Source: an uncultured Methanosarcinaceae archaeon (GTDB lineage Archaea > Halobacteriota > Methanosarcinia > Methanosarcinales > Methanosarcinaceae). Taken from it: a DNA stretch of 64,000 nt. Positions 1-64,000 of this stretch are shown piece by piece (position 1 is the first letter of the stretch; every line of letters starts with the position of its first letter). A program made the position numbers and the translations under genes. The DNA lies in NCBI GenBank assembly GCA_963727895.1, contig CAVSHT010000005.1, positions 384,001 through 448,000 of the forward strand, given 5' to 3'. The notes beneath the pieces are model-generated. The model saw nothing but the letters and a program-made list of their open reading frames with translations. It was not told the origin of the DNA and made no database searches.

Positions 1-114
1 AATTTTAAGCCTCTAGAAGCATCGGTATATTTGGGTGGAACAATTAATCCACCCAATATCCTTAAACATCGCCTAGAGGTTGTATGTATCTTAAGGGGTC
101 TAGCGTTACTTGGG

Positions 115-495
115 TTATATTCTTGGTTTTATTCTTTGTATCGCAATGGTTCGATCATCAGAAACAGCGATGTCTAAATACCACAGCCAATTAACTGCCT
201 GACCAGTGCTAAAATTGTTATCATGAAAAATGTTTTCAAAAATTTTTTTCACGCCAAAATGTTGCTTACTATATTCTTTTCGCCACAATTCTGATTCATT
301 TGATTCTTCAGTTGGATATATGGCATATATCCCGCGATAGTTTTTTGAGCGGTGTCCCTCTTTCTCAGCGCCATCAGCACCAAGAGCGTTCATAGCCTTA
401 ATGACATCATATCTACTTACCCATATAGGCTCGTGTGTTTTCGTGCTTATGAGTATCTTTTTTACTCCATTCTCATACTTTTCTTTTATTCTCAT
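115..495 (-). CDS. Hypothetical protein, 126 aa
   Basis: ATG ORF with upstream GGGG RBS-like and TATA-like sequence; 9-bp stem TTGGGTGGA/TCCACCCAA downstream at about 21-55. Confidence 0.6.
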   Translation of the reverse strand: MRIKEKYENGVKKILISTKTHEPIWVSRYDVIKAMNALGADGAEKEGHRSKNYRGIYAIYPTEESNESELWRKEYSKQHFGVKKIFENIFHDNNFSTGQAVNWLWYLDIAVSDDRTIAIQRIKPRI

Positions 496-1093
496 TTTGT
501 GTGCCCCATTTAATAGATATGGGACTAAAACAGTATAAAGTTTATTTAAAATTAGAAAGAAATATATTAAAATAAAAATCAGATCAATAATTTTCTAGAT
601 CCATTGTCCAAATAGGGATATAAGTCAAGAATAGACATAAGAATTATTAGCCGCCGTTGAGGTAATAATATGACAATAGTAAATGGTAGCAAGATTTACC
701 GGTGGCGAACGAATGACAATATATAAAAGCAGTTCAAACTTTATGTATTTTTTTAAGTCGATATGGGTAACTGGCGAGCCGCTGAGGAGTATTATTATTT
801 CGGCCCGCCTATTGGGAAATGTTTCTTTATTTCACTTTTTTACAATTCCATATTATACAACTGAACCTATATAAATTTTTATACCGTTAAATGCGATAGC
901 GTGTGGCACCATAATATCCCTGTGAACTCTTCTTTTTTGTAGGCTTCTGTTGAGAAAGAAAATTTTAATTATTTTAATAATGTAAATCAATTTAAAACAT
1001 TTTGCTGATGCCGATTATTTAATAGTATATATACCGTACCGTAAAATAATTTATATATGTTGATGTCGTAATGATTACATTGGGAGTGGCAAT

Positions 1094-1291
1094 ATGAAAG
1101 GTCGTAAAAGAGTAACGATGAGATATGCACCTGACAGTCCTTGTATCAAAACAAGTCTAGTAATAACTCCAGAAGCACTTGAGATTCTTGATATTGAAAG
1201 AGGAAAAACATCAAGAAGTGAATTCATAGAGTCACTTATCATGGGAATATTCGTTGAACAATGTGAACTTGAAGGAATAAAAGTCGAATAA
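1094..1291 (+). CDS. Ribbon-helix-helix (CopG-like) DNA-binding protein
   Basis: 65 aa; KTSLVITPEALEILDIERGKTSRSEFIESLI fits the RHH pattern; GGGAGTG RBS; TTTATATA box upstream. Confidence 0.7.
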   Translation: MKGRKRVTMRYAPDSPCIKTSLVITPEALEILDIERGKTSRSEFIESLIMGIFVEQCELEGIKVE

Positions 1292-1435
1292 AAAATTATG
1301 GTGAAGAACACGTGACAGGGCCGTAAAACCTGTCACGATAGAACTAAGATAAACAATAAGTAATAGGGTTTCCTATTATAAATATCTTTTTCTGCCGTAA
1401 GTCGCGTGTTTTCACCTAAATAGAAGGTGAAGAAC

Positions 1436-1615
1436 ATGATAGACGAAGTTGTCAACAAATTAGAAAGAAAAGCGGTTCAAGAAATAATTGAGCCAACAAA
1501 AAGTAAAAAGTTCAAATTCCCGTCATTTGATCAAATTGCTAACGATATCATCGAGATCTACCGGAGAAACCCTTGGATCTTTAGTCCAAGGGAGGAACCG
1601 GCACTAAATACATAG
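1436..1615 (+). CDS. Small hypothetical protein, 59 aa
   Basis: AGGTGA RBS at 1425-1430 before ATG 1436. Confidence 0.55.
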   Translation: MIDEVVNKLERKAVQEIIEPTKSKKFKFPSFDQIANDIIEIYRRNPWIFSPREEPALNT

Positions 1616-1676
1616 TTTTGATTTATTATATACATCGAACCGAGTACCTAATTGGATTGAAAATAATGTATATAGT

Positions 1677-2704
1677 ATGCAAGTAACCGTAAAATCGAAA
1701 TTGGTTGTAACAGAAGAACAAAAACAAAAATTCTTACAGACCATGATAAGATTTAACGATGCTTGCAATTATGTTTCGCAAATTGCTTTTGAAAGCAAGA
1801 CATATAACAAATTCAAACTCCAAAAACTTGTGTATTATGATATACGAGAAAGATTTGAGCTGTCAGCTGATTTTTCACTGCTTCAGATTTATCAAAAACT
1901 AATCAGCTATCGATTCTAACACTTAATGGTAGAATCAAAGTTGGTATACAGTACAGTGATTACAGACAAATTGATACTAAAACGATGTTCTATAATCAAG
2001 CTGATCTGTTATATAAGAAAGGCGATTTCTATTTGATGTTAACAATAGATATGCCTGAACCAGAACCAATAGAGACAACTGGATTTCTAGGTGTTGATTT
2101 GGGGATTGTCAATTTAGCGACGACTTCAGATGGTAAAACATATTCTGGTGAGAAATGTACTGAAGTTCGAAAAAGATATGCTAAATTGAAAGCAGCTTTG
2201 CAATCAAAGGGAACATATTCTGCCAAGAAGCATTTGAAGAAAATGAGTGGTAGAGAACGTCACTTTAAGCAAAATACTAATCATTATATTTCTAAAGATA
2301 TCGTTGAGATAGCTAAAGACACAAATCGCTCTATTGTATTAGAAGAGTTAGTAGGCATTAGAGCGAGGACAACAGCTTCTAGAAAGCTTAACGATATTCT
2401 AGGTAAATGGGCATTTGGAGAATTAAGAAGCTATATCGAATATAAGGCTAAAGAAGTTGGAGTACCTATTGTAATAGTAGATCCACGTTACACATCACAA
2501 CAATGTTCAGTTTGTGGACATACTGAAAAAGATAATAGAAAGCATCAAGCCCATTTTGAATGTAAACATTGTGGGCATACTGAAAATGCTGATATTAATG
2601 CGGCAAAAAATATAGTTTCTAGGGCAGCCATCAACCTGCCTATTGTGTTCTACCTGTCTCAGGAATTTGAAACGCAAGCCATTGGGTCTTTAGCCCAATG
2701 GTAG
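1677..2704 (+). pseudogene. tnpB: IS200/IS605-family TnpB, split by an internal deletion/frameshift; no tnpA
   Basis: N-part has FNDACNY..LQKLVYYDIRERFELS; C-part has GVDLG, VLEEL, PRYTSQQCSVCG..CKHCG, NADINAAKNI; the parts are in different frames. Confidence 0.93.
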
Positions 2705-2708
2705 TTGA
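2679..2708 (+). other. IS200/IS605 right-end hairpin (3' end of omega/reRNA scaffold)
   Basis: CCATTGGG-tctttag-CCCAATGG stem at the tnpB stop, followed by TAGTTGA. Confidence 0.7.
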
Positions 2709-2812
2709 AAAAAGTGCCAAAAAGGTGCCAAAGAGCCCCATTCCTAAACTTTTTGAGGAATTTGAGCTAAATATCCTCGATAATATATTTTTCTCTTTTC
2801 GTGCAAACTATT

Positions 2813-2890
2813 CGAGACTTTAAATACTACGCCTCCTATTTTTATATACAGACAAAATATATTATTATTTAAATACTAATATAAAAATCA
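2813..2890 (+). promoter_or_regulatory. Repeated BRE/TATA + AT-rich leader motif, copy 1
   Basis: CGAG..TTTAAATA..TTTATATACAGACAAAATATATTATTATTTAAATACTAATATAAAAATCA. Confidence 0.75.
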
Positions 2891-2908
2891 AGAAGAGGAA
2901 GCACGAAA

Positions 2909-3031
2909 ATGAAAACATATCGGGCAAAATGTATGGGTAAAAACTGTAGAATGGACTCAATGATGAAAGCATCAGCTAAAAGGCACTGCTTTCACCTAAA
3001 GAGGCGGTATAATGGTCGTAAGGCAGACTAA
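2909..3031 (+). CDS. Small basic Cys-containing protein, 40 aa (MKTYRAKCMGKNCRM...)
   Basis: Hand translation; GAGGA RBS; directly after promoter copy 1; below the ORF-track cutoff. Confidence 0.55.
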   Translation: MKTYRAKCMGKNCRMDSMMKASAKRHCFHLKRRYNGRKAD

Positions 3032-3131
3032 ACGACTTCGCAAATATATCCCAGAAAAATCAAGGTATGTAAAATCAGCTAATGGGATAATGAGTCAAGC
3101 ATTCAAGCTGATAAAAGCAATGAGGCGGTGA
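3012..3131 (+). CDS. Small basic protein, 39 aa (MVVRQTKRLRKYIPEK...)
   Basis: Hand translation; GAGGCGGT RBS at 3001; overlaps the previous ORF; its end carries the same RBS for the next gene. Confidence 0.6.
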   Translation: MVVRQTKRLRKYIPEKSRYVKSANGIMSQAFKLIKAMRR

Positions 3132-3135
3132 TATT

Positions 3136-3447
3136 GTGGCAACGAAGTTCATCATGGGATATCCTGTAGATGTTAATGATGATCCAGAGGACGAATCTCT
3201 AATTCACAAAGTCAAGCAGTTCAAGCCTAGCAATATGATGGGTCACACCTTCACTAAGCCACCCACTAGACTGAATTTGATAGAAACCAGCGGCTTACCA
3301 AAGTCAAAAAACTTGAGTCAACGACGCGGGGATATATTAACGCAGTATGAGCCTCGTAGAAGGAGAAAGAAAGCTATTCCGGAGTTTGAATCGCAGTTTA
3401 TAGGGGATCAAAATCCCTATGGTGACGATATGGTACAATGGCGGTGA
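3136..3447 (+). CDS. Hypothetical protein with basic RRRRKK patch, 103 aa
   Basis: GAGGCGGTGA RBS before GTG; tightly packed with neighbours. Confidence 0.7.
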   Translation: MATKFIMGYPVDVNDDPEDESLIHKVKQFKPSNMMGHTFTKPPTRLNLIETSGLPKSKNLSQRRGDILTQYEPRRRRKKAIPEFESQFIGDQNPYGDDMVQWR

Positions 3448-3452
3448 ATTAA

Positions 3453-3743
3453 ATGATTGAAGGAATTAAAGTCCTTATAATGCGAATTATTGTATCATTA
3501 TGCATTGTCATTGGTGCCATGCCGCTATACAGGTTTATTTACGCATTTGCAGTAGGAACAAATCCAAGCTATTGCCTAGAAGCGATGTACACCGTTAATT
3601 CGAGCGTAAACATGATTTATCCTATTGCAATGATCGGAATTGCAATCGCGGTATTTCACATTTACTACCGCTGTGTTAGAAAGAGAGTTTATGAAAGCAC
3701 ATATTCGGAGACAGGATATTATGACCCCTACACGCGAACGTAA
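3453..3743 (+). CDS. Small two-TM hairpin membrane protein
   Basis: Two hydrophobic segments, NSS sequon in the loop, basic residues after TM2; GCGGTGA RBS. Confidence 0.75.
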   Translation: MIEGIKVLIMRIIVSLCIVIGAMPLYRFIYAFAVGTNPSYCLEAMYTVNSSVNMIYPIAMIGIAIAVFHIYYRCVRKRVYESTYSETGYYDPYTRT

Positions 3744-4035
3744 GCTTCTAAAGCGGCTAAATGATTATATCCATGAGTCTGAGCCTGCGTTGGTAGTCTG
3801 CTGGTTCGACATAGTAAAAACTTTGATATTCGTAGCCGCGATTTGGGTTTGTCTGTCCCCATTGCTTGATGCTTTTTATCTCTACGTGAATGCAAATTCA
3901 TCGGGCTTTTACGCAAATACAGACATTGAGTTCACTTCTAGTGTATACAATTTTTGGCGGTACATACCGATCATAACAGTTGGTTTTGTACTTTTCTATG
4001 CAATCAACTACTCGAACTGGAAGAGGAACGAGTAA
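3721..4035 (+). CDS. Small two-TM hairpin membrane protein
   Basis: ATG 3721 in frame with ORF 3640-4035; two TMs, NSS sequon, W..IPII motif. Confidence 0.75.
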   Translation: MTPTRERKLLKRLNDYIHESEPALVVCWFDIVKTLIFVAAIWVCLSPLLDAFYLYVNANSSGFYANTDIEFTSSVYNFWRYIPIITVGFVLFYAINYSNWKRNE

Positions 4036-4123
4036 TTTTCTTTCTTTTTTGCTGCTCACTATATCGAAAACACCAAAAAATATATGTGGCCGGCACTGTA
4101 TTAATTAATTGAGGTGATAGAAG

Positions 4124-4288
4124 ATGAGTGATGTTATACAGTGGTTTATAGGTGTTGGAACAAATATGCTTTGGATGATGGCAATCGTTTTTATAATGTT
4201 TACTGTCATGCTGATTATTTGTCATTTCTTACCAGAGCGACCAGCGGAGCCAGAACAAGCTGATGAGCAGCCAGAAGCCATAAACTAA
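4124..4288 (+). CDS. Single-TM small protein with acidic Pro/Glu tail, 54 aa
   Basis: Hand translation MSDVIQWFIG...PERPAEPEQADEQPEAIN; GAGGTGA RBS; T-rich terminator after. Confidence 0.7.
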   Translation: MSDVIQWFIGVGTNMLWMMAIVFIMFTVMLIICHFLPERPAEPEQADEQPEAIN

Positions 4289-4343
4289 TTCTCTTCTTTT
4301 CTTCTTTTTCTTTTTTTGCGTCTTCTTCTACCGATTACTAATT

Positions 4344-4423
4344 CGAGGGTATATATATTCGGCACCGAATTATTATATACAGACGAAATATAATATTATT
4401 TACATATTAATATAAAAAAATCA
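4344..4423 (+). promoter_or_regulatory. Repeated promoter/leader motif, copy 2
   Basis: CGAG..TATATATA..TTATATACAGACGAAATATAATATTATTTACATATTAATATAAAAAAATCA. Confidence 0.75.
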
Positions 4424-4440
4424 GTAAGAGGAGACTTAAA

Positions 4441-4554
4441 ATGAGTAAAATTGTAATCGGGATGACAGCCGACGTGGCTGAGACACTTGGCAATATAATC
4501 AATAGCGGGGTAAATTCAAGCTCGAACAACATGACGATGCATTCATCATTTTGA
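4441..4554 (+). CDS. Short ORF, 37 aa, possibly a truncated gene
   Basis: GAGGAG RBS and ATG right after promoter copy 2. Confidence 0.35.
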   Translation: MSKIVIGMTADVAETLGNIINSGVNSSSNNMTMHSSF

Positions 4555-4649
4555 ATGGTGCAAAAATCTATCGAAAGTATTCATCAATAACGTGGGCTGC
4601 GAAGAAGTATGATCGGCTCACTTCAATTTTTACAAAGGAGTGAGGGCAA

Positions 4650-6217
4650 ATGCATAAAAATATCCCAAGAATAATATTATTCACTTTACTATTTAGCTTG
4701 TTCACTGGTGCAGCTGGTGCATTGATAGCTATTCATTTGAAATATACGGATCTGGTAATTCTTCAGTTCGCGGTACAATCTATCAAACAATGAATTTTAC
4801 CAATGGTAGCTATTATACTATTGGTGCTTGGATGAAAACATCACCTGGTGCAGTAGGATTTTTAAAGGTGAATATCTTTAATAGCACTGGGAGTTATGAT
4901 TCCGCAGCAGCTGCGATGGGAACAGCTACAACAACGTGGACGTGGGTTTCGACTCGAGTCTTGGTCACAGTTCCACAAGCGCATGTTCGTATATTTCTAG
5001 CACTATATCAGACACAAAGAATGTATATTGTCACAGTTCCACAAGCGCATGTTCGTATATACGCAGATGCTACACCAAATGGTAACTTCTATGTAGATGG
5101 TATCATTGTATCACCTGATTCTTCATATTCAGCGAATGAATCAAATGATTCAACACACCTCTATCAGTCGTTTATATATACGCCTGCTACGGTCTATTCG
5201 AGTTCAGTATTTGCAACCAGTTTCGCGACTGAAACCCCTTCTAAGTATTCAAATAATGTTGCAACAGCAAAAATTGATGGTGCAACTGTTTCAGCTTGGA
5301 TTGCAAATAATCTAATATATGTCGATACCTCAGGTTTAACAGCCGGTGCACATACAATTCAGGTAACTGTAACACACGATGCACTTGTGTATGTAACTGC
5401 GGCTTTCAGCGCAAATACAACAAGTGGTCAGATACCACTCACTGTTGCTTTTACTGATACATCTACTGGCTCACCAACAAGCTGGGCTTGGAATTTCGGC
5501 GATGGCAGTACATCTACATCTCAAAATCCAACACACACATATAGCACATCTGGCACATATTCAGTCAGTTTGACTGCAACAAGTGCAAATGGTGCAGATA
5601 CCGAGACTAAAAATGCATATATCACAACGTCATCGACAATACCCACCGCAGCATTTTCGGGCTCGCCAATAATGGGTACTGCACCATTAACAGTGCAATT
5701 TACTGATAAAAGTGCTGGTGCGTCACCAATAACATATTTGTGGAATTTTGGTGACGGTAATACATCGACATATCAAAATCCATCACACATATATATCGCA
5801 AATGGCAACTACACGGTGAATTTGACTATCACAAATTCATACGGCACCAATAGTACATCTAAAACAGCATATATCGTCGTAGGCACATCTGACGCTGCAA
5901 ATAATACATTCAGAAACTATAGCCAATATAAAGATGTATTATTTCAGTCAAACATGTCAGCGTGGGACTTTGTGAAAAATACAAAGAATTTCTACGTAAG
6001 TTTCATGCCTGAATGGTTCTTCTGGCTGATCATATTGATCATCCCATATATTGGAATGTATAATAGACAGGGTGGTATTGAACTTGTTGCAGTGCTATAC
6101 TTGTTTACTGGTGGAATTGTTGCCCTTGTAATGCCAACTGTCATAGCACCCTTTGCAAAATGGTTCCTGATCTTGGGTGCCGGTGGCGTAATATATAAGA
6201 TGTTTGTTCCCGATTAA
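4650..6217 (+). pseudogene. Surface/adhesin protein: signal peptide, CBM-like beta-sandwich, two PKD domains, C-terminal 3-TM anchor; frame broken after the signal peptide
   Basis: ATG 4650 gives MHKNIPRIILFTLLFSLFTGAAGA out of frame with ORF 4790-6217; two WNFGDG PKD motifs; hydrophobic C-terminus. Confidence 0.8.
4964..5060 (+). repeat. Exact 31-bp direct repeat enclosing a unique 35-bp insert (66 bp net, frame preserved)
   Basis: GTCACAGTTCCACAAGCGCATGTTCGTATAT at 4964-4994 and 5030-5060; VTVPQAHVRI occurs twice in the protein. Confidence 0.95.
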
Positions 6218-6255
6218 GGCTATTACGCTTCCTCTTCTTCGTTTTCATCGACTTC

Positions 6256-6331
6256 CGAGGCTTTTTATACTTTGTAACCTTTTTATAAACATAAAATATA
6301 TATTAATATTTAAATATAAATATATAAATCA
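6256..6331 (+). promoter_or_regulatory. Repeated promoter/leader motif, copy 3
   Basis: CGAG..TTTTTATA..TTTATAAACATAAAATATATATTAATATTTAAATATAAATATATAAATCA. Confidence 0.75.
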
Positions 6332-6343
6332 GTGGTGAGAAGC

Positions 6344-6577
6344 ATGAACTCCTCTCATGACATGTTTAGCTTTGCCTTCGTGGCAATAATGATATTGGGC
6401 GGCATAGCAATGCTGTCTAGCGTTGTCTATATTGGTGGGCTGACTAATGCAACAGCTCCATTACATAGCACATTTACAACGATGACAGGGCTAATGAACA
6501 GCGGGATTGGGCTGGCAGCTATTGGTGTTATAGCATTGGGCGCTGGTATAGTGTTAAGAGTGTTCGATTATATTTGA
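6344..6577 (+). CDS. Small two-helix hydrophobic protein, candidate spindle-virus-type major capsid protein
   Basis: 77 aa; two Gly/Ala-rich hydrophobic helices linked by a loop with NAT sequon; first gene after promoter copy 3. CDS is solid, product is tentative. Confidence 0.55.
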   Translation: MNSSHDMFSFAFVAIMILGGIAMLSSVVYIGGLTNATAPLHSTFTTMTGLMNSGIGLAAIGVIALGAGIVLRVFDYI

Positions 6578-6588
6578 GGGATATTATA

Positions 6589-6909
6589 ATGGTGCTACCT
6601 ATAAATGCTTGGCTAATGATCGTGATAATAGCGATTGCTTGTTCAGCGATTTCAATTTTTATAAAAGACTGGCAAAATTATATAGACGCCATTTGTGGTG
6701 TGCTTGCAGCAATATTATGGCTTATTTCAGGGCTTGCTTGGCTGTCAGGTATTGCTACAGACAATGCAACTTATATAGCGCCTTATTTGTTTTGGGTGTT
6801 CTTAGCGATCGCAGTAATTCAGGCTATACTAGCAATTGTTAGAATTTTGGACATATTGACTGAGAGAAAGAAAGAACAGCACACGTCATTTGCACCTATT
6901 CATCTATAA
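6589..6909 (+). CDS. Small multi-pass (3 TM) membrane protein
   Basis: GAGGG RBS; three hydrophobic stretches; NAT sequon. Confidence 0.75.
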   Translation: MVLPINAWLMIVIIAIACSAISIFIKDWQNYIDAICGVLAAILWLISGLAWLSGIATDNATYIAPYLFWVFLAIAVIQAILAIVRILDILTERKKEQHTSFAPIHL

Positions 6910-7053
6910 GAAGGCAGTTTTAGTCCTCTATTATGTTATTTTTGGACTTCCTATTTTACCTAATACATTTACATCAGGCATAGACAATCGCTTAAAATAT
7001 CCCCTCTACGAAGGCTAGATAAGTCTGTATTTTGGCACTTTGAGTCGATTTTT

Positions 7054-7132
7054 CGAGGTTATTTATATCTTGAAGCGCTATTTCTATTTACAATAAAAAA
7101 TCTATTAATATTTACTAATTAATATATAAGTA
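7054..7132 (+). promoter_or_regulatory. Repeated promoter/leader motif, copy 4
   Basis: CGAG..TTTATAT..CTATTTCTATTTACAATAAAAAATCTATTAATATTTACTAATTAATATATAAGTA. Confidence 0.7.
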
Positions 7133-7160
7133 CACCACAAATTGAGGCTGTGAGCAAAAT

Positions 7161-7553
7161 ATGCCACGAGATGTGCTTAATATAAGCAAGTTAACTGATA
7201 AAGAACAGCAGATATTAAACAATGTACTCGAAGACAAATATGATCAAAAAGGATTAATGACGTACGGAGACTCAAATACTCGATGGTTCGAGAACAATAT
7301 ATGGCTTAACAAATTATATGTTTCATTAATAATTGTCATGATCAGCGCCGTGATTGATAGTATAATATCTCCGCATGCAATGAGTGATATTTATACACTG
7401 TTTGCTACTGGCTTTCCTGCAATTGATGATCACCTACGCGTTTTTGGAAATACAGGTTTAGCAATAGCGATTTTAATCGATATAATTACAGCATACATCA
7501 TAATATCGCTACTAGACGTATTTAAATTAGTCAAAAATCATTTTAGTAAGTAA
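7161..7553 (+). CDS. Membrane protein with soluble N-terminus and two TMs, 130 aa
   Basis: ORF track; hydrophobic segments in the C-terminal half. Confidence 0.75.
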   Translation: MPRDVLNISKLTDKEQQILNNVLEDKYDQKGLMTYGDSNTRWFENNIWLNKLYVSLIIVMISAVIDSIISPHAMSDIYTLFATGFPAIDDHLRVFGNTGLAIAILIDIITAYIIISLLDVFKLVKNHFSK

Positions 7554-7627
7554 TATATTAATACTCACTTTTTCTTTTCACATGTAGTTTACTTCTAACG
7601 GCAAATAGAGAAACCGTAATCGATATT

Positions 7628-7706
7628 CGAACCTTTTTATATATTGAATCCCTATTTCTATTTACAGAAAAAATATATTACTATTTATATACAATTATAA
7701 AAGTCA
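7628..7706 (+). promoter_or_regulatory. Repeated promoter/leader motif, copy 5
   Basis: CGAA..TTTATATA..CTATTTCTATTTACAGAAAAAATATATTACTATTTATATACAATTATAAAAGTCA. Confidence 0.7.
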
Positions 7707-7873
7707 AATATAACTGGCAGGTAGTATCGAATCGGAAAGGCTTAAACAACCTTCGTGGTAGCCACGTATACCTCGCAATTTTATCGCAGGCTGGATGGTT
7801 GGAATATTTAGAACTTCAGATACGATATCATCTCAAAAAGTCCACAACACATTGCAACAAATGAGGTGAAATT

Positions 7874-8395
7874 TTGGCCAGAGGGATCTACCACAAGACA
7901 AATGTTTTAAAGTTTAGGATTATGCACGCGGTATTCAATGCAGGTGAACCACTAACATGTAGAGAAATAGCATCCCGCCTTGATGTACCGCTTGTAAATG
8001 TAAGCGCCATAATGAATCATTATCAAAAGCAACCTGAGCATAAGTATTTTCGGTGACTAAAGCCAATAAAAGGCAAAGCATATCGATATAAACTCACAAA
8101 AAGCGGTGCGAAATACCTTGCAAAATATTGTTGGCGGCTGCATGAGGGCTTCAGTCTATCACTATATAAAGTAAAAAAGATGCCAAAGCGAGATAAAGTC
8201 ATAGCTGAGCGCAATGCTGAAGCTGAGTTGAGAGATGCTATATTTGAAAAAACAGGTGTTGAAATGCCTAGAAAGCCAAAACCAACAATAAAAGAACTAT
8301 TAAACTTTGATCCCGCTGAGTTAACCGATTACATGGGCATTACAAAAATGGGAGCGCTTGAAATGGGAATTACAGGATTCGACTTTGAGGTTTAA
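7874..8395 (+). pseudogene. Winged-helix DNA-binding protein with one in-frame TGA at 8054-8056
   Basis: ORFs 7874-8056 and 8180-8395 share a frame; PLTCREIASRLDVPLVNVSAIM HTH, then YFR*LKPIKGKAYRYKLTKSG wing; GAGGTGA RBS. Confidence 0.8.
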
Positions 8396-8682
8396 TTCTC
8401 ATTCTTTAACCTCATACCACAATCAAAATAAACGTATTGATTTGGGATATTTGATAGTTGAGCCAATTCCGACCTTTAATTTTTGTCTCAATTTTAAATA
8501 TTTACACTCCATGTAGCTGCCTCCACGAAAACTGCCTTATATTATATTCTTGAGCGGCTTTGAGCGGTCCGTTCGCTGAATCTCGAACCGGTAGGCATTT
8601 TTGGACTTTTTGTCGATTTTATTAGGCTAAACGTAATTAGCTGCTCTGTATTTGTAGACTTATTTCGGAATCACAGTAATTA

Positions 8683-8853
8683 TTAATGACACTCTAAACA
8701 CTGGTTAACATTTTGTATATCTATCTCAGTAGCCTCACCTCTAAGCTTTCTATAGATCCCACAATAACGCTTATCACAAGCTTTTTTACATGTATATGAA
8801 TTATTTCGATATGCAGAACATCTTAAAGCGTATTCGCATTTGATATCAAACAT
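8683..8853 (-). CDS. Small Cys-rich protein, 56 aa, putative metal-binding
   Basis: Hand translation MFDIKCEYALRCSAYRNNSYTCKKACDKRYCGIYRKL...CLECH; GGGG RBS-like upstream. Confidence 0.55.
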   Translation of the reverse strand: MFDIKCEYALRCSAYRNNSYTCKKACDKRYCGIYRKLRGEATEIDIQNVNQCLECH

Positions 8854-9116
8854 ATCCAGCCCCTTTTAAACTTCAGTTGTTTCCACTTCATTTTCGAGCC
8901 TACCCCAAAGCTCAAAATCACTTCTCTAATGCTCAAATATTAAAAAAGAAAACAGCACAACTGGCTAATGTAGGTACTTAAACACCAGCCAGTTAGGATT
9001 TATTTTAGTTATTTAACTTTCAAGTATAGTTATACGTTTTTATTTCTAGTATCAATATTCAGGGTGTAAGTATACTAAAACATCAGTAACTTAGGGTTAT
9101 TGTCTTTCCATATGCT

Positions 9117-9545
9117 TCATCGGTAGTATTTATTATAATTGTTATAAAAGTTGTTATAATTGCCATACCAGCTGTGATAATTGCCGTACCAGCTGTTATA
9201 TTTTAACAACCACGCCATGTACATTTTATACCAATTATTGTAATATTTGTCGTGCTTCTTGTGGTTCCACTCATTCTTTTGGCGGTTCCAATTATTCCTT
9301 TGTTGGTCCCAATTATTCTTTTGGCGATTCCAATCATTCTTTTGGCGATCCCAATTATTCCTTTGTTGGTTCCAATTATTTCTATCCCCAATATTCTTTT
9401 GCTGGTTCAAATTATTTCTATCCCCAGTATTCTTCCCACCATTATTATATGCATTATTCGGAGCTGCACTTACTGCTGCAACTGTCACTGACATTACAAA
9501 ACAAAATGCCAGCAAAATTCCTAGTATCTTTCTCATTTTCAGCAT
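9117..9545 (-). CDS. Secreted Asn/Trp/Tyr-rich heptad-repeat protein
   Basis: Signal peptide MRKILGILLAFCFVMSVTVAAVSA; 21-nt repeats; GGGGGT RBS. Confidence 0.8.
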   Translation of the reverse strand: MLKMRKILGILLAFCFVMSVTVAAVSAAPNNAYNNGGKNTGDRNNLNQQKNIGDRNNWNQQRNNWDRQKNDWNRQKNNWDQQRNNWNRQKNEWNHKKHDKYYNNWYKMYMAWLLKYNSWYGNYHSWYGNYNNFYNNYNKYYR

Positions 9546-9889
9546 TTTATTTACCCCATATATTTGCTGTTTAGATAGCCTTCCTTTATTGTCTTAAGTA
9601 TCTCGCTGATTATTCACAGCTTGACAATCCTAAAATAAGCCAGCTAAAATATAAACATACTTATAAATAATAATTTATAAAAGGGGACTAATTATATAAA
9701 TAATGGTTTCTAAAGGATTAAATATGAAAATATCCTTTTATAAGTGATATAACTATGAAACCACGTCCCAAATGAATTAATTTCTTAAAAAAAGGTTTAG
9801 AAATTTTTATTTATCCATAACACAAATAACATTCTGTTGTGAAAATGTCCAAATAAGTATGTGAATGTATGATGAACAAAAGTCAAAAT

Positions 9890-10062
9890 ATCCAAGGAAA
9901 ATATATGGATATTAAAGAAATGGTCCAACTAGTTGATTAATATTGAAATATTCAGAAGACTGCTGATAAGATAGGAAACGAAAATTGAGAATTACCTTGC
10001 TATGCTTCATTTAGGATGTGCATGTATAACATTCAGGGCAGCAGGACTTTTCGGAAGGCTCT
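9890..10062 (+). mobile_element. IS5-family 3' remnant related to the element at 20343-21215
   Basis: GAAAATTGAGAATTACCTTGCTATGCT...GCAGCAGGACTTTTCGGA-AGGCTCT matches 21133-21215. Confidence 0.85.
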
Positions 10063-10182
10063 TAATGAGTATGATTATTGTACCTATGTATCGATTCCAC
10101 AAAAAACCTCTCTATTTTATATTTGCGAGAGGCGCCGTTCAGATCGTTCCGCGGTTCTGACAGTGTAACATAAGTTCTGTAA

Positions 10183-12315
10183 GTGCGACAAGATGTTATG
10201 TCATAAATTGCCTTGTGCTACTCTTTCCATTTAGAGTAATCCTATTATGAGGTGCATCAGCAGTAATGCAGTTGTACTAAGCTCGTAAGACAATGTGGAA
10301 AAGCCTGAAAGTCTAACTTGGGTCATCTGCTAGGGTAAAAATGCTATGAAGAAACATATGTTGAATCATTGTACGGGTCGTGACTCATGACAAGCGAAAC
10401 TAGACTGATACGCTTGAACCAAACGGTATGAAAGCAGGCTGCGATGGTGTTACAGACGTCGCAGAAAATGGACATACGACTTTCCGGTCTATAGATGGCT
10501 TCTAAAGCATTTACATTATTTGTGACATAAAACTTGGTAAGCCCTATATGCTCCTTTTAATAAAAAAAAAAAGAGGTAGAGACTCTGTGAAGGGAATTAA
10601 TTGCATAGAGGGTAGAGGATTCAGTAAAAAGCGAATGTCAATCTGTAATGGAATTGGATAGGGGTTCAAACTTTGCCTTGATCCGAAAGGGTGCAGACTT
10701 ACTGATTGGTGTTCTATTGTATGAAAGGAGGCAAACTTCTGAATGTAAGTATTTCAACGATATCCCTTCAGGATAAGAAGCTTACAGACGCTCATCTCTC
10801 CCAGAAATGGAAAAGTATCAACTGGCATCAAGTAGAGAAGAGTGTTAATAAGTTGCAAACCCGAATTACAAAAGCAGTCTTACAAAACAAATGGAACCTT
10901 GTCAAGAGATTACAGTATTTACTGACTCATTCCTATTCCGCCAAACTTTTGGCAGTAAGAAGAGTTACTCAAAATAAAGGAAAAAGGACATCTGGAATCG
11001 ATGGTGAGAAATGGTTAACACCTGACTCCAAAATGAAAGCTGTTCTTAGTCTCACTGGTAAAAGATACAAAGCTAAACCCCTTAAAAGAGTCTTCATCAA
11101 TAAACCTGGTAAGAAGAAGAAACGTCCTTTAGGTATCCCTACAATGTATGACAGAGCTATGCAGTCTTTATACGCATTAGCTCTTGAACCCATAGCTGAA
11201 ACTATGTCTGACATCAGGTCCTTTGGATTTAGAAAACACCGAAGTACTAAGGATGCATGTCAGCAAATCTTTCTATGTTTAAGCAAGAAAAATTCAGCCC
11301 AATGGATCTTAGAAGGCGATATTAAAGGATGTTTTGATAATATAAATCATCAGTGGTTGCTGGCTAATATTCCAATGGAAAAGTCAATACTAACTCAATT
11401 TCTCAAAGCAGGTTTTATTTACAAACGTCATCTGAATCCAACAAAAGCAGGCACGCCACAAGGCGGGATGATCTCCCCTATTTTGGCTAATATGACATTG
11501 GACGGTCATCGAGAAGTTACTTTTGGCTGAATACCCAAAAAGAAAAGAATTCAACCAAGGTTAACTTCATCAGATACTGCGATGATTTCATAGTAACTGC
11601 TAATTCAGAAGAAACTGCCAGAGAAATCAAGGATATGATTGCTGTTTTTCTTAAAGAAAGAGGTCTTGAACTATCTGATGATAAAACTCTTATCACAAAT
11701 ATTAATGAAGGCTTTGACTTTCTGGGCTGGAATTTCCGCAAGTACAAAGGCAAGCTTCTGATCAAACCTTCCAAGAAGTCCATTAAAAGATTCACTGAAA
11801 CAATTAGTCAAACCTTAAGAAAAGGGATAGCATGGTCCCAAGATAACTTAATTTCCAAACTAAATCCAATAATAAGAGGTTGGACTAACTATCATAATTC
11901 AGTGGTCTCTTCGGAAACATTCCAGACACTTGACCATCGAATCTGGGAAATGTTATGGAGATGGGCTAAAAGAAGACATCCAAACAAATCCAAAGATTGG
12001 ATTGTCAACAAATATTGGAAGCAAAGTACTACACGAAAATGGAACTTCAGAACAGAAAGAAACAGTTTATTGCTTTTATCCAAAACCAGAATCTATAGAC
12101 ACATTCCTTTAAAACTGCAAATGAATCCATTTCTTGATATCGACTACTTCCATGAACGTCATAATAAATTAAGTTCCCGGAAAAGTCAATCCGTTTGAAA
12201 AAAAACTGCTGCCTGATACAGAAAGGGTTATAGAACGCTTGAGCCGGATGAAGGGAAACTTTCAAGTCCGGTTCTTAGAAGAGGGAGAGCGAGTAATCGC
12301 TCTTTCTTATTCAAC
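10183..12315 (+). mobile_element. Group II intron (probably chloroplast-like class)
   Basis: 5' GTGCG; domain V GAGCCGGATGAAGGGAAACTTTCAAGTCCGGTTC at 12241-12274; domain VI hairpin ending in AC; boundaries confirmed by the empty MITE copy. Confidence 0.95.
10706..12198 (+). pseudogene. ltrA: Group II intron reverse transcriptase/maturase, frameshifted at about 11505-11550, no endonuclease domain
   Basis: RPLGIPT, GDIKGCFDNI, GTPQGG, RYCDDF, GFDFLG, X-domain LNPIIRGWTNY; two frames. Confidence 0.93.
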
Positions 12316-12675
12316 AATTACAAATTTTAAAAAGTTTTTGAGCCATAAATTCCATATCCGAAGATCAATTTTCCCATAATACACAAAAACTTGACTTCAA
12401 ATTTACAGCAAATTTGCGACACTGCCGCGGTTCTGGAAAACGGCGATGATTTTTGAAGATTTTGAGGATATTTTGAGCGTTTTCCAGCGATATTTATGTA
12501 TATCCAAGATCCTGATATCATGTTGTGGAGGCTCTACGAAAGCTCCAGTAACAAGCGTATCCTCGATAAGTGCCGAATTTTCATCTTGGTTCTGAGCTAT
12601 AAAGAACTATGGTTTAACTATATTATATTTAGATCCAACCAGATATATATATTTGATCAGACCCTATATACTTAC

Positions 12676-13137
12676 ATGTCAACAATTATCATAAATCGAA
12701 CCAAATACATCAATGTAAACATCCTTCCTAAAATAGATTCACTGGCTCAAGAGCGTTCTTGCACAAGATCTGATGTACTAAGAGACGTATTCTATTCAAG
12801 TTTTAAATATCCAAAACAAGAAAGAACACCTGAGCAAATTGAAGCCGACCATGAACTTGAAGCATATGATAAGCGAGAGAGAGGACGCAAGTATATAGTT
12901 GTGGCAGTTGAAGATGCTTTCCATGAAGCACTTTTTAGATATTGCATCACAAGGCGTGGTTGCAATAATAAAGCAATCGAGTATATCCTAGCTAAATATC
13001 TTCACATACCAGTAGAAGACAAAGGTTTTAGAGACGATTTTATTCGGCTGCTTTGTATTTATAGCGTCGCACAGGACAAAGGCACTGGCAAGGGCATTGT
13101 GCGGGTTAAGAAAGTATCTACTATAACTTCTTTATGA
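12676..13137 (+). CDS. Putative tandem ribbon-helix-helix protein
   Basis: ATG 12676 after a TATA-rich tract; IDSLAQERSCTRSDVLRD and YIVVAVEDAFHEALFRYC..NKAIEYIL patterns. Confidence 0.55.
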   Translation: MSTIIINRTKYINVNILPKIDSLAQERSCTRSDVLRDVFYSSFKYPKQERTPEQIEADHELEAYDKRERGRKYIVVAVEDAFHEALFRYCITRRGCNNKAIEYILAKYLHIPVEDKGFRDDFIRLLCIYSVAQDKGTGKGIVRVKKVSTITSL

Positions 13138-13666
13138 AGCCTCTAGTCAAGCTGGCTGTTGAGCGAGGAGTAAAATACCCAACATCTTAAAAATGTTTTG
13201 ATAAATAAACTCGTTAACTTTAATCATTTTGACGCAGCTTCAAAAAACAATTGACTCCATAAAACTTATTATACAAATAAACTCAATAAGCGGCAGGGTT
13301 TATCAAGAACAAAACCACTCAGAATTTACAGAGACAAACCTGGACCTTAGAAGCATTGGACTCTCTCGTAAGGTCAACTCAGAAAAGTAATTTCCAGAAT
13401 TAAGTGCCAGAAAGTTAGCTGAAAATTGTCGGATATCTTAGAGCTTTTCAGATAGTATCAATCGAAAGGGATTGTTTTATATCGTTGAACGATATTAGGA
13501 CTGTCATATATTCTTCTTTAATTCCTTTAATCAAGATATATTGACGATAAAGATAGCATACAATTTTATATAAATCAACCATTTGATTCAACCGAAACTG
13601 ATTCGGAATAAATTTCAAGCCGAAGTAATTCGGAACAAATTCTAGTGTGCGAACACAGGTGATAGA

Positions 13667-15574
13667 ATGCAGTTATTGCTCATTCACTCTGACTATATTG
13701 AATATGAAACCAAAAAACAAACTCCAGTTGCTGAAAAAATCGAAGAATCCTTGAAGTCTGGTAGGCTTGAAGAGGCGCTCACCGCTTTTATGGCTGTGGA
13801 AAGTGTAGATGAGGCAAATCCTGAGGAAACTATAGAAAAGACGATTTCTGAAATTGAAAAGGTAGCTTCCCAGGTCAAAACCAACCGTATAATGCTCTAT
13901 CCTTATGCTCATTTAAGTTCTGACCTTTCTTCTCCTAAAGTTGCAGTACAAGTACTGAAAGGAATAGAAACTGCCCTCTCAGGTAAATATGAAGTCAAAC
14001 GTGCTCCTTTTGGATGGTATAAGGCTTTTAGTATAAGCTGTAAGGGACATCCGCTTTCTGAACTTTCAAGGAGCATACGTCCTGAAGGAACTTCAAAGGC
14101 AGCAGGCAAAATAGAAACGTGTGGAGAAAAAGTAGAGGTTGTTTCCGAAGCTCTCAAAGCCGAAGATACTGCAAAGTCTTACTGGCGTATCCTCACACCT
14201 GATGGAGAACTTCATGAAATTGAGAATTTTGACCTTGCACCGTATCCCAAGCTTCAGCAGTTTGTAGACTATGAGATTTCCAAAAGCAGAGCTGTTGAAC
14301 GTGCTCCACCGCATGTGGAACTTATGCGGAGGCTTGAGCTTGCAGATTACGAACCAGGGTCGGACTCAGGAAACATGCGTTATTACCCAAAAGGAAGACT
14401 TGTAAAGGCTCTCCTTGAAAATTATGTTCTTGATGTCGCAACTGATTTTGGGGCAATGGAAGTTGAAACCCCTATCATGTACGACATGAACCATCCGACT
14501 CTAAAGAAATATCTGGATAGATTCCCTGCAAGACAGTATTCTATAGAATCTGACAAACGGCAGATGTTTTTACGTTTTGCAGCCTGCTTTGGGCAGTTCC
14601 TTATGAACCACGACATGACAATTTCTTATAAGAATCTGCCTCTTCGGATGATAGAAATGACTCGCTACAGTTTCAGGAGGGAACAGCGGGGAGAACTTGT
14701 AGGTTTGAGAAGGCTTCGAGCTTTTACCATGCCTGATATGCACAGTCTGTGTGAGGATATGAACCAGGCTGTGGACCAGTTCAAAAAACAGTATGACCTC
14801 TGCATTAATGTGCTTGAAAATATAGGAATTCATATTAAAGATTACGAGGTTGCTATTCGTTTTACCAGGGACTTTTACGAGTCGAATAAAGAACTTGTAG
14901 TCAACATGGCAAAGACCGTGAACAAACCTGTGCTTGTGGAGATGTGGGACACCCGTTTCTTCTACTTTGTACTCAAGTTCGAATTTAATTTTGTAGATGC
15001 CCTTGAAAAAGCCAGTGCACTTTCCACGGTTCAGATTGATGTCGAAAACGCCGAAAGATATGATATTTCTTATGTAAATCCTGACGGCAAACTGGAACGC
15101 CCAACTGTGCTTCACTGTTCTCCAAGCGGAGCAATTGAACGCTGTATTTATGCCCTTCTCGAAAAAGCTGCAATGGAAACCGAAGAAGGAAAGGTTCCAA
15201 TGCTGCCAGTGTGGCTTTCCCCTACTCAGGTCAGAATTGTGCCAATATCAGAAAAACACATCGCCTTTGCTGAAGAAGTTTCACAGAAACTGGACTGCAG
15301 AGTTGATATCGATGACCGCGATCTTTCGATAGGAAAGAAAGTAAGAGAAGCAGGAAGAGAATGGGTTCCTTACGTGGTGGTTATTGGAGATAAAGAAATC
15401 GAAGATGGTACCATCAATGTAACCATCAGAGAAGAATCTGAGCAGAATAAGCCGAAAAAAGTTCAAATCACTCCTGAAGAGCTTAATACTCGCGTTAGAA
15501 GTGAGATAACAGGAAAACCGTATAGAAAATTGCCACTCGCAAAATACCTTTCTATAAGGCCAAAGTTCTTGTAA
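13667..15574 (+). CDS. thrS: Threonyl-tRNA synthetase, archaeal type
   Basis: N-terminal archaeal editing domain (LLIHSD, YPYAHLS, APFGWYK), [17 protein letters not shown], anticodon-binding domain. Confidence 0.98.
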
Positions 15575-16003
15575 ACCTTTCAGCCTTCAAAAATATTTCA
15601 AATAAGAGTTGTTGAAAACCGCCAGAAGAAACGAAATTCATTATCTACCTGTTTCTTCTGGTTTTTTACATAACAGATAACTTTTTAGCATAACATATAT
15701 ATTGACGTAATTCTTATTATTGAAAAAAGATTCCTTTTCAATAAAAGCAATTCTAGGTTTTTTCTTATCCGCTTCTGGATGAAAAGATCCTGATTTATGT
15801 ATTTTGGCATATAAAGTTTTTACTAAATGAAATTTTTATTAATCGTTTGTAAATTATGGGGATTCACTTCTTATTAAATTTACAATTACATAAAGCATTT
15901 TCTTTTATATGGCTATACCAGTTACCCAGAAACCTCTTGTAAGGCACTTTCTGGTTTTGATATATCTAAATTTTACAGTGATAAGTATAAGGACAGCGTA
16001 TTA

Positions 16004-18190
16004 ATGACAAATTTAAATGAGATAGCGGTCGATATGGAAACTGTCGAGCTTGAGCCCTTGAGAGAAGATAAAAAGGAAATCTTTGAGAATATTATCAAGT
16101 ATCTTGAGACCAATCAAAGAGGCTATATTAAGGTTCCTACAGGCTGGGGTAAGACTTTTCTTTCGAAACACATAATGAAAAAGTACTATGCCGAAGGAAA
16201 AATTGTGCTTTTCCTTGTCTCGAAAAATAACCCCCTTCTTAGCCAGACTTTTCATGACAGGAAGAAAAATAGACCCCTTTTTCCCAATAGCACGCTTCTC
16301 TCTTCCGAACATAAGATAAACAAAAAAGAAATTGCTGAAGCTTTGAAGGCTTTCGGCAAGAGAAAGAATGAAGGTTTTGTACTTTTTGCCTCTCTGCAGA
16401 CCTTACTTGGAAAACAGAGCTCTGAGATCAAAGATCTAGTTCTTGAACTTACTGATCTTGCTATCGTGGATGAAATCCACAATTTCATTAACAATCGAGG
16501 GAACGATTTCCTCAACGAATTCGGAGAAAGGACAAAAGTCCTGGGAATGACTGCAACTCCATTCCAGGGTGTTGTCGGAAATGTCAAGTTTGTGGATGAA
16601 ATTTCAGGGGACATGAGGGAAGTCTACGCAAAAACCCTTCCTGAATGCATTCTGGACGATGAGCTTGCACACCTTAAATATACTATTACTGAAAGCTCAG
16701 AAGATATTTTTGAGATATTTGATTTTGAAAAAGGGCTTGATGAGCTTGATAAACAGGATCTTTTCCTTGACTGCAGCACGCCTGATAGATTGAAAAAAGT
16801 AATTCGAAGAACCCAGCTTGCAAAAGATGTCTATGACTCAATGATAAAACATAAGTATGCAAAAACACTCGTTTTTTGTGCTCCAGTGAGAAAGCGTGTT
16901 TATGGCATAGGGGCAGATGACGAAGAAATTAATGCTTTTCATGCAAAACTTACCTCTTCTGTCTTCAATGGAGAAATTTCAGTCCCGAAATCCGAAAAGA
17001 ACTTTGAGCCTGTTTTACCCACCAGTTTTGAGAATTATACCCCTGAAGGGGATTTTCGAGATACGGTTTATATAAGCTCTGAACTGCGCAAGGATGAACA
17101 AAATGCTATTCTCACAGCTTTCAGAGAAATGGGAAAACCTCCTTATGTCCTTTGTACTGTAGGCATGTTAATTGAGGGTTTTGACTTTCCGGGACTTGAA
17201 GCCCTTATTTTGCTGCGTCCAACCTTAAGTATGCGGCTCTTTGAACAGCAGGTTGGAAGAGTTACCAGGCTTTCGCCTGTTTCAGGAAAACAAAATGGAA
17301 ATATCTTTGAGATATCAGACAATATCGACTCTCTCTACCAGCGCTTTGGAGAAGGTGTTTTTTCAGGAGAAAAAGTCGACCAGGTTCAAATGCTCCAGCC
17401 TGAGATTCGTCTTGAAGAGTTGTTCTCAGAAGGAGGTGCAGCCCGGGCAATTGAAGAAGGAAAGATCGAAATTAAGAAAGTGGAACTTGGACCTCGCAGA
17501 AGAGGAAGAGGAAAAGGTGCTCAAATAAGGGAGATTCCGGTAAGGATTCCTCCTACTTCTATCAGGGCAAAATATTTCTCACGCCTGCTTGAACTTACTG
17601 AGGAGAAGGATATCGGAGCTTTTGAGCGAGAAAAACGGGAACTTATGCAGGCTACCTCGAGATTCAGGGTTAGAGAAAATAGAGATGCAGAAGATCTTGC
17701 AGATCTTTCAGGCAATATAAATAGACTTAAGCGAGAAGCTTATGAAGATCACAGACTAGGAGACGTTTCAAGACGACACAAACCCAAGGTTTTCGGCGAG
17801 GTTGAATGGTTGCTAAAACTTCAAGCTTTGAATTCCCTCAAGTATGAAGGCGGACATCTCTCAATGCCTGAGAAAAACAGGATCTTAAGAACTCTTGGTT
17901 TTGAACCAGATTTCCGGAAGATAGACAACCACAGGCTTAAATGTCTGAAACTAGGCTCAGCCCAGAAGACTATTCCCGAACTTGTAAAAGTGCTTGGGTT
18001 TGTAAGCCGCCTTTCATCTTCGGAAACCTACCAGTTCCTTGACAAAAAGAAAAAAGAACAATGGAAAAGAGAATTTCTACCTGCGGTTTACTGGGGTTTC
18101 TGTTTTATCAAAGATTCTCCCGAATTGCAGGAGCTTTTTGAGTCTACAGAATGGGACAGACGGGTCAAAAACATAATAAGACAGAAATAA
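16004..18190 (+). CDS. SF2 DExH helicase (ResIII-like)
   Basis: PTGWGKT, DEIH, TAT, LIEGFDFP, QQVGRVTR. Confidence 0.9.
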   Translation: MTNLNEIAVDMETVELEPLREDKKEIFENIIKYLETNQRGYIKVPTGWGKTFLSKHIMKKYYAEGKIVLFLVSKNNPLLSQTFHDRKKNRPLFPNSTLLSSEHKINKKEIAEALKAFGKRKNEGFVLFASLQTLLGKQSSEIKDLVLELTDLAIVDEIHNFINNRGNDFLNEFGERTKVLGMTATPFQGVVGNVKFVDEISGDMREVYAKTLPECILDDELAHLKYTITESSEDIFEIFDFEKGLDELDKQDLFLDCSTPDRLKKVIRRTQLAKDVYDSMIKHKYAKTLVFCAPVRKRVYGIGADDEEINAFHAKLTSSVFNGEISVPKSEKNFEPVLPTSFENYTPEGDFRDTVYISSELRKDEQNAILTAFREMGKPPYVLCTVGMLIEGFDFPGLEALILLRPTLSMRLFEQQVGRVTRLSPVSGKQNGNIFEISDNIDSLYQRFGEGVFSGEKVDQVQMLQPEIRLEELFSEGGAARAIEEGKIEIKKVELGPRRRGRGKGAQIREIPVRIPPTSIRAKYFSRLLELTEEKDIGAFEREKRELMQATSRFRVRENRDAEDLADLSGNINRLKREAYEDHRLGDVSRRHKPKVFGEVEWLLKLQALNSLKYEGGHLSMPEKNRILRTLGFEPDFRKIDNHRLKCLKLGSAQKTIPELVKVLGFVSRLSSSETYQFLDKKKKEQWKREFLPAVYWGFCFIKDSPELQELFESTEWDRRVKNIIRQK

Positions 18191-18380
18191 TTTCGTAAAA
18201 AATGAATTTTGGGAGATTAGTTCTCTCTCATTTTATATTTGTTTTTAATATTTAATTAACTTTAACTCATTTTTTAAAGAAGAATCTGAAAAGAACCTCA
18301 CGTTTTCTCAGAAAATGATAATTAGGTGAGAAACAAAAATGTGTAAACTAGACTTTTATACGTATAAGCAATCCTATAAA

Positions 18381-19415
18381 TTATTTTACCCTATATACAC
18401 CACCAGTTCCTTTTTCGTTTGTTGTATAAAGTTCTCCTTCCAGTATATTGTTTGTACTGTTTAAATCATAGACTACTTTAATTTCAGTATTAGGATCTGC
18501 AGTGTTACCTTTTAAAGTATTATTTTGAGAATGAGCAAGTGCGACTGAAAACGAGTATCCACGTTTCACAATAGTATTATTTAAAACTTTATTATTATTT
18601 GAATTTTCAAGAATAAGGCTGAAATAGTTATCTAAAATAGAGTTATTATTTAGCTCATTGTTAGAAGAATTATTAAGGTTTAAACCTTCCCATAATCCTG
18701 ATATGGAATTACTCATCAATTTGTTGTCATTTGAATTTTCTAAATAAATTCCCCATGCTCCATTATTAAATCCAACAAATATTCCAACACCTGAAACATT
18801 ATTACTACGTAGTTGATTATTATTAGAAGCCTTTAGATAAATTCCAAATGAATTGTTATTCACTTCATTATTATCTAGAGTATTCCTAGTTGAATTATTG
18901 ATGAAAACGCCATTCATGTTATAGCCTAATTTATTTCCTGTTATGTTGCTATCAGAACCACTACAATAGATACCAGATTTATTCTGTGATCCCGTAATAT
19001 TGAATCCGCTGATTGTTACGTTGTTTGCGGTTATATGAAATACATCTTCTTCTGGATTTGCAGCCTGAATCACAGTATCTGCAGATTTACCTTGTTTCGA
19101 GACTATAGATAAAGGCTTATCTACTATCAAATTTTCCTTATATACCCTTGGGTAAACCAAAACAGTACCATAAGAATTAACATTGTTGATTTTTTGTTGA
19201 ATTGAATCTTCTGGGTAAACAATAACAGTATCACCATAACTAGCATTACTGACGTTCTTTTGTATTAAATCTCCAGAGTGTATATTGGCATCAGTTGAGT
19301 TATTACAAAAATTACCGATACTGTAGGGATATTGTCCATTGCTTTCGAAATAAAAAATAAAAATTAGTGAAATGGCAAAAATAAACAACAATATAACTAT
19401 TTTTACATATTCCAT
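18381..19415 (-). CDS. NosD/CASH parallel beta-helix surface protein
   Basis: N-terminal TM; SIQQKIN..YKENL; repeated GIYL..SNNN..N. Confidence 0.88.
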   Translation of the reverse strand: MEYVKIVILLFIFAISLIFIFYFESNGQYPYSIGNFCNNSTDANIHSGDLIQKNVSNASYGDTVIVYPEDSIQQKINNVNSYGTVLVYPRVYKENLIVDKPLSIVSKQGKSADTVIQAANPEEDVFHITANNVTISGFNITGSQNKSGIYCSGSDSNITGNKLGYNMNGVFINNSTRNTLDNNEVNNNSFGIYLKASNNNQLRSNNVSGVGIFVGFNNGAWGIYLENSNDNKLMSNSISGLWEGLNLNNSSNNELNNNSILDNYFSLILENSNNNKVLNNTIVKRGYSFSVALAHSQNNTLKGNTADPNTEIKVVYDLNSTNNILEGELYTTNEKGTGGVYRVK

Positions 19416-19636
19416 ATAACTCTAATACTTAATATAAATTAGTTAATTGTTTAAAAATTTTATGTGTTAAATCTCAAAACCATTTTATCAATAAAAATTT
19501 AAAGGATTGAAATTCTTAATTGAAAGACAGTAAAAAGTTATAACAAAATTAAGTAGAAATGTATGGAGCAATCTATTATTATTCAAACATGTATCTTCAC
19601 TACTAAACTAGTATTCAAAAAAGTAGGATTTTATTT

Positions 19637-20206
19637 TTACTGGTCTTTAAGATATTCAAAAGTCCAAATAGGAATTCCTTTTACATCTCCTTTTTCAAGA
19701 TGCTCCATCTCATGAGCTGTGCTATATGCCAGCGTACCTTTCAGTTGTATGCGTTTTTTCTTTAGCTCCTTGACAGTTATTTTCCTGAGCTCCGGGTTTA
19801 CTTCTGCAAATATGATATTTTTAGCCTGCACGGTTATTAAGTAGGGTCTTTCAACTAAATCTCTTTCCTCTTTTGTCCCACATTTATCGAGCCTGCGGAT
19901 TACTCCTTCTTCCGCGATGATTTCAGGATCGATAAAAAGGTATATCTTTTCCAGAGTATAGCCAGTCCTGTTTTCCTCATTATAATAAGTAATCACATCC
20001 TTTACTGCAATGCTTTTTGCCTCTTCAGTGGCATAACTCCATGAGCCTCCAGATTTCAATGAAAGCAGAAAAGGAAGAAACAGATCTCCCTGAATTCCAA
20101 AACTTGAGGTCATATTTTTTTCTAGGGCTGAAAACCTGAAGATTGCTCTAATTTCTTCGGCATCCATATTTATACTCTCGTTATCCATATTCTCATTTCC
20201 TTCCAT
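19637..20206 (-). CDS. Peptide-deformylase-like HEXXH metalloprotein
   Basis: FIDPEII..DKCG..VERPY..AHEMEHL follows PDF motifs 2 and 3; motif 1 not recognisable. Confidence 0.6.
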   Translation of the reverse strand: MEGNENMDNESINMDAEEIRAIFRFSALEKNMTSSFGIQGDLFLPFLLSLKSGGSWSYATEEAKSIAVKDVITYYNEENRTGYTLEKIYLFIDPEIIAEEGVIRRLDKCGTKEERDLVERPYLITVQAKNIIFAEVNPELRKITVKELKKKRIQLKGTLAYSTAHEMEHLEKGDVKGIPIWTFEYLKDQ

Positions 20207-20342
20207 AATAGCTTGAGTCTAGAAGCCTATTTAATTTTACTTTCTAGCCTAAACATGTCAAAGTTTCTCGCCAAAGCTCTGCATTTTGGCAGAATACAAA
20301 GAAAATTCTATCCAATTAGATATCCTATTCGATATTATACTA

Positions 20343-21215
20343 AGAGCCTATCCGAAAATTATTTTGATTCCTATGAATTGAATGTTTGGTAGTGACAAAA
20401 CGAAAAACGGTACAGGACTACAAGATACCTTTTGAATTCTGGAATAAAATCAAACCATTATTACCCCTGTCCAAATCTAAAAAGAAGCCTGGAAGACCTC
20501 TTGCAGATGATTGGAAAATCTGTATCGGTATTTTTTATGTCCTTCGTACTGGCTGCCAATGGAAAGCACTGCCAAGAAGTTATGGAGTCCCAAGTACCGT
20601 GCATGATCGATTCCAAGAGTGGCAGAAAGATGGCTTATTTGAAAGAATGTGGCAAGCTGGTCTGCTGGATTATGATAATGAAAAAGGGATAGATTGGGAA
20701 TGGCAAGCAATTGATGGAGCTATGACAAAAGCACCATTAGGTGGAGCTGGAACAGGTGCTAATCCTACTGATCGAGGCAAAAAAGGTACAAAAAGAAGTT
20801 TATCAACTGATGCAAAAGGCATACCTCTTTCTATTGTAACGGATGGAGTTAATCATCAAGATAAAATGCTTGTAAAAAAGACATTAGGCGCCATAATTTT
20901 AGAAAGATCTTCTCTATACGAGGGAATCCAAAATATATGTATGGATAAGGGATATGATTATCCTGATACCAGAGAGTTGGTTAAAGATTATGGTTATACT
21001 GCCCATATAAAGAGCCGGGGAGACGAAAAAATAAGAATAGATATTCCAGGGTTTAGAGCAAGAAGATAGGTTGTAGAAAGGACACATTCTTGGATAAACA
21101 GATTCAGAAGACTCCTTCTCATATGGGAAAAGAAAATTGAGAATTACCTTGCTATGCTACATTTAGCATGTGCATGCATAACTTTCAGAGCAGCAGGACT
21201 TTTCGGATAGGATCT
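20343..21215 (+). mobile_element. IS5-family element; transposase 20386-21210 has an in-frame TAG at 21067
   Basis: TIRs AGAGCCTATCCGAAAA / TTTTCGGATAGGATCT flanked by TA; LRTGCQW, IDG, DKGYD, R*VVER. Confidence 0.92.
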
Positions 21216-21612
21216 TATAATAAACTGTTATCGTAAATAGGCTTAAGATGGAAGGACGAAAAGAAGAAATGAGAGAGAAATGACGGAAAAATATTAGCAA
21301 AACTCGTCACATTTACCAGAATTTTCTTAGCAATACGCAGCACACTGATTACAATTTTAGTTTTTTCAAATAATTATTGATTTTGTTTTCTCTTTTTATA
21401 ATGTCAGTTTTTAGCCTAAAAACTTACAAGGGATAAGAACATTTTAGCATAGAAAATTCGTATTTTACCTATGCGAATGCAAACTCAAATATTGCATATG
21501 GTCTAAATAAACTTGTTTCTTTCCATAACCAACATTCAACGCAAAAATCCTATAAGAAACACATTAGGCACTTTTCTCAGGTTTTGAGGATATCGATTTA
21601 AATAGGTGTTAC

Positions 21613-22469
21613 GGTTCTGTTGCAAAAAATCATAATAAGGATTCAATTGAATAAGAAGAAAATCAATAGAACGATAATATGCTATCTAATTCCTTTAAGT
21701 GGAAACATTACGAAGGAGAAATCATTTTATTAAACGTCAGATGGTACCTAAAATATCCAGTAAGTTATAGAAATTTAGAGGAAATGATGGCAGAGAGGGG
21801 AGTAGAAGTTGATCATAGTACTATCATGAGATGGGTACATCAATACTCTCCTGAAATCGAAAAGAAGGTAAGAAGGCATTTAAGACCAACAAACGACTCT
21901 TGGAGAGTTGATGAAACTTACATCAGAGTTAAAGGTAAATGGAAATATTTTTACCGAGCAGTTGACTCAAATGGAGATACAATTGATTTCATGTTAAGTG
22001 CAAAACGAGATCAAAAAGCAGCAAAACGTTTCTTTAAGAAAGCTTTGAATTCTAATCATAATCAAATTCCAAGAGTAATCACAGTTGATAAAAATCCAGC
22101 TTATCCACCTGCTATAGATAAACTGAAAAATGATAAAATACTACCTATAAACGTAGGCATTCGACAAATCAAGTATTTGAATAACATTATAGAACAAGAT
22201 CATAGATCCATTAAACGAATAGTTAATCCAATGTTAGGATTTCAGTCTTTTAACACAGCTATTAAGACTTTAAAAGGAATTGAAGCTATGAATATGATTA
22301 AAAAAGGACAAATCAAAAACCTAAATTACTCTGGCTTTAATGAAGCTAAATATATTAATCAATTATTTGGAATAGTTCTATAATATTGACACATCTTTTT
22401 GAATATTTGTACTTTTGTTTATTGATTATGGATTTACATGCTTATTCTGAGATTTTTTGCAACGGAACC
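21613..22469 (+). mobile_element. IS6-family element with intact transposase (21679-22383)
   Basis: TIRs GGTTCTGTTGCAAAAA / TTTTTGCAACGGAACC; WRVDETY, TVDK, NNIIEQDHR; no TSD. Confidence 0.95.
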
Positions 22470-23260
22470 AATTAATATGTAAGGATGGATCATTCCTATG
22501 GACGCGTGTAAATGCTAAATCCCTTTTTGATAAGGATGGAAAGTTTATGGGCGTTATGAGCATGCTCACTGATATTACTGAACGTAAAAAAGCTGAAAAA
22601 GCTATGGCAAATTTTGAGATTGCACGCAAACAGGAAATTCACCACAGAATCAAAAATAACCTCCAGGTAATATCCTCGCTTCTCGACCTTCAGGCTGAGA
22701 AGTTCGATAATCCAAAAGTTATTGAGGCTTTCAGGGAAAGCCAGAACCGGATTATATCTATGGCTCTTATCCACGAAGAGCTTTATAAAGGTGAAGAAAC
22801 CGATACATTGGACTTTTCCACATACATTATCGAGTTAGCTGAAAACCTTTTCCAGACATATAGATTTAGTAGCAAAAATATCCATCTGAGCATGGATCTG
22901 GAAGAGAATGCGTTTTTTGATATGGATACTGCTGTCCCATTAGGGATAATTGTTAATGAACTTGTTTCTAATTCTCTCAAACATGCATTTCCCGGCAGAG
23001 ATGAAGGAGTAATCCAAATCAAACTCCGTAGAGAAGAAAATGAAGAACGCAAAAAGGAAAGCAATGAAAGTACTAGTCTTACTCTGACCGTTTCAGACAA
23101 TGGCGTGGGCATTTCAGAAAACCTTTATTTGGAAAATCCCAACAGTCTTGGGATACAGCTGATAACCACCCTTGTAGATCAATTAGATGGGAAACTTGAA
23201 CTGAAAAGAAATAATGGAACTGAATTCGCTATAAGGTTCACAGTAACAAAAGAAAAATAA
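22470..23260 (+). pseudogene. PAS + HisKA_2 sensor histidine kinase, 5' end removed at the IS6 end
   Basis: DITERK, EIHHRIKNNLQ, NELVSNSLKHAF, DNGVG; starts mid-PAS at the TIR. Confidence 0.9.
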
Positions 23261-23262
23261 AC

Positions 23263-24003
23263 GGCATTGTTATCTAAATATATCTAGTTCTTTATTTCTG
23301 TATTTCATCAATAGAATAACCGAGTACTTTAGTATTTCAAGACTCTTCGTATAACACTTTGTCTTTCTTCTCAACCTTGCCAGAAAGTGCCTCAATATAC
23401 TGTTATATCCCTCAACTGTAAATGTTTCTGCTTTTGATTGAGTATGACTCTTTTCAGGAAGAAACTCTGCATATGCCCTCCAGTGATCGGTCATTACTTC
23501 TCCAATGTCTTTTTTCTTCAATTTTTCCCAGAGTAGTTTTCCAGTTTCTGTTCCTCTGCTACCAAAAGAGCAGTTGATGAACTTTTTCCTAACTCTATCA
23601 ACAGCAATTCAGATCCAGCAATATTTTTTTTTGTTACCGATGTAAGTGTGCATCTCATCCATTTCAACAATAGATATCTCATTTTCACTTTTTAGAGCCT
23701 CTAACTCCTTACCAAATTTCTTGATCCATCTTTGGACAGAAACATGACTCACCCCTAAAAATCTTCCTATTGAGCGAAAGCCCAATCCTTCAAGATAGAG
23801 TTGTAAAGCCTGTTTTTTAACAGAGGCGGAAAAAGCAGTTGATTTTAGCTCTACTGTATAGTTATATCCACAATCATGGCATTTGCACCGTTGACGCCCG
23901 CCAACTATACCGTTCTTTTTGTGACTGGAACTATTGCATCTGGGGCAGTTAATGAAGAAATATACTTTCTAATAGTATATAACTATGTTTAAGTATCAAT
24001 GAC
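23263..24003 (-). mobile_element. IS1-family element, inactivated (start codon ATT, internal TGA)
   Basis: Ends GGCATTGTTATCTAAA / TTTAAGTATCAATGAC; near-identical to 43385-44123. Confidence 0.92.
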
Positions 24004-24546
24004 AAAAAGGAAAATGGAAATACCTTTATCGTGCAGTTGACTCAAATGAAGATACAATCGATTTCATGTTAAGTGCAAAACGAAATCAAAAAGTAGCGAA
24101 GATATTTCTTTAAGAAAGCTTTGAATTCTAATCATAATCAAATTCCAAGAGTAATAACAGTTGATAAAAATCCAGCTTATCCACCTGCTATAGATAAACT
24201 GAAAAATGATAAAATACTACCTATAAACGTAGGCATTAGACAAATCAAGTATTTGAATAACATTATAGAACAAGATCATAGATCCATTAAATGAATAGTT
24301 AATCCAATGTTAGGATTTCAATCTATTCAATCTGCTAATAAGACTTCAGAAGAAACTGAAGCTATGAATATGATTGAAAAAGGATAAATCAAGAATCTAA
24401 ATTACTCTGTTCTTAATGAAGTCAAATACATTAATAAATTGTTTTGGCATATTTTTATAATGTTAGTGCATTTTCCTTGAATATTTTTATTTTTATTCAT
24501 TATCCATAGGTCTACATGCTTATTATGAGATTTTTGCAACGGGACC
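24004..24546 (+). mobile_element. IS6 3' remnant truncated by IS1
   Basis: Homology to about 21930-22469 with stops; right TIR TTGCAACGGGACC. Confidence 0.9.
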
Positions 24547-24732
24547 GCAATCAGAGTTGCTTCTCTTTTTGTGGAATAAAAAATAAAGGGTAATTTTTTA
24601 ATGAAATTTTGATAAATTTTTTAAGTAAACAGAATTTTGAGGATTGTTATAAATCCATCGATAATTAAACCAGAGTTTCAGAAAACCTTGCTACCTTTTT
24701 TCATATTAAACTCCTTTAAAAAATGCTTCATA

Positions 24733-27318
24733 TTAAACTCCCATAAAATAATGCCCTGTAGTATATTCAACACCTCTTGAAGGTTTTAACCTGTTTTCCT
24801 TTCCTGCAAGAGCTTTTTTGTAGGCCGTTATAATTTCTTTTATCTCGGCTTCAGTATTAAACGATAAATCAAGCCGTATTACGTCAACTCCGTATTCTTT
24901 CAGGTTTTTGACATATTTCAGCATATCAAGAACTTTTGAGTTATAAATCAGGGTTCGGGTACCCAGGCGTTTTACCGGAAACTCCGACCCTTCCTTATCA
25001 ACGAGAAGTACATCACTATCCTTTCTTACGATCCTTCTATCAATAAGAGGCTTCAAAAGGTCATTTTCCGTAATGAGCATAAGTTCTCTGCCATAGACAA
25101 AAATTTCAGTTTGTCCCGAAGCATTACAGGTCTGAAGGAACTCACAAATATTTTTTATCTCGCTTAAATTCAGTTCACTTGATAAGGCTACTCTATATGC
25201 TCCTGCCTGGTAGAGCGTACTAGCTGTAAAAGCATTGAAAATATTGAATTCTTTTCCTGCAGTAAAAGGTATGGAAAGCTTTTTTGCAAGCTGTACAGCA
25301 CCAAACTCATAACAAGCTATCCCAAAACCTGCAGCTTTTACTTTTTCCAGCAAAGGCTTGAGGTTATTCAGTTCATTTTCATGGTTTATTAAGGGAACCT
25401 TGAAGACGAGTTCCACTCTTTCGGCTTTCAAGTCTTCAAGTTTTTCTGCGTTTTCGGGTGCTGTAAGCTCTTCAAACTCTGAAACTGGAATGTATATTAT
25501 ATCTGCACCGGCAAATGCAGCTTCAAAGAGAGAAGAGTTATCATTTACCTCAACGCTCAAAAGGATCTGCTTTGAAGAGATATTTTTGTTCCAGGTCTTA
25601 CTGAAAGTATCACCGGCAGTTGCAGCGTTTTCGTTTTTATTGTCCGTTTCACTGCTGCCAGATTCAGAATCACACAGATAATTAAAATCTGCGAAATCAG
25701 GATGCTTTTGTTCTTTTCTATTTGCACTGAGAATTTTTTCCAGCAAGAGATCTGCAGCTTTTCGCCTTGTATTCTTCAGCACGCCTACTGGAATAAAGAT
25801 ATCTTCATTAGCTCCGATTTCAACAGAGACAGCCTCAAAAGAAGTGTCTCCAAGACTTTCCATTGCCTTTCTGATTTGTTCAATTGTAGTTGGGGCTTTC
25901 TTTGCTTCCTGGACAATGTAATCATCTGCAAATTCTATAACAGGAGCTTCCTCTTGAACCTCTCTGGGATTTTCACTTTCTTCTTTAATTAAAACCGAAA
26001 ACTTGTCTCCTTTCCTGGCTTTTACTTTAAGGCTCACAGAAATCGTTTTCAACTTTGTTTTTTGAAGAGAACCGAGGAGCTGCGTGTCTGTTGTGAGATA
26101 AAGTTTGTCTCCTCTCTGGACTGCTTTTCCGGTCTTTGAGCTGATTTCAAGCCCTACCTTTTCACCTTTTTTTGCACTTTTTATACGTTCTCCTGAAATA
26201 GTAATTATACCTGTAACTGCTGAGCCAAGCATTCTCTCTCGCGTGAAAATGCTTATACCATCTTTTACCTGGATATTTTCATTCAGTCGAACTGTAAGTT
26301 TCGTGTTTCCTTTTGAACGGGAAATATCGAGGACCTTTCCAAGAAATGCACCGTAGTTTGAGCTGTATTTTGGATGAGAAACACTCTTTTCCTCAAGTAT
26401 AAAACCCTTCGTAAAACCCCTGTAAAAGAGTTTTGCAAGCTCGTTTTCCTTCGATTCAAGTTCTTCCTTTGTCGGATTTTCTCCTGGACCACAGATTCCT
26501 TTAACTACGGATTTATAGGCAGCCGCACTAGCAGTTACATATTCAGGTTTTTTCATCCTTCCTTCTATTTTAAGGCTTACAACCCCTGTTTTTACAATTT
26601 CTTCAAGTCCCGTTAGAGTGGAAAGTTCGGCACAACTTATGGGATAACTGCCGCCAACATGCCTTTCATCAACGTCTCTGCCATTTACCACGAACCTGTA
26701 TCGACGTCTACAAGGCTGGGCACAAGCTCCACGATTCGCACTCCTGCCATGCAAAAAACTGCTGAAAAGGCATTTGCCAGAATAGGAATAGCAAAGAGCT
26801 CCGTGAACAAAGACTTCAATTTCCGTATTGGAATTGTCTACTATGTCCTTTACCTCAGCGGCAGTAAGTTCTCTTGAAACTATAACCCTTTTTGCTCCAA
26901 GATCTGCTAAAAAATCAACTCCACCTTTATTGTGAACAGTCATCTGAGTGCTTGCGTGAAGCTGCAGGTCTGGATAAATTTCCTTTAAAAGCCTTAGAAG
27001 CCCCAGATCCTGAAAGATAATAGCATCGATTCCTGCTGCATATGCATGATCCACTATCTCAAGTGCGTGCTGAAGCTCTTTTTGTTTTATTGGAATATTA
27101 AGAGCCAGATAAACTAAAATTCCGTGTGAATGAGCCAGTTTTACAGATGAATCAAGGTCATCAAGAGTGAAATTCTCTGCACCCTGACGGGCGTTGAATT
27201 CGCCAACTCCTAGATATACAGCATCAGCTCCTCCTCGAATTGCAGCGAGCAGGGCTTCTTCGTCACCCACAGGAGCCAGGATTTCAGGAGGAATACAGGT
27301 GAAGTTTTTAGTAGACAT
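24733..27318 (-). CDS. Peptidase U32-family protein with DUF3656 region (RlhA-like RNA hydroxylase)
   Basis: EILAPVG, GADAVYLG, HASTQ, HGALCYSYSGKC, NRGACAQPCR, KIEGRMK; 861 aa. Confidence 0.9.
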   Translation of the reverse strand: MSTKNFTCIPPEILAPVGDEEALLAAIRGGADAVYLGVGEFNARQGAENFTLDDLDSSVKLAHSHGILVYLALNIPIKQKELQHALEIVDHAYAAGIDAIIFQDLGLLRLLKEIYPDLQLHASTQMTVHNKGGVDFLADLGAKRVIVSRELTAAEVKDIVDNSNTEIEVFVHGALCYSYSGKCLFSSFLHGRSANRGACAQPCRRRYRFVVNGRDVDERHVGGSYPISCAELSTLTGLEEIVKTGVVSLKIEGRMKKPEYVTASAAAYKSVVKGICGPGENPTKEELESKENELAKLFYRGFTKGFILEEKSVSHPKYSSNYGAFLGKVLDISRSKGNTKLTVRLNENIQVKDGISIFTRERMLGSAVTGIITISGERIKSAKKGEKVGLEISSKTGKAVQRGDKLYLTTDTQLLGSLQKTKLKTISVSLKVKARKGDKFSVLIKEESENPREVQEEAPVIEFADDYIVQEAKKAPTTIEQIRKAMESLGDTSFEAVSVEIGANEDIFIPVGVLKNTRRKAADLLLEKILSANRKEQKHPDFADFNYLCDSESGSSETDNKNENAATAGDTFSKTWNKNISSKQILLSVEVNDNSSLFEAAFAGADIIYIPVSEFEELTAPENAEKLEDLKAERVELVFKVPLINHENELNNLKPLLEKVKAAGFGIACYEFGAVQLAKKLSIPFTAGKEFNIFNAFTASTLYQAGAYRVALSSELNLSEIKNICEFLQTCNASGQTEIFVYGRELMLITENDLLKPLIDRRIVRKDSDVLLVDKEGSEFPVKRLGTRTLIYNSKVLDMLKYVKNLKEYGVDVIRLDLSFNTEAEIKEIITAYKKALAGKENRLKPSRGVEYTTGHYFMGV

Positions 27319-28339
27319 TTTGATCAGTTTTTCCGGTAACTAGAATGTTTTTGTAATTATAAAGGAGCTATGAAAACGATTTACATCAATAGATTAGCAG
27401 TATGCAGGTAAATGAATAAAGACAAGTAAGATGAGTAAAGACATTACGTTCAATTTAAGACGTAAAGGTGTTTCTTGCATAAAAATGGATGGGTCAGCCC
27501 TGAATATTTTCCTGATAGAAAATACTTATTGTAAACCTGAAAACTTTACACTTAAAACTTTAACTTAGTATTATAGTAAATACGACTTATTTTAGATAAC
27601 CTTTCGATTTCAGGCTTATTTCTGCTTATTATTTCTGTTTATTTACAAATTTAAGGATCTATGAATAAATCTAAAGTTTTTCCAGGGTTTTAGCTGAAAT
27701 CAAACTGTTTTATTCACTTTTTTAGTTATATACTAATTAATATCTATTTTTGATTAAAATAAGACTGGTTTATCCCCTTAAATGCCCCATTAATACAAAA
27801 CTAATTTACTTGTTGAAATAAAAACAAGTGTAAATCTATATATAGATATATAAATAATTCTCATTTATATAAAACTTAGCTGTGACTAAATAACTATCTG
27901 AACATGGTTTTTCGCTTTGTTGTATGATTGTACAGGATTCTAACTCGTTTGAATCCTTTTACTCTCTAATAAATGATGAAGCTTCGTAAAACGAATAAGT
28001 GCTGCATTAATGCACACCACAAGATTATATGCAGTTACCAGTCCGGCATAGGCAAGCTAATTAATTTTGCAACAAGGCAACTATACTCGAATCTGCATAT
28101 TTTCAGAAGCTTCATAGGATGAATTATGATGCCATTTGAACTATTTGAGAGGGTCGAAGCTTACTGCCATGATCTCTCAAAAATAGGTAAAATTATAAAA
28201 AAATATCAATTTTTACAGAAACATAATACAACCTTTTTCTCTTTGAACAGGTTCTTACACCTGGCAATAGCAAAAGTAGTTCCGGAGTTTCAAAACCAGA
28301 CCTCCAAAAAGATAGCTTTACCGCTTAAGGAGATCCGGT

Positions 28340-29761
28340 ATGGTAAATGATGAAGAAATGAAATCCGGGAATATAGTGAATCTGTTCTTCAAATTTGCAT
28401 TTCCTGCAGTTGTAGGAGTTGTTGTTGCTGGGATCCAGGGAATAATTGATGGCTTATTTATAGGAAATGCTATAGGAAGCCAGGGACTTGCAGCAATAAC
28501 CCTTGCTTACCCTGCTTATTTGGTTATAGTTTCCATGGGCGTAATCATTGGGATGGGTGCATCCAGTCTGACAGCGTTGCAACTTGGAAAGGGAAATATC
28601 AGCGGAGCTCTAGATATAATACACAATGTTTTTTTCCTTTGCCTTCTTACAGGAGCAGTTTTTACTGTAGTCGGAATAATTTTTTGTGAAACTTCAATTA
28701 CTCTCCTTGGAGCCAGTGGGCATACCCTTGATTTTGCCCGCGAGTATTTAAGGATCATCTCCATTGGCTCAGTTTTTATGATCATTTCAATTGCTCTTGA
28801 TCCTCTGGTAAGAAACGATGGAAAACCCAGACTTTCTATGAATATCATGATTGCAGGAGTTATTGTAAATCTTGTACTTGACTATATTTTTATCATGCGC
28901 ATGGGTCTGGGAATATCAGGAGCTGCCTTTGCCACAATAATTTCCTTTGCTCTTCCAGCGGTACTATTTATGTATTATCTTTTTAGCAGCAAGGCAAAAT
29001 TAAGACTCCGATTTAAAGCTATGAAATTAAAATTTGGAACCCTACTCCAGATTCTTAAAGCCGGTCTTCCGTCTTTTGCGATGCAATTTTCACTGGCTCT
29101 CGTATTATTTGCGCATAATTACATGCTGCTTAGATACGGATCCGAAATTGCAGTCTCAGCTTATGGTATTATAGGATATGTTTTTTCAATTTTTTATATG
29201 CTTTTTGAAGGAATAGCCCTTGGAGTACAGCCAATAATAGGCTTCAATTACGGAGCTGGCTACTATAAAAGAGTTTCACAGATTCTGAAACTGACAATGC
29301 TTTCATGTATCCTTATAGGAGCCTTAGGATTTGTGCTAATCTATACTTTTCCAGAAAGAGTGGTGCGAATCTTTAGCCAGAATGAATCAGAACTTCTTAA
29401 AGTTACACTGCAAGGTATGAAGATCTGCATGTTATCTTTGTTCGTTGAAGGTACTGTACTTCTCACTGTTATTTATTATCAGTCAATAAACAGAGTTAAA
29501 GAAGCACTCTTTATATATTTAGGGAAAATTTTTATTTTCCTTTTACCCCTGCTTTTTATCCTGCCTGTATTCTTTGGTTTGGCTGGAGTATGGTTTGCAT
29601 CTCCTGCTACAGAATATATAATGGCAGTGATAACGTTAGTCATGCTTTATAGGGAATTTAAGTTCCTCAGCCAGAATTCACAATTAGAAGATAAAAATAA
29701 AAATTATACAAAAAAAGAATTAAAGGTAGTTATAGACGCTGGAAAAACCAAAGCTGAGTAG
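28340..29761 (+). CDS. MATE family efflux transporter
   Basis: About 12 TMs; IDGLFIG..G..GLAA, NLVLDYIFI..G..GAA.AT, QPIIGFNYGAG. Confidence 0.93.
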   Translation: MVNDEEMKSGNIVNLFFKFAFPAVVGVVVAGIQGIIDGLFIGNAIGSQGLAAITLAYPAYLVIVSMGVIIGMGASSLTALQLGKGNISGALDIIHNVFFLCLLTGAVFTVVGIIFCETSITLLGASGHTLDFAREYLRIISIGSVFMIISIALDPLVRNDGKPRLSMNIMIAGVIVNLVLDYIFIMRMGLGISGAAFATIISFALPAVLFMYYLFSSKAKLRLRFKAMKLKFGTLLQILKAGLPSFAMQFSLALVLFAHNYMLLRYGSEIAVSAYGIIGYVFSIFYMLFEGIALGVQPIIGFNYGAGYYKRVSQILKLTMLSCILIGALGFVLIYTFPERVVRIFSQNESELLKVTLQGMKICMLSLFVEGTVLLTVIYYQSINRVKEALFIYLGKIFIFLLPLLFILPVFFGLAGVWFASPATEYIMAVITLVMLYREFKFLSQNSQLEDKNKNYTKKELKVVIDAGKTKAE

Positions 29762-29816
29762 ACTCTATAGTCCAGTTTACATAAAAATTAGTCAAATCAA
29801 AATATTAAAATTGTTT

Positions 29817-29970
29817 TTCTTAGTGACAGATTCTTAGTGACAGATTCTTAGTGACAGATTCTTAGTGACAGATTCTTAGTGACAGATTCTTAGTGACAGA
29901 TTCTTAGTGACAGATTCTTAGTGACAGATTCTTAGTGACAGATTCTTAGTGATAGATTCTTAGTGATAGA
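29817..29970. repeat. Tandem repeat, 11 x 14 bp (TTCTTAGTGACAGA; last two copies ...GATAGA)
   Basis: Direct reading; no spacers. Confidence 0.97.
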
Positions 29971-30129
29971 TGATTTATACCGTTTGGAGCCAAAAATTAA
30001 AAGCCTGCAAGACAATTTATGATAAGATTAAATTTGGAAATTGTTTCAGTTTGGATTTTAGCCAACTGTTAGATTCGGTTGTCAAAAATTAGCTTTAAAG
30101 GTGTCTATATAAGAAGTTGGGGGAATATT

Positions 30130-30978
30130 CTGGTTACACTTGACAGCACAACAATTAGCCTTTGGGATTTGATGTCAGTTCTATTTGTAATTCTGTTTCT
30201 CTATGCAGTGATCTACCCACAGTCGCAGATAAAACAAATCCGACTGCGACGCATGACAAAACTGAAAGCTATGGAAAAAAGACACAACTGCAAGGTACTT
30301 ACTATGATTCACAGGCGGGAGGCGTTTTCTCTTTTCGAGCTGCCTGCTTATCAGTACATAGATGAGGAAGATGCCGAGCAGATCCTGCGCTGGATAAGAA
30401 AATATAAGGATTACCCGCTTGAGCTGATTCTGCACACGCCTGGCGGGCAGCTTCATTCTAGCATTCAGATTGCACGCGCCCTCAGGAGACACCCAAAAAA
30501 CACAAAAGTTGTTATCCCGCACTATTCAATGTCAGGAGGCACAATTATTGCTCTTGCAGCAAATGAAATCGTGATGGATAAAGATGCAGTCATCGGGCCA
30601 ATTGATCCCCAGATAGGAGATTTCCTTCATGGAACCTATCCCGCCCCCTCCTGGATTTACGCCGCAGAAACAAAAAAAGAAAAAGCCGATGATACTACTC
30701 TTGTTATGAGCGATATCTCAAGAAAAGCTCTCAACCTCACTCGAAATGTCGTAAAAGAACTTCTCGAAGGCAAAATTCAACCAGACCCTACAGGAGAAAG
30801 CAGGCTTGATGAAGTTGTTGAAAAACTAGTCAGCGGAGAAATGATTCACAGCGCACCTCTCTCAGCTAGCGAAGCGAAAGAAATAGGGCTTTCCGTAAAT
30901 ACGGATTTTCCGGAAGACGTGCACGAGTTTATGAAGCTCTTCAAGCCTGTAAAAAAGAGTGTGGAATATCCAGAATAA
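30130..30978 (+). CDS. ClpP-class serine protease (SDH_sah family), probable CTG start
   Basis: LHTPGG, MSGGTIIALAA, GPIDPQ; GGGGGA RBS before CTG 30130. Confidence 0.88.
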   Translation: MVTLDSTTISLWDLMSVLFVILFLYAVIYPQSQIKQIRLRRMTKLKAMEKRHNCKVLTMIHRREAFSLFELPAYQYIDEEDAEQILRWIRKYKDYPLELILHTPGGQLHSSIQIARALRRHPKNTKVVIPHYSMSGGTIIALAANEIVMDKDAVIGPIDPQIGDFLHGTYPAPSWIYAAETKKEKADDTTLVMSDISRKALNLTRNVVKELLEGKIQPDPTGESRLDEVVEKLVSGEMIHSAPLSASEAKEIGLSVNTDFPEDVHEFMKLFKPVKKSVEYPE

Positions 30979-31023
30979 ATTAGACTGAAGGTTTATTAGT
31001 GCAGAAAGCTCAGTAATAGTTAT

Positions 31024-33076
31024 TTAATCAGATATCTCATTCTCTTCAATCCATTTTTTCATCAATGGAACTTTAAATTTATAGGCGTTTCCATCTTTAT
31101 CAAGAATTTCTCTTCTTAAAAGAGAATCAATTTCCTTTTTATTTTCTCCTGTATAGTTATTTTCAATCATTTGGTGCAGGAACTCTCTTTCGCTATCTGT
31201 ACATTCTATATTCCAGATATAATCAAAATAAGCGTTAGCAGAGGTCAATACTTTTTCTGCCGCTAAATTGACATCCTCAACAGAAGCTTCTTTACGATAC
31301 TGTGAATTCAGGTAGTTAACTAGCTCAAAACACACTGCTTGAATTAAGTAAGGCTGGCAATTTGTCAAATTTATTATTTGATTGACAGCCTCTCCGTATC
31401 GCCCACCCTCATAGTTTAAGGTGAAATCGTCAATTGGATTTGTAATCAAGGTTCTTGCATCATCTTTTGATAAATAACCGATTTTTATCATTTTACGAGT
31501 ACTTATGAGATATCCTGACCAACCGAGTTGAAGTTCTCTTAATTCGTTGCTTCCAGATATTAATATAACAAAACATTCGCGATGCTGGATAATATTTCTC
31601 AGCTGATCGAGTACAGCCGTAGTGAGCAAGCCGTTTAATATGCACTCTTCTATTTTTTCGTATTCATCAAAACAAATTAGGACTAACTTATTTTCTTTTT
31701 TGAGCAATTCCTCGGCTTTATCTAACCAGCTTCCAAAAGCTGTAAATGGGCTGTTTTGGAAAGAGCTCAGAGTTGGGTAGTCAAAAGAAAATCCTTTATC
31801 ATTTAGTGCTTCGCAAATTACCTTTGATAAATGGTAGCAAAAAGAAGATTGGCTTTCTCCATATCTTGGATCTTGAAAATCAATGTACACAGAAATGTAT
31901 TGTTTTTCTAATAATTTAGGGAGATTAATCAGAACAGAAGACTTTCCAACTCGTCTCCTTCCATATAAAAATAATGAGGGTTTTTGAGAAACATTAGATG
32001 TCAGATTTGACTTTATTAAATCAACAACATCCTTTCTGCCTACAAATAACCCTGAAGCGTCATCAACTCTCACAGGATTTCCAAAAATGTAAGGATTTGG
32101 AATTTCTTCAAAACTTCTTAAATTATTTTTTGTAATTTGCGTTTTTTCTTCTTCAACTATTTGTGACCACTTTTCTGTAAGGGAAAGAAATTTGGCTCCT
32201 ACCGATCCTTTGGTAGAAATTAAGCTTTTCTTTAAATCAAGAATATCACTTTCAAGATTATTCAAATTTTTAAGCCTATTAAAATCACTCGAAGAATTAA
32301 GATAATTCCTTGCATCGATAGACAAACCATCTACAATTCTTAAAGTTTTACTGAAATCCTTTGGTAAAAAACTTTCAGAAGGTGAAAGGAATGAAAGTTT
32401 TTCTGAAGCATCGGATATCTCTTTTATTGATTCTAACTTACTTAGATCCGTAATTGTTATCTCTAGAAGAGTATTGAAAGCTGCTTTCCTTTGTGTAGGT
32501 CGTTTAGAAGATACGAATTCAATTTCAGCTATTCCCTGATCTCTGTTTACTTCGGTTAACATTACTAAAAAATTTGTTAAAAATGGCAGAGGATAATTAA
32601 TGATTTCATCCCAATATATAGGTGATTTTTTGAACAGCCTAAAAGGCTCTTCATTAGAATATTTTGCACGGAAGTATTGAATCAAGTGTGGAAACAAATA
32701 GAATCCTCGGGAATAAAATACAAAAAAACTAATACTTTCTGCAATGACTCCATCAGTGACTCCAGCAATGCCTCCAGGCAATGTCTCCAATGACTCCAAT
32801 AATGCCTCCAGTAATGCCGAGAGCAATAAATAAAGCAATGAATAAAGCAATGAATAAAGCAATGAATAAAGCAACACTTAAAAGGTCTGTCCAGTTAAAA
32901 GGAACTTTAAAGAAATAAAAGCTTGTAAATCTAATAGTTAAAATAACAAAGAATAAAATAATAGAGGAGTAAAAAAATAATTTCAAAAATAAATTTCGTT
33001 TGCTTTTCTTGTCTAGATTATTCACGTACTCAGTGAATGTAATGGACTTAAATATACACTGATATATCTGGAACAA
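31024..33076 (-). pseudogene. TM-anchored STAND-like/AAA ATPase, frameshifted in the TM repeat region
   Basis: NPYIFGNPV..FVGR, YGRRRVGKSS, CFDEYE, TNCQPYLIQ; the N-terminal TM part (ALFI repeats) is in another frame. Confidence 0.8.
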
Positions 33077-33107
33077 GGAGGTTTTTATCTATTTCAGCAC
33101 CTAAATT

Positions 33108-34031
33108 TCACAACCTAAAAATTATTTTTAGGATTTGGAGGACAGAATCCGCTTTTTTCAAAATATCGGAACCAGCGGTCTTACTAAATAGTCTAAAATC
33201 TCGTTTTTTCTCTAATGATTTGTAATCATAATATGCAATGTCTGTTTTGATTTCTTTTTTTAATTTTTCGCGGTTCCACTTTTTGCCCCTGTTTTCAAAG
33301 ACACACTCACATGCGATTCTCAAATGGAAAGGATTACTTCCAGCAGTCTCTTTAATCAATTTGATCTCTTTTAAATTAAAATTAACATCTTTTCTTCTTG
33401 CAGACAAAAAATCAGTGATTTCGCCAGGTTTGAATTCGCGTGATTTCAACTCGTAAAATATTGAATAAAATGTTGAGTTAAGTTTACTTTTGGTACATAA
33501 TTCTCTTAATGAGTGAAAAGATGCAGTAACGTAGGGTATGTAACCTTGATATCCAAGGGTTCTTAAGGTTTCCAGAAATTCTTCATTAAATTCATCAGAC
33601 TTTCTAATTATATAATCAAATTCATCAATTAAAAGAACAGGCTTGCATTTTGTTCTTAATGCTTTAATAGATTAGGAGAACTCAATCAAATTCTTATTAT
33701 AGTTGTTTTTTTCTTGAATTACACCAGGATCACATTCAAATTTTAACAAAACATTCTTTAAAAAATCATAAGATGTATAATAGCTTGAATCTCTTAAATC
33801 AATATATGCACTTTTATATTCGGTTCCTAATTCTTCAGGAATATTATAGAGCACATTATAGAGTAAAGAAGATTTCCCAATTTTGTTATCTCCATAAATG
33901 GAAGTACTTTGCAGTCCTTGAAGCCTTGTAAAAATTGTCCTGAGCTCGTCCTTTCTACCAAAAAACTCATCTGGATTCTTTATAACATTGATATCGGTGA
34001 AAGGATTATATCTTGCAAGGTCTGACATCAA
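33108..34031 (-). pseudogene. Stand-alone STAND-like ATPase with one in-frame TAA at 33672-33674
   Basis: NPF..FFGR, YGDNKIGKSS, then past the stop LLIDEFD and GSNPFHL in the same frame. Confidence 0.85.
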
Positions 34032-34149
34032 AAAATTATAATTGAGTTATTATTATTAAGCATTTTGAAAAAAATCAATTCTTTTTTCTAACACTTTTTT
34101 TATGTTTAAAAATTCACAGAAAGGGTCAAATCTATATGATTTACTAATT

Positions 34150-35970
34150 TTAAGTTTTTCTTACCTGTGCATCCTCTTCGCTCAAACCTGTCCATATAAC
34201 CTTATACCCCAGATTATCGAGCACTGGATAGTAAAGGCTGCGATCAAGCCCGAAACTTTCAAAGACTTTTACTGCATCGGCATACGTTTTTACTGCACCC
34301 GGTATTTCAAGTTCTCGATCGATTTTTTCAAGCAACTGCCTGTGAATTAAGTAGCTTTCAAGAAGAACATAATCTTGATATTTCTGTAACTCTCCAGCTT
34401 TTTGTAACTCTTCAGTTTCTTCTAACTCTCCGGCTTGTTCCAGTCCTCTTGCTTTTGAAAGTCTATCTGCAACCACTTCTTTTAAGGCATCTGGCAGAAT
34501 TCCTTTATCGGCTGCGAGTTTCTCAAGGCTTACAAGTTCTCCTGATATTGGAAAGTCCATTTCCTCCAGTTTTGACAGGTCTTCTGAAATCTTTTTTTGC
34601 TCGTACTTTCTGAGTATCTTCATGACTTCGTTTGCCGGAATTTTTTTGTCAAAGAAAATTACTTCCTGAGACGGAAAATCTTTTTCAGAGCATTTGAGTT
34701 TTCTATCAATCAGGAGGATTACAGGTTCCTTTACCTGCTTGAGTTTTTCAACCTTCTTTTCAAGGTATTCCGGAGTCCAGAAACCTATAATTTCCAGATA
34801 TACCTTTATCCCTTCCCTCTGTAAAGAGAAATCCGGAACAAAAGCGAATTTTCTGGCTTTAAGAATTGTTGGCTCCCTTTTTACCTTCCAGCTTCCCAAA
34901 CTGAGGCTGCCAAACATCTGTTCAAGTGAGCTGTCATAAGCTGCTTCTTCAGCATCTATTTCCTCAATTCCGATTTCTTTCCCAATTTCTTTTCTAGCTT
35001 CTTTTCCGGTTTCATATTCTTCCTTTTCTTCTTCAATTCGAAGCTCTGACGAAACGACCTCCGAGTACATCATTGTTTCAGGCATAAGTTTGAAAGCTTT
35101 TGCCGAGTCATCAAGGGTAAACTCCAAAATACGCTTTCCCTGGTAACTTTTGTGAAGAATACCTGCTTTAAGCTTCCATCCTTTCGATCTCAGCAGGGCA
35201 GGAAATATTTTTGCAAAAGAATTCCCATAGCGTTCCGAAATCCGAAACAGAGATGCAGGACCGTCCAGATGAAGGTGAACGGCTTCAAACTCTGTAGAGT
35301 TTTCTATGAGTTTTTCTTTTTCTCTATTGATTTTTCTATTATCGATTTTGATATTTCTATCATCGACTTTGACTTTTTCCTCTTCAGAATCTTCAAGAGA
35401 ATACATCAGCCCCAAACGAAGGATTTTCCAGAGTATTTTTTGAAAATCACCTTTTATCCAGATATCAAGATCAATTGCGCGGAAAAGCAAGGTCTGAGTA
35501 AGGGAAATATTATACTGTTTTAGGAGTTCTGCTGGAGAAAGAGGTATGAAACTTTTGACTATTTGATTCTCCTCAAGATCAGCCCAGAGAGCCTTATCAA
35601 GTTCTTTTTCTGAAATTGAAAGCTTCTTTGCAGCTTTCTGCAGAGCCTCTTTTCTCTCGGCAGGAGAAAGAGCCATGCCTCCGCAGGTTTCAAAAACTGT
35701 TTCTCTGGCAAGAGAAGGATCAACGGCTGCATCGGTTTCTATAACTGTACGCCTTTCAAGTAACTGGGAAAGCCCTCTGATAAAGCGGTAATTCATTTCC
35801 TCGTAGCCCTCAAGCTCAGCCATAAGCTCTCCATAGGTTTTTCCGATATGCTGCTCGAAAGTCTCTATCAAGAGCCTTGCAAGTTCCAGGTTTTCGGAAT
35901 TAAAAGCTGCATATACAGGTTTTATTTTCTCCCTGAAAATATGAGTTACAAGAAGTTCAGATGTGAGCAG
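34150..35970 (-). CDS. bax1: DUF790/Bax1-like nuclease, probable CTG start overlapping the XPB end
   Basis: LWADL, YN..L.QTLL, DGP.SLF..ERYG, PDF, EIIGFWTPEYL; frame extends to (M)LTSELL. Confidence 0.85.
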   Translation of the reverse strand: MLTSELLVTHIFREKIKPVYAAFNSENLELARLLIETFEQHIGKTYGELMAELEGYEEMNYRFIRGLSQLLERRTVIETDAAVDPSLARETVFETCGGMALSPAERKEALQKAAKKLSISEKELDKALWADLEENQIVKSFIPLSPAELLKQYNISLTQTLLFRAIDLDIWIKGDFQKILWKILRLGLMYSLEDSEEEKVKVDDRNIKIDNRKINREKEKLIENSTEFEAVHLHLDGPASLFRISERYGNSFAKIFPALLRSKGWKLKAGILHKSYQGKRILEFTLDDSAKAFKLMPETMMYSEVVSSELRIEEEKEEYETGKEARKEIGKEIGIEEIDAEEAAYDSSLEQMFGSLSLGSWKVKREPTILKARKFAFVPDFSLQREGIKVYLEIIGFWTPEYLEKKVEKLKQVKEPVILLIDRKLKCSEKDFPSQEVIFFDKKIPANEVMKILRKYEQKKISEDLSKLEEMDFPISGELVSLEKLAADKGILPDALKEVVADRLSKARGLEQAGELEETEELQKAGELQKYQDYVLLESYLIHRQLLEKIDRELEIPGAVKTYADAVKVFESFGLDRSLYYPVLDNLGYKVIWTGLSEEDAQVRKT

Positions 35971-37402
35971 GAGATTCGCCTCCTGAGTTTTTTTCGTTTT
36001 TAATTTGTTTTTCTCTGCCTGTTTTTTCAGTTTCTTTCCGGACTGAAACAGCTTCCTTTCTTCTCCTGGCAGTTCCTGCTTCGGTAGTTTCTTCGGTTAT
36101 GATCTCATAGAGTATGGCTTCTTTTCCTTCTTTTTTCCTGAGAATCCTTCCAAGGCGCTGAATATATGCTAACTTGCTCCCTGTACCGCTTGCTATAATT
36201 CCTATATTTGCTTCTGGAACGTCAATGCCTTCATCAAGCACTTTTGAAGTAACTACAGCTCTGTATTTTCCGTTTTTGAACTTTTCAAGGATGGAGGTCC
36301 TTTCTTTTGCAGGCGTCCTGTAAGTAATTGAAGGAATAAGAAACTCTCTGGATATCCTGTGGACAAGCCGATTATGTTCCGTAAAAATGAAAATCCGGTC
36401 TTCCCGGTGTTTATTAAGGATTTCTTTCAGTTTTTCAAGTTTTGATTCGGTGTTGAAAGCAAGTTCTCTTGCTGCGTTTCTTGCAAGAAGGGCTTTTCTG
36501 GCTTCAGGATCTCTCCCGCTTTTCATGACCAGTTTCTGAAAATCTCTCGGTCCCCGGAGAACCATTCCGATTTTTAGAAGATAATCTGTATAAACCGAAT
36601 AATACTTGTCGTATTCCTCTCGTTCTTCATCTGTAAGTGAGGCTGCTATTCGCTTGATCCTGTAAGGTGCAAGGTGGCTGCCTGCAAGCTCTGAGACGTG
36701 CTTTTCGTATACTTTTCCCCCTACAAGCCTGTTAAGCTCCGAATGTAGCTCATCTTCCCTTTCATAAGTAGCTGTTAACCCAAGTCTGTAAGGAGCTGCG
36801 GAAAACTCGGCAATGCTTCTGTATCCCGTTGCAGGCAAGTGATGTACTTCATCAAAAATAAGAAGACCGAATCTGTTTCCAAGAGTTTCGGCATGAATAT
36901 AAGCAGAATCGTATGTGGAAACAGTTATTGAAATAATTTTTTTCTCCCCGCCCCCAAGCTTTCCTATTTCCATTAAAAAAGCTTCTTCAAGCTGTTTTTT
37001 CCATTGTTCGAGCAGGTCAAGAGTAGGGACAACTACAAGAGCAGGAGTATTGCAACCTGCAATTGCCCGAATCCCAACAAGAGTTTTCCCACTTCCTGTT
37101 GGAAGGACAAGCACTCCCCATCTATTATTTTCTCCCCAGGTAACAAGAGCCTCGGCTTGATAGTCTCTTAACTTAAGTTTTTTTCCAGAAGCTTCATACG
37201 CTACTGCTAAATCTGGACACGGAAGGAGGTCAAGCACTTCATCTTTAAAAGAGATCTTAGAATTTTTCAGATAGCTGATTATATCTCTATAATAAAGAGC
37301 AAGAGCTCTGAAGTTTCCGCTTCTCTCATCCCAGACTGCATTGGGAACTCTCACATTTCCTTCTAAAATAAGTGTTCCCTGCTTGAAGCTAATTTTGATC
37401 AT
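35957..37402 (-). CDS. xpb: XPB/Rad25-like DNA repair helicase
   Basis: LRDYQ, PTGSGKT, DEVHHL, TAT, QRLGRILR; coupled to DUF790. Confidence 0.9.
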   Translation of the reverse strand: MIKISFKQGTLILEGNVRVPNAVWDERSGNFRALALYYRDIISYLKNSKISFKDEVLDLLPCPDLAVAYEASGKKLKLRDYQAEALVTWGENNRWGVLVLPTGSGKTLVGIRAIAGCNTPALVVVPTLDLLEQWKKQLEEAFLMEIGKLGGGEKKIISITVSTYDSAYIHAETLGNRFGLLIFDEVHHLPATGYRSIAEFSAAPYRLGLTATYEREDELHSELNRLVGGKVYEKHVSELAGSHLAPYRIKRIAASLTDEEREEYDKYYSVYTDYLLKIGMVLRGPRDFQKLVMKSGRDPEARKALLARNAARELAFNTESKLEKLKEILNKHREDRIFIFTEHNRLVHRISREFLIPSITYRTPAKERTSILEKFKNGKYRAVVTSKVLDEGIDVPEANIGIIASGTGSKLAYIQRLGRILRKKEGKEAILYEIITEETTEAGTARRRKEAVSVRKETEKTGREKQIKNEKNSGGESPAHI

Positions 37403-37517
37403 TGTTTATTAGAAGTCTGGACATTATATATAATTATTAAGTTATCCGAAATATCTCTGTTTAAGTTACTGTTATTCTATTATATTTATTTGTGACCTTG
37501 CACATTTAATGTTTGGA

Positions 37518-37611
37518 CCAAAAATAAGCTTAAATTGATCCGAAAATAATCTTAAATTGATTTAATACAAACACAGATAAGAAATTGATTTAATGCAAAC
37601 ACTGATAAGAA
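37518..37611. repeat. Two adjacent imperfect tandem duplications (~22 bp x2, ~30 bp x2) in a divergent promoter region
   Basis: CCRAAAATAAKCTTAAATTGAT x2; AAATTGATTT(T)AATRCAAACACWGATAAG x2. Confidence 0.7.
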
Positions 37612-37630
37612 GTAGAAAGGGGGTTTTAAT

Positions 37631-38317
37631 GTGGATTCGGAAAAGAAATCTTCAGGTAATGGTCATTCAGATGAAGATTCTAGCCTAAGAACATCAGCGG
37701 ATAAAAAGCCTGTAGAAAACCTTTACTCTGAGCCTTTATCTCTGGAAGACCTTTTTCATATTTATGGAATTGAACGCAGCCATGCCAATAATGTAGCCAG
37801 GAACGCTCTTGAGCTCTTTGACACTCTTAACTCTATACACGGCCTAGACACTGAAATGAGAAAACTTGTGGAGATAGCTGCGCTTGTTCATGATGCAGGA
37901 GTTGCAACAGATTTTGAGAACCATCATAAAGCAGGAAGGAACATTTTGCTCCTTCACCCACCTTTAGAAATTCCTGAAAAGTTTAGACCTGTTGTTGCAT
38001 GGACTTCTTTCCTGCATAAAAAAAGTGTAGGAAAAGAGAAAATTGAAAAGCTTAAAGGAAAAGACTTTGGAAAAATGCCAGAGGAACTTCAGGATCTTAC
38101 TCTGAAAGTGGCTGCCCTTATTCGGCTTGCAGATGCTCTTGATTACAGCAGGATGGAAAGCAGGCTTGGAAAGACCATATTCAAAAAGAAGTTCGTTATC
38201 TTTTATATTGAAGGACAAGGGGCAGCAATAGATGCAGAAAGAATGGATAAAAAAAGTGATCTCTGGCATCTACTTTATGATACGAAACTGGAGTTTAAGC
38301 CTGAATCCGTAGAATGA
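37631..38317 (+). CDS. HD-domain protein (Ppx/GppA C-terminal-like)
   Basis: HANNVA..LFD, ALVHDAG, HHKAG, IRLADALD. Confidence 0.85.
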   Translation: MDSEKKSSGNGHSDEDSSLRTSADKKPVENLYSEPLSLEDLFHIYGIERSHANNVARNALELFDTLNSIHGLDTEMRKLVEIAALVHDAGVATDFENHHKAGRNILLLHPPLEIPEKFRPVVAWTSFLHKKSVGKEKIEKLKGKDFGKMPEELQDLTLKVAALIRLADALDYSRMESRLGKTIFKKKFVIFYIEGQGAAIDAERMDKKSDLWHLLYDTKLEFKPESVE

Positions 38318-38384
38318 AAGTTGTTTATGGAAAATCTGATTATGGAAAAGTTGTATATTTCATTGATCTATAAGGTATAATTCT

Positions 38385-39101
38385 ATGGGTCACCTTATAC
38401 TTGTCAGGCATGGAGAACCTGGCTTAAAGCCTGAAGACAGGCTTGCCGGCTGGATGGACATTCCCCTCAGCAGAAAAGGAATAGAAGAAGCTCTTGAGTG
38501 TTCAGTAGAACTCGAAAAGTTTGAACTTGATCTTGCTTTTGCCTCAAACCTTGTTAGGACTCAGGAAACTCTTTTTATAATATTGTCAGGGCAGAAGAAG
38601 AAAGGGATCATTGTCCATGAAACAGGTAACGTAGAAGATTCAGAGAAAATAAATTGGTACTCTTCATATCCTGAAAAGCTAGGCAAAAATCTCATTCCAA
38701 TTTATCTCACACCTCTTTTAAACGAGCGCTACTATGGAAAGCTTCAGGGCAGGAAAAAACAGAAAATGGAAGAAAAATACGGAGCAGAAAACCTTTCTAC
38801 CTGGAGATGGAACTTTGAGCCAGGTCCACCTGAAGGAGAAAGCCTCAAAACCGTGTATGAACGTGCAGTGCCTTATTTTGATGAAAAGATTCTGCCTGCA
38901 GTAAAAGAGGGTAAAAATGTGCTGATCTGTGCTCACCAGGGAAGCCTAAGAGCCCTTGTCAAACACATAGAACAAATATCTGGTGAAGATATAAGGAAAA
39001 TCAGGTTTTCTACAGGCGAATTTGCGAGATATAAGTATTCTGAAGGTAAATTAATTAGAGAAAGCGCTGAGATGAGCTTAGAGAATAAAAGGAACCTTTA
39101 A
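38385..39101 (+). CDS. gpmA: 2,3-BPG-dependent phosphoglycerate mutase family protein
   Basis: LVRHGE, LNERYYGKLQG, GESL, AHQGSLRAL. Confidence 0.85.
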   Translation: MGHLILVRHGEPGLKPEDRLAGWMDIPLSRKGIEEALECSVELEKFELDLAFASNLVRTQETLFIILSGQKKKGIIVHETGNVEDSEKINWYSSYPEKLGKNLIPIYLTPLLNERYYGKLQGRKKQKMEEKYGAENLSTWRWNFEPGPPEGESLKTVYERAVPYFDEKILPAVKEGKNVLICAHQGSLRALVKHIEQISGEDIRKIRFSTGEFARYKYSEGKLIRESAEMSLENKRNL

Positions 39102-39249
39102 TTTTCCAGATTCATTTTTCAATCCCTTTTAATCTCTTTTCTGATTACTTTTTTAATATCATTTTAATGCCTTTTCAGATCCCTTTTCTAGAAGCTTCAC
39201 ATAAATTTATGAGAAAAGACTCTACAAAGGGAATAGACACTACAAAAAT

Positions 39250-39717
39250 TTATATCTCCAGCACCTTAACTGCTATGTCGGAACTGATAATATAATCAAA
39301 GTCTATGATCTCATCCCATTTCTGATTCATGAATGCATACTGGAAACAGACTCCTATTATTTTTCCTTTTTGAGAACTTTCTAGAACTTTCTTTGAGACT
39401 TCTTTTGCTTTTTCAGGACTTACTCCTATCTTCGGCATTGCAAGCCCACCAAGAAGAACAATAACATCAGCGTGTGTATCTGTAGGTTCTCCAAGATGCA
39501 TACCTTCATTATCCATGAAGATAGACCTAGCTTTTTCAAAGTCCTGGCTGGAAATAAAAGCAAGTTCTTTATCCCTAACTGCAAAGCCTATAAGTTCAGC
39601 AAAAGGGGTGCAGAAACCTGGTGTTCCCACAAAAGTAATCTTTTCTGCATCTTCGACAAGGCCCTTAAAACTATTCAGGATGCCTCCGACTCCCTGTGAG
39701 GTGTTTATTACTTCCAC
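39250..39717 (-). CDS. DUF2124-like conserved methanogen protein
   Basis: GTPGFCTPFAEL, LGGLAMP, GVCFQ. Confidence 0.8.
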   Translation of the reverse strand: MEVINTSQGVGGILNSFKGLVEDAEKITFVGTPGFCTPFAELIGFAVRDKELAFISSQDFEKARSIFMDNEGMHLGEPTDTHADVIVLLGGLAMPKIGVSPEKAKEVSKKVLESSQKGKIIGVCFQYAFMNQKWDEIIDFDYIISSDIAVKVLEI

Positions 39718-39963
39718 AAAATGCTCTCCTTAAATGTTAACAAAATCTAATTTTTAGAAATTTTCAATTTAACTTTAATTTCAGTAACTTCAATTTCAGT
39801 AAAATTGGAGACATTCACTTAAATAAGTGATGTTAACAGTGTTTATAAAGACCCAGAGAGAAAATAAAAATATTTGATAGGAACGTAAATGGAAAAGTAG
39901 AACACAGAAAAAGGCAAAAAGAATAAAAATTTATGAAAAAATTGAAAGAGCAAAGAATGCCCT

Positions 39964-40929
39964 TTATACCTCTCTGATCCCGAAAGACTGGAGTAGGATT
40001 TCCGGATAGATTCCACCACTGGAAATTGTTTTTGTACTCTTAAGGTCATTTACCGTTAGTCTGGCGGGGGCAAACATACCTGCATCAACTTTAAAGAAGT
40101 CAAAGTTTGCTTCTTTAAAGGTCTGGTAGAATGGCTTTCCAAAGTCTTTGGAGGTTGTGGACGGTACTTTCTTCACGAATTCCTCAAGCTCAGCCAGTTC
40201 TCCATCAAAGCTAACCGTATAATTGGTTTCGCCGCAGTAGATTACACAATCATTGGTTGAACCCATGCACTGCACATCGTTTCCTACAACAGGAGCAATC
40301 GGAGCAACACCATACCCGCTTTTAATGCAGTTGATGTTAAAACCAACAGATTCAAGCTTGTGGATTCCGGTTTCTACAACACGAGCCGAAATCTGGACAG
40401 AACCGGCAATAGAAGCAGTAGGAGCAACAGCAATGATTACATTTTCAGGGTCTACACTGCAGTGTTTTGCGATATATTCCGCAACTTTTTCATCAGGTAG
40501 TTTATCGGACTCCATGACAAGAACCGCAGCTTCAAAGTTATCTTCATATCCTATTTTTTCATAAAGTTCTTTCGGTTTTAAGCCAAGAGCACGTGCAGGT
40601 CCGGACCCCATACCAAAGTAATTGCCTACAGAGATTCTCCAGCCTGCATACTGTGAAGCCATACATGCAATTACAGGATTATCTGTTGCTACCTGAATGG
40701 CAGGCCATTTAAGACCTTTCAGATCAAAAGTAGTGTATTTGAGGTCAGCAAGGTCGGCCAGACAAAGCCGTGCCAGGTACATTCCAGCTTCATATCCGCC
40801 TTCTACTTTAACTCCACAGTCAATAACCGTAGCGCCGTTTTCGAGCTTAAGCACTTCAGTTTTCAGGTCTTCACTCCAGTCGAGCATCTCTTCGATGACG
40901 TTTGATCCCATTTCGTTGACACTTATCAA
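39964..40929 (-). CDS. mch: Methenyltetrahydromethanopterin cyclohydrolase
   Basis: [43 protein letters not shown]. Confidence 0.97.
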
Positions 40930-41322
40930 AATATCACCTTTACTACTGCTCCGAGATAAACAGGAATATTATCCTTACATGATCAGGAAGTCATTTATTT
41001 TTCTGCCCTTATTGTGCAGAAAAACTGTTTATCGATCAGAGAATTGATTATAAAGAAAATTACGTGTAAAAAGAATAATCTCAATCAAGAGTTACTTATC
41101 AATTAGAGAATCGGTAATTAATCGAAACTAGTTTAACCCAATTTGAAGTCTAAGTCCTTTTGCCAGAGTTAACAAACAATGTTATTATCTTAAGGGTATT
41201 CAGCCGATTAATGACATTACCGGAGTAAGATAAAGTAATTCTTTTATGGAGTTTCTTCTTTTTTATAATTTGTTATCCGTATATGAAGAATCTAATATAT
41301 AAATACTGTTATAATATTTTAT

Positions 41323-42516
41323 TTATATGATAAAAAGTCGATCGTTTTTTCGAACTTTACTGTTAACAGCAAGGCCAATTGTATCTCCTTTTTCAGCTTT
41401 TTCAAGAAATTCCTCTTTTTTCATCAGAGAACTGACTTTTTGTCTCAAATAAGTAGTACTTCCTTCAATTATAATCTCGTCTCCAATTGCAAGCCCTTCT
41501 TCAAGAAGCTTAATGGTTGCAGCCTGTTGCTTTGGATAATAATTTTCAACGATTCCTACAGCCCTGCGATGCTTTTCCGATATATTCATATCTTTTTCAG
41601 GAGAAAAACTTTCAAGGCCCGGGACCCCAAAGTAAAAACCAGTTGAAAAACCTCTGTTATAAACCGAAGAAAGTTCACGTTTCCAAGCTTCTATTTTTTC
41701 AGCAGTATAATTTCCTTCTATACAGGCGTCGATCGCTTCCCTGTAGCAGCGGGAAACCGTTTCAAGGTATACAGTACCCCTCAGTCGCCCTTCGACTTTA
41801 AAGGCATTTATGCCAGCTTCAAAAAGTTTGGGGATATGTTCTATCATACAGAGGTCTTTTGCACTTAGAAGGTACTTTCCAAGGCTAGCTGCAATAAGTC
41901 CATTTTCCCCGTGAAGCTCCCATTCCCAGCGGCAAGGTTGGGCGCATTCTCCACAGTTTCCAGATTTTCCCAGAACATAAGCAGAAAGATGACATCGACC
42001 TGAAACTGCCATACACATTGCACCGTGAACGAAGGTTTCAATTTCTATCTCAGTTTGCTGATTTATTCTTTTTATTTCTTCAAGGGAAAGCTCTCTCGAA
42101 AGCACAATTCTTTCCGCCCCAAGACCTCGATAGAAATTTGCAGTTTCATGATTGGTAACATTTGCCTGCGTAGATATATGAACTCGAAGCCCGGCTCTTC
42201 GAGATCTGATAATTACAGCCGGGTCCCAAGCTATAACTGCATCTACTTTTGCATTCGCAGCTGCAGTAATTACATCTGGCACGTCTCCTAGATTTTCTTC
42301 ATTTACTGCTGAATTTATAGCAAGATAAGCTCTAAGTCCTCTGGCTTTTACTTCAGAGACAAAATCACCAAGATTCTCCAGAGTAATTTCTTTTGCCTTT
42401 GCTCTAAGACTGAGTTGATCTGTTGAAAAATAGACAGCATCAGCATATTTTGAGCAAGCCTCAAGCCCTGAAAGGTTCTTTATTCCCAGAATGAGTTCAG
42501 GTTTTGAATTACGCAT
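41323..42516 (-). CDS. Peptidase U32-family protein (TrhP-like RNA hydroxylase)
   Basis: HISTQAN, HGAMCMAVSGRC, GECAQPCRW, KVEGR. Confidence 0.9.
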   Translation of the reverse strand: MRNSKPELILGIKNLSGLEACSKYADAVYFSTDQLSLRAKAKEITLENLGDFVSEVKARGLRAYLAINSAVNEENLGDVPDVITAAANAKVDAVIAWDPAVIIRSRRAGLRVHISTQANVTNHETANFYRGLGAERIVLSRELSLEEIKRINQQTEIEIETFVHGAMCMAVSGRCHLSAYVLGKSGNCGECAQPCRWEWELHGENGLIAASLGKYLLSAKDLCMIEHIPKLFEAGINAFKVEGRLRGTVYLETVSRCYREAIDACIEGNYTAEKIEAWKRELSSVYNRGFSTGFYFGVPGLESFSPEKDMNISEKHRRAVGIVENYYPKQQAATIKLLEEGLAIGDEIIIEGSTTYLRQKVSSLMKKEEFLEKAEKGDTIGLAVNSKVRKNDRLFII

Positions 42517-42688
42517 GAAAACAGAAAATACTATATTTCATTTAAAAATATCTTATCTCCCCTTCACAATGAAATAAATAATGCAATGAAATGTTAACTT
42601 TTAGCTATTTGTATGATGATTCAATGGTTAACAGATACCTTTATATAAATGAAGAGTCATTTTTAAAATGGGGATTAAAGTAAAAGCT

Positions 42689-42776
42689 TTTGTTAGCTTT
42701 TGTTGATAAACAAATACAAGAATTACTTACTGTTTGTTAGCTTTTGTTGATAAACAAATACAAGAATTACTTACTG
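42689..42776. repeat. Exact 44-bp tandem duplication
   Basis: TTTGTTAGCTTTTGTTGATAAACAAATACAAGAATTACTTACTG x2. Confidence 0.92.
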
Positions 42777-42948
42777 TTGCTATAATCATCAAATATGGGG
42801 GGATAAAATGGAATACGAACTCGAAGAGGTCGAGAAAGATTTTATAGAGTTTAGAAAAGAAATGGGAGAATATTAACTTTAAGAAGAAAACTAACTCTAG
42901 AAAACTAACTCTATATGAAAAATATAACTGCTGGAATGTGGTGAGAAA

Positions 42949-43247
42949 TAGTAGAGTTAAGAAGAAATAGTAGAGTTAGTAGAGTTAAGAAGAAATAGTA
43001 GAGTTAGTAGAGTTAAGAAGAAATAGTAGAGTTAGTAGAGTTAAGAAGAAATAGTAGAGTTAGTAGAGTTAAGAAGAAATAGTAGAGTTAGTAGAGTTAA
43101 GAAGAAATAGTAGAGTTAGTAGAGTTAAGAAGAAATGTGACTTAGTAGAGTTAGTAGAGTTAAGAAGAAATGTGACTTAGTAGAGTTAGTAGAGTTAAGA
43201 AGAAATGTGACTTAGTAGAGTTAGTAGAGTTAAGAAGAAATGTGACT
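42949..43247. repeat. Hierarchical tandem repeat: 6 x 28 bp then 3 x 35 bp, built on TAGTAGAGT
   Basis: TAGTAGAGTTAGTAGAGTTAAGAAGAAA; later units prefixed with TGTGACT. Confidence 0.95.
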
Positions 43248-43384
43248 TTTAATTGATAATTCTATTTTTTTAAAAAGTAGTAATCGTGCCAGTATCAGCA
43301 TAATTACTACATTTTTTAATATTATCCTCAATTTTTTGATGGTCTAGATAAAAAAGAACTTGAAGAACTTGTAGATTATTATAA

Positions 43385-44123
43385 GGCATTGATACTTAAA
43401 CATAGTTATATATTATTAGAAAGTATATTTCTTCATGAACTGCCCCAGATGCAATAGTTCCAGTCACAAAAAGAATTGTATAGTTGGCGGGCGTCAACGG
43501 TACAAATGCTCTGATTGTGGCTATAACTATACAGTAGAGCTAAAATCAACTGCTTTTTCCGCTTCTGTAAAAAGACAGGCTTTACAACTCTATCTTGAAG
43601 GATTGGGCTTTCGTTCAATAGGACGAGTTTTAGGGGTAAGTCATGTTTCTGTCCAAAAATGGATAAAGAAATTTGGTCAGGAGTTAGAAGACCTAAAAAG
43701 TGAAAATGAGATATCTATTGTTGAACTGGATGAGATGCACACTTACATCGGTAACAAAAAAATATTGCTGGATCTGGATTGCTGTTGATAGAGTTGGGAA
43801 AAAGTTCATCAACTGCTCTTTTGATAGCAGAGGAACGGAAACTGGAAAACTACTCTGGGAAAAATTGAAGAAAAAAGAGATTGGAGAAGTGATGACCGAT
43901 CACTGGAGAGCATATGCAGAGGTTCTTCCAGAAAAGATCCATACTCAATCAAAAGCAGAAACGTATACTGTTGAAGGATATAACAGCATATTGAGGCACT
44001 TTCTAGCAAGATTGAGAAGAAAGACAAAGTGTGATACAAAAAGTCTTGAAATACTAAAGTACTCGGTTATTCTATTGATGGAATAAAGAAATAAAGAACT
44101 AGATATATTTAAGTAACAATGCC
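43385..44123 (+). mobile_element. IS1-family element (InsA 43435-43788, InsB joined by -1 frameshift at an A-run), 8-bp TSD
   Basis: TIRs GGCATTGATACTTAAA / TTTAAGTAACAATGCC; TSD TATTATAA; CPRC..CSDC zinc ribbon; early stop near the InsB end. Confidence 0.95.
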
Positions 44124-44270
44124 TATTATAAATATAGAATTTGAAGATAGCGAATCAAAAGATCCTTATAAACTTGCTTATTGAAATTACAATTTAGGAA
44201 TAATTGAACTGTTTATGGGTTATTCAAGAGAAGCTGTAAAATACTTTGAAATTGCTGAATCAATATCCTT

Positions 44271-45110
44271 GGTTCCGTTGCAAAAAATTTCAGAATCAGC
44301 ACGTAAATCTACAGACAATGAACAAAAGTTAAAATATTCAAAAAGATGTGTCAATATTATAGAACTATTCCAAATAATTGATTAATATATTTAGCTTCAT
44401 TAAGACCAGAGTAATTTAGATTCTTGACTTGTCCTTTTTTAATCATATTCATCGCTTCAATTCCTTTTAAAGTTTTATTAGCAGATCGAAAAGACTGAAA
44501 TCCTAACATTGGATTAACTATTCGTTTAATGGATCTATGATCCTGTTCTACTTGATTTGTCGAATGCCTGTGTTTCTAGGTAGTATTTTATCATTTTTCA
44601 GTTTATTTATAGCAGGTGGATAAGCTGGATTTTTATCAACTGTGATTACTCTTGGAATTTGATTATGATTAGAATTCAAAGCTTTCTTAAAGAAACGTTT
44701 TGCTGCTTTTTGGTCTCGTTTTGCACTTAACATGAAATCAATTGTATCTCCATTTGAGTCAACTGCTCGGTAAAAATATTTCCATTCACTTCTCACTTTT
44801 ATATAGGTTTCATCAACTCTCCAAGAGTTATTAGTTGGTCTTAAATATCTACGTACCTTCTTTTCGATTTCAGGAGAGTATTGATGTACCCATCTCATAA
44901 TGGTTGTATGGTTGACTATTACTCCCCTTTCTGCCATCATTTCCTTTAAATTTCGATAACTTAATGGATATTTTAAGTACAATCTAACATTCAATAAAAT
45001 AATTTCACCCACAAAATGCTTCCATTTAAAGGGATTAGATAGCATGTCATTATCCTTTACTTCCCTTTTATTTGATTATATCCTTAACAGATATTTTTTG
45101 CAACGGAACC
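44271..45110 (-). mobile_element. IS6-family element; transposase broken by a small deletion in YLNNIIEQ
   Basis: Both TIRs GGTTCCGTTGCAAAAAA; ORF 44548-45045 stops early. Confidence 0.93.
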
Positions 45111-45747
45111 CAGTAATCTAAGTATAACATACTACTATCTTGGAGATTTGAAAAAGGCTATTGAATATTCAGAGCAGGGACTTAAAATTGCTAAAGAAAT
45201 TGGAAATAAAAAAGAAGAACAATTTATTTTCAAAAATCTTGGTATTATTTACGAACAACTTAGTCATATAAGAAAATCGATTGAGTATTATGAACAGGCC
45301 TTAAAGATTTCCAGAGAACTCGGGTACAGGCGCGGAGAAGGTTCAGACCTTGGAAATCTGGGGAACGCATACAGTTATCTGGGAGAGACCAGAAAAGCAA
45401 TTGAATATTACGAACAGGCCTTGAAGATTTCCAGAGAAATAGGAGACCGAAGATTAGAAGGAAGTTATCTTGGAAATCTTGGGAATGCATACAGTTATCT
45501 GGGAGAGACCAGAAAGGCAATTGAATATTATAAACAGGCCTTGAAGATTTCAAGAGAAATAGGAGACAGGAAGGGAGAAGGGGAAGATCTTGGAAATCTG
45601 GGAAACGCATATAGACATCTAGGAGAAACAAGAAAAGCAATTGAGTTTTTGAAGGAGTCCCTTGCTATAGGAAAAGCAATTGAAGACCCACGGATAATTA
45701 GCTTTTGCGAGCAGAAACTGAAGGCACTTGAAATATTTGATGAATAA
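45111..45747 (+). pseudogene. TPR repeat protein, 3' part; the 5' part (about 43250-44270) is disrupted by IS1 and IS6
   Basis: 40-aa repeats LGNLGNAYSYLGETRKAIEYYEQALKISREIGD; frame open from the IS6 end. Confidence 0.88.
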
Positions 45748-45971
45748 TATATTCTTTGTTTAACGATTTTTGTACTTAAAAATAACACTCATAAATAACC
45801 TATAAAAACCTTAATTAGAATCAATAAAAATTTCTGAAACAACCCAGAAGTAAAACCAAAAACCCTTAAAACCAATAAACTATTAAGCAATCAATCACAA
45901 ACGTTAACTGTTATTTTTATCTAATTTTAGTTTTTTAACAATCATTTTTTCTCAGCTTTAAAGGTGGAACT

Positions 45972-46820
45972 ATGCCTCATATAATGGAATTGCTTGGAAA
46001 AACAAGAGTAGTAGTAAAGGACGGAAAGGTTATAGAAGTCGGAAAGCCTGAAGTCGAATGGTGTCCTCTTTTTGCCAAAGTCCGCGGAATCCAGAAGATT
46101 ACCCCTGAAGAAGTCAAGAAGAATATGGAATTCAGGATATGCGATTTTGGGATGTTTACTGAGAAGCGCAGGCTTGAACTTGAAGACTTTGTAGGTTTTG
46201 GAGCATCGGAAGTTATGATGACCGGCTTAAGCAGGGGTTTGCTTGACACAACTGTAACAGCCTGTGAAGGCGCAGGGACTGTAATTTCAAATAACCCTAC
46301 TCTTGTCCAGGGCATGGGTGGCAGGATGTCCGGCCTTGTCGAAACCGAACCAATCGATGCAATCATAAACGGGATTCAGGAACGCGGAGGAATCGTGCTT
46401 GATCCTTCAACTGCAAAAATGGATTCTGTCGCAGGAGTTAAAAAGGCAGCAGAACTCGGATACAAAAAAATTGCAGTAACTGCTGCTTTTGCTGAAACAT
46501 CAAAAGAGTTACGAAAACTTGAAGCTGAACTCGGGCTTGATTTGATAGTAATTGGCGTACATGTTACAGGTTTAAACAAAGAAGAAGCCCAGATTCTTGT
46601 GGAAAATTCAGACATTGTGACCAGTTGTGCTTCAAAGCATATCAGAGACATCGCAAAGCCTCTTGCTCAGGTCGGAACTGCAGTTCCACTTTTCGCGCTT
46701 ACGCAGAAAGGAAAAGAACTTGTGATTGAAAGGGCAAAGGATATTCAAAGCCCGATTCTGATCAATACCATGGCTCTTCCTGTGCTGCCTGATCACAAAC
46801 AGCCAAAAGAATTAAAGTAA
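45972..46820 (+). CDS. Methanogenesis marker protein 8 (DUF2099)
   Basis: HIMELLGK, CPLF, FGASE, ACEGAGTV, QGMGGRMSGL, VHVTG, SCAS. Confidence 0.88.
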   Translation: MPHIMELLGKTRVVVKDGKVIEVGKPEVEWCPLFAKVRGIQKITPEEVKKNMEFRICDFGMFTEKRRLELEDFVGFGASEVMMTGLSRGLLDTTVTACEGAGTVISNNPTLVQGMGGRMSGLVETEPIDAIINGIQERGGIVLDPSTAKMDSVAGVKKAAELGYKKIAVTAAFAETSKELRKLEAELGLDLIVIGVHVTGLNKEEAQILVENSDIVTSCASKHIRDIAKPLAQVGTAVPLFALTQKGKELVIERAKDIQSPILINTMALPVLPDHKQPKELK

Positions 46821-47218
46821 AACAAAAGAAAACGGCATCAAAACCGTGATTATTTTTTACTTTAACTTTTTAACTCTGTTCTTTAACTTTTTCTATTTTT
46901 GGTTCTCTAAAACCCTTGATCAAATCAACAAAAAAGGATCTCATAAACAAACAAGAGTCCCAGATTTAGACGTTGATATCCAGATAATATCTTTAACCAG
47001 TGGTATCTGAGTTTCCTTTAATTGCAGAATTTCTACAAGACTTATTTTCTTCTTTAGCTTCTTAATTTTCGATTCCGATTTTTGTCTTATTTATTCCCTT
47101 AATCTTCATAATTTTTATAAATTTTAATTTAAATAAAAAAATTTAAGAATTACACTAGTTATTATAATTATTAACATTTTTTATATGAAAAATAAATAAA
47201 AGATGATGGAGTAGGATA

Positions 47219-48454
47219 ATGAAAATTAGCAAAAATTTGCATTCATTAACTCTGGTATCAGCAACTTTGATTTTATTTTTAATTCTGGTTTCGTCTACTG
47301 CATCGGCAGCTATAACTGAAACAAGGATCACTACCCACGGCACAGCTAATGTGCCTGCTATCTATAATAACAAAATAGTTTGGCAGGATAGCCGGAATGA
47401 TAATGAAAAAGCAGATATCTACATGTACGATCTTTTAACTAAAAAAGAAACTAAAGTTAGCTCAAATAACTCAAATCACTACTCCCCTGCAATATACGGA
47501 AATAAGATCGTATGGCTTGAGTGGTATGCTAACCCTGTAGATTTAGTAGATGGTGGATTTTACATGAAAGACCTTTCTACTAAAAAACAAAGCTTGATCA
47601 TTACTTATAGTGACCTTGTAGATAACCCTGCAATCTATGGCAACAAGGTTGTTTTTGAAATTTATAATGTTGCACAGTCGGATATCTACTTATATAACAT
47701 CTCCACAAAAAAATTAACTCAGATTAGCAGTCCTTCAATAGGCGCGTTCACTCCTGATATATACGGTGACAAGATTGTGTGGCATGAAGAGGACACCGAT
47801 GGAAACTCAGATATCTACGTGTACGATTTATCCACTTCCAAGGAAACCAAAATCACCACTAGCGGATCAGCATACAATCCTGATATCTATGGTAATAGAA
47901 TCGTGTGGGAAGATGCTCGCAACGGAAACTGGGATATTTACATGTATGATCTTTCTACAAAGAAGGAAACTCAGATCACCACAAATTCATCAGATTCAGA
48001 AAGCCCTGTTATATATGGTAATAATATTGTGTGGCAGGATGATCGCAATGGGAACTGGGACATATACGCATATGATCTCAAGACCCATCAACAAATATAC
48101 ACTACCGACAAATCTGATCAGGTTTCACCTGATATCTACGGAAACAGGATAGTTTGGCTAGATGGTAACTCTGACAGTGGGGATATCTACACAGGCACTA
48201 TTAGCTATCTCCCAGTAGCTGCGTTTACGGCTTCACCTACTTCTAGAAATTCACCTTTGAACGTAAAATTTACTGATAAAAGCACAGATGCCTATTATTG
48301 GTCCTGGAACTTTGGTGATAAAAGCACTTCAACAGTTCAGAATCCAACGCACAAATATACAAAAGCAGGAAAATATACCATTAGCTTAACAGTAAAGAAT
48401 GCAAAAGGCAGTAATACTAAAACTGTGTCCAATTATGTAATAGTGAAAAAGTAA
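47219..48454 (+). CDS. Methanosarcina beta-propeller + PKD surface protein
   Basis: Signal peptide; repeats PDIYGNRIVWEDARNGNWDIYMYDLST; WNFGD PKD. Confidence 0.92.
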   Translation: MKISKNLHSLTLVSATLILFLILVSSTASAAITETRITTHGTANVPAIYNNKIVWQDSRNDNEKADIYMYDLLTKKETKVSSNNSNHYSPAIYGNKIVWLEWYANPVDLVDGGFYMKDLSTKKQSLIITYSDLVDNPAIYGNKVVFEIYNVAQSDIYLYNISTKKLTQISSPSIGAFTPDIYGDKIVWHEEDTDGNSDIYVYDLSTSKETKITTSGSAYNPDIYGNRIVWEDARNGNWDIYMYDLSTKKETQITTNSSDSESPVIYGNNIVWQDDRNGNWDIYAYDLKTHQQIYTTDKSDQVSPDIYGNRIVWLDGNSDSGDIYTGTISYLPVAAFTASPTSRNSPLNVKFTDKSTDAYYWSWNFGDKSTSTVQNPTHKYTKAGKYTISLTVKNAKGSNTKTVSNYVIVKK

Positions 48455-48629
48455 TGAGAATTTTATATTAAAAAGGTAAAATCATAAAAAGGAGGGGGAG
48501 TATTTTATTAATATTCATATTTTCTTAAAATTTTATGGATAAACGTAAATTTTCTATATTTGCTGAATATCTAAAAATTTAACAAAATATAAGAAACAAC
48601 TTTATGCGATATATTCAGCTTTATTTGTT

Positions 48630-48735
48630 CTTACACAGAAAATAACTTGTGATTGAAAGAGCAAAGGATATTCAAAGTCCGATTCTGATGAATACTATGA
48701 AATTACCTATATTGCATGAAAATAAGTAGCAAAAA
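48630..48735 (+). repeat. Degenerate duplicate of the 3' end of the marker-8 gene (46698-46808)
   Basis: AACTTGTGATTGAAAGRGCAAAGGATATTCAAAGYCCGATTCTGATSAATACYATG shared. Confidence 0.85.
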
Positions 48736-48911
48736 ATCTTGTTTTAAGGAAAGTAACTCAGGCAGTAGCTTATTGACTTATTTGTGTCTGTTATGTAGTA
48801 AAATTACTGATTTTTTGCAGGATGTTACATATTATGAAATTTTGTTGTAATCTATATTCCGGGTGTCGGCTGAAATAATAAACTAATGCCTGAGAAACTG
48901 ATTTATGTCAA

Positions 48912-49043
48912 TTACTTTTCTTTCTTACCGGGTTTGGATGCTTTTTCTTTCTTTGACGACTTATCAGCTGGAGCCTTTGTCTGCGGCTTTGCACAGGAAG
49001 CACCGGCTTTTGGACTGTCGCCTATTGTAGATTTTTTTGCCAG
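48912..49043 (-). CDS. Small Lys-rich protein, 43 aa, CTG start
   Basis: GAGGTG RBS, TTATATATAA upstream; (M)AKKSTIGDSPKAGASCAKPQTKAPADKSSKKEKASKPGKKEK. Confidence 0.6.
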   Translation of the reverse strand: MAKKSTIGDSPKAGASCAKPQTKAPADKSSKKEKASKPGKKEK

Positions 49044-49229
49044 TTAAAAACACCTCTTATATATAATTTTAAGTAAGTACATAGGGATACTGTCTTAAAG
49101 TTATATATAAGTTTCCTGCCCCAATTCTCTATCAAAAATTCCTATTGAATCTACATATCAATAATATATTTATATAATAGGTTTTATTTTGTGCCTTTGA
49201 ATTTTTAAATTTTTAAAGAATCCGATATA

Positions 49230-49595
49230 TTATCGAGATCTTTTTCTTCTTGCTTCTTTTCCCGTTTTTTCTAGTCTTTTATTTATTATATACTCTCCAA
49301 TCGGATTGACAAAACCAAGAAGGATTCCTAGCCCTGTAAAAATGTAGATCAACGGTAAAAATTTTTTCCAGATCAGTTTTAGGGGCAAAATCTCCATATC
49401 CCACAGTTGCCAGGGTGATAACCGAAAAATAAAAGGAATCAAGCCATCTCCATCCTTCAATCCCTATGGTAAAAAACGGTGCCCACTGCGAGAGTTATCA
49501 CAGTTAGATACACGAGTGATCTGAATTTCGGGTCTTTAAGCAGCGTTATTAGTGTTCTGAAAAAATGTCCAGAATGTATAAAGAAAAGGAATCAT
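49230..49595 (-). pseudogene. KcsA-type potassium channel, frameshifted
   Basis: Hand reading gives EGWRWLDSFYFSVITLATVGYGDFAP in a frame different from both the start and the end. Confidence 0.85.
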
Positions 49596-49679
49596 TATCA
49601 TTTCCCCTGGAAAGTTAAGTCACTCAATTCAAGTTTGTCTCAAAAAGTACTTGCCAAAATTTTGAGTAAGTTTCTCCCC

Positions 49680-51137
49680 CTAAAAATACGAGCTCTCAAT
49701 TAGATCCCACTTTCTAAAACTCTGTCCAAGAAGATAAATAGCAAAAGGTATCATCAGAAGATTTAGAAGCCCATAATAGGAGCTAAACATTGACAGGATA
49801 ATATTTACCAGCAGGAGAGGCATGATTGAGAGTGTATATATTGCAAATGTCTTGCCGTTATAGAGGTTTATGGAAGGAGAAAGCCCTGTCAGATAAATAA
49901 GTAATGCCAGCCCTATTGATTTTCCTCTCAATTTCGCTTTGAAACCATGTAAAGCGAAATTGAGAGGAAAAGCAGCAGGGCTGGCAGCAGAGATTCAGGA
50001 TCTTTTTTAAGGGTGAGCAGGATAAGAATTATAAGCGGAATCAGATTAAGGAAAAGGTAACTGTTTAGTTTGCTCTTTATCATATCCGAAACTTTCAGGG
50101 GAAGGAAAGCATACGAAGTAAAGATATCGTATTCTGTAAGCCAGTTATACATTGAAGATGAAAGTACTCCGAGAACAAGGGAAAACAGGATTAGAGTATT
50201 CAAAGTCGGGAGAACTCTTTCCAGAGCTGAAAGAAGCGTCCAGATCAGAGACGCAGGCAGCAGGAACGAAAAAATTAACTTTCCGAGTCCTCCTTCACTT
50301 CTTTTCAGGTCAAGGAAATCCTTTGAGACAAAAGCTGCATACCTGTATGAACCAAGCTTCTCCGCACAGCCTGGAAAATGAATTTGGAAAGCTTTTTTTC
50401 TCAGAAGGGAAGTCTACCTTCAGGAAAAGCAGGGATAAAGCCAAAGGGATGATTATAAGCACAGATGAAGAGCAGAAACTGGTTTTTTGATGGAAGCAGG
50501 AAAAAAGAAAGGCTTGGCAGGGTATAAAATATTTCTGAATCCAGATTTCCGGAAATAAAGAGCAGGAAGAATACAGCCAGCCAGCAAACCCGAAGTCAGC
50601 AGCTTTCCGGAATGTGCATAAATAGTAGATAAGAAAAATACCAGGGAAAGCCCGATCATAAAGGAAAGAGAAAGGGTCAGGAGGAGAAGGAGAAGGGTAA
50701 CAGGAAAATGGAAATTTTCTGTCGGGTATAAGGGCTACAGCAAGTGAAAAGCCTGCAATGAAAGGCAGCACGTAGAGAACAAAGTAGTATACGATATCTT
50801 TTACCAGGAAGTTTGCAAAGATCAATCTCTCGGAAACGGGAAGCGTCCTTGAAGAATATGCTATCAGGCTTGCCTGCCCAAAACGCCGGTTCATGAATTC
50901 CCTACCTAGAAGCCCGAAGGCTCCTACCATGCCTGCCAAGAAGTAAGAAACAGATAATGCATTCCCGAGCGCTATCTGGGCATATGTAAAGATTTCCCTG
51001 AAAACCGGCAGAACAAGGCTTACGAAAAAAGTGAACAGGAAGATAAAGAAAGGAAAGAGGGAAAAACCATTGTTCCCGAAGAGATTTGAATGCATTCTCC
51101 ATTCTTCTTTAAGCATGCTTTTGAATATATCAAACAT
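49680..51137 (-). pseudogene. ABC transporter permease, multiple frameshifts
   Basis: MLKEEWRMHS..F, NRRFGQASL; hydrophobic fragments in several frames; next to an ABC ATPase. Confidence 0.75.
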
Positions 51138-51330
51138 AAAATCCCTGCTAGTTTTCCTCTTTATATTGATTATATTTTTGTTATTTTCCTCTTACTATTG
51201 CTCTTACTTTTGTGCCTTTTTATTTCTTTATCATCTTCGTTCTTACGTATCTTATTTTTAATCCAGTTTTACTTTTTATTTAATATGTGTATACAAAATT
51301 ACTAGAGAATCTCACGTGCCAGACTTTTTG

Positions 51331-52080
51331 TTACGCGTACTGTGCATGTGTACTCGAAAAAGTCTCGAAATCCATTGGTCGGCTTACAAGTTCAAGGAAG
51401 AATTCTTCAAAATTTTTGCCCTGAAGGACAGGATCGTCCAGGCGACCTGTATAAACCAGTTTTCCTTTGTAAATAATTCCAATGCTGGTACAGATCTGTT
51501 TTGCAATCTCGAGGATATGTGTCGAAATAAAGATTGTTCCTCCGTTTTTCACATAACCTACGAGAAAATTCTTTACTTTTTTCTGCATTACAGGATCCAG
51601 GTTGATAAGAGGCTCATCGATAATAGCAAGCTCGGGCTCATGAAGGAAAGCCTGCGCAAACATTAATTTCTGCCGTGTGCCTCTTGAAAGGTCTTTGCAC
51701 AGCGAATTTTTCTGATCCTTGAAATCAAAGAATTCAAACCATTTTTCGCAAATATCTTCGTATTGCTTCATTTTCCTGATCTTTGCAACGAAATGGAGAT
51801 ATTCTTCTGCAGTCAAAAAACTTGGTGGCGTTTCCTGTTCAGGAATAACACCTACGAGTTCTCGGACTTTTATTGGGTTTTCAAGCACATCCACTCCATG
51901 TACTTTCAAGAAGCCTGCTGTTGGTTTTATTTGACCGGTCAGCATTTTGATCATGGTAGTTTTTCCAGAGCCATTCGGACCCAGAAGGCCAAAAAGTTCA
52001 CCTTTACCAATGGAAAGAGAAACTTCATTTACTGCTTTTGTACTTTCGTAGTATTTAGAAAGATTTCTTATTTCAATCAT
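51331..52080 (-). CDS. ABC transporter ATP-binding protein
   Basis: GPNGSGKTT, LSRG, IIDEP, STH; GGAG RBS before ATG 52080. Confidence 0.93.
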   Translation of the reverse strand: MIEIRNLSKYYESTKAVNEVSLSIGKGELFGLLGPNGSGKTTMIKMLTGQIKPTAGFLKVHGVDVLENPIKVRELVGVIPEQETPPSFLTAEEYLHFVAKIRKMKQYEDICEKWFEFFDFKDQKNSLCKDLSRGTRQKLMFAQAFLHEPELAIIDEPLINLDPVMQKKVKNFLVGYVKNGGTIFISTHILEIAKQICTSIGIIYKGKLVYTGRLDDPVLQGKNFEEFFLELVSRPMDFETFSSTHAQYA

Positions 52081-52512
52081 CTTTAAGGCTCCCGAAAAGT
52101 CATTATTTACAGACAAATAAGGTAAAATGCCAGTAGAATTCATTAGAGCAAATTATAGATCAGAAATCAATTAAATTCAGAGTCAATCAAGAGTCATAAT
52201 TTTTGGAAGAACCAGGATTAGAACAAGAATTAAGGTTGAACCTGTAATTCATTAATAAAATTTTTAGTGTTAAAATGTACATCTTAAAATATATAAAAGA
52301 GTTTCGTACACTACTTTCGAATCTATAATCCGGGCTAAAATCAGGATTTAAGATTCTGCCCTGATATCGTTTCCAGCAAAGCACAAAAACATTATAAGAA
52401 GCTTGTAAAAGGCCAGAAGAATTTAAAGGAGAATTATAAAATCTAAAAAGATACTAGGTTAAATAAGTTTTAAGTTACATCAAATTGACTTTTCTCTTTT
52501 CCAGCTTCTTTC

Positions 52513-52879
52513 TTAGACCCTTACTTTTAACTTGTGAATATTTCCCGAAGAAAATCCATCATTTACCGGGCTCAAAGCGTTAAGCTCACTTGCAGTCTCG
52601 TTTAGAGAAAGCATAAAATCCGTCCTTATCCTGAAAATGAGCTCTTCAGGCTCTACACAGCAAAAAAGAGTTGGTTCACCCTCAATTATCCGGACATATC
52701 CTTTTTTCTCCATTTCTCTGAGAGTTCTATAGATTTTGGGTCTTGGGACTCTGGCATCTTTCTGCAATTTCACTGGCTCGTGCCTGCTTAAGGCAGACAA
52801 GCACTGCGTAGATTTTGGCTTCGTTTTCAGTAAATCCCAGTTTTTGAAGATTTTCTACAATTTTAAGAGTCACTCTCAT
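52513..52879 (-). pseudogene. TrmB-family HTH regulator, frameshifted
   Basis: LQKLGFTENEAKIY..ASEIA in one frame, VPRPKIYRTL..KGYV in another. Confidence 0.8.
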
Positions 52880-52909
52880 TTCCCTCCTTTCACCCAGTCT
52901 CTGTTAAAT

Positions 52910-53366
52910 TCATCTAGCTTGTTGACTAACAGCCTTTCTTAAAATCCTCACCATTGTCTCGAGACTCTGCACATAGTCTTCTATATCCTTCTCATCTACA
53001 AGCTTAAGCAACTCATCAATAATCTGATTGGAATAGTTATAACATTCTAATCCCTTCTCAGTCAGCGAAACGAGCACTTTTCTTCGGTCTTCAGGATCAG
53101 TTTTTCGAAATACCATTCCTTTTTTCTCCAGATCATCAACCATTCTTGTGAGGCTACTTTTTTCCATCCCCGTGTACTTCCCTATAGTTGAGGGCATGAT
53201 TTCACCTTCCATGCCTATGATCTTGATTACCATGGGTTGATTCTTGCTCAGATTTTTAAACTTGCTAATAATTTTCTTCTGAAAAGTTTGTTCAAAAATC
53301 AAACTATCAAGAGCATCTCTTTCCAGTCATCAGAAGAATTGTCTTTTTCAGCATTGCTTCATCCAT
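52910..53366 (-). pseudogene. MarR-family regulator, frameshift near the 5' end
   Basis: KSSLTRMVDDLEKKG..DPEDRRKVLVSLTEKG; upstream ATG not continuous with this frame. Confidence 0.78.
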
Positions 53367-53699
53367 TTTTTTCTCACTGTATCCCTTAAACTCGATTCTG
53401 ACATTGTAACGTTTCAACGAAAATATTTTTTGACTGTATTAAATAATATAAAATAATATTGATTTATCAACTATTGATTTGCAGATATTTGATTATTCAA
53501 TAGTTGATAAATCAACAATGTTGTAACCATATTTAAGCTTCACGGTTTACCTGTACGCAAAAAACTCTGATTTTCAAAAATTATTATTTGGAAAGTTAGA
53601 TGGATTAAAAGGTTTAAAATAGAATAAAACTAAAGACTTAAAACTGGTTGCAAAATTTATTTCATTCTTTGACTATCAGCTTTTACCTGGGGACTCATC

Positions 53700-54502
53700 C
53701 CTGAAAGAAACACTTTTTGAACTCAAGTCCTCATTTATGGATTATTTTAAAGAAAGAGAAGCCGAAATTAATGGTTCTCTTCTTGTTGTACTGGCTGGAG
53801 AAAATCTTCTCTTTCTCGGACTGCCTGGAACAGCAAAAACCCAGCTTGCAAAAAATATCTGTCAATCTATTGAAGGTGGAAATTTTTTTAATTATCTCCT
53901 TACAAGCTTTACCACTCCTAAAGAGCTATTTGGTCCTCTATCCTTAAAAGCTTTGGAAAAAGACGAATTTCGTCGAAAAATCGATGGCTGTATCCCTACT
54001 GCACATATTGCTTTGCTGGACGAAATTTTTAAAGCAAGCAGTGCGATTCTGAATAGTCTCCTTACAATTCTCAATGAGCACAAATATCACAACGGGCAAG
54101 AGATTGTAGATGTACCCCTGCTCTCGGTTTTCGGGGCATCCAATGAGTTCCCTGATGAAAACGAGAGTCTTGAAGCCCTTTATGACCGCTTTTTATTCAG
54201 ATACAGATTGGCTTATATTCAGAACGAAGAGAATTTCCGGAATCTTCTTTTCAGGAACCCTGAAGAGTTCAAACCTGTTTTAAGAATCACTGTTTCCTCA
54301 ATATACGAACTTCGAGAACGTGCAAAAGATTTTTCTGTTGACCCTGATGTTGAGATTATTATAACTGAACTTAGAAAAAGTCTTCAGCTTCAAGAAATTG
54401 AAATCTCAGACCGGCGCTGGAAAAAAGTTGTTCAGGTACTCAAGGTTGCAGCTTACAGTAGCGGGTGTAAAACCGTGGACAGAACAATGGTACTTCTGCT
54501 TC
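53700..54502 (+). pseudogene. RavA/MoxR-type AAA+ ATPase truncated by IS6
   Basis: GLPGTAKT, ELFGP, LDEIFKASSAILNSLL, ASNE, ALYDRF, ISDRRW; cut at the TIR. Confidence 0.88.
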
Positions 54503-55110
54503 GGTTTCGTTGCAAAAAATATCTGTTAAGGATATAATCAAATAAAAGGGAAGTAAAGGATAATGACATGCTATCTAATCCCTTTAAATGGAAGCATTTT
54601 GTGGGTGAAATTATTTTATTGAATGTTAGATTGTACTTAAAATATCCATTAAGTTATCGAAATTTAAAGGAAATGATGGCAGAAAGGGGAGTAATAGTCA
54701 ACCATACAACCATTATGAGATGGGTACATCAATACTCTCCTGAAATCGAAAAGAAGGTACGTAGATATTTAAGACCAACTAATAACTCTTGGAGAGTTGA
54801 TGAAACCTGTATAAAAGTGAGAGGTGAATGGAAATATTTTTACCGAGCAGTTGACTCAAATGGAGATACAATTGATTTCATGTTAAGTGCAAAACGAGAC
54901 CAAAAAGCAGCGAACAGATTCTTCAAAAAAGCTTTGAATTCTAATCATAATCAAATTCCAAGAGTAATCACAGTTGATAAAAATCCAGCTTATCCACCTG
55001 CTATAAATAAACTGAAAAATGATAAAATACTACCTATAAACGTAGGCATTCGACAAATCAAGTATTTGAATAACATTATAGAACAAGATCATAGATCCAT
55101 TAAACGAATA
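54503..55110 (+). mobile_element. IS6 5' part, truncated by IS1
   Basis: TIR GGTTTCGTTGCAAAAAA; ORF nearly identical to 44548-45045. Confidence 0.93.
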
Positions 55111-55849
55111 GGTATTGCTAACTAAACATAGTTAACTCTTTATTTCTGTATTTCATCAATAGAATAACCGAGTACTTTAGCATTTCAAGACTTTTTTTAT
55201 AACACTTTGTCTTTCTTCTCAATCTTGCTAGAAAGTGCCTCAATATGCTGTTATATCCCTCAACTGTAAATGTTTCTGCTTTTGATTGAGTATGAATAGT
55301 TTCTGGAAGAAACTCTGCATATGCCCTCCAGTGATCTGTCATCACTTCTCCAATGTCTTTTTTCTTCAATTTTTCCCAGAGTAGTTTTCCAGTTTCCGTT
55401 CCTCTACTACCAAAAGAGCAGTTGATGAACTTTTTCCCAACTCTATCAACAGCAATCCAGATCCAGCAATATTTTTTTGTTACCGATGTAAGTGTGCATT
55501 TTATCCATTTCAACAATAGATATCTCATTTTCACTTTTTAGGTCTTCTAACTCCTGACCAAATTTCTTTATCCATCTTTGGACAGAAACATGACTCACCC
55601 CTAAAAATCTTCCTATTGAACGAAAGCCCAATCCTTCAAGATAGAGTTGTAAAGCCTGTCTTTTTACAGAAGCGGAAAAAGCAGTTGATTTTAGCTCTAC
55701 TGTATAGTTATAGCCACAATCATGACATTTGTAGCGTTGACGCCCGCCAACTATACCATTCTTTTTGTGACTGGAACTATTACATCTGGGGCAGTTCATG
55801 AAGAAATATACTTTCTAATAATATATAACTATGTTTAAGTATCAAAGCC
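55111..55849 (-). mobile_element. IS1-family element, apparently complete InsA/InsB, no TSD
   Basis: Ends GGTATTGCTAACTAAA / TTTAAGTATCAAAGCC; ORFs 55446-55799 and 55118-55534. Confidence 0.93.
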
Positions 55850-55879
55850 AAATAAAAAAATTAATTTCAATAAGAATAC

Positions 55880-56273
55880 CTCTATAGGAATAAATTCTAA
55901 AATAACCAAATTTATAGGGTTTGATCTCAAAGGAGCTGACCTTGAAGGAGCTAATTTTAAAGGAGCTACTCTTAAAGGAGCTACTCTTAAAGGAGCCAAT
56001 CTTGAAGGAGCTACTCTTAAAGGAACTAACTTTACAGGAGCTAACCTTGAAGGAACTAGCCTTATGAAGGCTGACCTTGATGGAGCTAACTTTAGATGGA
56101 CTAATATTAAAAGAGCTAAGTTTGATGGATCTAACCTTAATAGAACTAATCTTAGAGAAGCTTATTATTTGACATTTGATCAATTTTCTAAAATGGTAAT
56201 TATTCAACATACAGAAAATCAGTCTAACATTTTTGATTTTGACTTGTCATCTATAAGAAGCCTAATCTTATAG
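55880..56273 (+). pseudogene. Pentapeptide-repeat protein fragment
   Basis: 15-nt repeats encoding GA(D/N/T)L(K/E); no start; begins next to the IS1 end. Confidence 0.85.
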
Positions 56274-56587
56274 ACAATTGATCTTTTGTTCTATTGCAAA
56301 AAAGTTAGTCATTTTACATTATAAGTGAAAAACCTTCACGATTAGGAAAGTTAATCACTCTTATCACCTAGAAAAATAGGTATATAAAGGTCCAATTATA
56401 GCCTTAAAGGTAGGAGAAAAAATTTTTTCAACACAACTAAGGAAAGGGTACAAAGCAAATTTTATAAAATTAAGGTTCATTACCTCTATTTTGCTTCTCA
56501 TGACATCTACACTGATATCGAACCATTAAGGGTTTAATGACATTTCGATATTTCAAAACACTAATCAAATAAAAATGAACGATTACA

Positions 56588-57571
56588 ATGTATGTCTGTA
56601 GAATAAATATATGTAATTATTTTCAAGCTGATATTAAAACGATTACTCGGTTTTTTTATCCTCTTATCCTTTTGGTGTTATTTGCAGGTATAGCTCAAGC
56701 TAGTTATATCACTGTCAGTCCTTCAGGCTCAAATGATCAAAATGTTATCAATCAGGCTCTTTCAAAAGTAAATCAATCTGGTAATGAAACTGTCTATCTA
56801 ACTTCTGGAGTCTATGACATTCAAGGGCAAATACTTATAGGATCAAACACTGTTCTAACAGGCTCATCAGGCGCTATTTTAAGAGTTCATCCTTACTCAA
56901 TAACTAATTATCCTGATGGAACCGGAGTTATAGGATTCAGAGGCAATTCTATTAATAACGTTGAAATTTCTAATTTTGAAATCGATGGAAATATTGAAAA
57001 TCAACCTAGTGGTTATTGGGGAACTGGTTATGAGAGAATAATCAATTTTTGGTGTGACTCTAGCAATCCAGGAAGCAATATTTCAATCCATAATATGTAC
57101 ATTCACGATAGTGCAGGAGATGGAGTACAGATTTGTTTTGCCAAAAATGTCTCTTGCTATAACAATAATATGAGTAATCTAGAACATGATGCTTTTTTCT
57201 TCCGTGATGTTATAGGCTCAGAAATCTATTCTAACAAAATTGCAGGAATAACGGACGATTGCGGGTGTTTAGATAATTGTCAGGATGCTAAGGTTAAAAA
57301 CAATCTCTTTTATTCTTACAATGGAACCAATAATAACAGTGCTATAGAATTTGGAGAAAACGGTTTTCAAATCGGTGATGAGAGCAACAAACCAGGTGCA
57401 ACCGAAAATATTGAAGTTTCTAATAATGTTTTTCAGAATATAGGATTAGCTGGAATTCAGTTGGATACACCAGGGTTAGCACAAACAGAGAAAGTTTCCA
57501 TACACCATAATATGTTCTATAACTGCGATTTTGAATCCAACGAACCATGGTGTGGTGAACTATTAGGGTGA
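56588..57571 (+). pseudogene. Secreted right-handed beta-helix (pectate-lyase-like) surface protein, 3' truncated
   Basis: Signal-like LILLVLFAGIAQA, DQNVINQAL..TVYL..GVY, IHDSAGDG; ends in an IS-like fragment. Confidence 0.7.
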
Positions 57572-57662
57572 TGTTCTTACTTTTTTATATTTCCAGTAAC
57601 ACTGTGTAGTTGACGGAGTTTTGTCTTCAAATAGGATGGATTTAAGGGATTTCTACAGAGCC
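57560..57662 (-). mobile_element. Solo IS end fragment
   Basis: GGCTCTGTAGAAATCCC TIR-like terminus on the minus strand; coincides with truncation of the upstream gene. Confidence 0.45.
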
Positions 57663-57796
57663 GATAAAATAGAACTTAATATAATCAAATAATCTAATGA
57701 TAATTCCTTGTTATCAATCATTAATTCGTCTATACTTAATATAAATACTATTTTACTACTAAATTATTTCTTATTTTGGATCTTTTAATAATATTT

Positions 57797-57932
57797 GACA
57801 GTGTAACACAAGTTCAGTAAAATCACAAATTTTTAAAAGTTATTGAGTAGAAAATTCCACATCAGAAGATCAATTTTTTTTACTATTTACAAAAATTTAA
57901 CTTAGAATTTACAGCAAATTCGCGACACTGCC
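57797..57932. mobile_element. 136-bp MITE, intron-free copy
   Basis: GACAGTGT...ACACTGCC ends; TSD TAATATTT at 57789-57796 and 57933-57940. Confidence 0.92.
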
Positions 57933-58207
57933 TAATATTTAGTCCTGTACGTTAGACTCTGAATAGTATATAAATAAAAAAGAAATGATTGTTTACTACT
58001 ATTCTTTAATAGATTTATCAATTGACAATTACCTTGTTAAGTGTTAAATTTTTTAGTTTTTAAATGTTATTCCATAAATTAAAACTTTGGTGTTTAACAA
58101 AAGCTTCAACTCCTTAATATTTTAAGTTCCTATAAAAGTTCTAATATGTCAAATATATCTTTTTGTAAAATTGTTTCAATGAATTATATTTTATTTTAAA
58201 AAAAGAA

Positions 58208-58298
58208 GGTTCCTTTGCAAAAAAATCAGAATAAGCATGTAAATCTATAGAAAATGAACAAAAATCAAAATATTCTAGAAGATGTACAAATATTATAA
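58208..58298 (-). mobile_element. IS6 right-end remnant
   Basis: GGTTCCTTTGCAAAAAAATCAGAATAAGCATGTAAATC matches the IS6 right end. Confidence 0.8.
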
Positions 58299-58299
58299 T

Positions 58300-58810
58300 T
58301 TAGATACAGAACCCCGAGGACTGAAGTAAAAAAATTCGTTACACTTAAATAAGGTTATCTGATTGCTGATGACACAGTACTTGATAAACTTTATTCTGAA
58401 AAGATAGGGTTTGTTCGACATCAGTGGAGTGGGAAACATCATTGTACTGTTAAGGGAATTGGTTTGATTACTTTAGTCTGAACAGATGGTACTGTCGTCT
58501 TACCTATCGATTTTCGCATTTATAATAGCGATGAAGACAATAAAACCAAGAATGATCATTTCCTTAATATGATTGATAAGGCTGAAGAACGTGGGTTTAG
58601 GCTTAGATATTTTATGTTTGATACATGGCATGCAAGCGTAAAGAACCTTAAAGCTATCAGGGAGAAACAATGGAATTTTATAACATGATTAAAATCAAAT
58701 CGTTTGGTGAATCCTGATAATACTAAGAATATCCCCCTTGAAACAGTGGAGATTCCTTATCAAAGAATTAGAGTTCATCGCAGAGAATACGGTTTTATTA
58801 CGGTAAGATT
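58300..58810 (+). pseudogene. IS701-family transposase fragment
   Basis: Hand translation YLIADDTVLDKLY..WSGKHH..KGI..PIDFRIY..KTKNDHF..FDTW with stops. Confidence 0.8.
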
Positions 58811-58816
58811 TTAAAA

Positions 58817-59209
58817 TTAAGTCTCTTATAAAGGCAAAGAATCTTGCTACAAAAAACAGTTCTGTAAAGTTATCGGGAGTCTATAACTTTCAACTATATT
58901 TTATAGTAATGAGATATATCTATATAAATGGCTATACTTATATATATTCAATATTCAGAAGACATATATAGTCCCTTAGTTAAAGAATTAGCATGAAGCA
59001 TCCGAAAAACGTGGCGCTTAAGTCTCTTATAAAGGCAAAGAATCTTGCTACAAAAAACAGTTCTGTAAAGTTATCGGGAGTCTATAACTTTCAACTATAT
59101 TTTATAGTAATGAGATATATCTATATAAATGGTTATACTTATATATATTCAATATTCAGAAGACATATTAGTTAAAGAATCAGCATGAAGCATCCGAAAA
59201 ACGTGGCGC
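58817..59209 (+). repeat. Tandem duplication (201 bp + 192 bp) of the sulP promoter and first 8 codons
   Basis: TTAAGTCTCTTATAAAGG...CATCCGAAAAACGTGGCGC at 58817-59017 and 59018-59209. Confidence 0.95.
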
Positions 59210-60966
59210 ACTTATTTAATTTATCTCTTTTACAAGGATTATTGCCACTCAATCCAATGCAAATTCCTATGGAAATTGTTGCTGGTCTCAGTTTTGCAGC
59301 AATAGCAATTCCACAAGCTATGGGTTATACTAAAATTGCAGGTATGCCAGTAATTACCGGTGTATATACGCTGCTACTACCAATGGTGGCTTTTGCTATT
59401 TTTGGCTCGTCACGCCATCTTGTCGTAGGTGCAGATTCTGCAACCGCAGCTATTATTGCCAGTGGGTTGGCAACTCTGGCATTACCTAACTCTTCTGAAT
59501 ATGTTGCATATGCAAGCACTATTGCATTGATTGCGGCAATTCTCCTTATTCTTGCTGGTTTCTTGAAATTGGGTTTTCTTGCGGATTTTCTTTCACATAC
59601 TGCTTTAATTGGATTTCTTACCGGTGTTGGAATTCAAATTTCTATATCACAAATTAACGGAATGTTAGGAGTGCCTTCAGGTCAGTTTGGTACATTGACG
59701 AGCATTGTGTTATTGTTAAAAAATATACATTATTTTAGTGTCCCTACACTCATTGTATCAGTCGGTGTGCTCTTAATAGTTGTTCCGTGTAGGATAAAAT
59801 ACAGTAAAATTCCTTGTATGTTAATAGCAATCATTGCCGCAATTGCCGCGAGCTGGTTCTGGAATCTTTCTTCTTATGGAATTGCAACTCTTGGTGAATT
59901 ACCTTCAGGCTTGCCTACATTATCTATACCAACTATACCACTTTCTGACGTACCATCAATTGTAAGTACATCCGTTGCTTGTTTCATGGTAATCCTTGCT
60001 CAGAGTATTGTAACATCAAGAGCATATTCCATCAAATTCGCCGATACGTTCGATGAAAATAAAGAATTGATTGGTCTCGGACTTGCAAATATCACTGCAG
60101 GAATAACGGGAACTTTTGTAGTTAATGGAAGTCCAACAAAGACGGAGGAAGTAAGACGCTCAGGTGGACGTACACAATTTACTCAACTTGTTGCCGTGGC
60201 AGTTACAGCGGCATTCTTACTCTGTTTCACAAAACCATTTGCATACCTTCCAACAGCTGTACTCTCAAGCATAGTTTTCTTTATTGGATTGAACTTAATT
60301 GATATTCATGGAATGCTCGACCTCTATAAACATCGTCGTGTGGAATTTGTAGTCGCAGTTGCGACTGCGATAGCTGTTATTCTCTGTGGTGTGGAAGCCG
60401 GTATTGGTATTGCAATAATACTTTCGATAAGTGTTCACCTGAGACACAGCTATAAACCACTTAATCTATTAATTGTTCCTAAAAATGAGTGCTGTACGAA
60501 GACAGTTCCATTATCAACAAATCAACATGCAATAGAGGGACTGTTAATATATCGCTTTGGTGCAAATCTTTATTTTGCTAATGAAGGTTATTTTGAGGAA
60601 GAAATATTGTCGCTTGTAAAGAGCAGTTATCCAATAAGATGGTTCTGTATTTCTGCGACTAACATAGGTGACATTGATTATACATCCATAGAAACGATGA
60701 GAGTCATATATAACCAACTTAAAACGCGAAAAATAAAATTGGCCATGTGCGATGTTGTTTCTCCTGTCATGGATGAATTAATAAAGGATGGTCTTATCGA
60801 TTTAATTGGCAAAGAACATATTTTTGAGACGGTGTATGATTTAATGGAGGCTTATAATAACACTAGATTTTCTGATGTAAAAGCACACGATCAAGCTACC
60901 ATTCAATGCTCTTCTAAGATGCCTTATACATCAGCTCAACGAAGTGACTTGGAACATTCTGCTTAA
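59185..60966 (+). CDS. SulP family anion transporter with STAS domain
   Basis: IPQAMGY..G, FGSSRHLVVG, ELIGLGLANI, NLYFAN, DYTS. Confidence 0.93.
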   Translation: MKHPKNVAHLFNLSLLQGLLPLNPMQIPMEIVAGLSFAAIAIPQAMGYTKIAGMPVITGVYTLLLPMVAFAIFGSSRHLVVGADSATAAIIASGLATLALPNSSEYVAYASTIALIAAILLILAGFLKLGFLADFLSHTALIGFLTGVGIQISISQINGMLGVPSGQFGTLTSIVLLLKNIHYFSVPTLIVSVGVLLIVVPCRIKYSKIPCMLIAIIAAIAASWFWNLSSYGIATLGELPSGLPTLSIPTIPLSDVPSIVSTSVACFMVILAQSIVTSRAYSIKFADTFDENKELIGLGLANITAGITGTFVVNGSPTKTEEVRRSGGRTQFTQLVAVAVTAAFLLCFTKPFAYLPTAVLSSIVFFIGLNLIDIHGMLDLYKHRRVEFVVAVATAIAVILCGVEAGIGIAIILSISVHLRHSYKPLNLLIVPKNECCTKTVPLSTNQHAIEGLLIYRFGANLYFANEGYFEEEILSLVKSSYPIRWFCISATNIGDIDYTSIETMRVIYNQLKTRKIKLAMCDVVSPVMDELIKDGLIDLIGKEHIFETVYDLMEAYNNTRFSDVKAHDQATIQCSSKMPYTSAQRSDLEHSA

Positions 60967-61012
60967 CCTTACAAACATAGATACCGCTTTATAAATTATA
61001 GAACTTACGCAG

Positions 61013-61473
61013 TTGAACAAAAAAATCGATAAGACCGTGCTGATGAGGTCATCTGATTCTCCTGCAATCGAGGAAATATCAGTACTTATCCTTCGTTACT
61101 TCATAGGTATTCTAAAGCATGGGTATAACCAGAAAGGAGAATGGATTTCATTCAAAGAACTTAGGGGTGGACAAGCTATCCAACTTTTCAGAAAAATACA
61201 ATTAAATCGTTATTGAAAAGCCTTAGAGAAGATCCAGATAGTTTGATCCAGAATCTGATGGGTCGCTTTGGAGTCAAGCTTGTTGAAGGTGGTGATGTCT
61301 CGGTATAGCTGGTTACCTTTCCAAATGTTCGTGTCAAGTTCATTTTTTGGTTTGCAGATAAAGAGCTTCCACCTGAAGTGACTATACTGTTCGATAGGGA
61401 ATTGGCAGAGATTTTTACCACAGAGGAAATTGCAGCTTTAATGTTTTTCTTAGCTAATAGCATTGTTGCCTAA
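61013..61473 (+). pseudogene. DUF3786-like protein, truncated and frameshifted
   Basis: GEWISFKELRGG, then in another frame GDVSV*LVTFP..W.AD.ELPPEVTILFD. Confidence 0.7.
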
Positions 61474-61596
61474 TGGATTAGGCACCTTAGGTTAATAGCA
61501 ATTTTTAGCCGTGTTAATACTTTCACATAGCTTCCTCAAGCCTTTTAATATTTTTTCATCTAATATTGCCTTGATGCTCGCACACAATCAACCTAC

Positions 61597-62610
61597 ATGC
61601 AGCACTGAAAGGCAGATTGTTCTCCATGTAGATATGGATTCGTTTTTGCATCAGTTGAAGTTAGAGAGCATCCTGAACTTAAAGGTCTACCAGTTGTAGT
61701 GGGTTCAGACCCGAATGGAGGAAAAGGTAGGGGAGTCGTTAGCACTTGTTCATATGAGGCAAGGAAATACGGGATACACTCGTCAATGCCAGTTTCACAG
61801 GCTTTTAAACTTTGTCCAGATGCTGCCTTTGTGCCTGTGAACATGAAACTCTATGCACAGGTTTCAGCGAACGTAATGGAGATAATGAAAGGGTTTACTG
61901 AGAAATTCCAGCAGTTTAGTGTGGACGAAGCTTTTCTAGTGCCGGTTGCTGTCAGTAATTTTGAAGAAACTGCAATAATTGCTATAAGGATAGGACGAAA
62001 TCCTGAAGCAGGAAGGAATTACATGTTCAGTGGGGTCGGACCGAATAAACTAACTGCAAAGATCGCCTCAAAGTTTCAGAAACCGGATGGGTTGACCGTC
62101 ATAAGACCTGAAGATGTCCAAGAGTTTCTTTCTCCTCTAGATGTCTCAAAAATCCCTGGTATAGGTGAAAAAACAACCGAGGCTCTTAAACTGATAGGAA
62201 TAACCAAAGTCGAAGAGTTAGCAAACTGCGATATCCAGAGGCTTTCTGAAAGGTTCGGTAAAATGGGTCTATGGATGAAACAGATGGCGCATGGTCTGGA
62301 TTTCAGTGAAGTAAAGGAATGGGAGAAAGCGGTAAAGTCAACAAGTAGGAGTGGAACATTTGAGGAAGATACAAACGATCCAGTAAAAATTGCTGGCTTT
62401 CTGGAATTGATTGCTGAGAGCGTTCATAGAGCTCTTCTAAGAAATAGATTTCTTTTCAAAGTCGTGACCCTTTAAGTGCGCTTCGAGGATTTTTCTACAT
62501 ATACAAGGTCGAAGACTGTGTCTGTCTGGACTTCGGATATATTCGTCATTAAAAGGGTCGCCATATAACTACTTTCTGAGTTTATTGGAAAACAGAAAAT
62601 TAGACTAGTG
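61597..62610 (+). pseudogene. dinB: DNA polymerase IV (Y family), frameshifted and truncated
   Basis: HVDMDSF, CSYEARKYG, SVDEAF, GPNKLTAKIAS..KPDG, IPGIG; frame breaks and internal stops. Confidence 0.92.
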
Positions 62611-63030
62611 TCATGAAAATTTAGTTATTAGTAATCTAATGAGCTCAAAATCGTTGTATGCTGACGAGAAGCTACCAATATTATGCTCAACAATTAAATT
62701 GTCAAGACACTAGTAGGTATAGGGGTCTCGAGACTAAGGGAAAGAGACACGAGGAAGACTCTGATTATGGATTTTTAAAATCAATTTTAGAACGGAAATT
62801 TCTTACATTACTCTTTTCGTTGCTTCTTTTGCTATTCCTACAGACTTTTTTCCTACTTGCAAGGTGGCTATAACAGAGTAGTTTGTGGCTGTGTCAATTA
62901 CAGAAATATTGTTGTCATGTTGGTTTGTTGTATACGCATATATCGTCGTGGTTAGAAAACTTGGTTTCTCTAAGGGTACTTTACTTTATATGAAGCAAGA
63001 AGCCGACTCAGGTAAATGGTTTACGAACAA
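62607..63030 (+). mobile_element. Possible degraded IS end and transposase 5' remnant interrupting dinB
   Basis: Abrupt switch at AGTGTCATGAAAA; weak IS4-like N-terminal pattern (..YEARSRL). Confidence 0.3.
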
Positions 63031-63205
63031 AAGTCATTATATTTTTATACTGAATAAAGTTGATTGGTAACTTTCATTCAACTGGTTCTATGAATACAAA
63101 GAACGCATCTTAAATATAGTTCTGTTTTGAAAACAATAGATATAAGGAATATTAAGGTGTATTCAGTATTAACATTTTTTGAATTATTGGGGGCAAAGAG
63201 AATAA

Positions 63206-64000
63206 ATGAAAAATAAGCAAAAGTTGTATTCTGTAGCTTTAGCTTCAACAACCTTATTTTTTATGTTTTCAATTTTAATTTCATCTGTGGCATCAGCGTC
63301 ACAGGTAACGGCACAGGTGACGAGAATTGGTAATGGATCTGATCCTGCTATTTATGGTAACAAGGTAGTATGGACAAATGGGGGTATTATTCATCTTTAT
63401 GATTTGACCTCGAAAACAGACACTACAGTTAGCTCTTCTACAGCATCTCATCCAGCTATTTACGGTAATAAATTAGTTTGGCATGATAAAAGCAGTGGAG
63501 TGCCAAGACTTACAGTTTATGATATACCTTCAGGTGCTCGATCTTACATTACTGAGGATGTGGACAACAGCAGTATTCCTTCTATTTATGGCAATATAAT
63601 CGTTTGGAGTGCAAATTACAATGAATCGAATTATAACTACAACGTATATATGCGGGACATATCAACTTCTACACAGATTAAAATTGCAGAGGGCAATAGT
63701 CCTGATATATACGATACCAAGATAACATATGGTTACGAGGATGAAGATGGAAGAGCCATAGCTGTTTACGATATTAATACTACTGAGACTATAAAAGTAG
63801 ATTCCTCTAGCCAGATATTTAGTCCACACATATATGGTAATAACGTGATATGGCCAAATTTCTACTCTAGGGATGGATTTATCCAAATGTATGATCTTAT
63901 TACTAAAAAAACAATAGATGTTACCAATGATAACACAGGTAATACCTTACCTGAATACGCAGGAGTCATTACTGATGCTGGAGACAATACCGGTACACAC
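63206..64000 (+). CDS. Methanosarcina beta-propeller surface protein, runs off the window
   Basis: MKNKQKLYSVALAS signal peptide; PAIYGNKVVW repeats; absent from the ORF track because no stop falls in the window. Confidence 0.88.
   Translation, partial: MKNKQKLYSVALASTTLFFMFSILISSVASASQVTAQVTRIGNGSDPAIYGNKVVWTNGGIIHLYDLTSKTDTTVSSSTASHPAIYGNKLVWHDKSSGVPRLTVYDIPSGARSYITEDVDNSSIPSIYGNIIVWSANYNESNYNYNVYMRDISTSTQIKIAEGNSPDIYDTKITYGYEDEDGRAIAVYDINTTETIKVDSSSQIFSPHIYGNNVIWPNFYSRDGFIQMYDLITKKTIDVTNDNTGNTLPEYAGVITDAGDNTGTH

Follow-up and report, generated by a model that had tools for sequence, protein, structure and literature searches.

A partly decayed membrane-protein module within a 29.3-kb integrative element of an uncultured Methanosarcinaceae archaeon

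Spindle-shaped viruses and VirB2-type pili are two described systems with which the locus presented here was compared. In one publication (PMC9796341), profile comparison with the SSV1 capsid protein, at 94.9%, identified a spindle-virus contig of Methanosarcina. For the Ced, Ted and T4SS systems, another paper (PMC9905601) names a VirB4/CedB-like ATPase and a VirB6/CedA-like protein with 6–7 transmembrane (TM) segments as conserved partners. The window analysed here, the whole stretch of 64,000 nucleotides, contains at 2909–8395 about 13 small co-oriented genes, all on the + strand and mostly encoding membrane proteins, in agreement with the roughly 12 counted in a preliminary description that had proposed a decayed virion module. 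They form the membrane-protein module, now partly decayed, of an integrative element of 29.3 kb at C5:367972–397313.

The insertion is bounded at both ends by an exact 20-nt direct repeat, with the left copy (attL, C5:367972–367991) situated 16 kb to the left of the window, and the right copy (attR, no strand assigned) at 13294–13313. In at least 13 of the 58 other genomes of the genus the site is empty, and the flanks abut across the repeat with an overlap of 16–20 nt. An intact integrase gene (422 aa, Pfam E = 3.5e-19) lies 10 nt beyond attL; a tyrosine recombinase placed the element in an AI-2E-family transporter gene, at its 3' end and just upstream of the gene for threonyl-tRNA synthetase. 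A DUF927 helicase (Pfam E = 6.6e-34) is also encoded inside the element, left of the window, so that the integrase and Rep not visible to the preliminary description are accounted for by the sequence it had suggested inspecting. Synteny with other Methanosarcina genomes, together with the repeats and these two genes, thus reveals an integrated mobile element and not core genes. Neither a particle nor an excised circle of the element was seen, and the comparison with CRISPR spacers, also suggested earlier, gave no match.

The probability that the block has nothing to do with a mobile element, and consists of chance ORFs or of ordinary genes of the chromosome, is close to nil. Six ORFs, those starting at 3012, 3136, 4124, 4441, 4650 and 7161, have no homologue in the loci compared, as such a view would expect, but the att repeats, the integrase and the empty site in relatives argue against it, as does the absence of the module DNA, PKD repeats excepted, from 40 related genomes. 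For the block as a whole it is ruled out by the att repeats and the empty site. The genes at 2909, 3453, 3721, 4790, 6344, 6574 and 7874/8180 have homologues that are kept only in similar integrated elements, and, judged by this conservation, they are real genes.

These seven genes are found again in elements integrated in Methanosarcina, Methanococcoides and Methanolobus genomes, as well as in metagenome contigs, with syntenic homologues in genomes G024 (two copies), G017, G202, G257, G231 and G233 and in contigs L060, L061, L063 and L066. The elements form a Methanosarcinaceae family for which no earlier description was found in the literature. [quoted passage not shown] In the fullest copies, those of G024, the first part of the block comprises hairpin B, hairpin A, a giant protein, small basic proteins and the 3453/3721 pair, and the last part a PKD protein, with a signal peptide and a C-terminal anchor, and the three-TM protein 6574; the gene order in other elements is different. 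The giant protein (1362–2186 aa) is rich in Ala, Ser, Thr and Lys and has neither a TM segment nor a signal peptide.

Several parts of the element lie in the window outside the module. A small RHH-like ORF (1094–1291, + strand; sub-threshold Pfam RHH_1, E = 0.06) matches an RHH-like ORF adjoining the DUF927 gene of a Methanococcoides element (tblastn E = 0.003). A broken IS200/IS605-type TnpB gene (1677–2704, + strand), identified with Pfam and consisting of the pieces 1677–1919 and 1985–2704, the latter matching Cas12f1-like_TNB (E = 5e-26) and OrfB_IS605 (E = 1.4e-9), occupies the position where fuller relatives have hairpin and giant genes. On the other side of the module, a group II intron (10133–12480, + strand; Pfam RVT_N, RVT_1 and GIIM) is inserted in the element; its RT/maturase ORF is split into 10706–11530 and 11635–12198, and metagenome contigs join 10132 to 12481 across its position. 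The last gene of the element is a 213-aa ORF (12496–13137, + strand) with 38% identity to a paralogue at C4 and no Pfam match. A 142-aa secreted Asn/Trp-rich repeat protein (9117–9545, − strand) has paralogues, detected by tblastn, at 93% (C4) and 77% (C5:451.5 kb). These paralogues adjoin two more copies of the wHTH sequence in this genome, one being the intact paralogue of that gene and the other matching the 8180 piece at 97%.

The module itself, where every feature is on the + strand, contains five copies of a promoter-like repeat of ~50–70 nt, found by self-comparison and absent from the preliminary description. Copy 1, which is TATA-rich and was also aligned, lies upstream of 2909 (2835–2891), copy 2 upstream of 4441 (4373–4418, 91% identical to copy 1), copy 3 immediately before 6344 (6280–6331, 85% identical to copy 1 over 52 nt), copy 4 upstream of 7161 (7062–7114), and copy 5 upstream of the wHTH gene at 7874 (7636–7707). 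The core of the repeat, 26–27 nt long, is also present in the metagenome elements L060 and L063. Most of the ORFs are preceded, at a distance of 5–12 nt, by GGAGG/GGTGA-like motifs.

The module starts with the three small basic proteins noted earlier. The first (2909–3031, 40 aa, pI 10.5) is very basic and kept in the family, with 53% identity over 36 aa (E = 2e-11) to the ORF after hairpin A in L063; it is followed by a very basic 39-aa ORF (3012–3131, pI 11.7) and a soluble 103-aa ORF with an RRRRKK stretch (3136–3447, pI 9.3). Two membrane proteins come next, each with two helices, of 96 aa (3453–3743, homologues with 30–39% identity) and 104 aa (3721–4035, homologues with 31–38% identity), their ORFs overlapping at the end of the former. 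Homologues of both are found in G024 (two copies), G017 and G202, in every case with that of 3721 directly 3' of that of 3453. A 54-aa single-TM ORF with an acidic tail (4124–4288) precedes two small ORFs recognised from the ORF list and hydropathy (4441–4554 and 4650–4793), the second of which is signal-peptide-like and may be a remnant of the lost 5' part of the PKD gene. Beyond the PKD and hairpin A genes lies that of the three-TM protein (6574–6909, 111 aa), identified by profile matches and synteny; its homologue is located directly 3' of a larger variable gene in five compared elements, and its distribution is patchy: of the 284 genomes of the order, 12 have a profile match, and these belong to a single family. 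The 130-aa protein that follows (7161–7553) combines a soluble N terminus with two hydrophobic helices and has no homologue in the compared genomes; one soil-metagenome contig covers 6820–7809.

The PKD protein (4790–6217, 475 aa) had been described as an anchored adhesin, and its two PKD domains (Pfam PKD_4 E = 6.7e-39) and hydrophobic C terminus (residues 401–469) are indeed present, but its N-terminal truncation had been overlooked. It aligns only to residues 320–582 of a 582-aa homologue and 350–1031 of a 1031-aa one, both of which carry signal peptides, and thus lacks their first 320–350 residues with the signal peptide and a DUF2341 domain. The gene also contains an in-frame 66-nt tandem duplication, with exact 31-nt copies at 4964–4994 and 5030–5060. 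The wHTH regulator gene (7874–8395, 174 codons) is inactivated by an in-frame TGA at 8054–8056. The HTH matches of 7874–8056, reported before as a wHTH gene, are sub-threshold; this piece and 8180–8395 are one gene, which aligns in one frame with an intact 175-aa paralogue (P0001, C5:450206–450733; 62% identity over 175 aa) and has homologues in elements of G024, G058, G202, G203, G231, G233 and G257. The second hairpin gene, hairpin B, and the giant gene are absent from the window copy, which, with the nonsense codon and the truncated PKD gene, bears out the decay supposed earlier. With its regulator interrupted, the PKD export signal and two genes lost, and insertions of an IS and of a group II intron, this copy can probably no longer build the particle proposed below.

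Hairpin A (6344–6577, 77 aa) has four 77-aa homologues with 82–87% identity, and its profile collects 75 cluster representatives at E ≤ 1e-3; on such sequence grounds no protein of the element family is conserved more widely, and hairpin A is the family's signature. An AF2 model (pLDDT 72) predicts helices at 3–30 and 41–73 connected by a loop, and fold searches return generic helical hairpins only. As first observed, the products of 3453, 3721 and 6344 each have two hydrophobic helices with an N-X-S/T sequon between them. Paralogy among the three is not shown: hhalign gives 0.5% for the 6344 family against the 3453 family and 2.4% against the 3721 family, with 22% between the 3453 and 3721 families. 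Hairpins A and B, on the other hand, are paralogous (79%, E = 1.6e-5, 80 columns), and L065 has tandem copies of hairpin A. At the C terminus of a secreted L060 protein with PKD and GH46 glycosidase domains, hhalign recovers the final 41 residues of the hairpin A profile (92.5%, E = 5e-7), which places the hairpin loop outside the membrane.

Known virion proteins are matched neither by the module proteins nor by their relatives. Neither the window proteins (E ≤ 0.1) nor 11 members of hairpin A (E ≤ 1) match Pfam VP1_VP3 or His1_capsid, families on which the SSV1 and His1 capsid proteins, used as controls, score E = 2e-19 to 1.5e-37. In hhalign, the alignments of the hairpins with SSV1 VP1 and VP3 and His1 VP21 reach no more than 0.2–17%, and none of them supports the resemblance drawn in the preliminary description; 6344, its best candidate for a major capsid protein, stands as the signature hairpin of the family but has no match to a known capsid family. 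Recognition of the spindle-virus contig (PMC9796341) implies that true members of that lineage are detectable in this host, and hairpin A is not detected as one. In PHROG, matches are confined to two weak families of unknown function on 6574, and IMG/VR scans and tblastn of phage records found no relative.

TrbC/VirB2 is the one Pfam family that keeps returning for hairpin A. It is hit by 5 of 11 members, at E = 0.013 or weaker, and by 7 of 75 remote representatives, at E = 0.0039 or weaker; every hit is below the cut-off, and the Gly/Ala-rich composition of two helices could by itself produce such scores. This signal raises the improbable alternative of a pilus module, in which hairpin A would be a VirB2/CedA1-like or leader-processed pilin, made by the element for adhesion or to transfer DNA. 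The PKD proteins would then form the tip or be minor subunits, and the leader would be cut by an A24-type peptidase. In many members helix 1 is indeed preceded by an N-terminal leader in which an E-x-A-x-G motif is conserved, and sub-threshold Peptidase_A24-like genes adjoin the module in G202 (24.8 bits, cut-off 26.5; E = 3e-5) and L066 (E = 0.0038), but hairpin A of the window, like its closest relatives, lacks a leader altogether. Archaeal VirB2-like pilins may diverge past sequence recognition between systems (PMC9905601); a 350-residue PKD-GH46 domain ahead of helix 2, however, fits the wall of a VirB2-type pilus badly. Among the larger element ORFs chosen for scanning there is no VirB4/CedB, FtsK/HerA or PilB-type ATPase, no PilC-type gene, and no protein with more than 3–4 TM segments that could stand for the 6–7-TM VirB6/CedA. 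The recurrent signal points towards the VirB2-like outcome envisaged earlier as a refutation, but it is sub-threshold, and the scanned ORFs include no VirB4 or VirB6 partner. The lack of a packaging motor among them fits viruses that bud or extrude without one.

The reading that we consider best, with chances slightly short of even, is that the block encodes a virus-like particle. It would build an extracellular, membrane-derived transfer particle, a virion like those of spindle-shaped or pleomorphic archaeal viruses. Hairpins A and B would be the main building block, their glycosylated loop facing outward, and PKD or glycosidase domains, placed on minor subunits through the shared C-terminal helix or an anchor of their own, would serve attachment and passage through the cell envelope. 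The basic proteins, the small ones as well as the giant one, would be packaged together with the DNA, and the five promoter copies would fire the module together under the wHTH regulator of the element. An integrative plasmid whose surface module serves the host–element pair, with no particle, is unlikely, although it carries more weight than a pilus. The module would then serve to adhere, to remodel the envelope, to keep out competitors or to load ordinary membrane vesicles. Its hairpins would be scaffolds in the membrane or proteins akin to immunity proteins, and the proteins with PKD, GH46 or beta-helix domains would be surface enzymes. Genes for surface proteins (YNCE beta-propellers, a Big_9 protein, PKD) make up much of the element in this genome, as such a plasmid would suggest, but the membrane block is the conserved core in three genera and the surface cargo varies. 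Virion hallmarks were found in no library and relatives are absent from IMG/VR, and DUF927 helicases are known from plasmids, phages and satellites alike; against this, paralogous and tandem hairpins and helix-fused enzymes point to a polymeric assembly rather than to single proteins, and it is not obvious what the conserved giant basic protein, which lacks an export signal, would do in remodelling the surface. A ParA is present in one relative, by reading of its sequence; it is a plasmid trait and as such speaks against a particle. For the virus-like particle, a parallel is offered by the annotated genomes of His1 and SSV1, which encode a small two-TM capsid protein, several proteins with 2–3 TM segments, an anchored protein of ~500–800 aa and a basic VP2, a layout resembling that of the module.

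The block of membrane-protein genes on the + strand of window positions 2909-8395 (the module) resides in an integrated element with defined ends. Self-comparison of C5:360000-402000 (C5 is contig CAVSHT010000005.1 of the source assembly, which comprises 3.67 Mb in 19 contigs; the window is C5:384001-448000, and positions without a prefix are those of the window) reveals an exact 20-nt direct repeat at C5:367972-367991 and C5:397294-397313 (window 13294-13313). The left copy lies within the 3' end of a gene for an AI-2E-family transporter, 10 nt before the integrase gene, and the right copy is located upstream of the threonyl-tRNA synthetase gene. Searched separately, the two flanks are found on one contig, with an overlap of 16-20 nt, in at least 13 of the 58 other genomes of the genus (for example, flank matches 2458-3551 and 3534-5239 in G001:C183); since they abut in these relatives, the 29.3 kb between the repeats is an insertion. 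The integrase that the preliminary description proposed to seek to the left of the window is present there, together with the left att copy and a replication protein. The tyrosine integrase (C5:368001-369269) is intact, 422 aa long, and carries a C-terminal zinc ribbon, while C5:372504-374549 encodes a DUF927 protein of 681 aa; several Zn-ribbon ORFs and surface-protein genes are also found in this part. The genes of the module are not syntenic core genes across Methanosarcina, a case that the same description had considered, and 40 relatives show no match to the DNA of the module outside the PKD repeats.

Short, closely spaced ORFs fill the module, with GGAGG/GGTGA-like motifs ahead of most of them. 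Three small basic products (2909, 3012, and 3136; genes are named by their start positions), noticed before, are confirmed by our own pI figures, and hydropathy likewise bears out three proteins in which two helices flank a sequon (3453, 3721, and 6344), further TM proteins, and a hydrophobic C terminus of the PKD protein. Only two PKD domains, in the 475-aa protein (E 6.7e-39), are recognised by Pfam, the HTH matches of 7874-8056 being sub-threshold, and comparison of the module proteins of the window with PHROGs yields only weak, uninformative matches. The tiny basic protein 2909 is 53% identical over 36 aa to an ORF that follows the gene of hairpin A (the 77-aa product of 6344-6577 and its family) in the compared locus L063.

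Related elements form a family that is scattered patchily across three genera. Protein 6344 itself has only four close homologues among 5.8 billion proteins, each of 77 aa, 82-87% identical, and all metagenomic. A profile of its family, run against 284 genomes of the order, finds a clear homologue in G015 and weaker, full-length ones in G024, G202, G203, G233, and G257, and the surroundings of these loci are related elements according to tblastn and an all-against-all BLAST of their DNA. The profile of the 6574 family detects 12 of the 284 genomes, all of one family (six Methanosarcina, including the source, four Methanolobus, one Methanococcoides, and one of another genus), and a profile search of genome contigs returned only the three loci from which the query was built. 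A compact copy in Methanococcoides sp. FTZ1 (G202) comprises an integrase, DUF927, and RHH genes, homologues of 6574, hairpin A, 3453, and 3721, a second hairpin gene (hairpin B), and the wHTH gene. The gene set is still smaller in three genomes of Methanolobus, one of them that of Methanolobus vulcani PL-12/M (G257), with an integrase, a replication protein, Zn-ribbon proteins, hairpins B and A, a 6574 homologue that follows a 231-273-aa protein, and the wHTH gene; in G257, a candidate ParA ORF was recognised by eye. Two fuller copies, 60-80% identical to one another, are present in a Methanosarcina genome (G024), where the genes follow on one strand in the order hairpin B, hairpin A, p83, p342, a 1362/1388-aa protein, p66, basic p64, the homologues of 3453 and 3721, p58, a 1031-aa PKD protein with a signal peptide, and the 6574 homologue, with the wHTH gene located farther on. 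G017 has an integrase, a DUF927 protein 32% identical to that of the source element, and a DUF6908-like gene as in the source element, as well as a 6574 homologue, a giant protein of 2186 aa, and the 3453/3721 pair. In the metagenome contigs L060 and L061, hairpin B, hairpin A, the giant gene (1973 aa), the PKD gene (582 aa), and 6574 follow in that order, and the left part mirrors the source element in its DUF6908-like gene and in an ORF homologous to the one at the left edge of the window. The common core of the family is the membrane-protein block, and its signature is the paralogous pair of two-helix proteins. The relevant part of the account of archaeal 'dark matter' islands (PMC4158269) includes small integrated elements with primase-helicase genes and without capsid genes. 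No published description of the present family was found in a literature search, although the 2023 compendium of methanogen viruses and the supplements of papers lay outside it and may hold an earlier one.

The copy in the window is a decayed remnant, as had been supposed. Compared with the fuller copies, its genes are rearranged and part of the set is missing; neither hairpin B nor the giant gene is present, and an IS occupies their expected place. The wHTH gene reported in the preliminary description is present (at 7874-8395), but its two parts, 7874-8056 and 8180-8395, are one gene split by a TGA codon at 8054-8056; the interrupted gene is collinear over 175 residues, with 62% identity, with an intact paralogue at C5:450206-450733, 58 kb away. 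Similarly, the PKD domains and the hydrophobic C terminus of the PKD protein stand, but the 5' third of its gene is gone, since it aligns only to residues 320-582 of a 582-aa homologue and 350-1031 of a 1031-aa one, both of which start with a signal peptide and a DUF2341 domain. An exact 31-nt repeat (4964-4994 and 5030-5060, at a spacing of 66 nt) marks an in-frame tandem duplication of 22 codons in the truncated gene.

The element was later invaded by a broken IS605-type tnpB (1677-2704) and a group II intron (~10133-12480). The IS200/IS605-type tnpB consists of two ORFs just upstream of the module, where fuller relatives hold the hairpin and giant genes; an intact tnpB adjoins the 6574 homologue in metagenome contig L066 (5890-7134). 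The RT (10706-11530) and maturase (11635-12198) of the intron are in different frames, metagenome contigs bridge 10132 to 12481, and the depth of the intron is several-fold above its surroundings, as expected for a multi-copy intron. Four metagenome runs compared with window 1-20000 yield sequences related to the intron and to parts of the module, with no excised-circle junction and no empty site. Contigs of six metagenome runs contain at most 0.21 of the sampled words, and no RNA run is among those listed for the sequence. Elsewhere in the element, a 638-nt duplication with 98.6% identity (C5:376203-376840 and C5:380545-381181, or 12203-12840 and 16545-17181 of locus L020) falls inside two genes of YNCE-type beta-propeller surface proteins, the second of which is broken into two ORFs. 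A 134-aa ORF without a Pfam match spans the left edge of the window (C5:383604-384005; from L020 19604 to window ~405), and its homologue occupies the equivalent place in L060 (6457-6870), beside a DUF6908 gene on the opposite strand. The same genome holds two more remnants of related elements. One, at C5:448001-462000 (L021, positions 1-3870) and the right end of the window, includes a PKD protein across the right edge, followed by the wHTH gene in its intact form (175 aa) and a 9117-9545 homologue. The other lies in contig C4 (259001-278000; L022, positions 7391-9520), where 8180-8395 recurs as a copy of 97%, the 9117-9545 protein as one of 93%, and 12496-13137 as a paralogue of 38%.

Hairpins A and B are probably paralogues; hhalign pairs the two families across 80 columns (79%, E 1.6e-5), and L065 has two hairpin A genes in tandem. 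By the same method, the 6344 family shows no relation to those of 3453 (0.5%) or 3721 (2.4%), and the latter two are at most faintly related to each other (22%). Searched against 1.84 billion cluster representatives, the hairpin A profile finds 75 at E<=1e-3, 20 of them at E<=1e-10. Ten of the relatives carry only the cluster label 'hypothetical protein', apart from two automatic labels of 'small-conductance mechanosensitive channel'. The 54-row alignment of the family starts with a variable leader, often with an E-x-A-x-G motif, followed by helix 1, a loop of ~20 residues that often includes a sequon and F/Y, helix 2, which begins with S-G-Y-x-L, and a short C-terminal tail. The leader motif, present in many relatives, is a candidate processing site; hairpin A of the window and its nearest relatives have no leader. 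The AF2 model of 6344 based on this alignment consists of a helix (3-30), a loop, and a second helix (41-73), with a pLDDT of 72. The architecture of spindle capsid proteins, two hydrophobic helices and a short loop in ~70-90 residues of the mature protein, is present in 6344 by hydropathy and AF2, and it is also found in unrelated hairpins.

The topology of the hairpin is indicated by a 406-aa protein of L060 (8453-9673), in which a signal peptide, a PKD domain, and a GH46 (chitosanase-family) domain (E 2.5e-37) precede a C terminus aligned by hhalign (92.5%, E 5e-7) with the final 41 residues of the hairpin A profile. Since this secreted protein ends in the C-terminal segment of hairpin A, the hairpin loop is assigned to the outer face. 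Several remote matches of hairpin A are also long proteins ending in the same segment, which suggests that minor subunits bearing enzymes or adhesins may enter the hairpin assembly via a common helix. The PKD-GH46 protein is a candidate envelope-degrading enzyme borne on such an assembly. The C-terminal anchor of the PKD protein in the window was also considered as hairpin A-like and was dropped (hhalign 0.2%).

The resemblance of the hairpins to capsid proteins of the SSV1 VP1/His1 type, from which the preliminary description derived a virion module of a spindle-shaped or enveloped provirus, receives no support from alignment. While SSV1 VP1 (E 2.4e-19), VP3 (E 1.8e-38), and His1 VP21 (E 1.5e-37), used as controls, match the Pfam capsid families, neither VP1_VP3 (PF06281) nor His1_capsid (PF25665) matches any window protein at E<=0.1, or any of 11 members of hairpin A and four of hairpin B at E<=1. 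Direct hhalign comparison of the hairpins with SSV1 VP1, VP3, and His1 VP21 yields 0.2-17%, the best match spanning only helix 1 of VP1; the capsid templates are single sequences, so that a very remote relation could escape. Scans of IMG/VR with 6332, 7161, 3136, and profiles A4 (the 6574 family) and A5 find no relative, and 6344 and 3453, compared by tblastn with 50,697 records of phages and viruses, give nothing or one chance match (E 0.6). Comparison of folds, which had been proposed as a check, does not single out any capsid or pilin for hairpin A, as hundreds of unrelated helical hairpins match its model equally well. The best Foldseek matches (E 2.8 in PDB and 1.0 in BFVD) are generic helical hairpins, as are those of VIA-align among 48,161 chains (best Z 9.3; spectrin, Esx proteins, and designed hairpins).

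If the hairpins are instead pilins, the block would make a pilus, a reading that the recurrence of sub-threshold TrbC/VirB2 (PF04956) matches favors. The scores are 14.6 bits for 6332-6577 and 16.1 bits for its homologue in FTZ1, with a cut-off of 27.9 bits, and matches below this cut-off are found in five of 11 hairpin A members and in at least seven of 75 remote representatives, where TrbC/VirB2 is the one recurring signal among the matches listed (the first 25 of 79 Pfam families). Peptidase_A24-like ORFs, also sub-threshold (E 3e-5 and E 0.0038), lie beside the module in two relatives, with none in the window; they encode membrane proteins of 99 aa (L041 10619-10918, in FTZ1) and 141 aa (L066 7650-8075) by the hairpin and 6574 genes. 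However, in the part of the literature that bears on this point (PMC9905601), VirB2-like pilins of bacteria and of the archaeal Ced/Ted systems have as constant partners a VirB4-like ATPase and a VirB6/CedA-like protein. No Pfam match to a VirB4/CedB-like ATPase is present among the ORFs scanned (the source element, G202, G257, G024, L059, L060, and L066, with not every small ORF included), in which the ATPases recognised are DUF927 and D5-type helicases and an OLD-family nuclease. By crude hydropathy, module proteins of the window, G024, G017, G202, and G257 have at most 3-4 TM segments, with no VirB6/CedA-like protein of 6-7 TM, and PilB/PilC-type assembly ATPase or platform genes are found in none of the elements scanned. 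A pilus is an improbable but live alternative.

The giant protein of the fuller relatives lacks cysteine, TM segments, a signal peptide, and any Walker A motif that is conserved. Ala, Ser, Thr, and Lys abound in it, long stretches are of low complexity, and it has no match in Pfam, PHROG, PDB sequences, or ESM-Atlas; we read it as structural rather than enzymatic. A TATA-rich repeat of ~50-70 nt occurs five times in the module (2835-2891, 4373-4418, 6280-6331, 7062-7114, and 7636-7707), each time ahead of a gene or gene group, and its core of 26-27 nt is also present in L063 and, ~300 nt before the giant gene, in L060. The five repeats may be promoters on which the wHTH protein of the element acts.

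We consider the chance that the block makes an extracellular, membrane-derived particle carrying the element to be just short of even. This reading is favored by the polymer-like major subunit and the minor subunits with adhesin or glycosidase heads, by the small basic proteins together with a giant basic protein that has no export signal, by the lack of a secretion or pilus motor, and by a gene layout parallel to that of His1 and SSV1. Against it stand the absence of a virion-protein match and of relatives in IMG/VR, the recurring weak pilin-like and A24-like signals, and the fact that no particle, excised circle, or spacer match has been seen. The ParA-like ORF of one relative, recognised by eye, also speaks against a particle, and a surface module borne by a plasmid is a live alternative that we regard as rather unlikely. 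DUF927 was dropped as a means of telling virus from plasmid because it matches phages and plasmids alike, with 21-28% identity.

The spacer comparison put forward in the preliminary description gave no match to the element from the arrays of the source genome. Two adjacent CRISPR arrays (C11:159846-169499), with related 37-nt repeats in 10 and 122 copies, provide nine and 121 spacers, for which only chance matches of 10-16 nt are found in the element and 39 related loci (451,788 bases); one of these spacers has an exact 20-nt match at C4:46103-46122. Spacer-like short matches to the module are absent from 40 relatives, and a match in G005 (35 nt, 89%) was rejected as a spacer since it is outside any repeat array.

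Going one step beyond a particle, we consider it somewhat less likely than not that the elements are proviruses of a new, non-lytic virus family of Methanosarcinaceae (Methanosarcina, Methanococcoides, and Methanolobus). Hairpins A and B would then form a two-helix family of capsid or envelope proteins that is itself new, unrelated or undetectably related to the capsid proteins of SSV1 and His1. PKD adhesins and the GH46 glycosidase, displayed as minor subunits on the same assembly helix, would attach to the envelope of methanochondroitin or S-layer and cut a way through it, and the giant basic protein would enter the particle along with the DNA.

Methanosarcinales are major methane producers. 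Their viruses named in the literature, as far as it is covered here, are few, namely MetSV, the unconfirmed MetMV, and metagenomic spindle-shaped viruses. The present comparison defines a family of integrated elements over three genera, whose membrane-protein block is conserved and has no annotation at all, and whose signature hairpin has ~75 cluster representatives among 1.84 billion proteins. Named strains carry at least two of the elements (Methanococcoides sp. FTZ1 and Methanolobus vulcani PL-12/M), so that whether the block makes a particle, a vesicle, or a pilus can be tested directly. If a particle is made, it would bring a new family of capsid proteins and enzyme-decorated minor capsid subunits; if not, the family still shows a small replicon remodelling the methanogen surface. 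As a decayed remnant, the copy in the window matters less than the family.

Comparison with known systems reveals partial likeness to several of them. The hairpin proteins resemble VirB2-type and Ced/Ted pilins in their two helices, their 70-90 residues, the sub-threshold TrbC matches, and the leaders of some members, but the scores are below the cut-off, and the ORFs scanned include neither a VirB4-like ATPase nor a VirB6-like channel. A plasmid of Halorubrum lacusprofundi, pR1SE, is carried to new cells by specialised vesicles that contain membrane proteins it encodes. It is not known to have classical capsid or conjugation genes, is haloarchaeal, and is larger than the element; any likeness is functional only.

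Pleolipoviridae and Thalassapleoviridae are, in the portion of the source relevant here, small, integrative, and non-lytic, with a virion that is a membrane vesicle bearing a single anchored spike beside a few small proteins of several TM segments (PMC10919331). The related proviruses have short flanking att repeats next to the integrase and are reported, in that portion, for Methanomassiliicoccales and Methanonatronarchaeia and not for Methanosarcinales (PMC10919331). The element is likewise small and integrative, with an att site next to the integrase, small multi-TM proteins, and one anchored protein, a comparison that here concerns genes alone. Pleolipoviruses are defined by a VP4-like fusogen, whereas the sole large anchored protein of these elements is built of PKD, DUF2341, and CBM-like domains, the window copy having PKD domains and its longer homologues DUF2341 as well.

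Among spindle-shaped viruses, a metagenomic one of Methanosarcina with two copies of the capsid gene is classed, in the part of the report that concerns it, in Eurekaviridae (PMC12451623), and an earlier contig is described, again in the pertinent part, as having a protein-primed polymerase and a capsid protein recognisable against SSV1 (PMC9796341). The module differs from spindle-shaped viruses in having no detectable sequence relation to VP1_VP3 or His1_capsid, in a comparison that comprises SSV1 and His1 and leaves PQ167755, the most relevant record, outside it. The integrase is intact beside attL, whereas it is split in SSV-type integration; the replication protein is DUF927 rather than DnaA-like or a protein-primed PolB; and the giant protein (1362-2186 aa), 3453, 3721, and 6574 have no alignable counterpart. 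Both have a small, hydrophobic helix-loop-helix protein whose loop contains sequons (in relatives of the element as side-by-side paralogous copies, hairpins A and B), several more proteins of 2-3 TM, and a large, C-terminally anchored protein. They also share small basic proteins, many RHH, Zn-ribbon, and wHTH regulators, and an integrase, without a packaging ATPase.

Follow-up and report, generated by a model that had tools for sequence, protein, structure and literature searches.

A group II intron at a recurrent position in the terminal repeats of IS256-type elements, including MITEs, in Methanosarcina

Why a group II intron interrupts a MITE, and whether the intron chose that element as a target or travelled with it, is the question raised by this locus in the window (the whole 64,000-nt stretch of archaeal DNA that was analysed), where an intron-filled MITE and an empty sibling occur together (Table 1). 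In bacteria and archaea, the survival of group II introns depends on occupying harmless sites, and homing into insertion sequences, as in RmInt1, is the textbook solution.

The intron runs from GTGCG at 10183 to TTCAAC at 12315, and the same boundaries were found in a second copy and in relatives. Mobile group II introns of bacteria and archaea are bounded by 5' GUGYG and 3' AY. Rfam models matched both parts of the RNA, with 61.4 bits for Intron_gpII (RF00029; 12239-12315; gathering score 40) and 60.6 bits for group-II-D1D4-7 (10219-10363; gathering score 34), and 10183-12315 is confirmed as a group II intron. Domain VI was bulged in the RF00029 alignment, and domain V/VI of the window copy looked intact. 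The second full copy in the window's genome (G000:C4:152342-154467) was 95.1% identical to the window intron. A 3' intron fragment was also present at G000:C14:42029-42165; the sequence following it could not be related to a TIR. A TIR followed by GTGCAACAG at G000:C4:77198 was considered as a fifth, very short intron remnant and was left uncounted, since only about 9 nt were intron-like.

Table 1. Features of the intron-filled MITE and its empty sibling in the window.
Feature	Position	Strand	Evidence or remark
Left 8-bp target-site duplication GCGGTTCT	10151..10158	+	8/8 identical to 12427-12434
MITE left arm (IS256-type TIR nt 1-24); intron 5' exon	10159..10182	+	GACAGTGTAACATAAGTTCTGTAA
IBS2 (CATAAGT)	10169..10175	+	6/7 pairs with EBS2 (one A.C); covaries across relatives
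IBS1 (TCTGTAA)	10176..10182	+	7/7 Watson-Crick with EBS1; covaries across relatives
Group II intron, 2133 nt	10183..12315	+	GTGCG start; Rfam RF02012 and RF00029
EBS2 (ACTCATG)	10383..10389	+	Intron 5' regions aligned with their exons
EBS1 (TTACAGA)	10450..10456	+	Loop of hairpin 10439-10464
IEP piece 1 (RVT_N, RVT_1)	10706..11530	+	Pfam E 4.6e-35, 1.3e-24; premature stop at end
A-rich tract, frame lost	11531..11545	+	2 bases short relative to intact homologue
IEP piece 2 (RT end, maturase/X domain GIIM)	11635..12198	+	Pfam GIIM E 3e-28
Domains V and VI	12239..12315	+	RF00029 61.4 bits; alignment shows AGC triad, GAAA loop
MITE right arm (3' exon), right TIR end ..GCGACACTGCC	12316..12426	+	nhmmer E 2.8e-28
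Right 8-bp target-site duplication GCGGTTCT	12427..12434	+	8/8 identical to 10151-10158
Empty sibling MITE, 136 bp	57797..57932	+	TAATATTT at 57789-57796 and 57933-57940

An RT and maturase (X) protein is encoded in domain IV; RVT_N, RVT_1 and GIIM were all found, and frameshifts interrupt the window's gene. The preliminary description had called the intron endonuclease-less, which agreed with our search: no HNH or other endonuclease family was detected in Pfam, and nothing was found in the 59-residue tail past GIIM. That description needs one correction, namely that the protein is also broken into two ORFs. Relative to an intact homologue, the window gene has an additional base near 11508, and the 2-nt deficit in its A-rich tract is shared by both G000 copies; the C4 copy lacks another base (-1), and its codon 26 is an in-frame stop. 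The intact homologue scored 345 bits with TIGR04416 (cut-off 300), and its best PDB match was 6me0_C (E 3e-149 over residues 24-478; aligned to residues 21-480 of the 562 in 6me0_C), with LtrA at 5.9e-42. 6me0 is a CL/IIB intron RNP, and from this best PDB match the intron is tentatively assigned to the chloroplast-like/IIB type.

Excision of 10183-12315 joined 10159-10182 to 12316-12426 and rebuilt a 135-bp element, GACAGTGT...ACACTGCC, as had been claimed; its flanking duplication was perfect, and it aligned end to end with the sibling at 57797-57932 with 82% identity. The sibling's own duplication, TAATATTT, was likewise 8/8. The claim that the intron lies 24 bp inside the element and leaves its ends intact also stood: in each filled copy the outermost 24 nt of the left TIR are preserved and the right TIR is complete. 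No base of the left arm differed in the second filled copy or in an empty copy (G000:C5:181905), and the right arm was identical to that empty copy (G000:C5:181771-181905) at 101/111 positions. An nhmmer profile of the MITE gave 22 matches at E<=1e-3 on 12 contigs of the genome (best 1e-39), and exact 24-nt MITE left ends were found in 9 other genomes of the genus.

The MITEs are 135-136 bp long and have no ORF, and their left end (GACAGTGT..) and reverse-complemented right end (GGCAGTGT..) have a repeat of about 25 nt in common. The same repeat bounds a degenerate IS at G000:C14:28023-29394, whose ORF matched Pfam Transposase_mut (6.4e-51). A TIR of the same type bounds an IS in another genome (G010:C1) with a 375-aa ORF matching NCBIfam IS256 (NF033543; 7.5e-107, 357 bits). 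Judged by these shared ends, the MITE appears to be a non-autonomous derivative of an IS256-family transposon with the same TIR as autonomous copies. No intact copy of the cognate transposase was found in the window's assembly, which is 84% complete. Target-site duplications of the IS256 family are 8-9 bp long. Among 19 copies they were 8/8 in four, 7/8 in one, 8/9 in one and degenerate in 13; both filled MITEs had a perfect 8/8 duplication compared with 2/17 empty copies. Perfect duplications on both filled MITEs also fit recent transposition of intron-bearing MITEs. They are just as much to be expected if a perfect target survives only in MITEs too young to have mutated.

TTACAGA in a hairpin loop was correctly described as the exact complement of the last seven exon bases, TCTGTAA (10176-10182). 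The hairpin has a stem of 10439-10446/10457-10464 and a 10-nt loop (-12.5 kcal/mol, z -2.66). EBS2 (10383-10389) was absent from the preliminary description. An alternative EBS2, AACTTG at ~10317, was dropped; the alignment of relatives places the covarying loop at 10383-10389. Together, EBS2 and EBS1 of the window copy pair with 13/14 TIR bases. The empty sibling reads TCAGTAA at IBS1, one mismatch as reported, and has a second change in IBS2 (CACAAGT vs CATAAGT), so that its target CACAAGT TCAGTAA forms 11/14 pairs with EBS2 and EBS1.

The pairing was conserved across intron variants while the sequences changed. Covariation was counted on 14 of the 22 alignment rows; truncated G019:C9, G014:638k, G008:C61, G005:C4 and G000:C4b were left out, as were the duplicates G000:C4f, L019 and L020. 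Cognate EBS/IBS pairs averaged 11.3/14 (n=14) vs 5.4 +/- 1.9 for non-cognate combinations (n=180), only 0.6% of which reached 11 pairs. EBS2 tracked the TIR subtype, with ACTTTTG facing CGAAAGT in G017 and ACTTTCG facing CGAAAGT in G014. In a sister lineage with another target both EBS had changed (TAAAACC/GGTTTTA, TTATGG/CCATGA, TTACCG/CGGTAA). G019:C9 seemed at first to carry an EBS2 suited to TIRs of the right-hand type and was rejected; the fragment ends at about nt 201, and its 'EBS2' may not be intron.

The insertion site was also recurrent. In G000, each of the four intron 5' junctions comes directly after TIR nt 24. A scan of the genus returned junction-spanning matches at the same TIR position in 13 of 59 Methanosarcina genomes, and the sequence was inspected in 11 of them. 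Junctions lay in such TIRs in 12 of 39 sequences examined, with three more from a further scan; where the 5' part of the intron was >=86% identical to the window copy, the proportion was 12/14. One recurrent junction is within an autonomous IS256 element (G010:C1), where the intron entered between TIR nt 24 and 25, some 58 nt ahead of the start codon for the transposase; other MITEs hold at least three. MITEs were entered at either end, as relatives carry the same junction in the right-hand TIR, and two intron 3' ends in G022 are within clearly different MITE copies. The first base of the 3' exon was always A.

These counts bear on the idea of a one-off insertion in which the MITE was an accidental target and the EBS1 match a chance one. 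Taken alone, a 7-nt complement is not unusual within 2.1 kb of intron (about 1 in 8 by our estimate). However, the match falls in the hairpin loop where EBS1 is expected, target and pairing covary over 14 variants, and the same TIR position was hit in 4/4 junctions here and in 11-13 of the 59 Methanosarcina genomes. A chance origin, to which we gave almost no credence, is refuted by the recurrence of the junction and the EBS/IBS covariation, and the proviso that other copies might lie in unrelated targets fell away. The proposal that a multicopy MITE is the homing target was borne out, with EBS/IBS pairing as the means; however, the target is the TIR, which autonomous IS have in common with MITEs. 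The sequence recognised thus appears to be the inner half (nt 11-25) of the ~25-nt IS256-type TIR and not the MITE as such, and the intron would sit within a transposon end repeat because its RNA base-pairs with that repeat.

The preliminary description had also suggested that the intron could be moved as transposon cargo. According to this alternative, the intron entered a MITE once and the 2.27-kb composite was then moved by an IS256 transposase acting in trans, which would suit the retained TIR ends of the filled copies, their perfect yet different 8-bp duplications (GCGGTTCT in the window, CAACAAGT in C4), the scarcity of perfect duplications among empty copies, and a DNA contig of run X1 in which the MITE left end and the intron (4 differences in 440 nt) lie beside another flank. 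However, the filled MITEs matched each other at only 88.3% of right-arm positions (98/111) while their introns were 95.1% alike, and the C4 filled arm was closest to the empty copy C5:181771-181905 (106/111, 95.5%), a contrast that, with arms of only 111 nt, amounts to 13 vs 5 differences. Arms less alike than introns, and a filled arm nearest to an empty copy, favour independent retrohoming over joint movement. Relatives have the same junction in an autonomous IS, in MITEs of other subfamilies and in right-hand TIRs, which is predicted by homing only, and the window's assembly yielded no intact cognate transposase to move a composite. The differing duplications also agree with independent homing. 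The suggestion was not sustained, and we consider such transport improbable.

Retrohoming therefore remains the preferred reading. Taking the observed anatomy, covarying pairing, site recurrence and MITE-arm divergence together, we think it very probable that an En-minus group II intron resident in Methanosarcina retrohomed into an IS256-family TIR, here that of a 135-bp MITE. EBS2 (ACTCATG) and EBS1 (TTACAGA) would select the site by pairing with TIR nt 11-24 (CATAAGT TCTGTAA), and the intron would reverse-splice between TIR nt 24 and 25. Reverse splicing into DNA with replication-fork priming is expected from what passages of a review report for En-minus introns (PMC4424553). The transposase would keep the TIR conserved and transposition would multiply it, thereby offering many near-identical, safe, non-coding sites in autonomous IS and MITEs alike. 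On this view the two full G000 copies would have homed separately, each into a different MITE.

Occupancy followed the target sequence in part. Two of the three best-matching sites were filled and no poorer site held a full intron, in agreement with the suggestion that MITE polymorphism decides occupancy. However, the empty site G000:C5:181905 matches at 13/14, as fully as the target in the window; a sequence match is thus not sufficient for occupancy. Both intron proteins are also broken. No intact intron copy was found in the window's 84%-complete assembly, although an intact intron protein or transposase may be unassembled at that completeness. Since both IEPs are frameshifted, no intact copy or transposase was found and one perfect target is empty, both G000 copies are probably immobile relics and possibly poor splicers. 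No splice joint 10182/12316 was seen over 10000-12600 in three RNA-library contig sets and one DNA contig set, contigs of a kind that cannot show transcription or its absence. RNA-library contigs of X16 covered parts of the intron, with one difference in 158 nt and four in 219 nt.

An active element would be conceivable if slippage, in transcription or on the ribosome, overcame the frame break in the A-tract, so that RT/maturase was made in small, regulated amounts. The four near-full TIR-targeting copies all have an A-rich or poly(A) tract at the same place (A5GA4 and A9 in G000, A12 in G010, A11 in G009), and all four are out of frame, the stretch being 15, 15, 18 and 16 nt long compared with 17 nt where the frame is kept (G001, G063 and G019). 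The 2-nt deficit common to both G000 copies and the apparently intact domain V/VI of the window copy would also suit slippage. However, slippage could rescue neither the additional +1 of the window copy near 11508 nor the additional -1 and the stop at codon 26 of the C4 copy. Tract lengths varied by copy, as for a mutational hot spot or homopolymer errors in metagenomes, and a perfect target is still empty, so we regard continued activity as improbable and retain the relic interpretation.

The closest known system is RmInt1 in ISRm2011-2. As described in parts of three reports, RmInt1 of Sinorhizobium meliloti is an En-minus intron with its natural homing site in the multicopy ISRm2011-2 (PMC1802570, PMC8914252, PMC4238363), and the likeness lies in an endonuclease-less intron spreading through copies of another mobile element. 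RmInt1 belongs to class D/IIB3, and because it splits the coding region for the transposase of an IS630-family element, mobility of that IS depends on splicing, according to the relevant part of PMC4238363. Here, by contrast, the best structural relative of the IEP is 6me0_C and the host element is of the IS256 family; the site, at TIR nt 24/25, is outside the transposase gene, and in the window's genome the hosts are gene-less MITEs. Because the site is in a non-coding TIR, gene-less MITEs can also be hosts and either end is open to insertion. Passages of a review describe, from Dai and Zimmerly 2003, nested group II introns of Methanosarcina acetivorans that home into the ORFs of other introns (PMC4424553). 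Like these, an 82%-identical outer intron in G041 (complete, 5.75 Mb), which follows a degenerate TIR, has other introns nested in its ORF; an IS256-type or MITE end as the outermost exon is not mentioned in those passages (PMC4424553). Class C (IIC) introns, per the same review's account of them, are En-minus and use repeated non-coding motifs (terminators, attC) as safe sites (PMC4424553). However, IIC introns read a stem-loop and a short IBS1, whereas here a full 14-nt EBS2 and EBS1 pairing is used, the RNA matches the D1-D4-7 model and the protein matches a IIB-type RNP. Our literature search, which missed most subscription journals, found no paper on a group II intron in a MITE or at the end of an IS256 element.

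Such targeting of one mobile element by another is neat and not unprecedented; no long-standing question is opened, and the window copies look dead. For annotation, the case flags 2-kb 'insertions' in MITEs and split TIRs as intron events and not new transposons, and the same habit may explain earlier descriptions of the outer exons in Methanosarcina introns as 'non-coding'. A broader reading, tentative and in our judgement rather unlikely, is that the lineage is a long-term, genus-wide specialist of IS256 ends that enters IS and MITEs at either end and changes EBS2 with the TIR subfamilies, an intergenome passenger whose RT/maturase is perhaps throttled by a slippery poly(A) and whose splitting of the TIR at nt 24/25 could disable or modulate transposition. 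If true, the intron would be a regulator (or killer) of MITEs and not a neutral guest. The EBS2/TIR co-variants over 59 genomes form a natural series that is material for studying retargeting. In these archaea the recognised sequence would be the transposase-binding end itself, a choice that opens gene-less MITEs as hosts, makes both ends of the element available, and links the intron to a target whose sequence another selfish element keeps unchanged.

Removal of the intron joined its two flanks into a 135-bp element that aligned end to end with the intron-free sibling MITE (a short, gene-less transposon derivative) at 82% identity, and the intron-in-MITE structure at 10151-12434 of the preliminary description was exact at base level. 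A profile search with the MITE gave 22 matches at E<=1e-3 (best 1e-39) in the 3.67-Mb assembly of the studied Methanosarcina (G000), where the window corresponds to C5:384001-448000. Comparison of copies revealed a terminal inverted repeat (TIR) of ~25 nt with a consensus close to GGCAGTGTGCCnAAAGTTCTGTAAA, and 46 TIR-like ends (<=6 mismatches) were present in the genome. Duplications flanking 19 full-length copies were 8/8 in four, 7/8 in one, 8/9 in one and degenerate in the others; duplications of 8-9 bp are typical of the IS256 family. The same TIR ends bounded larger elements with transposase genes in G000 and the related genome G010. The 135-bp element is a MITE belonging to an IS256-family transposon. 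In G000, only broken copies of the corresponding transposase, and no intact one, were found. One MITE copy, on contig C3, was inserted 3 nt beyond another IS256-type end (GGCAGTGTAGCGAGTTTTCTGTAAAATT, followed by GATAGTGT..), showing that these elements nest in one another too.

Coordinates and properties of the features (bare numbers are window positions)
Feature	Location	Properties
ORF, - strand	9117-9545	142 aa, signal-like N-terminus, many NNWNQQ(R/K)NNW(D/N)RQKN-type repeats
Filled MITE	10159-10182 + 12316-12426	GACAGTGT...ACACTGCC; duplication GCGGTTCT at both flanks, 8/8
Group II intron	10183 (GTGCGAC...) to 12315 (...TTCAAC)	2133 nt
D1-D4 model	10219-10363	Rfam RF02012, 60.6 bits, gathering 34
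EBS2	10383-10389	ACTCATG
EBS1	10450-10456	TTACAGA
Intron ORF 1	10706-11530	RVT_N 4.6e-35, RVT_1 1.3e-24
A-rich tracts, as listed	11531-11545; G000:C4 copy; L006 (G010:C1); L008 (G009:C477)	A5GA4; A9; A12; A11
Intron ORF 2	11635-12198	maturase domain GIIM 3e-28
AATTTCCGCAAG in RT gene	11727-11750	
Domains V/VI	12239-12315	Rfam RF00029, 61.4 bits, gathering 40
Empty sibling MITE	57797-57932	separate duplication TAATATTT, 8/8
Second full intron	G000:C4:152342-154467	in another MITE; duplication CAACAAGT, 8/8
Empty MITE	G000:C5:181771-181905	
MITE behind IS256-type end	G000:C3:12035-12198	
1.37-kb element, same TIR ends	G000:C14:28023-29394	remaining ORF: Pfam Transposase_mut 6.4e-51
IS, same TIR ends	G010	intact 375-aa ORF: NCBIfam 'IS256 family transposase' 7.5e-107
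5' junctions at TIR nt 24 (12)	G000 x4; G010:C1; G017:C15; G014; G019 x2; G007:C40; G022:C270; G005:C4	
Sister-lineage intron L007	G001:C15, 10838-12967 of its contig	
Intron nest L129	G041:C1:5104000-5112400	

The window intron protein had no endonuclease domain in the 59-residue tail after GIIM. Its intact homologue in G001 (488 aa used) matched PDB 6me0_C, which we take to be a IIB/chloroplast-like intron RNP (3e-149, residues 24-478). Near 11508 the window copy had one base more than the G001 gene and, near 11536 within the A-rich tract, two fewer; the second full copy shared the two-base deficit, lacked one more base and had a stop at codon 26. Both full introns in G000 are disabled, and no other close RT gene was found in its assembly (84% complete), the next best, on C11, being 28% identical. 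In the TIR-targeting sublineage, the RT gene of each of the four near-full copies had an A-rich or poly(A) tract at one shared place, and the reading frame was lost there in 4/4; a retargeted sister lineage was in frame and lacked the tract. The frame loss could reflect a mutational hot spot, slippage-dependent expression or an assembly error at homopolymers.

A BLAST search of G000 with the window intron recovered the second full copy, 95.1% identical to the window copy, together with two 5' fragments (153 and 114 nt), a single 3' fragment and one diverged internal piece. Whether other copies lie in unrelated targets had been asked at the outset; all four 5' junctions in G000 followed nt 24 of the IS256-type repeat, the two 5' fragments being preceded by ..GTACCAAAAGTTCTGTAA and GGCAGTGTACCAAAAGTTTTGTAA. 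Intron matches (E<=0.001) occurred in 29 of 41 genomes, and 12 of the 39 5'-junction sequences collected from relatives and G000 were at this TIR position, with additional ones in G041, G058 and G062. A 104-nt junction probe gave junction-spanning matches in 13 of 59 genus genomes, with sequence inspected in 11. In G010 the intron was followed on the same strand by an intact transposase gene, indicating that the host there is an autonomous IS. The 3' exon was the reverse complement of another MITE subfamily's right arm once in G009 and twice in G022, indicating that the right-hand repeat is also used. The probe also matched 15 times in G062 and 14 times in G072, mostly a more distant lineage (71-77% identity). 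An ORF-less derivative of the intron, about 720 nt long, in G062 (L131, on C49) consisted of the 5' 607 nt joined to the 3' 91 nt and was placed after GGCAGTGTATCAAAAGTTCTGTA.

Target choice was examined through the intron guides EBS1 and EBS2 and their 5'-exon partners IBS1 and IBS2. EBS1 lay in a 10-nt hairpin loop (-12.5 kcal/mol, z -2.66) and paired at 7/7 positions with TCTGTAA, the final bases of the exon, in agreement with the preliminary description on both points. EBS2, located in an alignment of intron 5' regions and the adjoining exons, paired 6/7 with CATAAGT directly upstream of IBS1; the corresponding pairs were ACTTTTG/CGAAAGT in G017 and ACTTTCG/CGAAAGT in G014. The sister lineage (G001:C15, G063/L018), which shares 89-90% identity with the window copy, used a different site, ACATAGGTTTTAC(CATGA/GGTAA) followed by AACCTATG, with guides TAAAACC against GGTTTTA and TTATGG or TTACCG against CCATGA or CGGTAA. 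Guides likewise covaried with target in more distant lineages. Cognate pairing averaged 11.3/14 over 14 distinct full-length variants retained out of 22 rows, compared with 5.4 +/- 1.9 of 14 in non-cognate combinations (n=180), 0.6% of which reached 11. Both guides covary with the target. The first 3'-exon base was A in all 3' exons seen, which would fit a fixed EBS3-IBS3 pair. En-minus introns use replication-fork strands as primers, according to sections of a review (PMC4424553), and by analogy the window intron would presumably prime in the same way.

The sister lineage (L007; L130, G063:C44; L011, G019:C49) encoded an intact protein of 488-514 aa and has moved to another target. Its exon flanks at the insertion point were inverted repeats of each other (CATAGGTT... 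before, AACCTATG after), indicating a hairpin-like target site. Another genus lineage inserted after ..CTTTCCGCAG or ..CTTTCGGCAG (G012, G008, G024, L019-L021); the window RT gene contains AATTTCCGCAAG, so the window intron may itself carry a near-target for that lineage.

An intron-bearing MITE might also have been moved as cargo by transposition, in which case identical MITE halves with different duplications had been expected. The duplications of the two filled MITEs differed, and the halves were not identical: their right arms agreed at 98/111 positions (88.3%) compared with 95.1% for the introns, and the C4 arm was closest to an empty copy (G000:C5:181771-181905, 106/111). The two G022 3' junctions also lay in clearly different MITE copies. 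Cargo movement would accord with a metagenome DNA contig (run X1) in which the MITE left end and intron adjoined a third flank, and with the perfect duplications of both filled MITEs compared with 2/17 empty ones, a difference also expected if only young MITEs keep an unmutated target. We consider such transposition quite unlikely, and the sequence comparison favours separate homing events for the two full copies. The proposed homing into MITEs was supported, with the target itself redefined as the IS256-type TIR.

Three of the 46 TIR-like ends paired 13/14 with the present EBS2 and EBS1; two carry full introns and the third (G000:C5:181905) is empty. Close empty copies had one change each in the 7-nt IBS1 (TATGTAA, TCAGTAA, TCTATAA, TCGGTAA), which we estimate to be no more than chance at about 12% element divergence. 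The pattern is no more than suggestive, and the proposal that MITE polymorphism decides occupancy is weakly supported.

In a complete 5.75-Mb genus genome (G041), the outer intron of a nest (L129), 82% identical to the window copy, followed a degenerate TIR. Its ORF was interrupted by about 5 kb containing three or more additional intron pieces that code for RT, matching the nested arrangement described for Methanosarcina; the review (PMC4424553) describes nested introns in M. acetivorans as lacking coding exons. The literature searched, with incomplete coverage, did not describe any intron lying inside a MITE or an IS256 end. RmInt1 is the closest known system, an En-less intron whose homing site, in the available parts of three papers, is the insertion sequence ISRm2011-2 (PMC1802570, PMC8914252, PMC4238363); both are retroelements living in transposon copies. 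However, RmInt1, as described there, is of class D and is inserted within an IS630-family transposase ORF, which makes IS activity dependent on splicing. The evidence supports homing of the window intron to the IS256-type TIR, a non-coding end repeat, so that MITEs and both element ends qualify as hosts.
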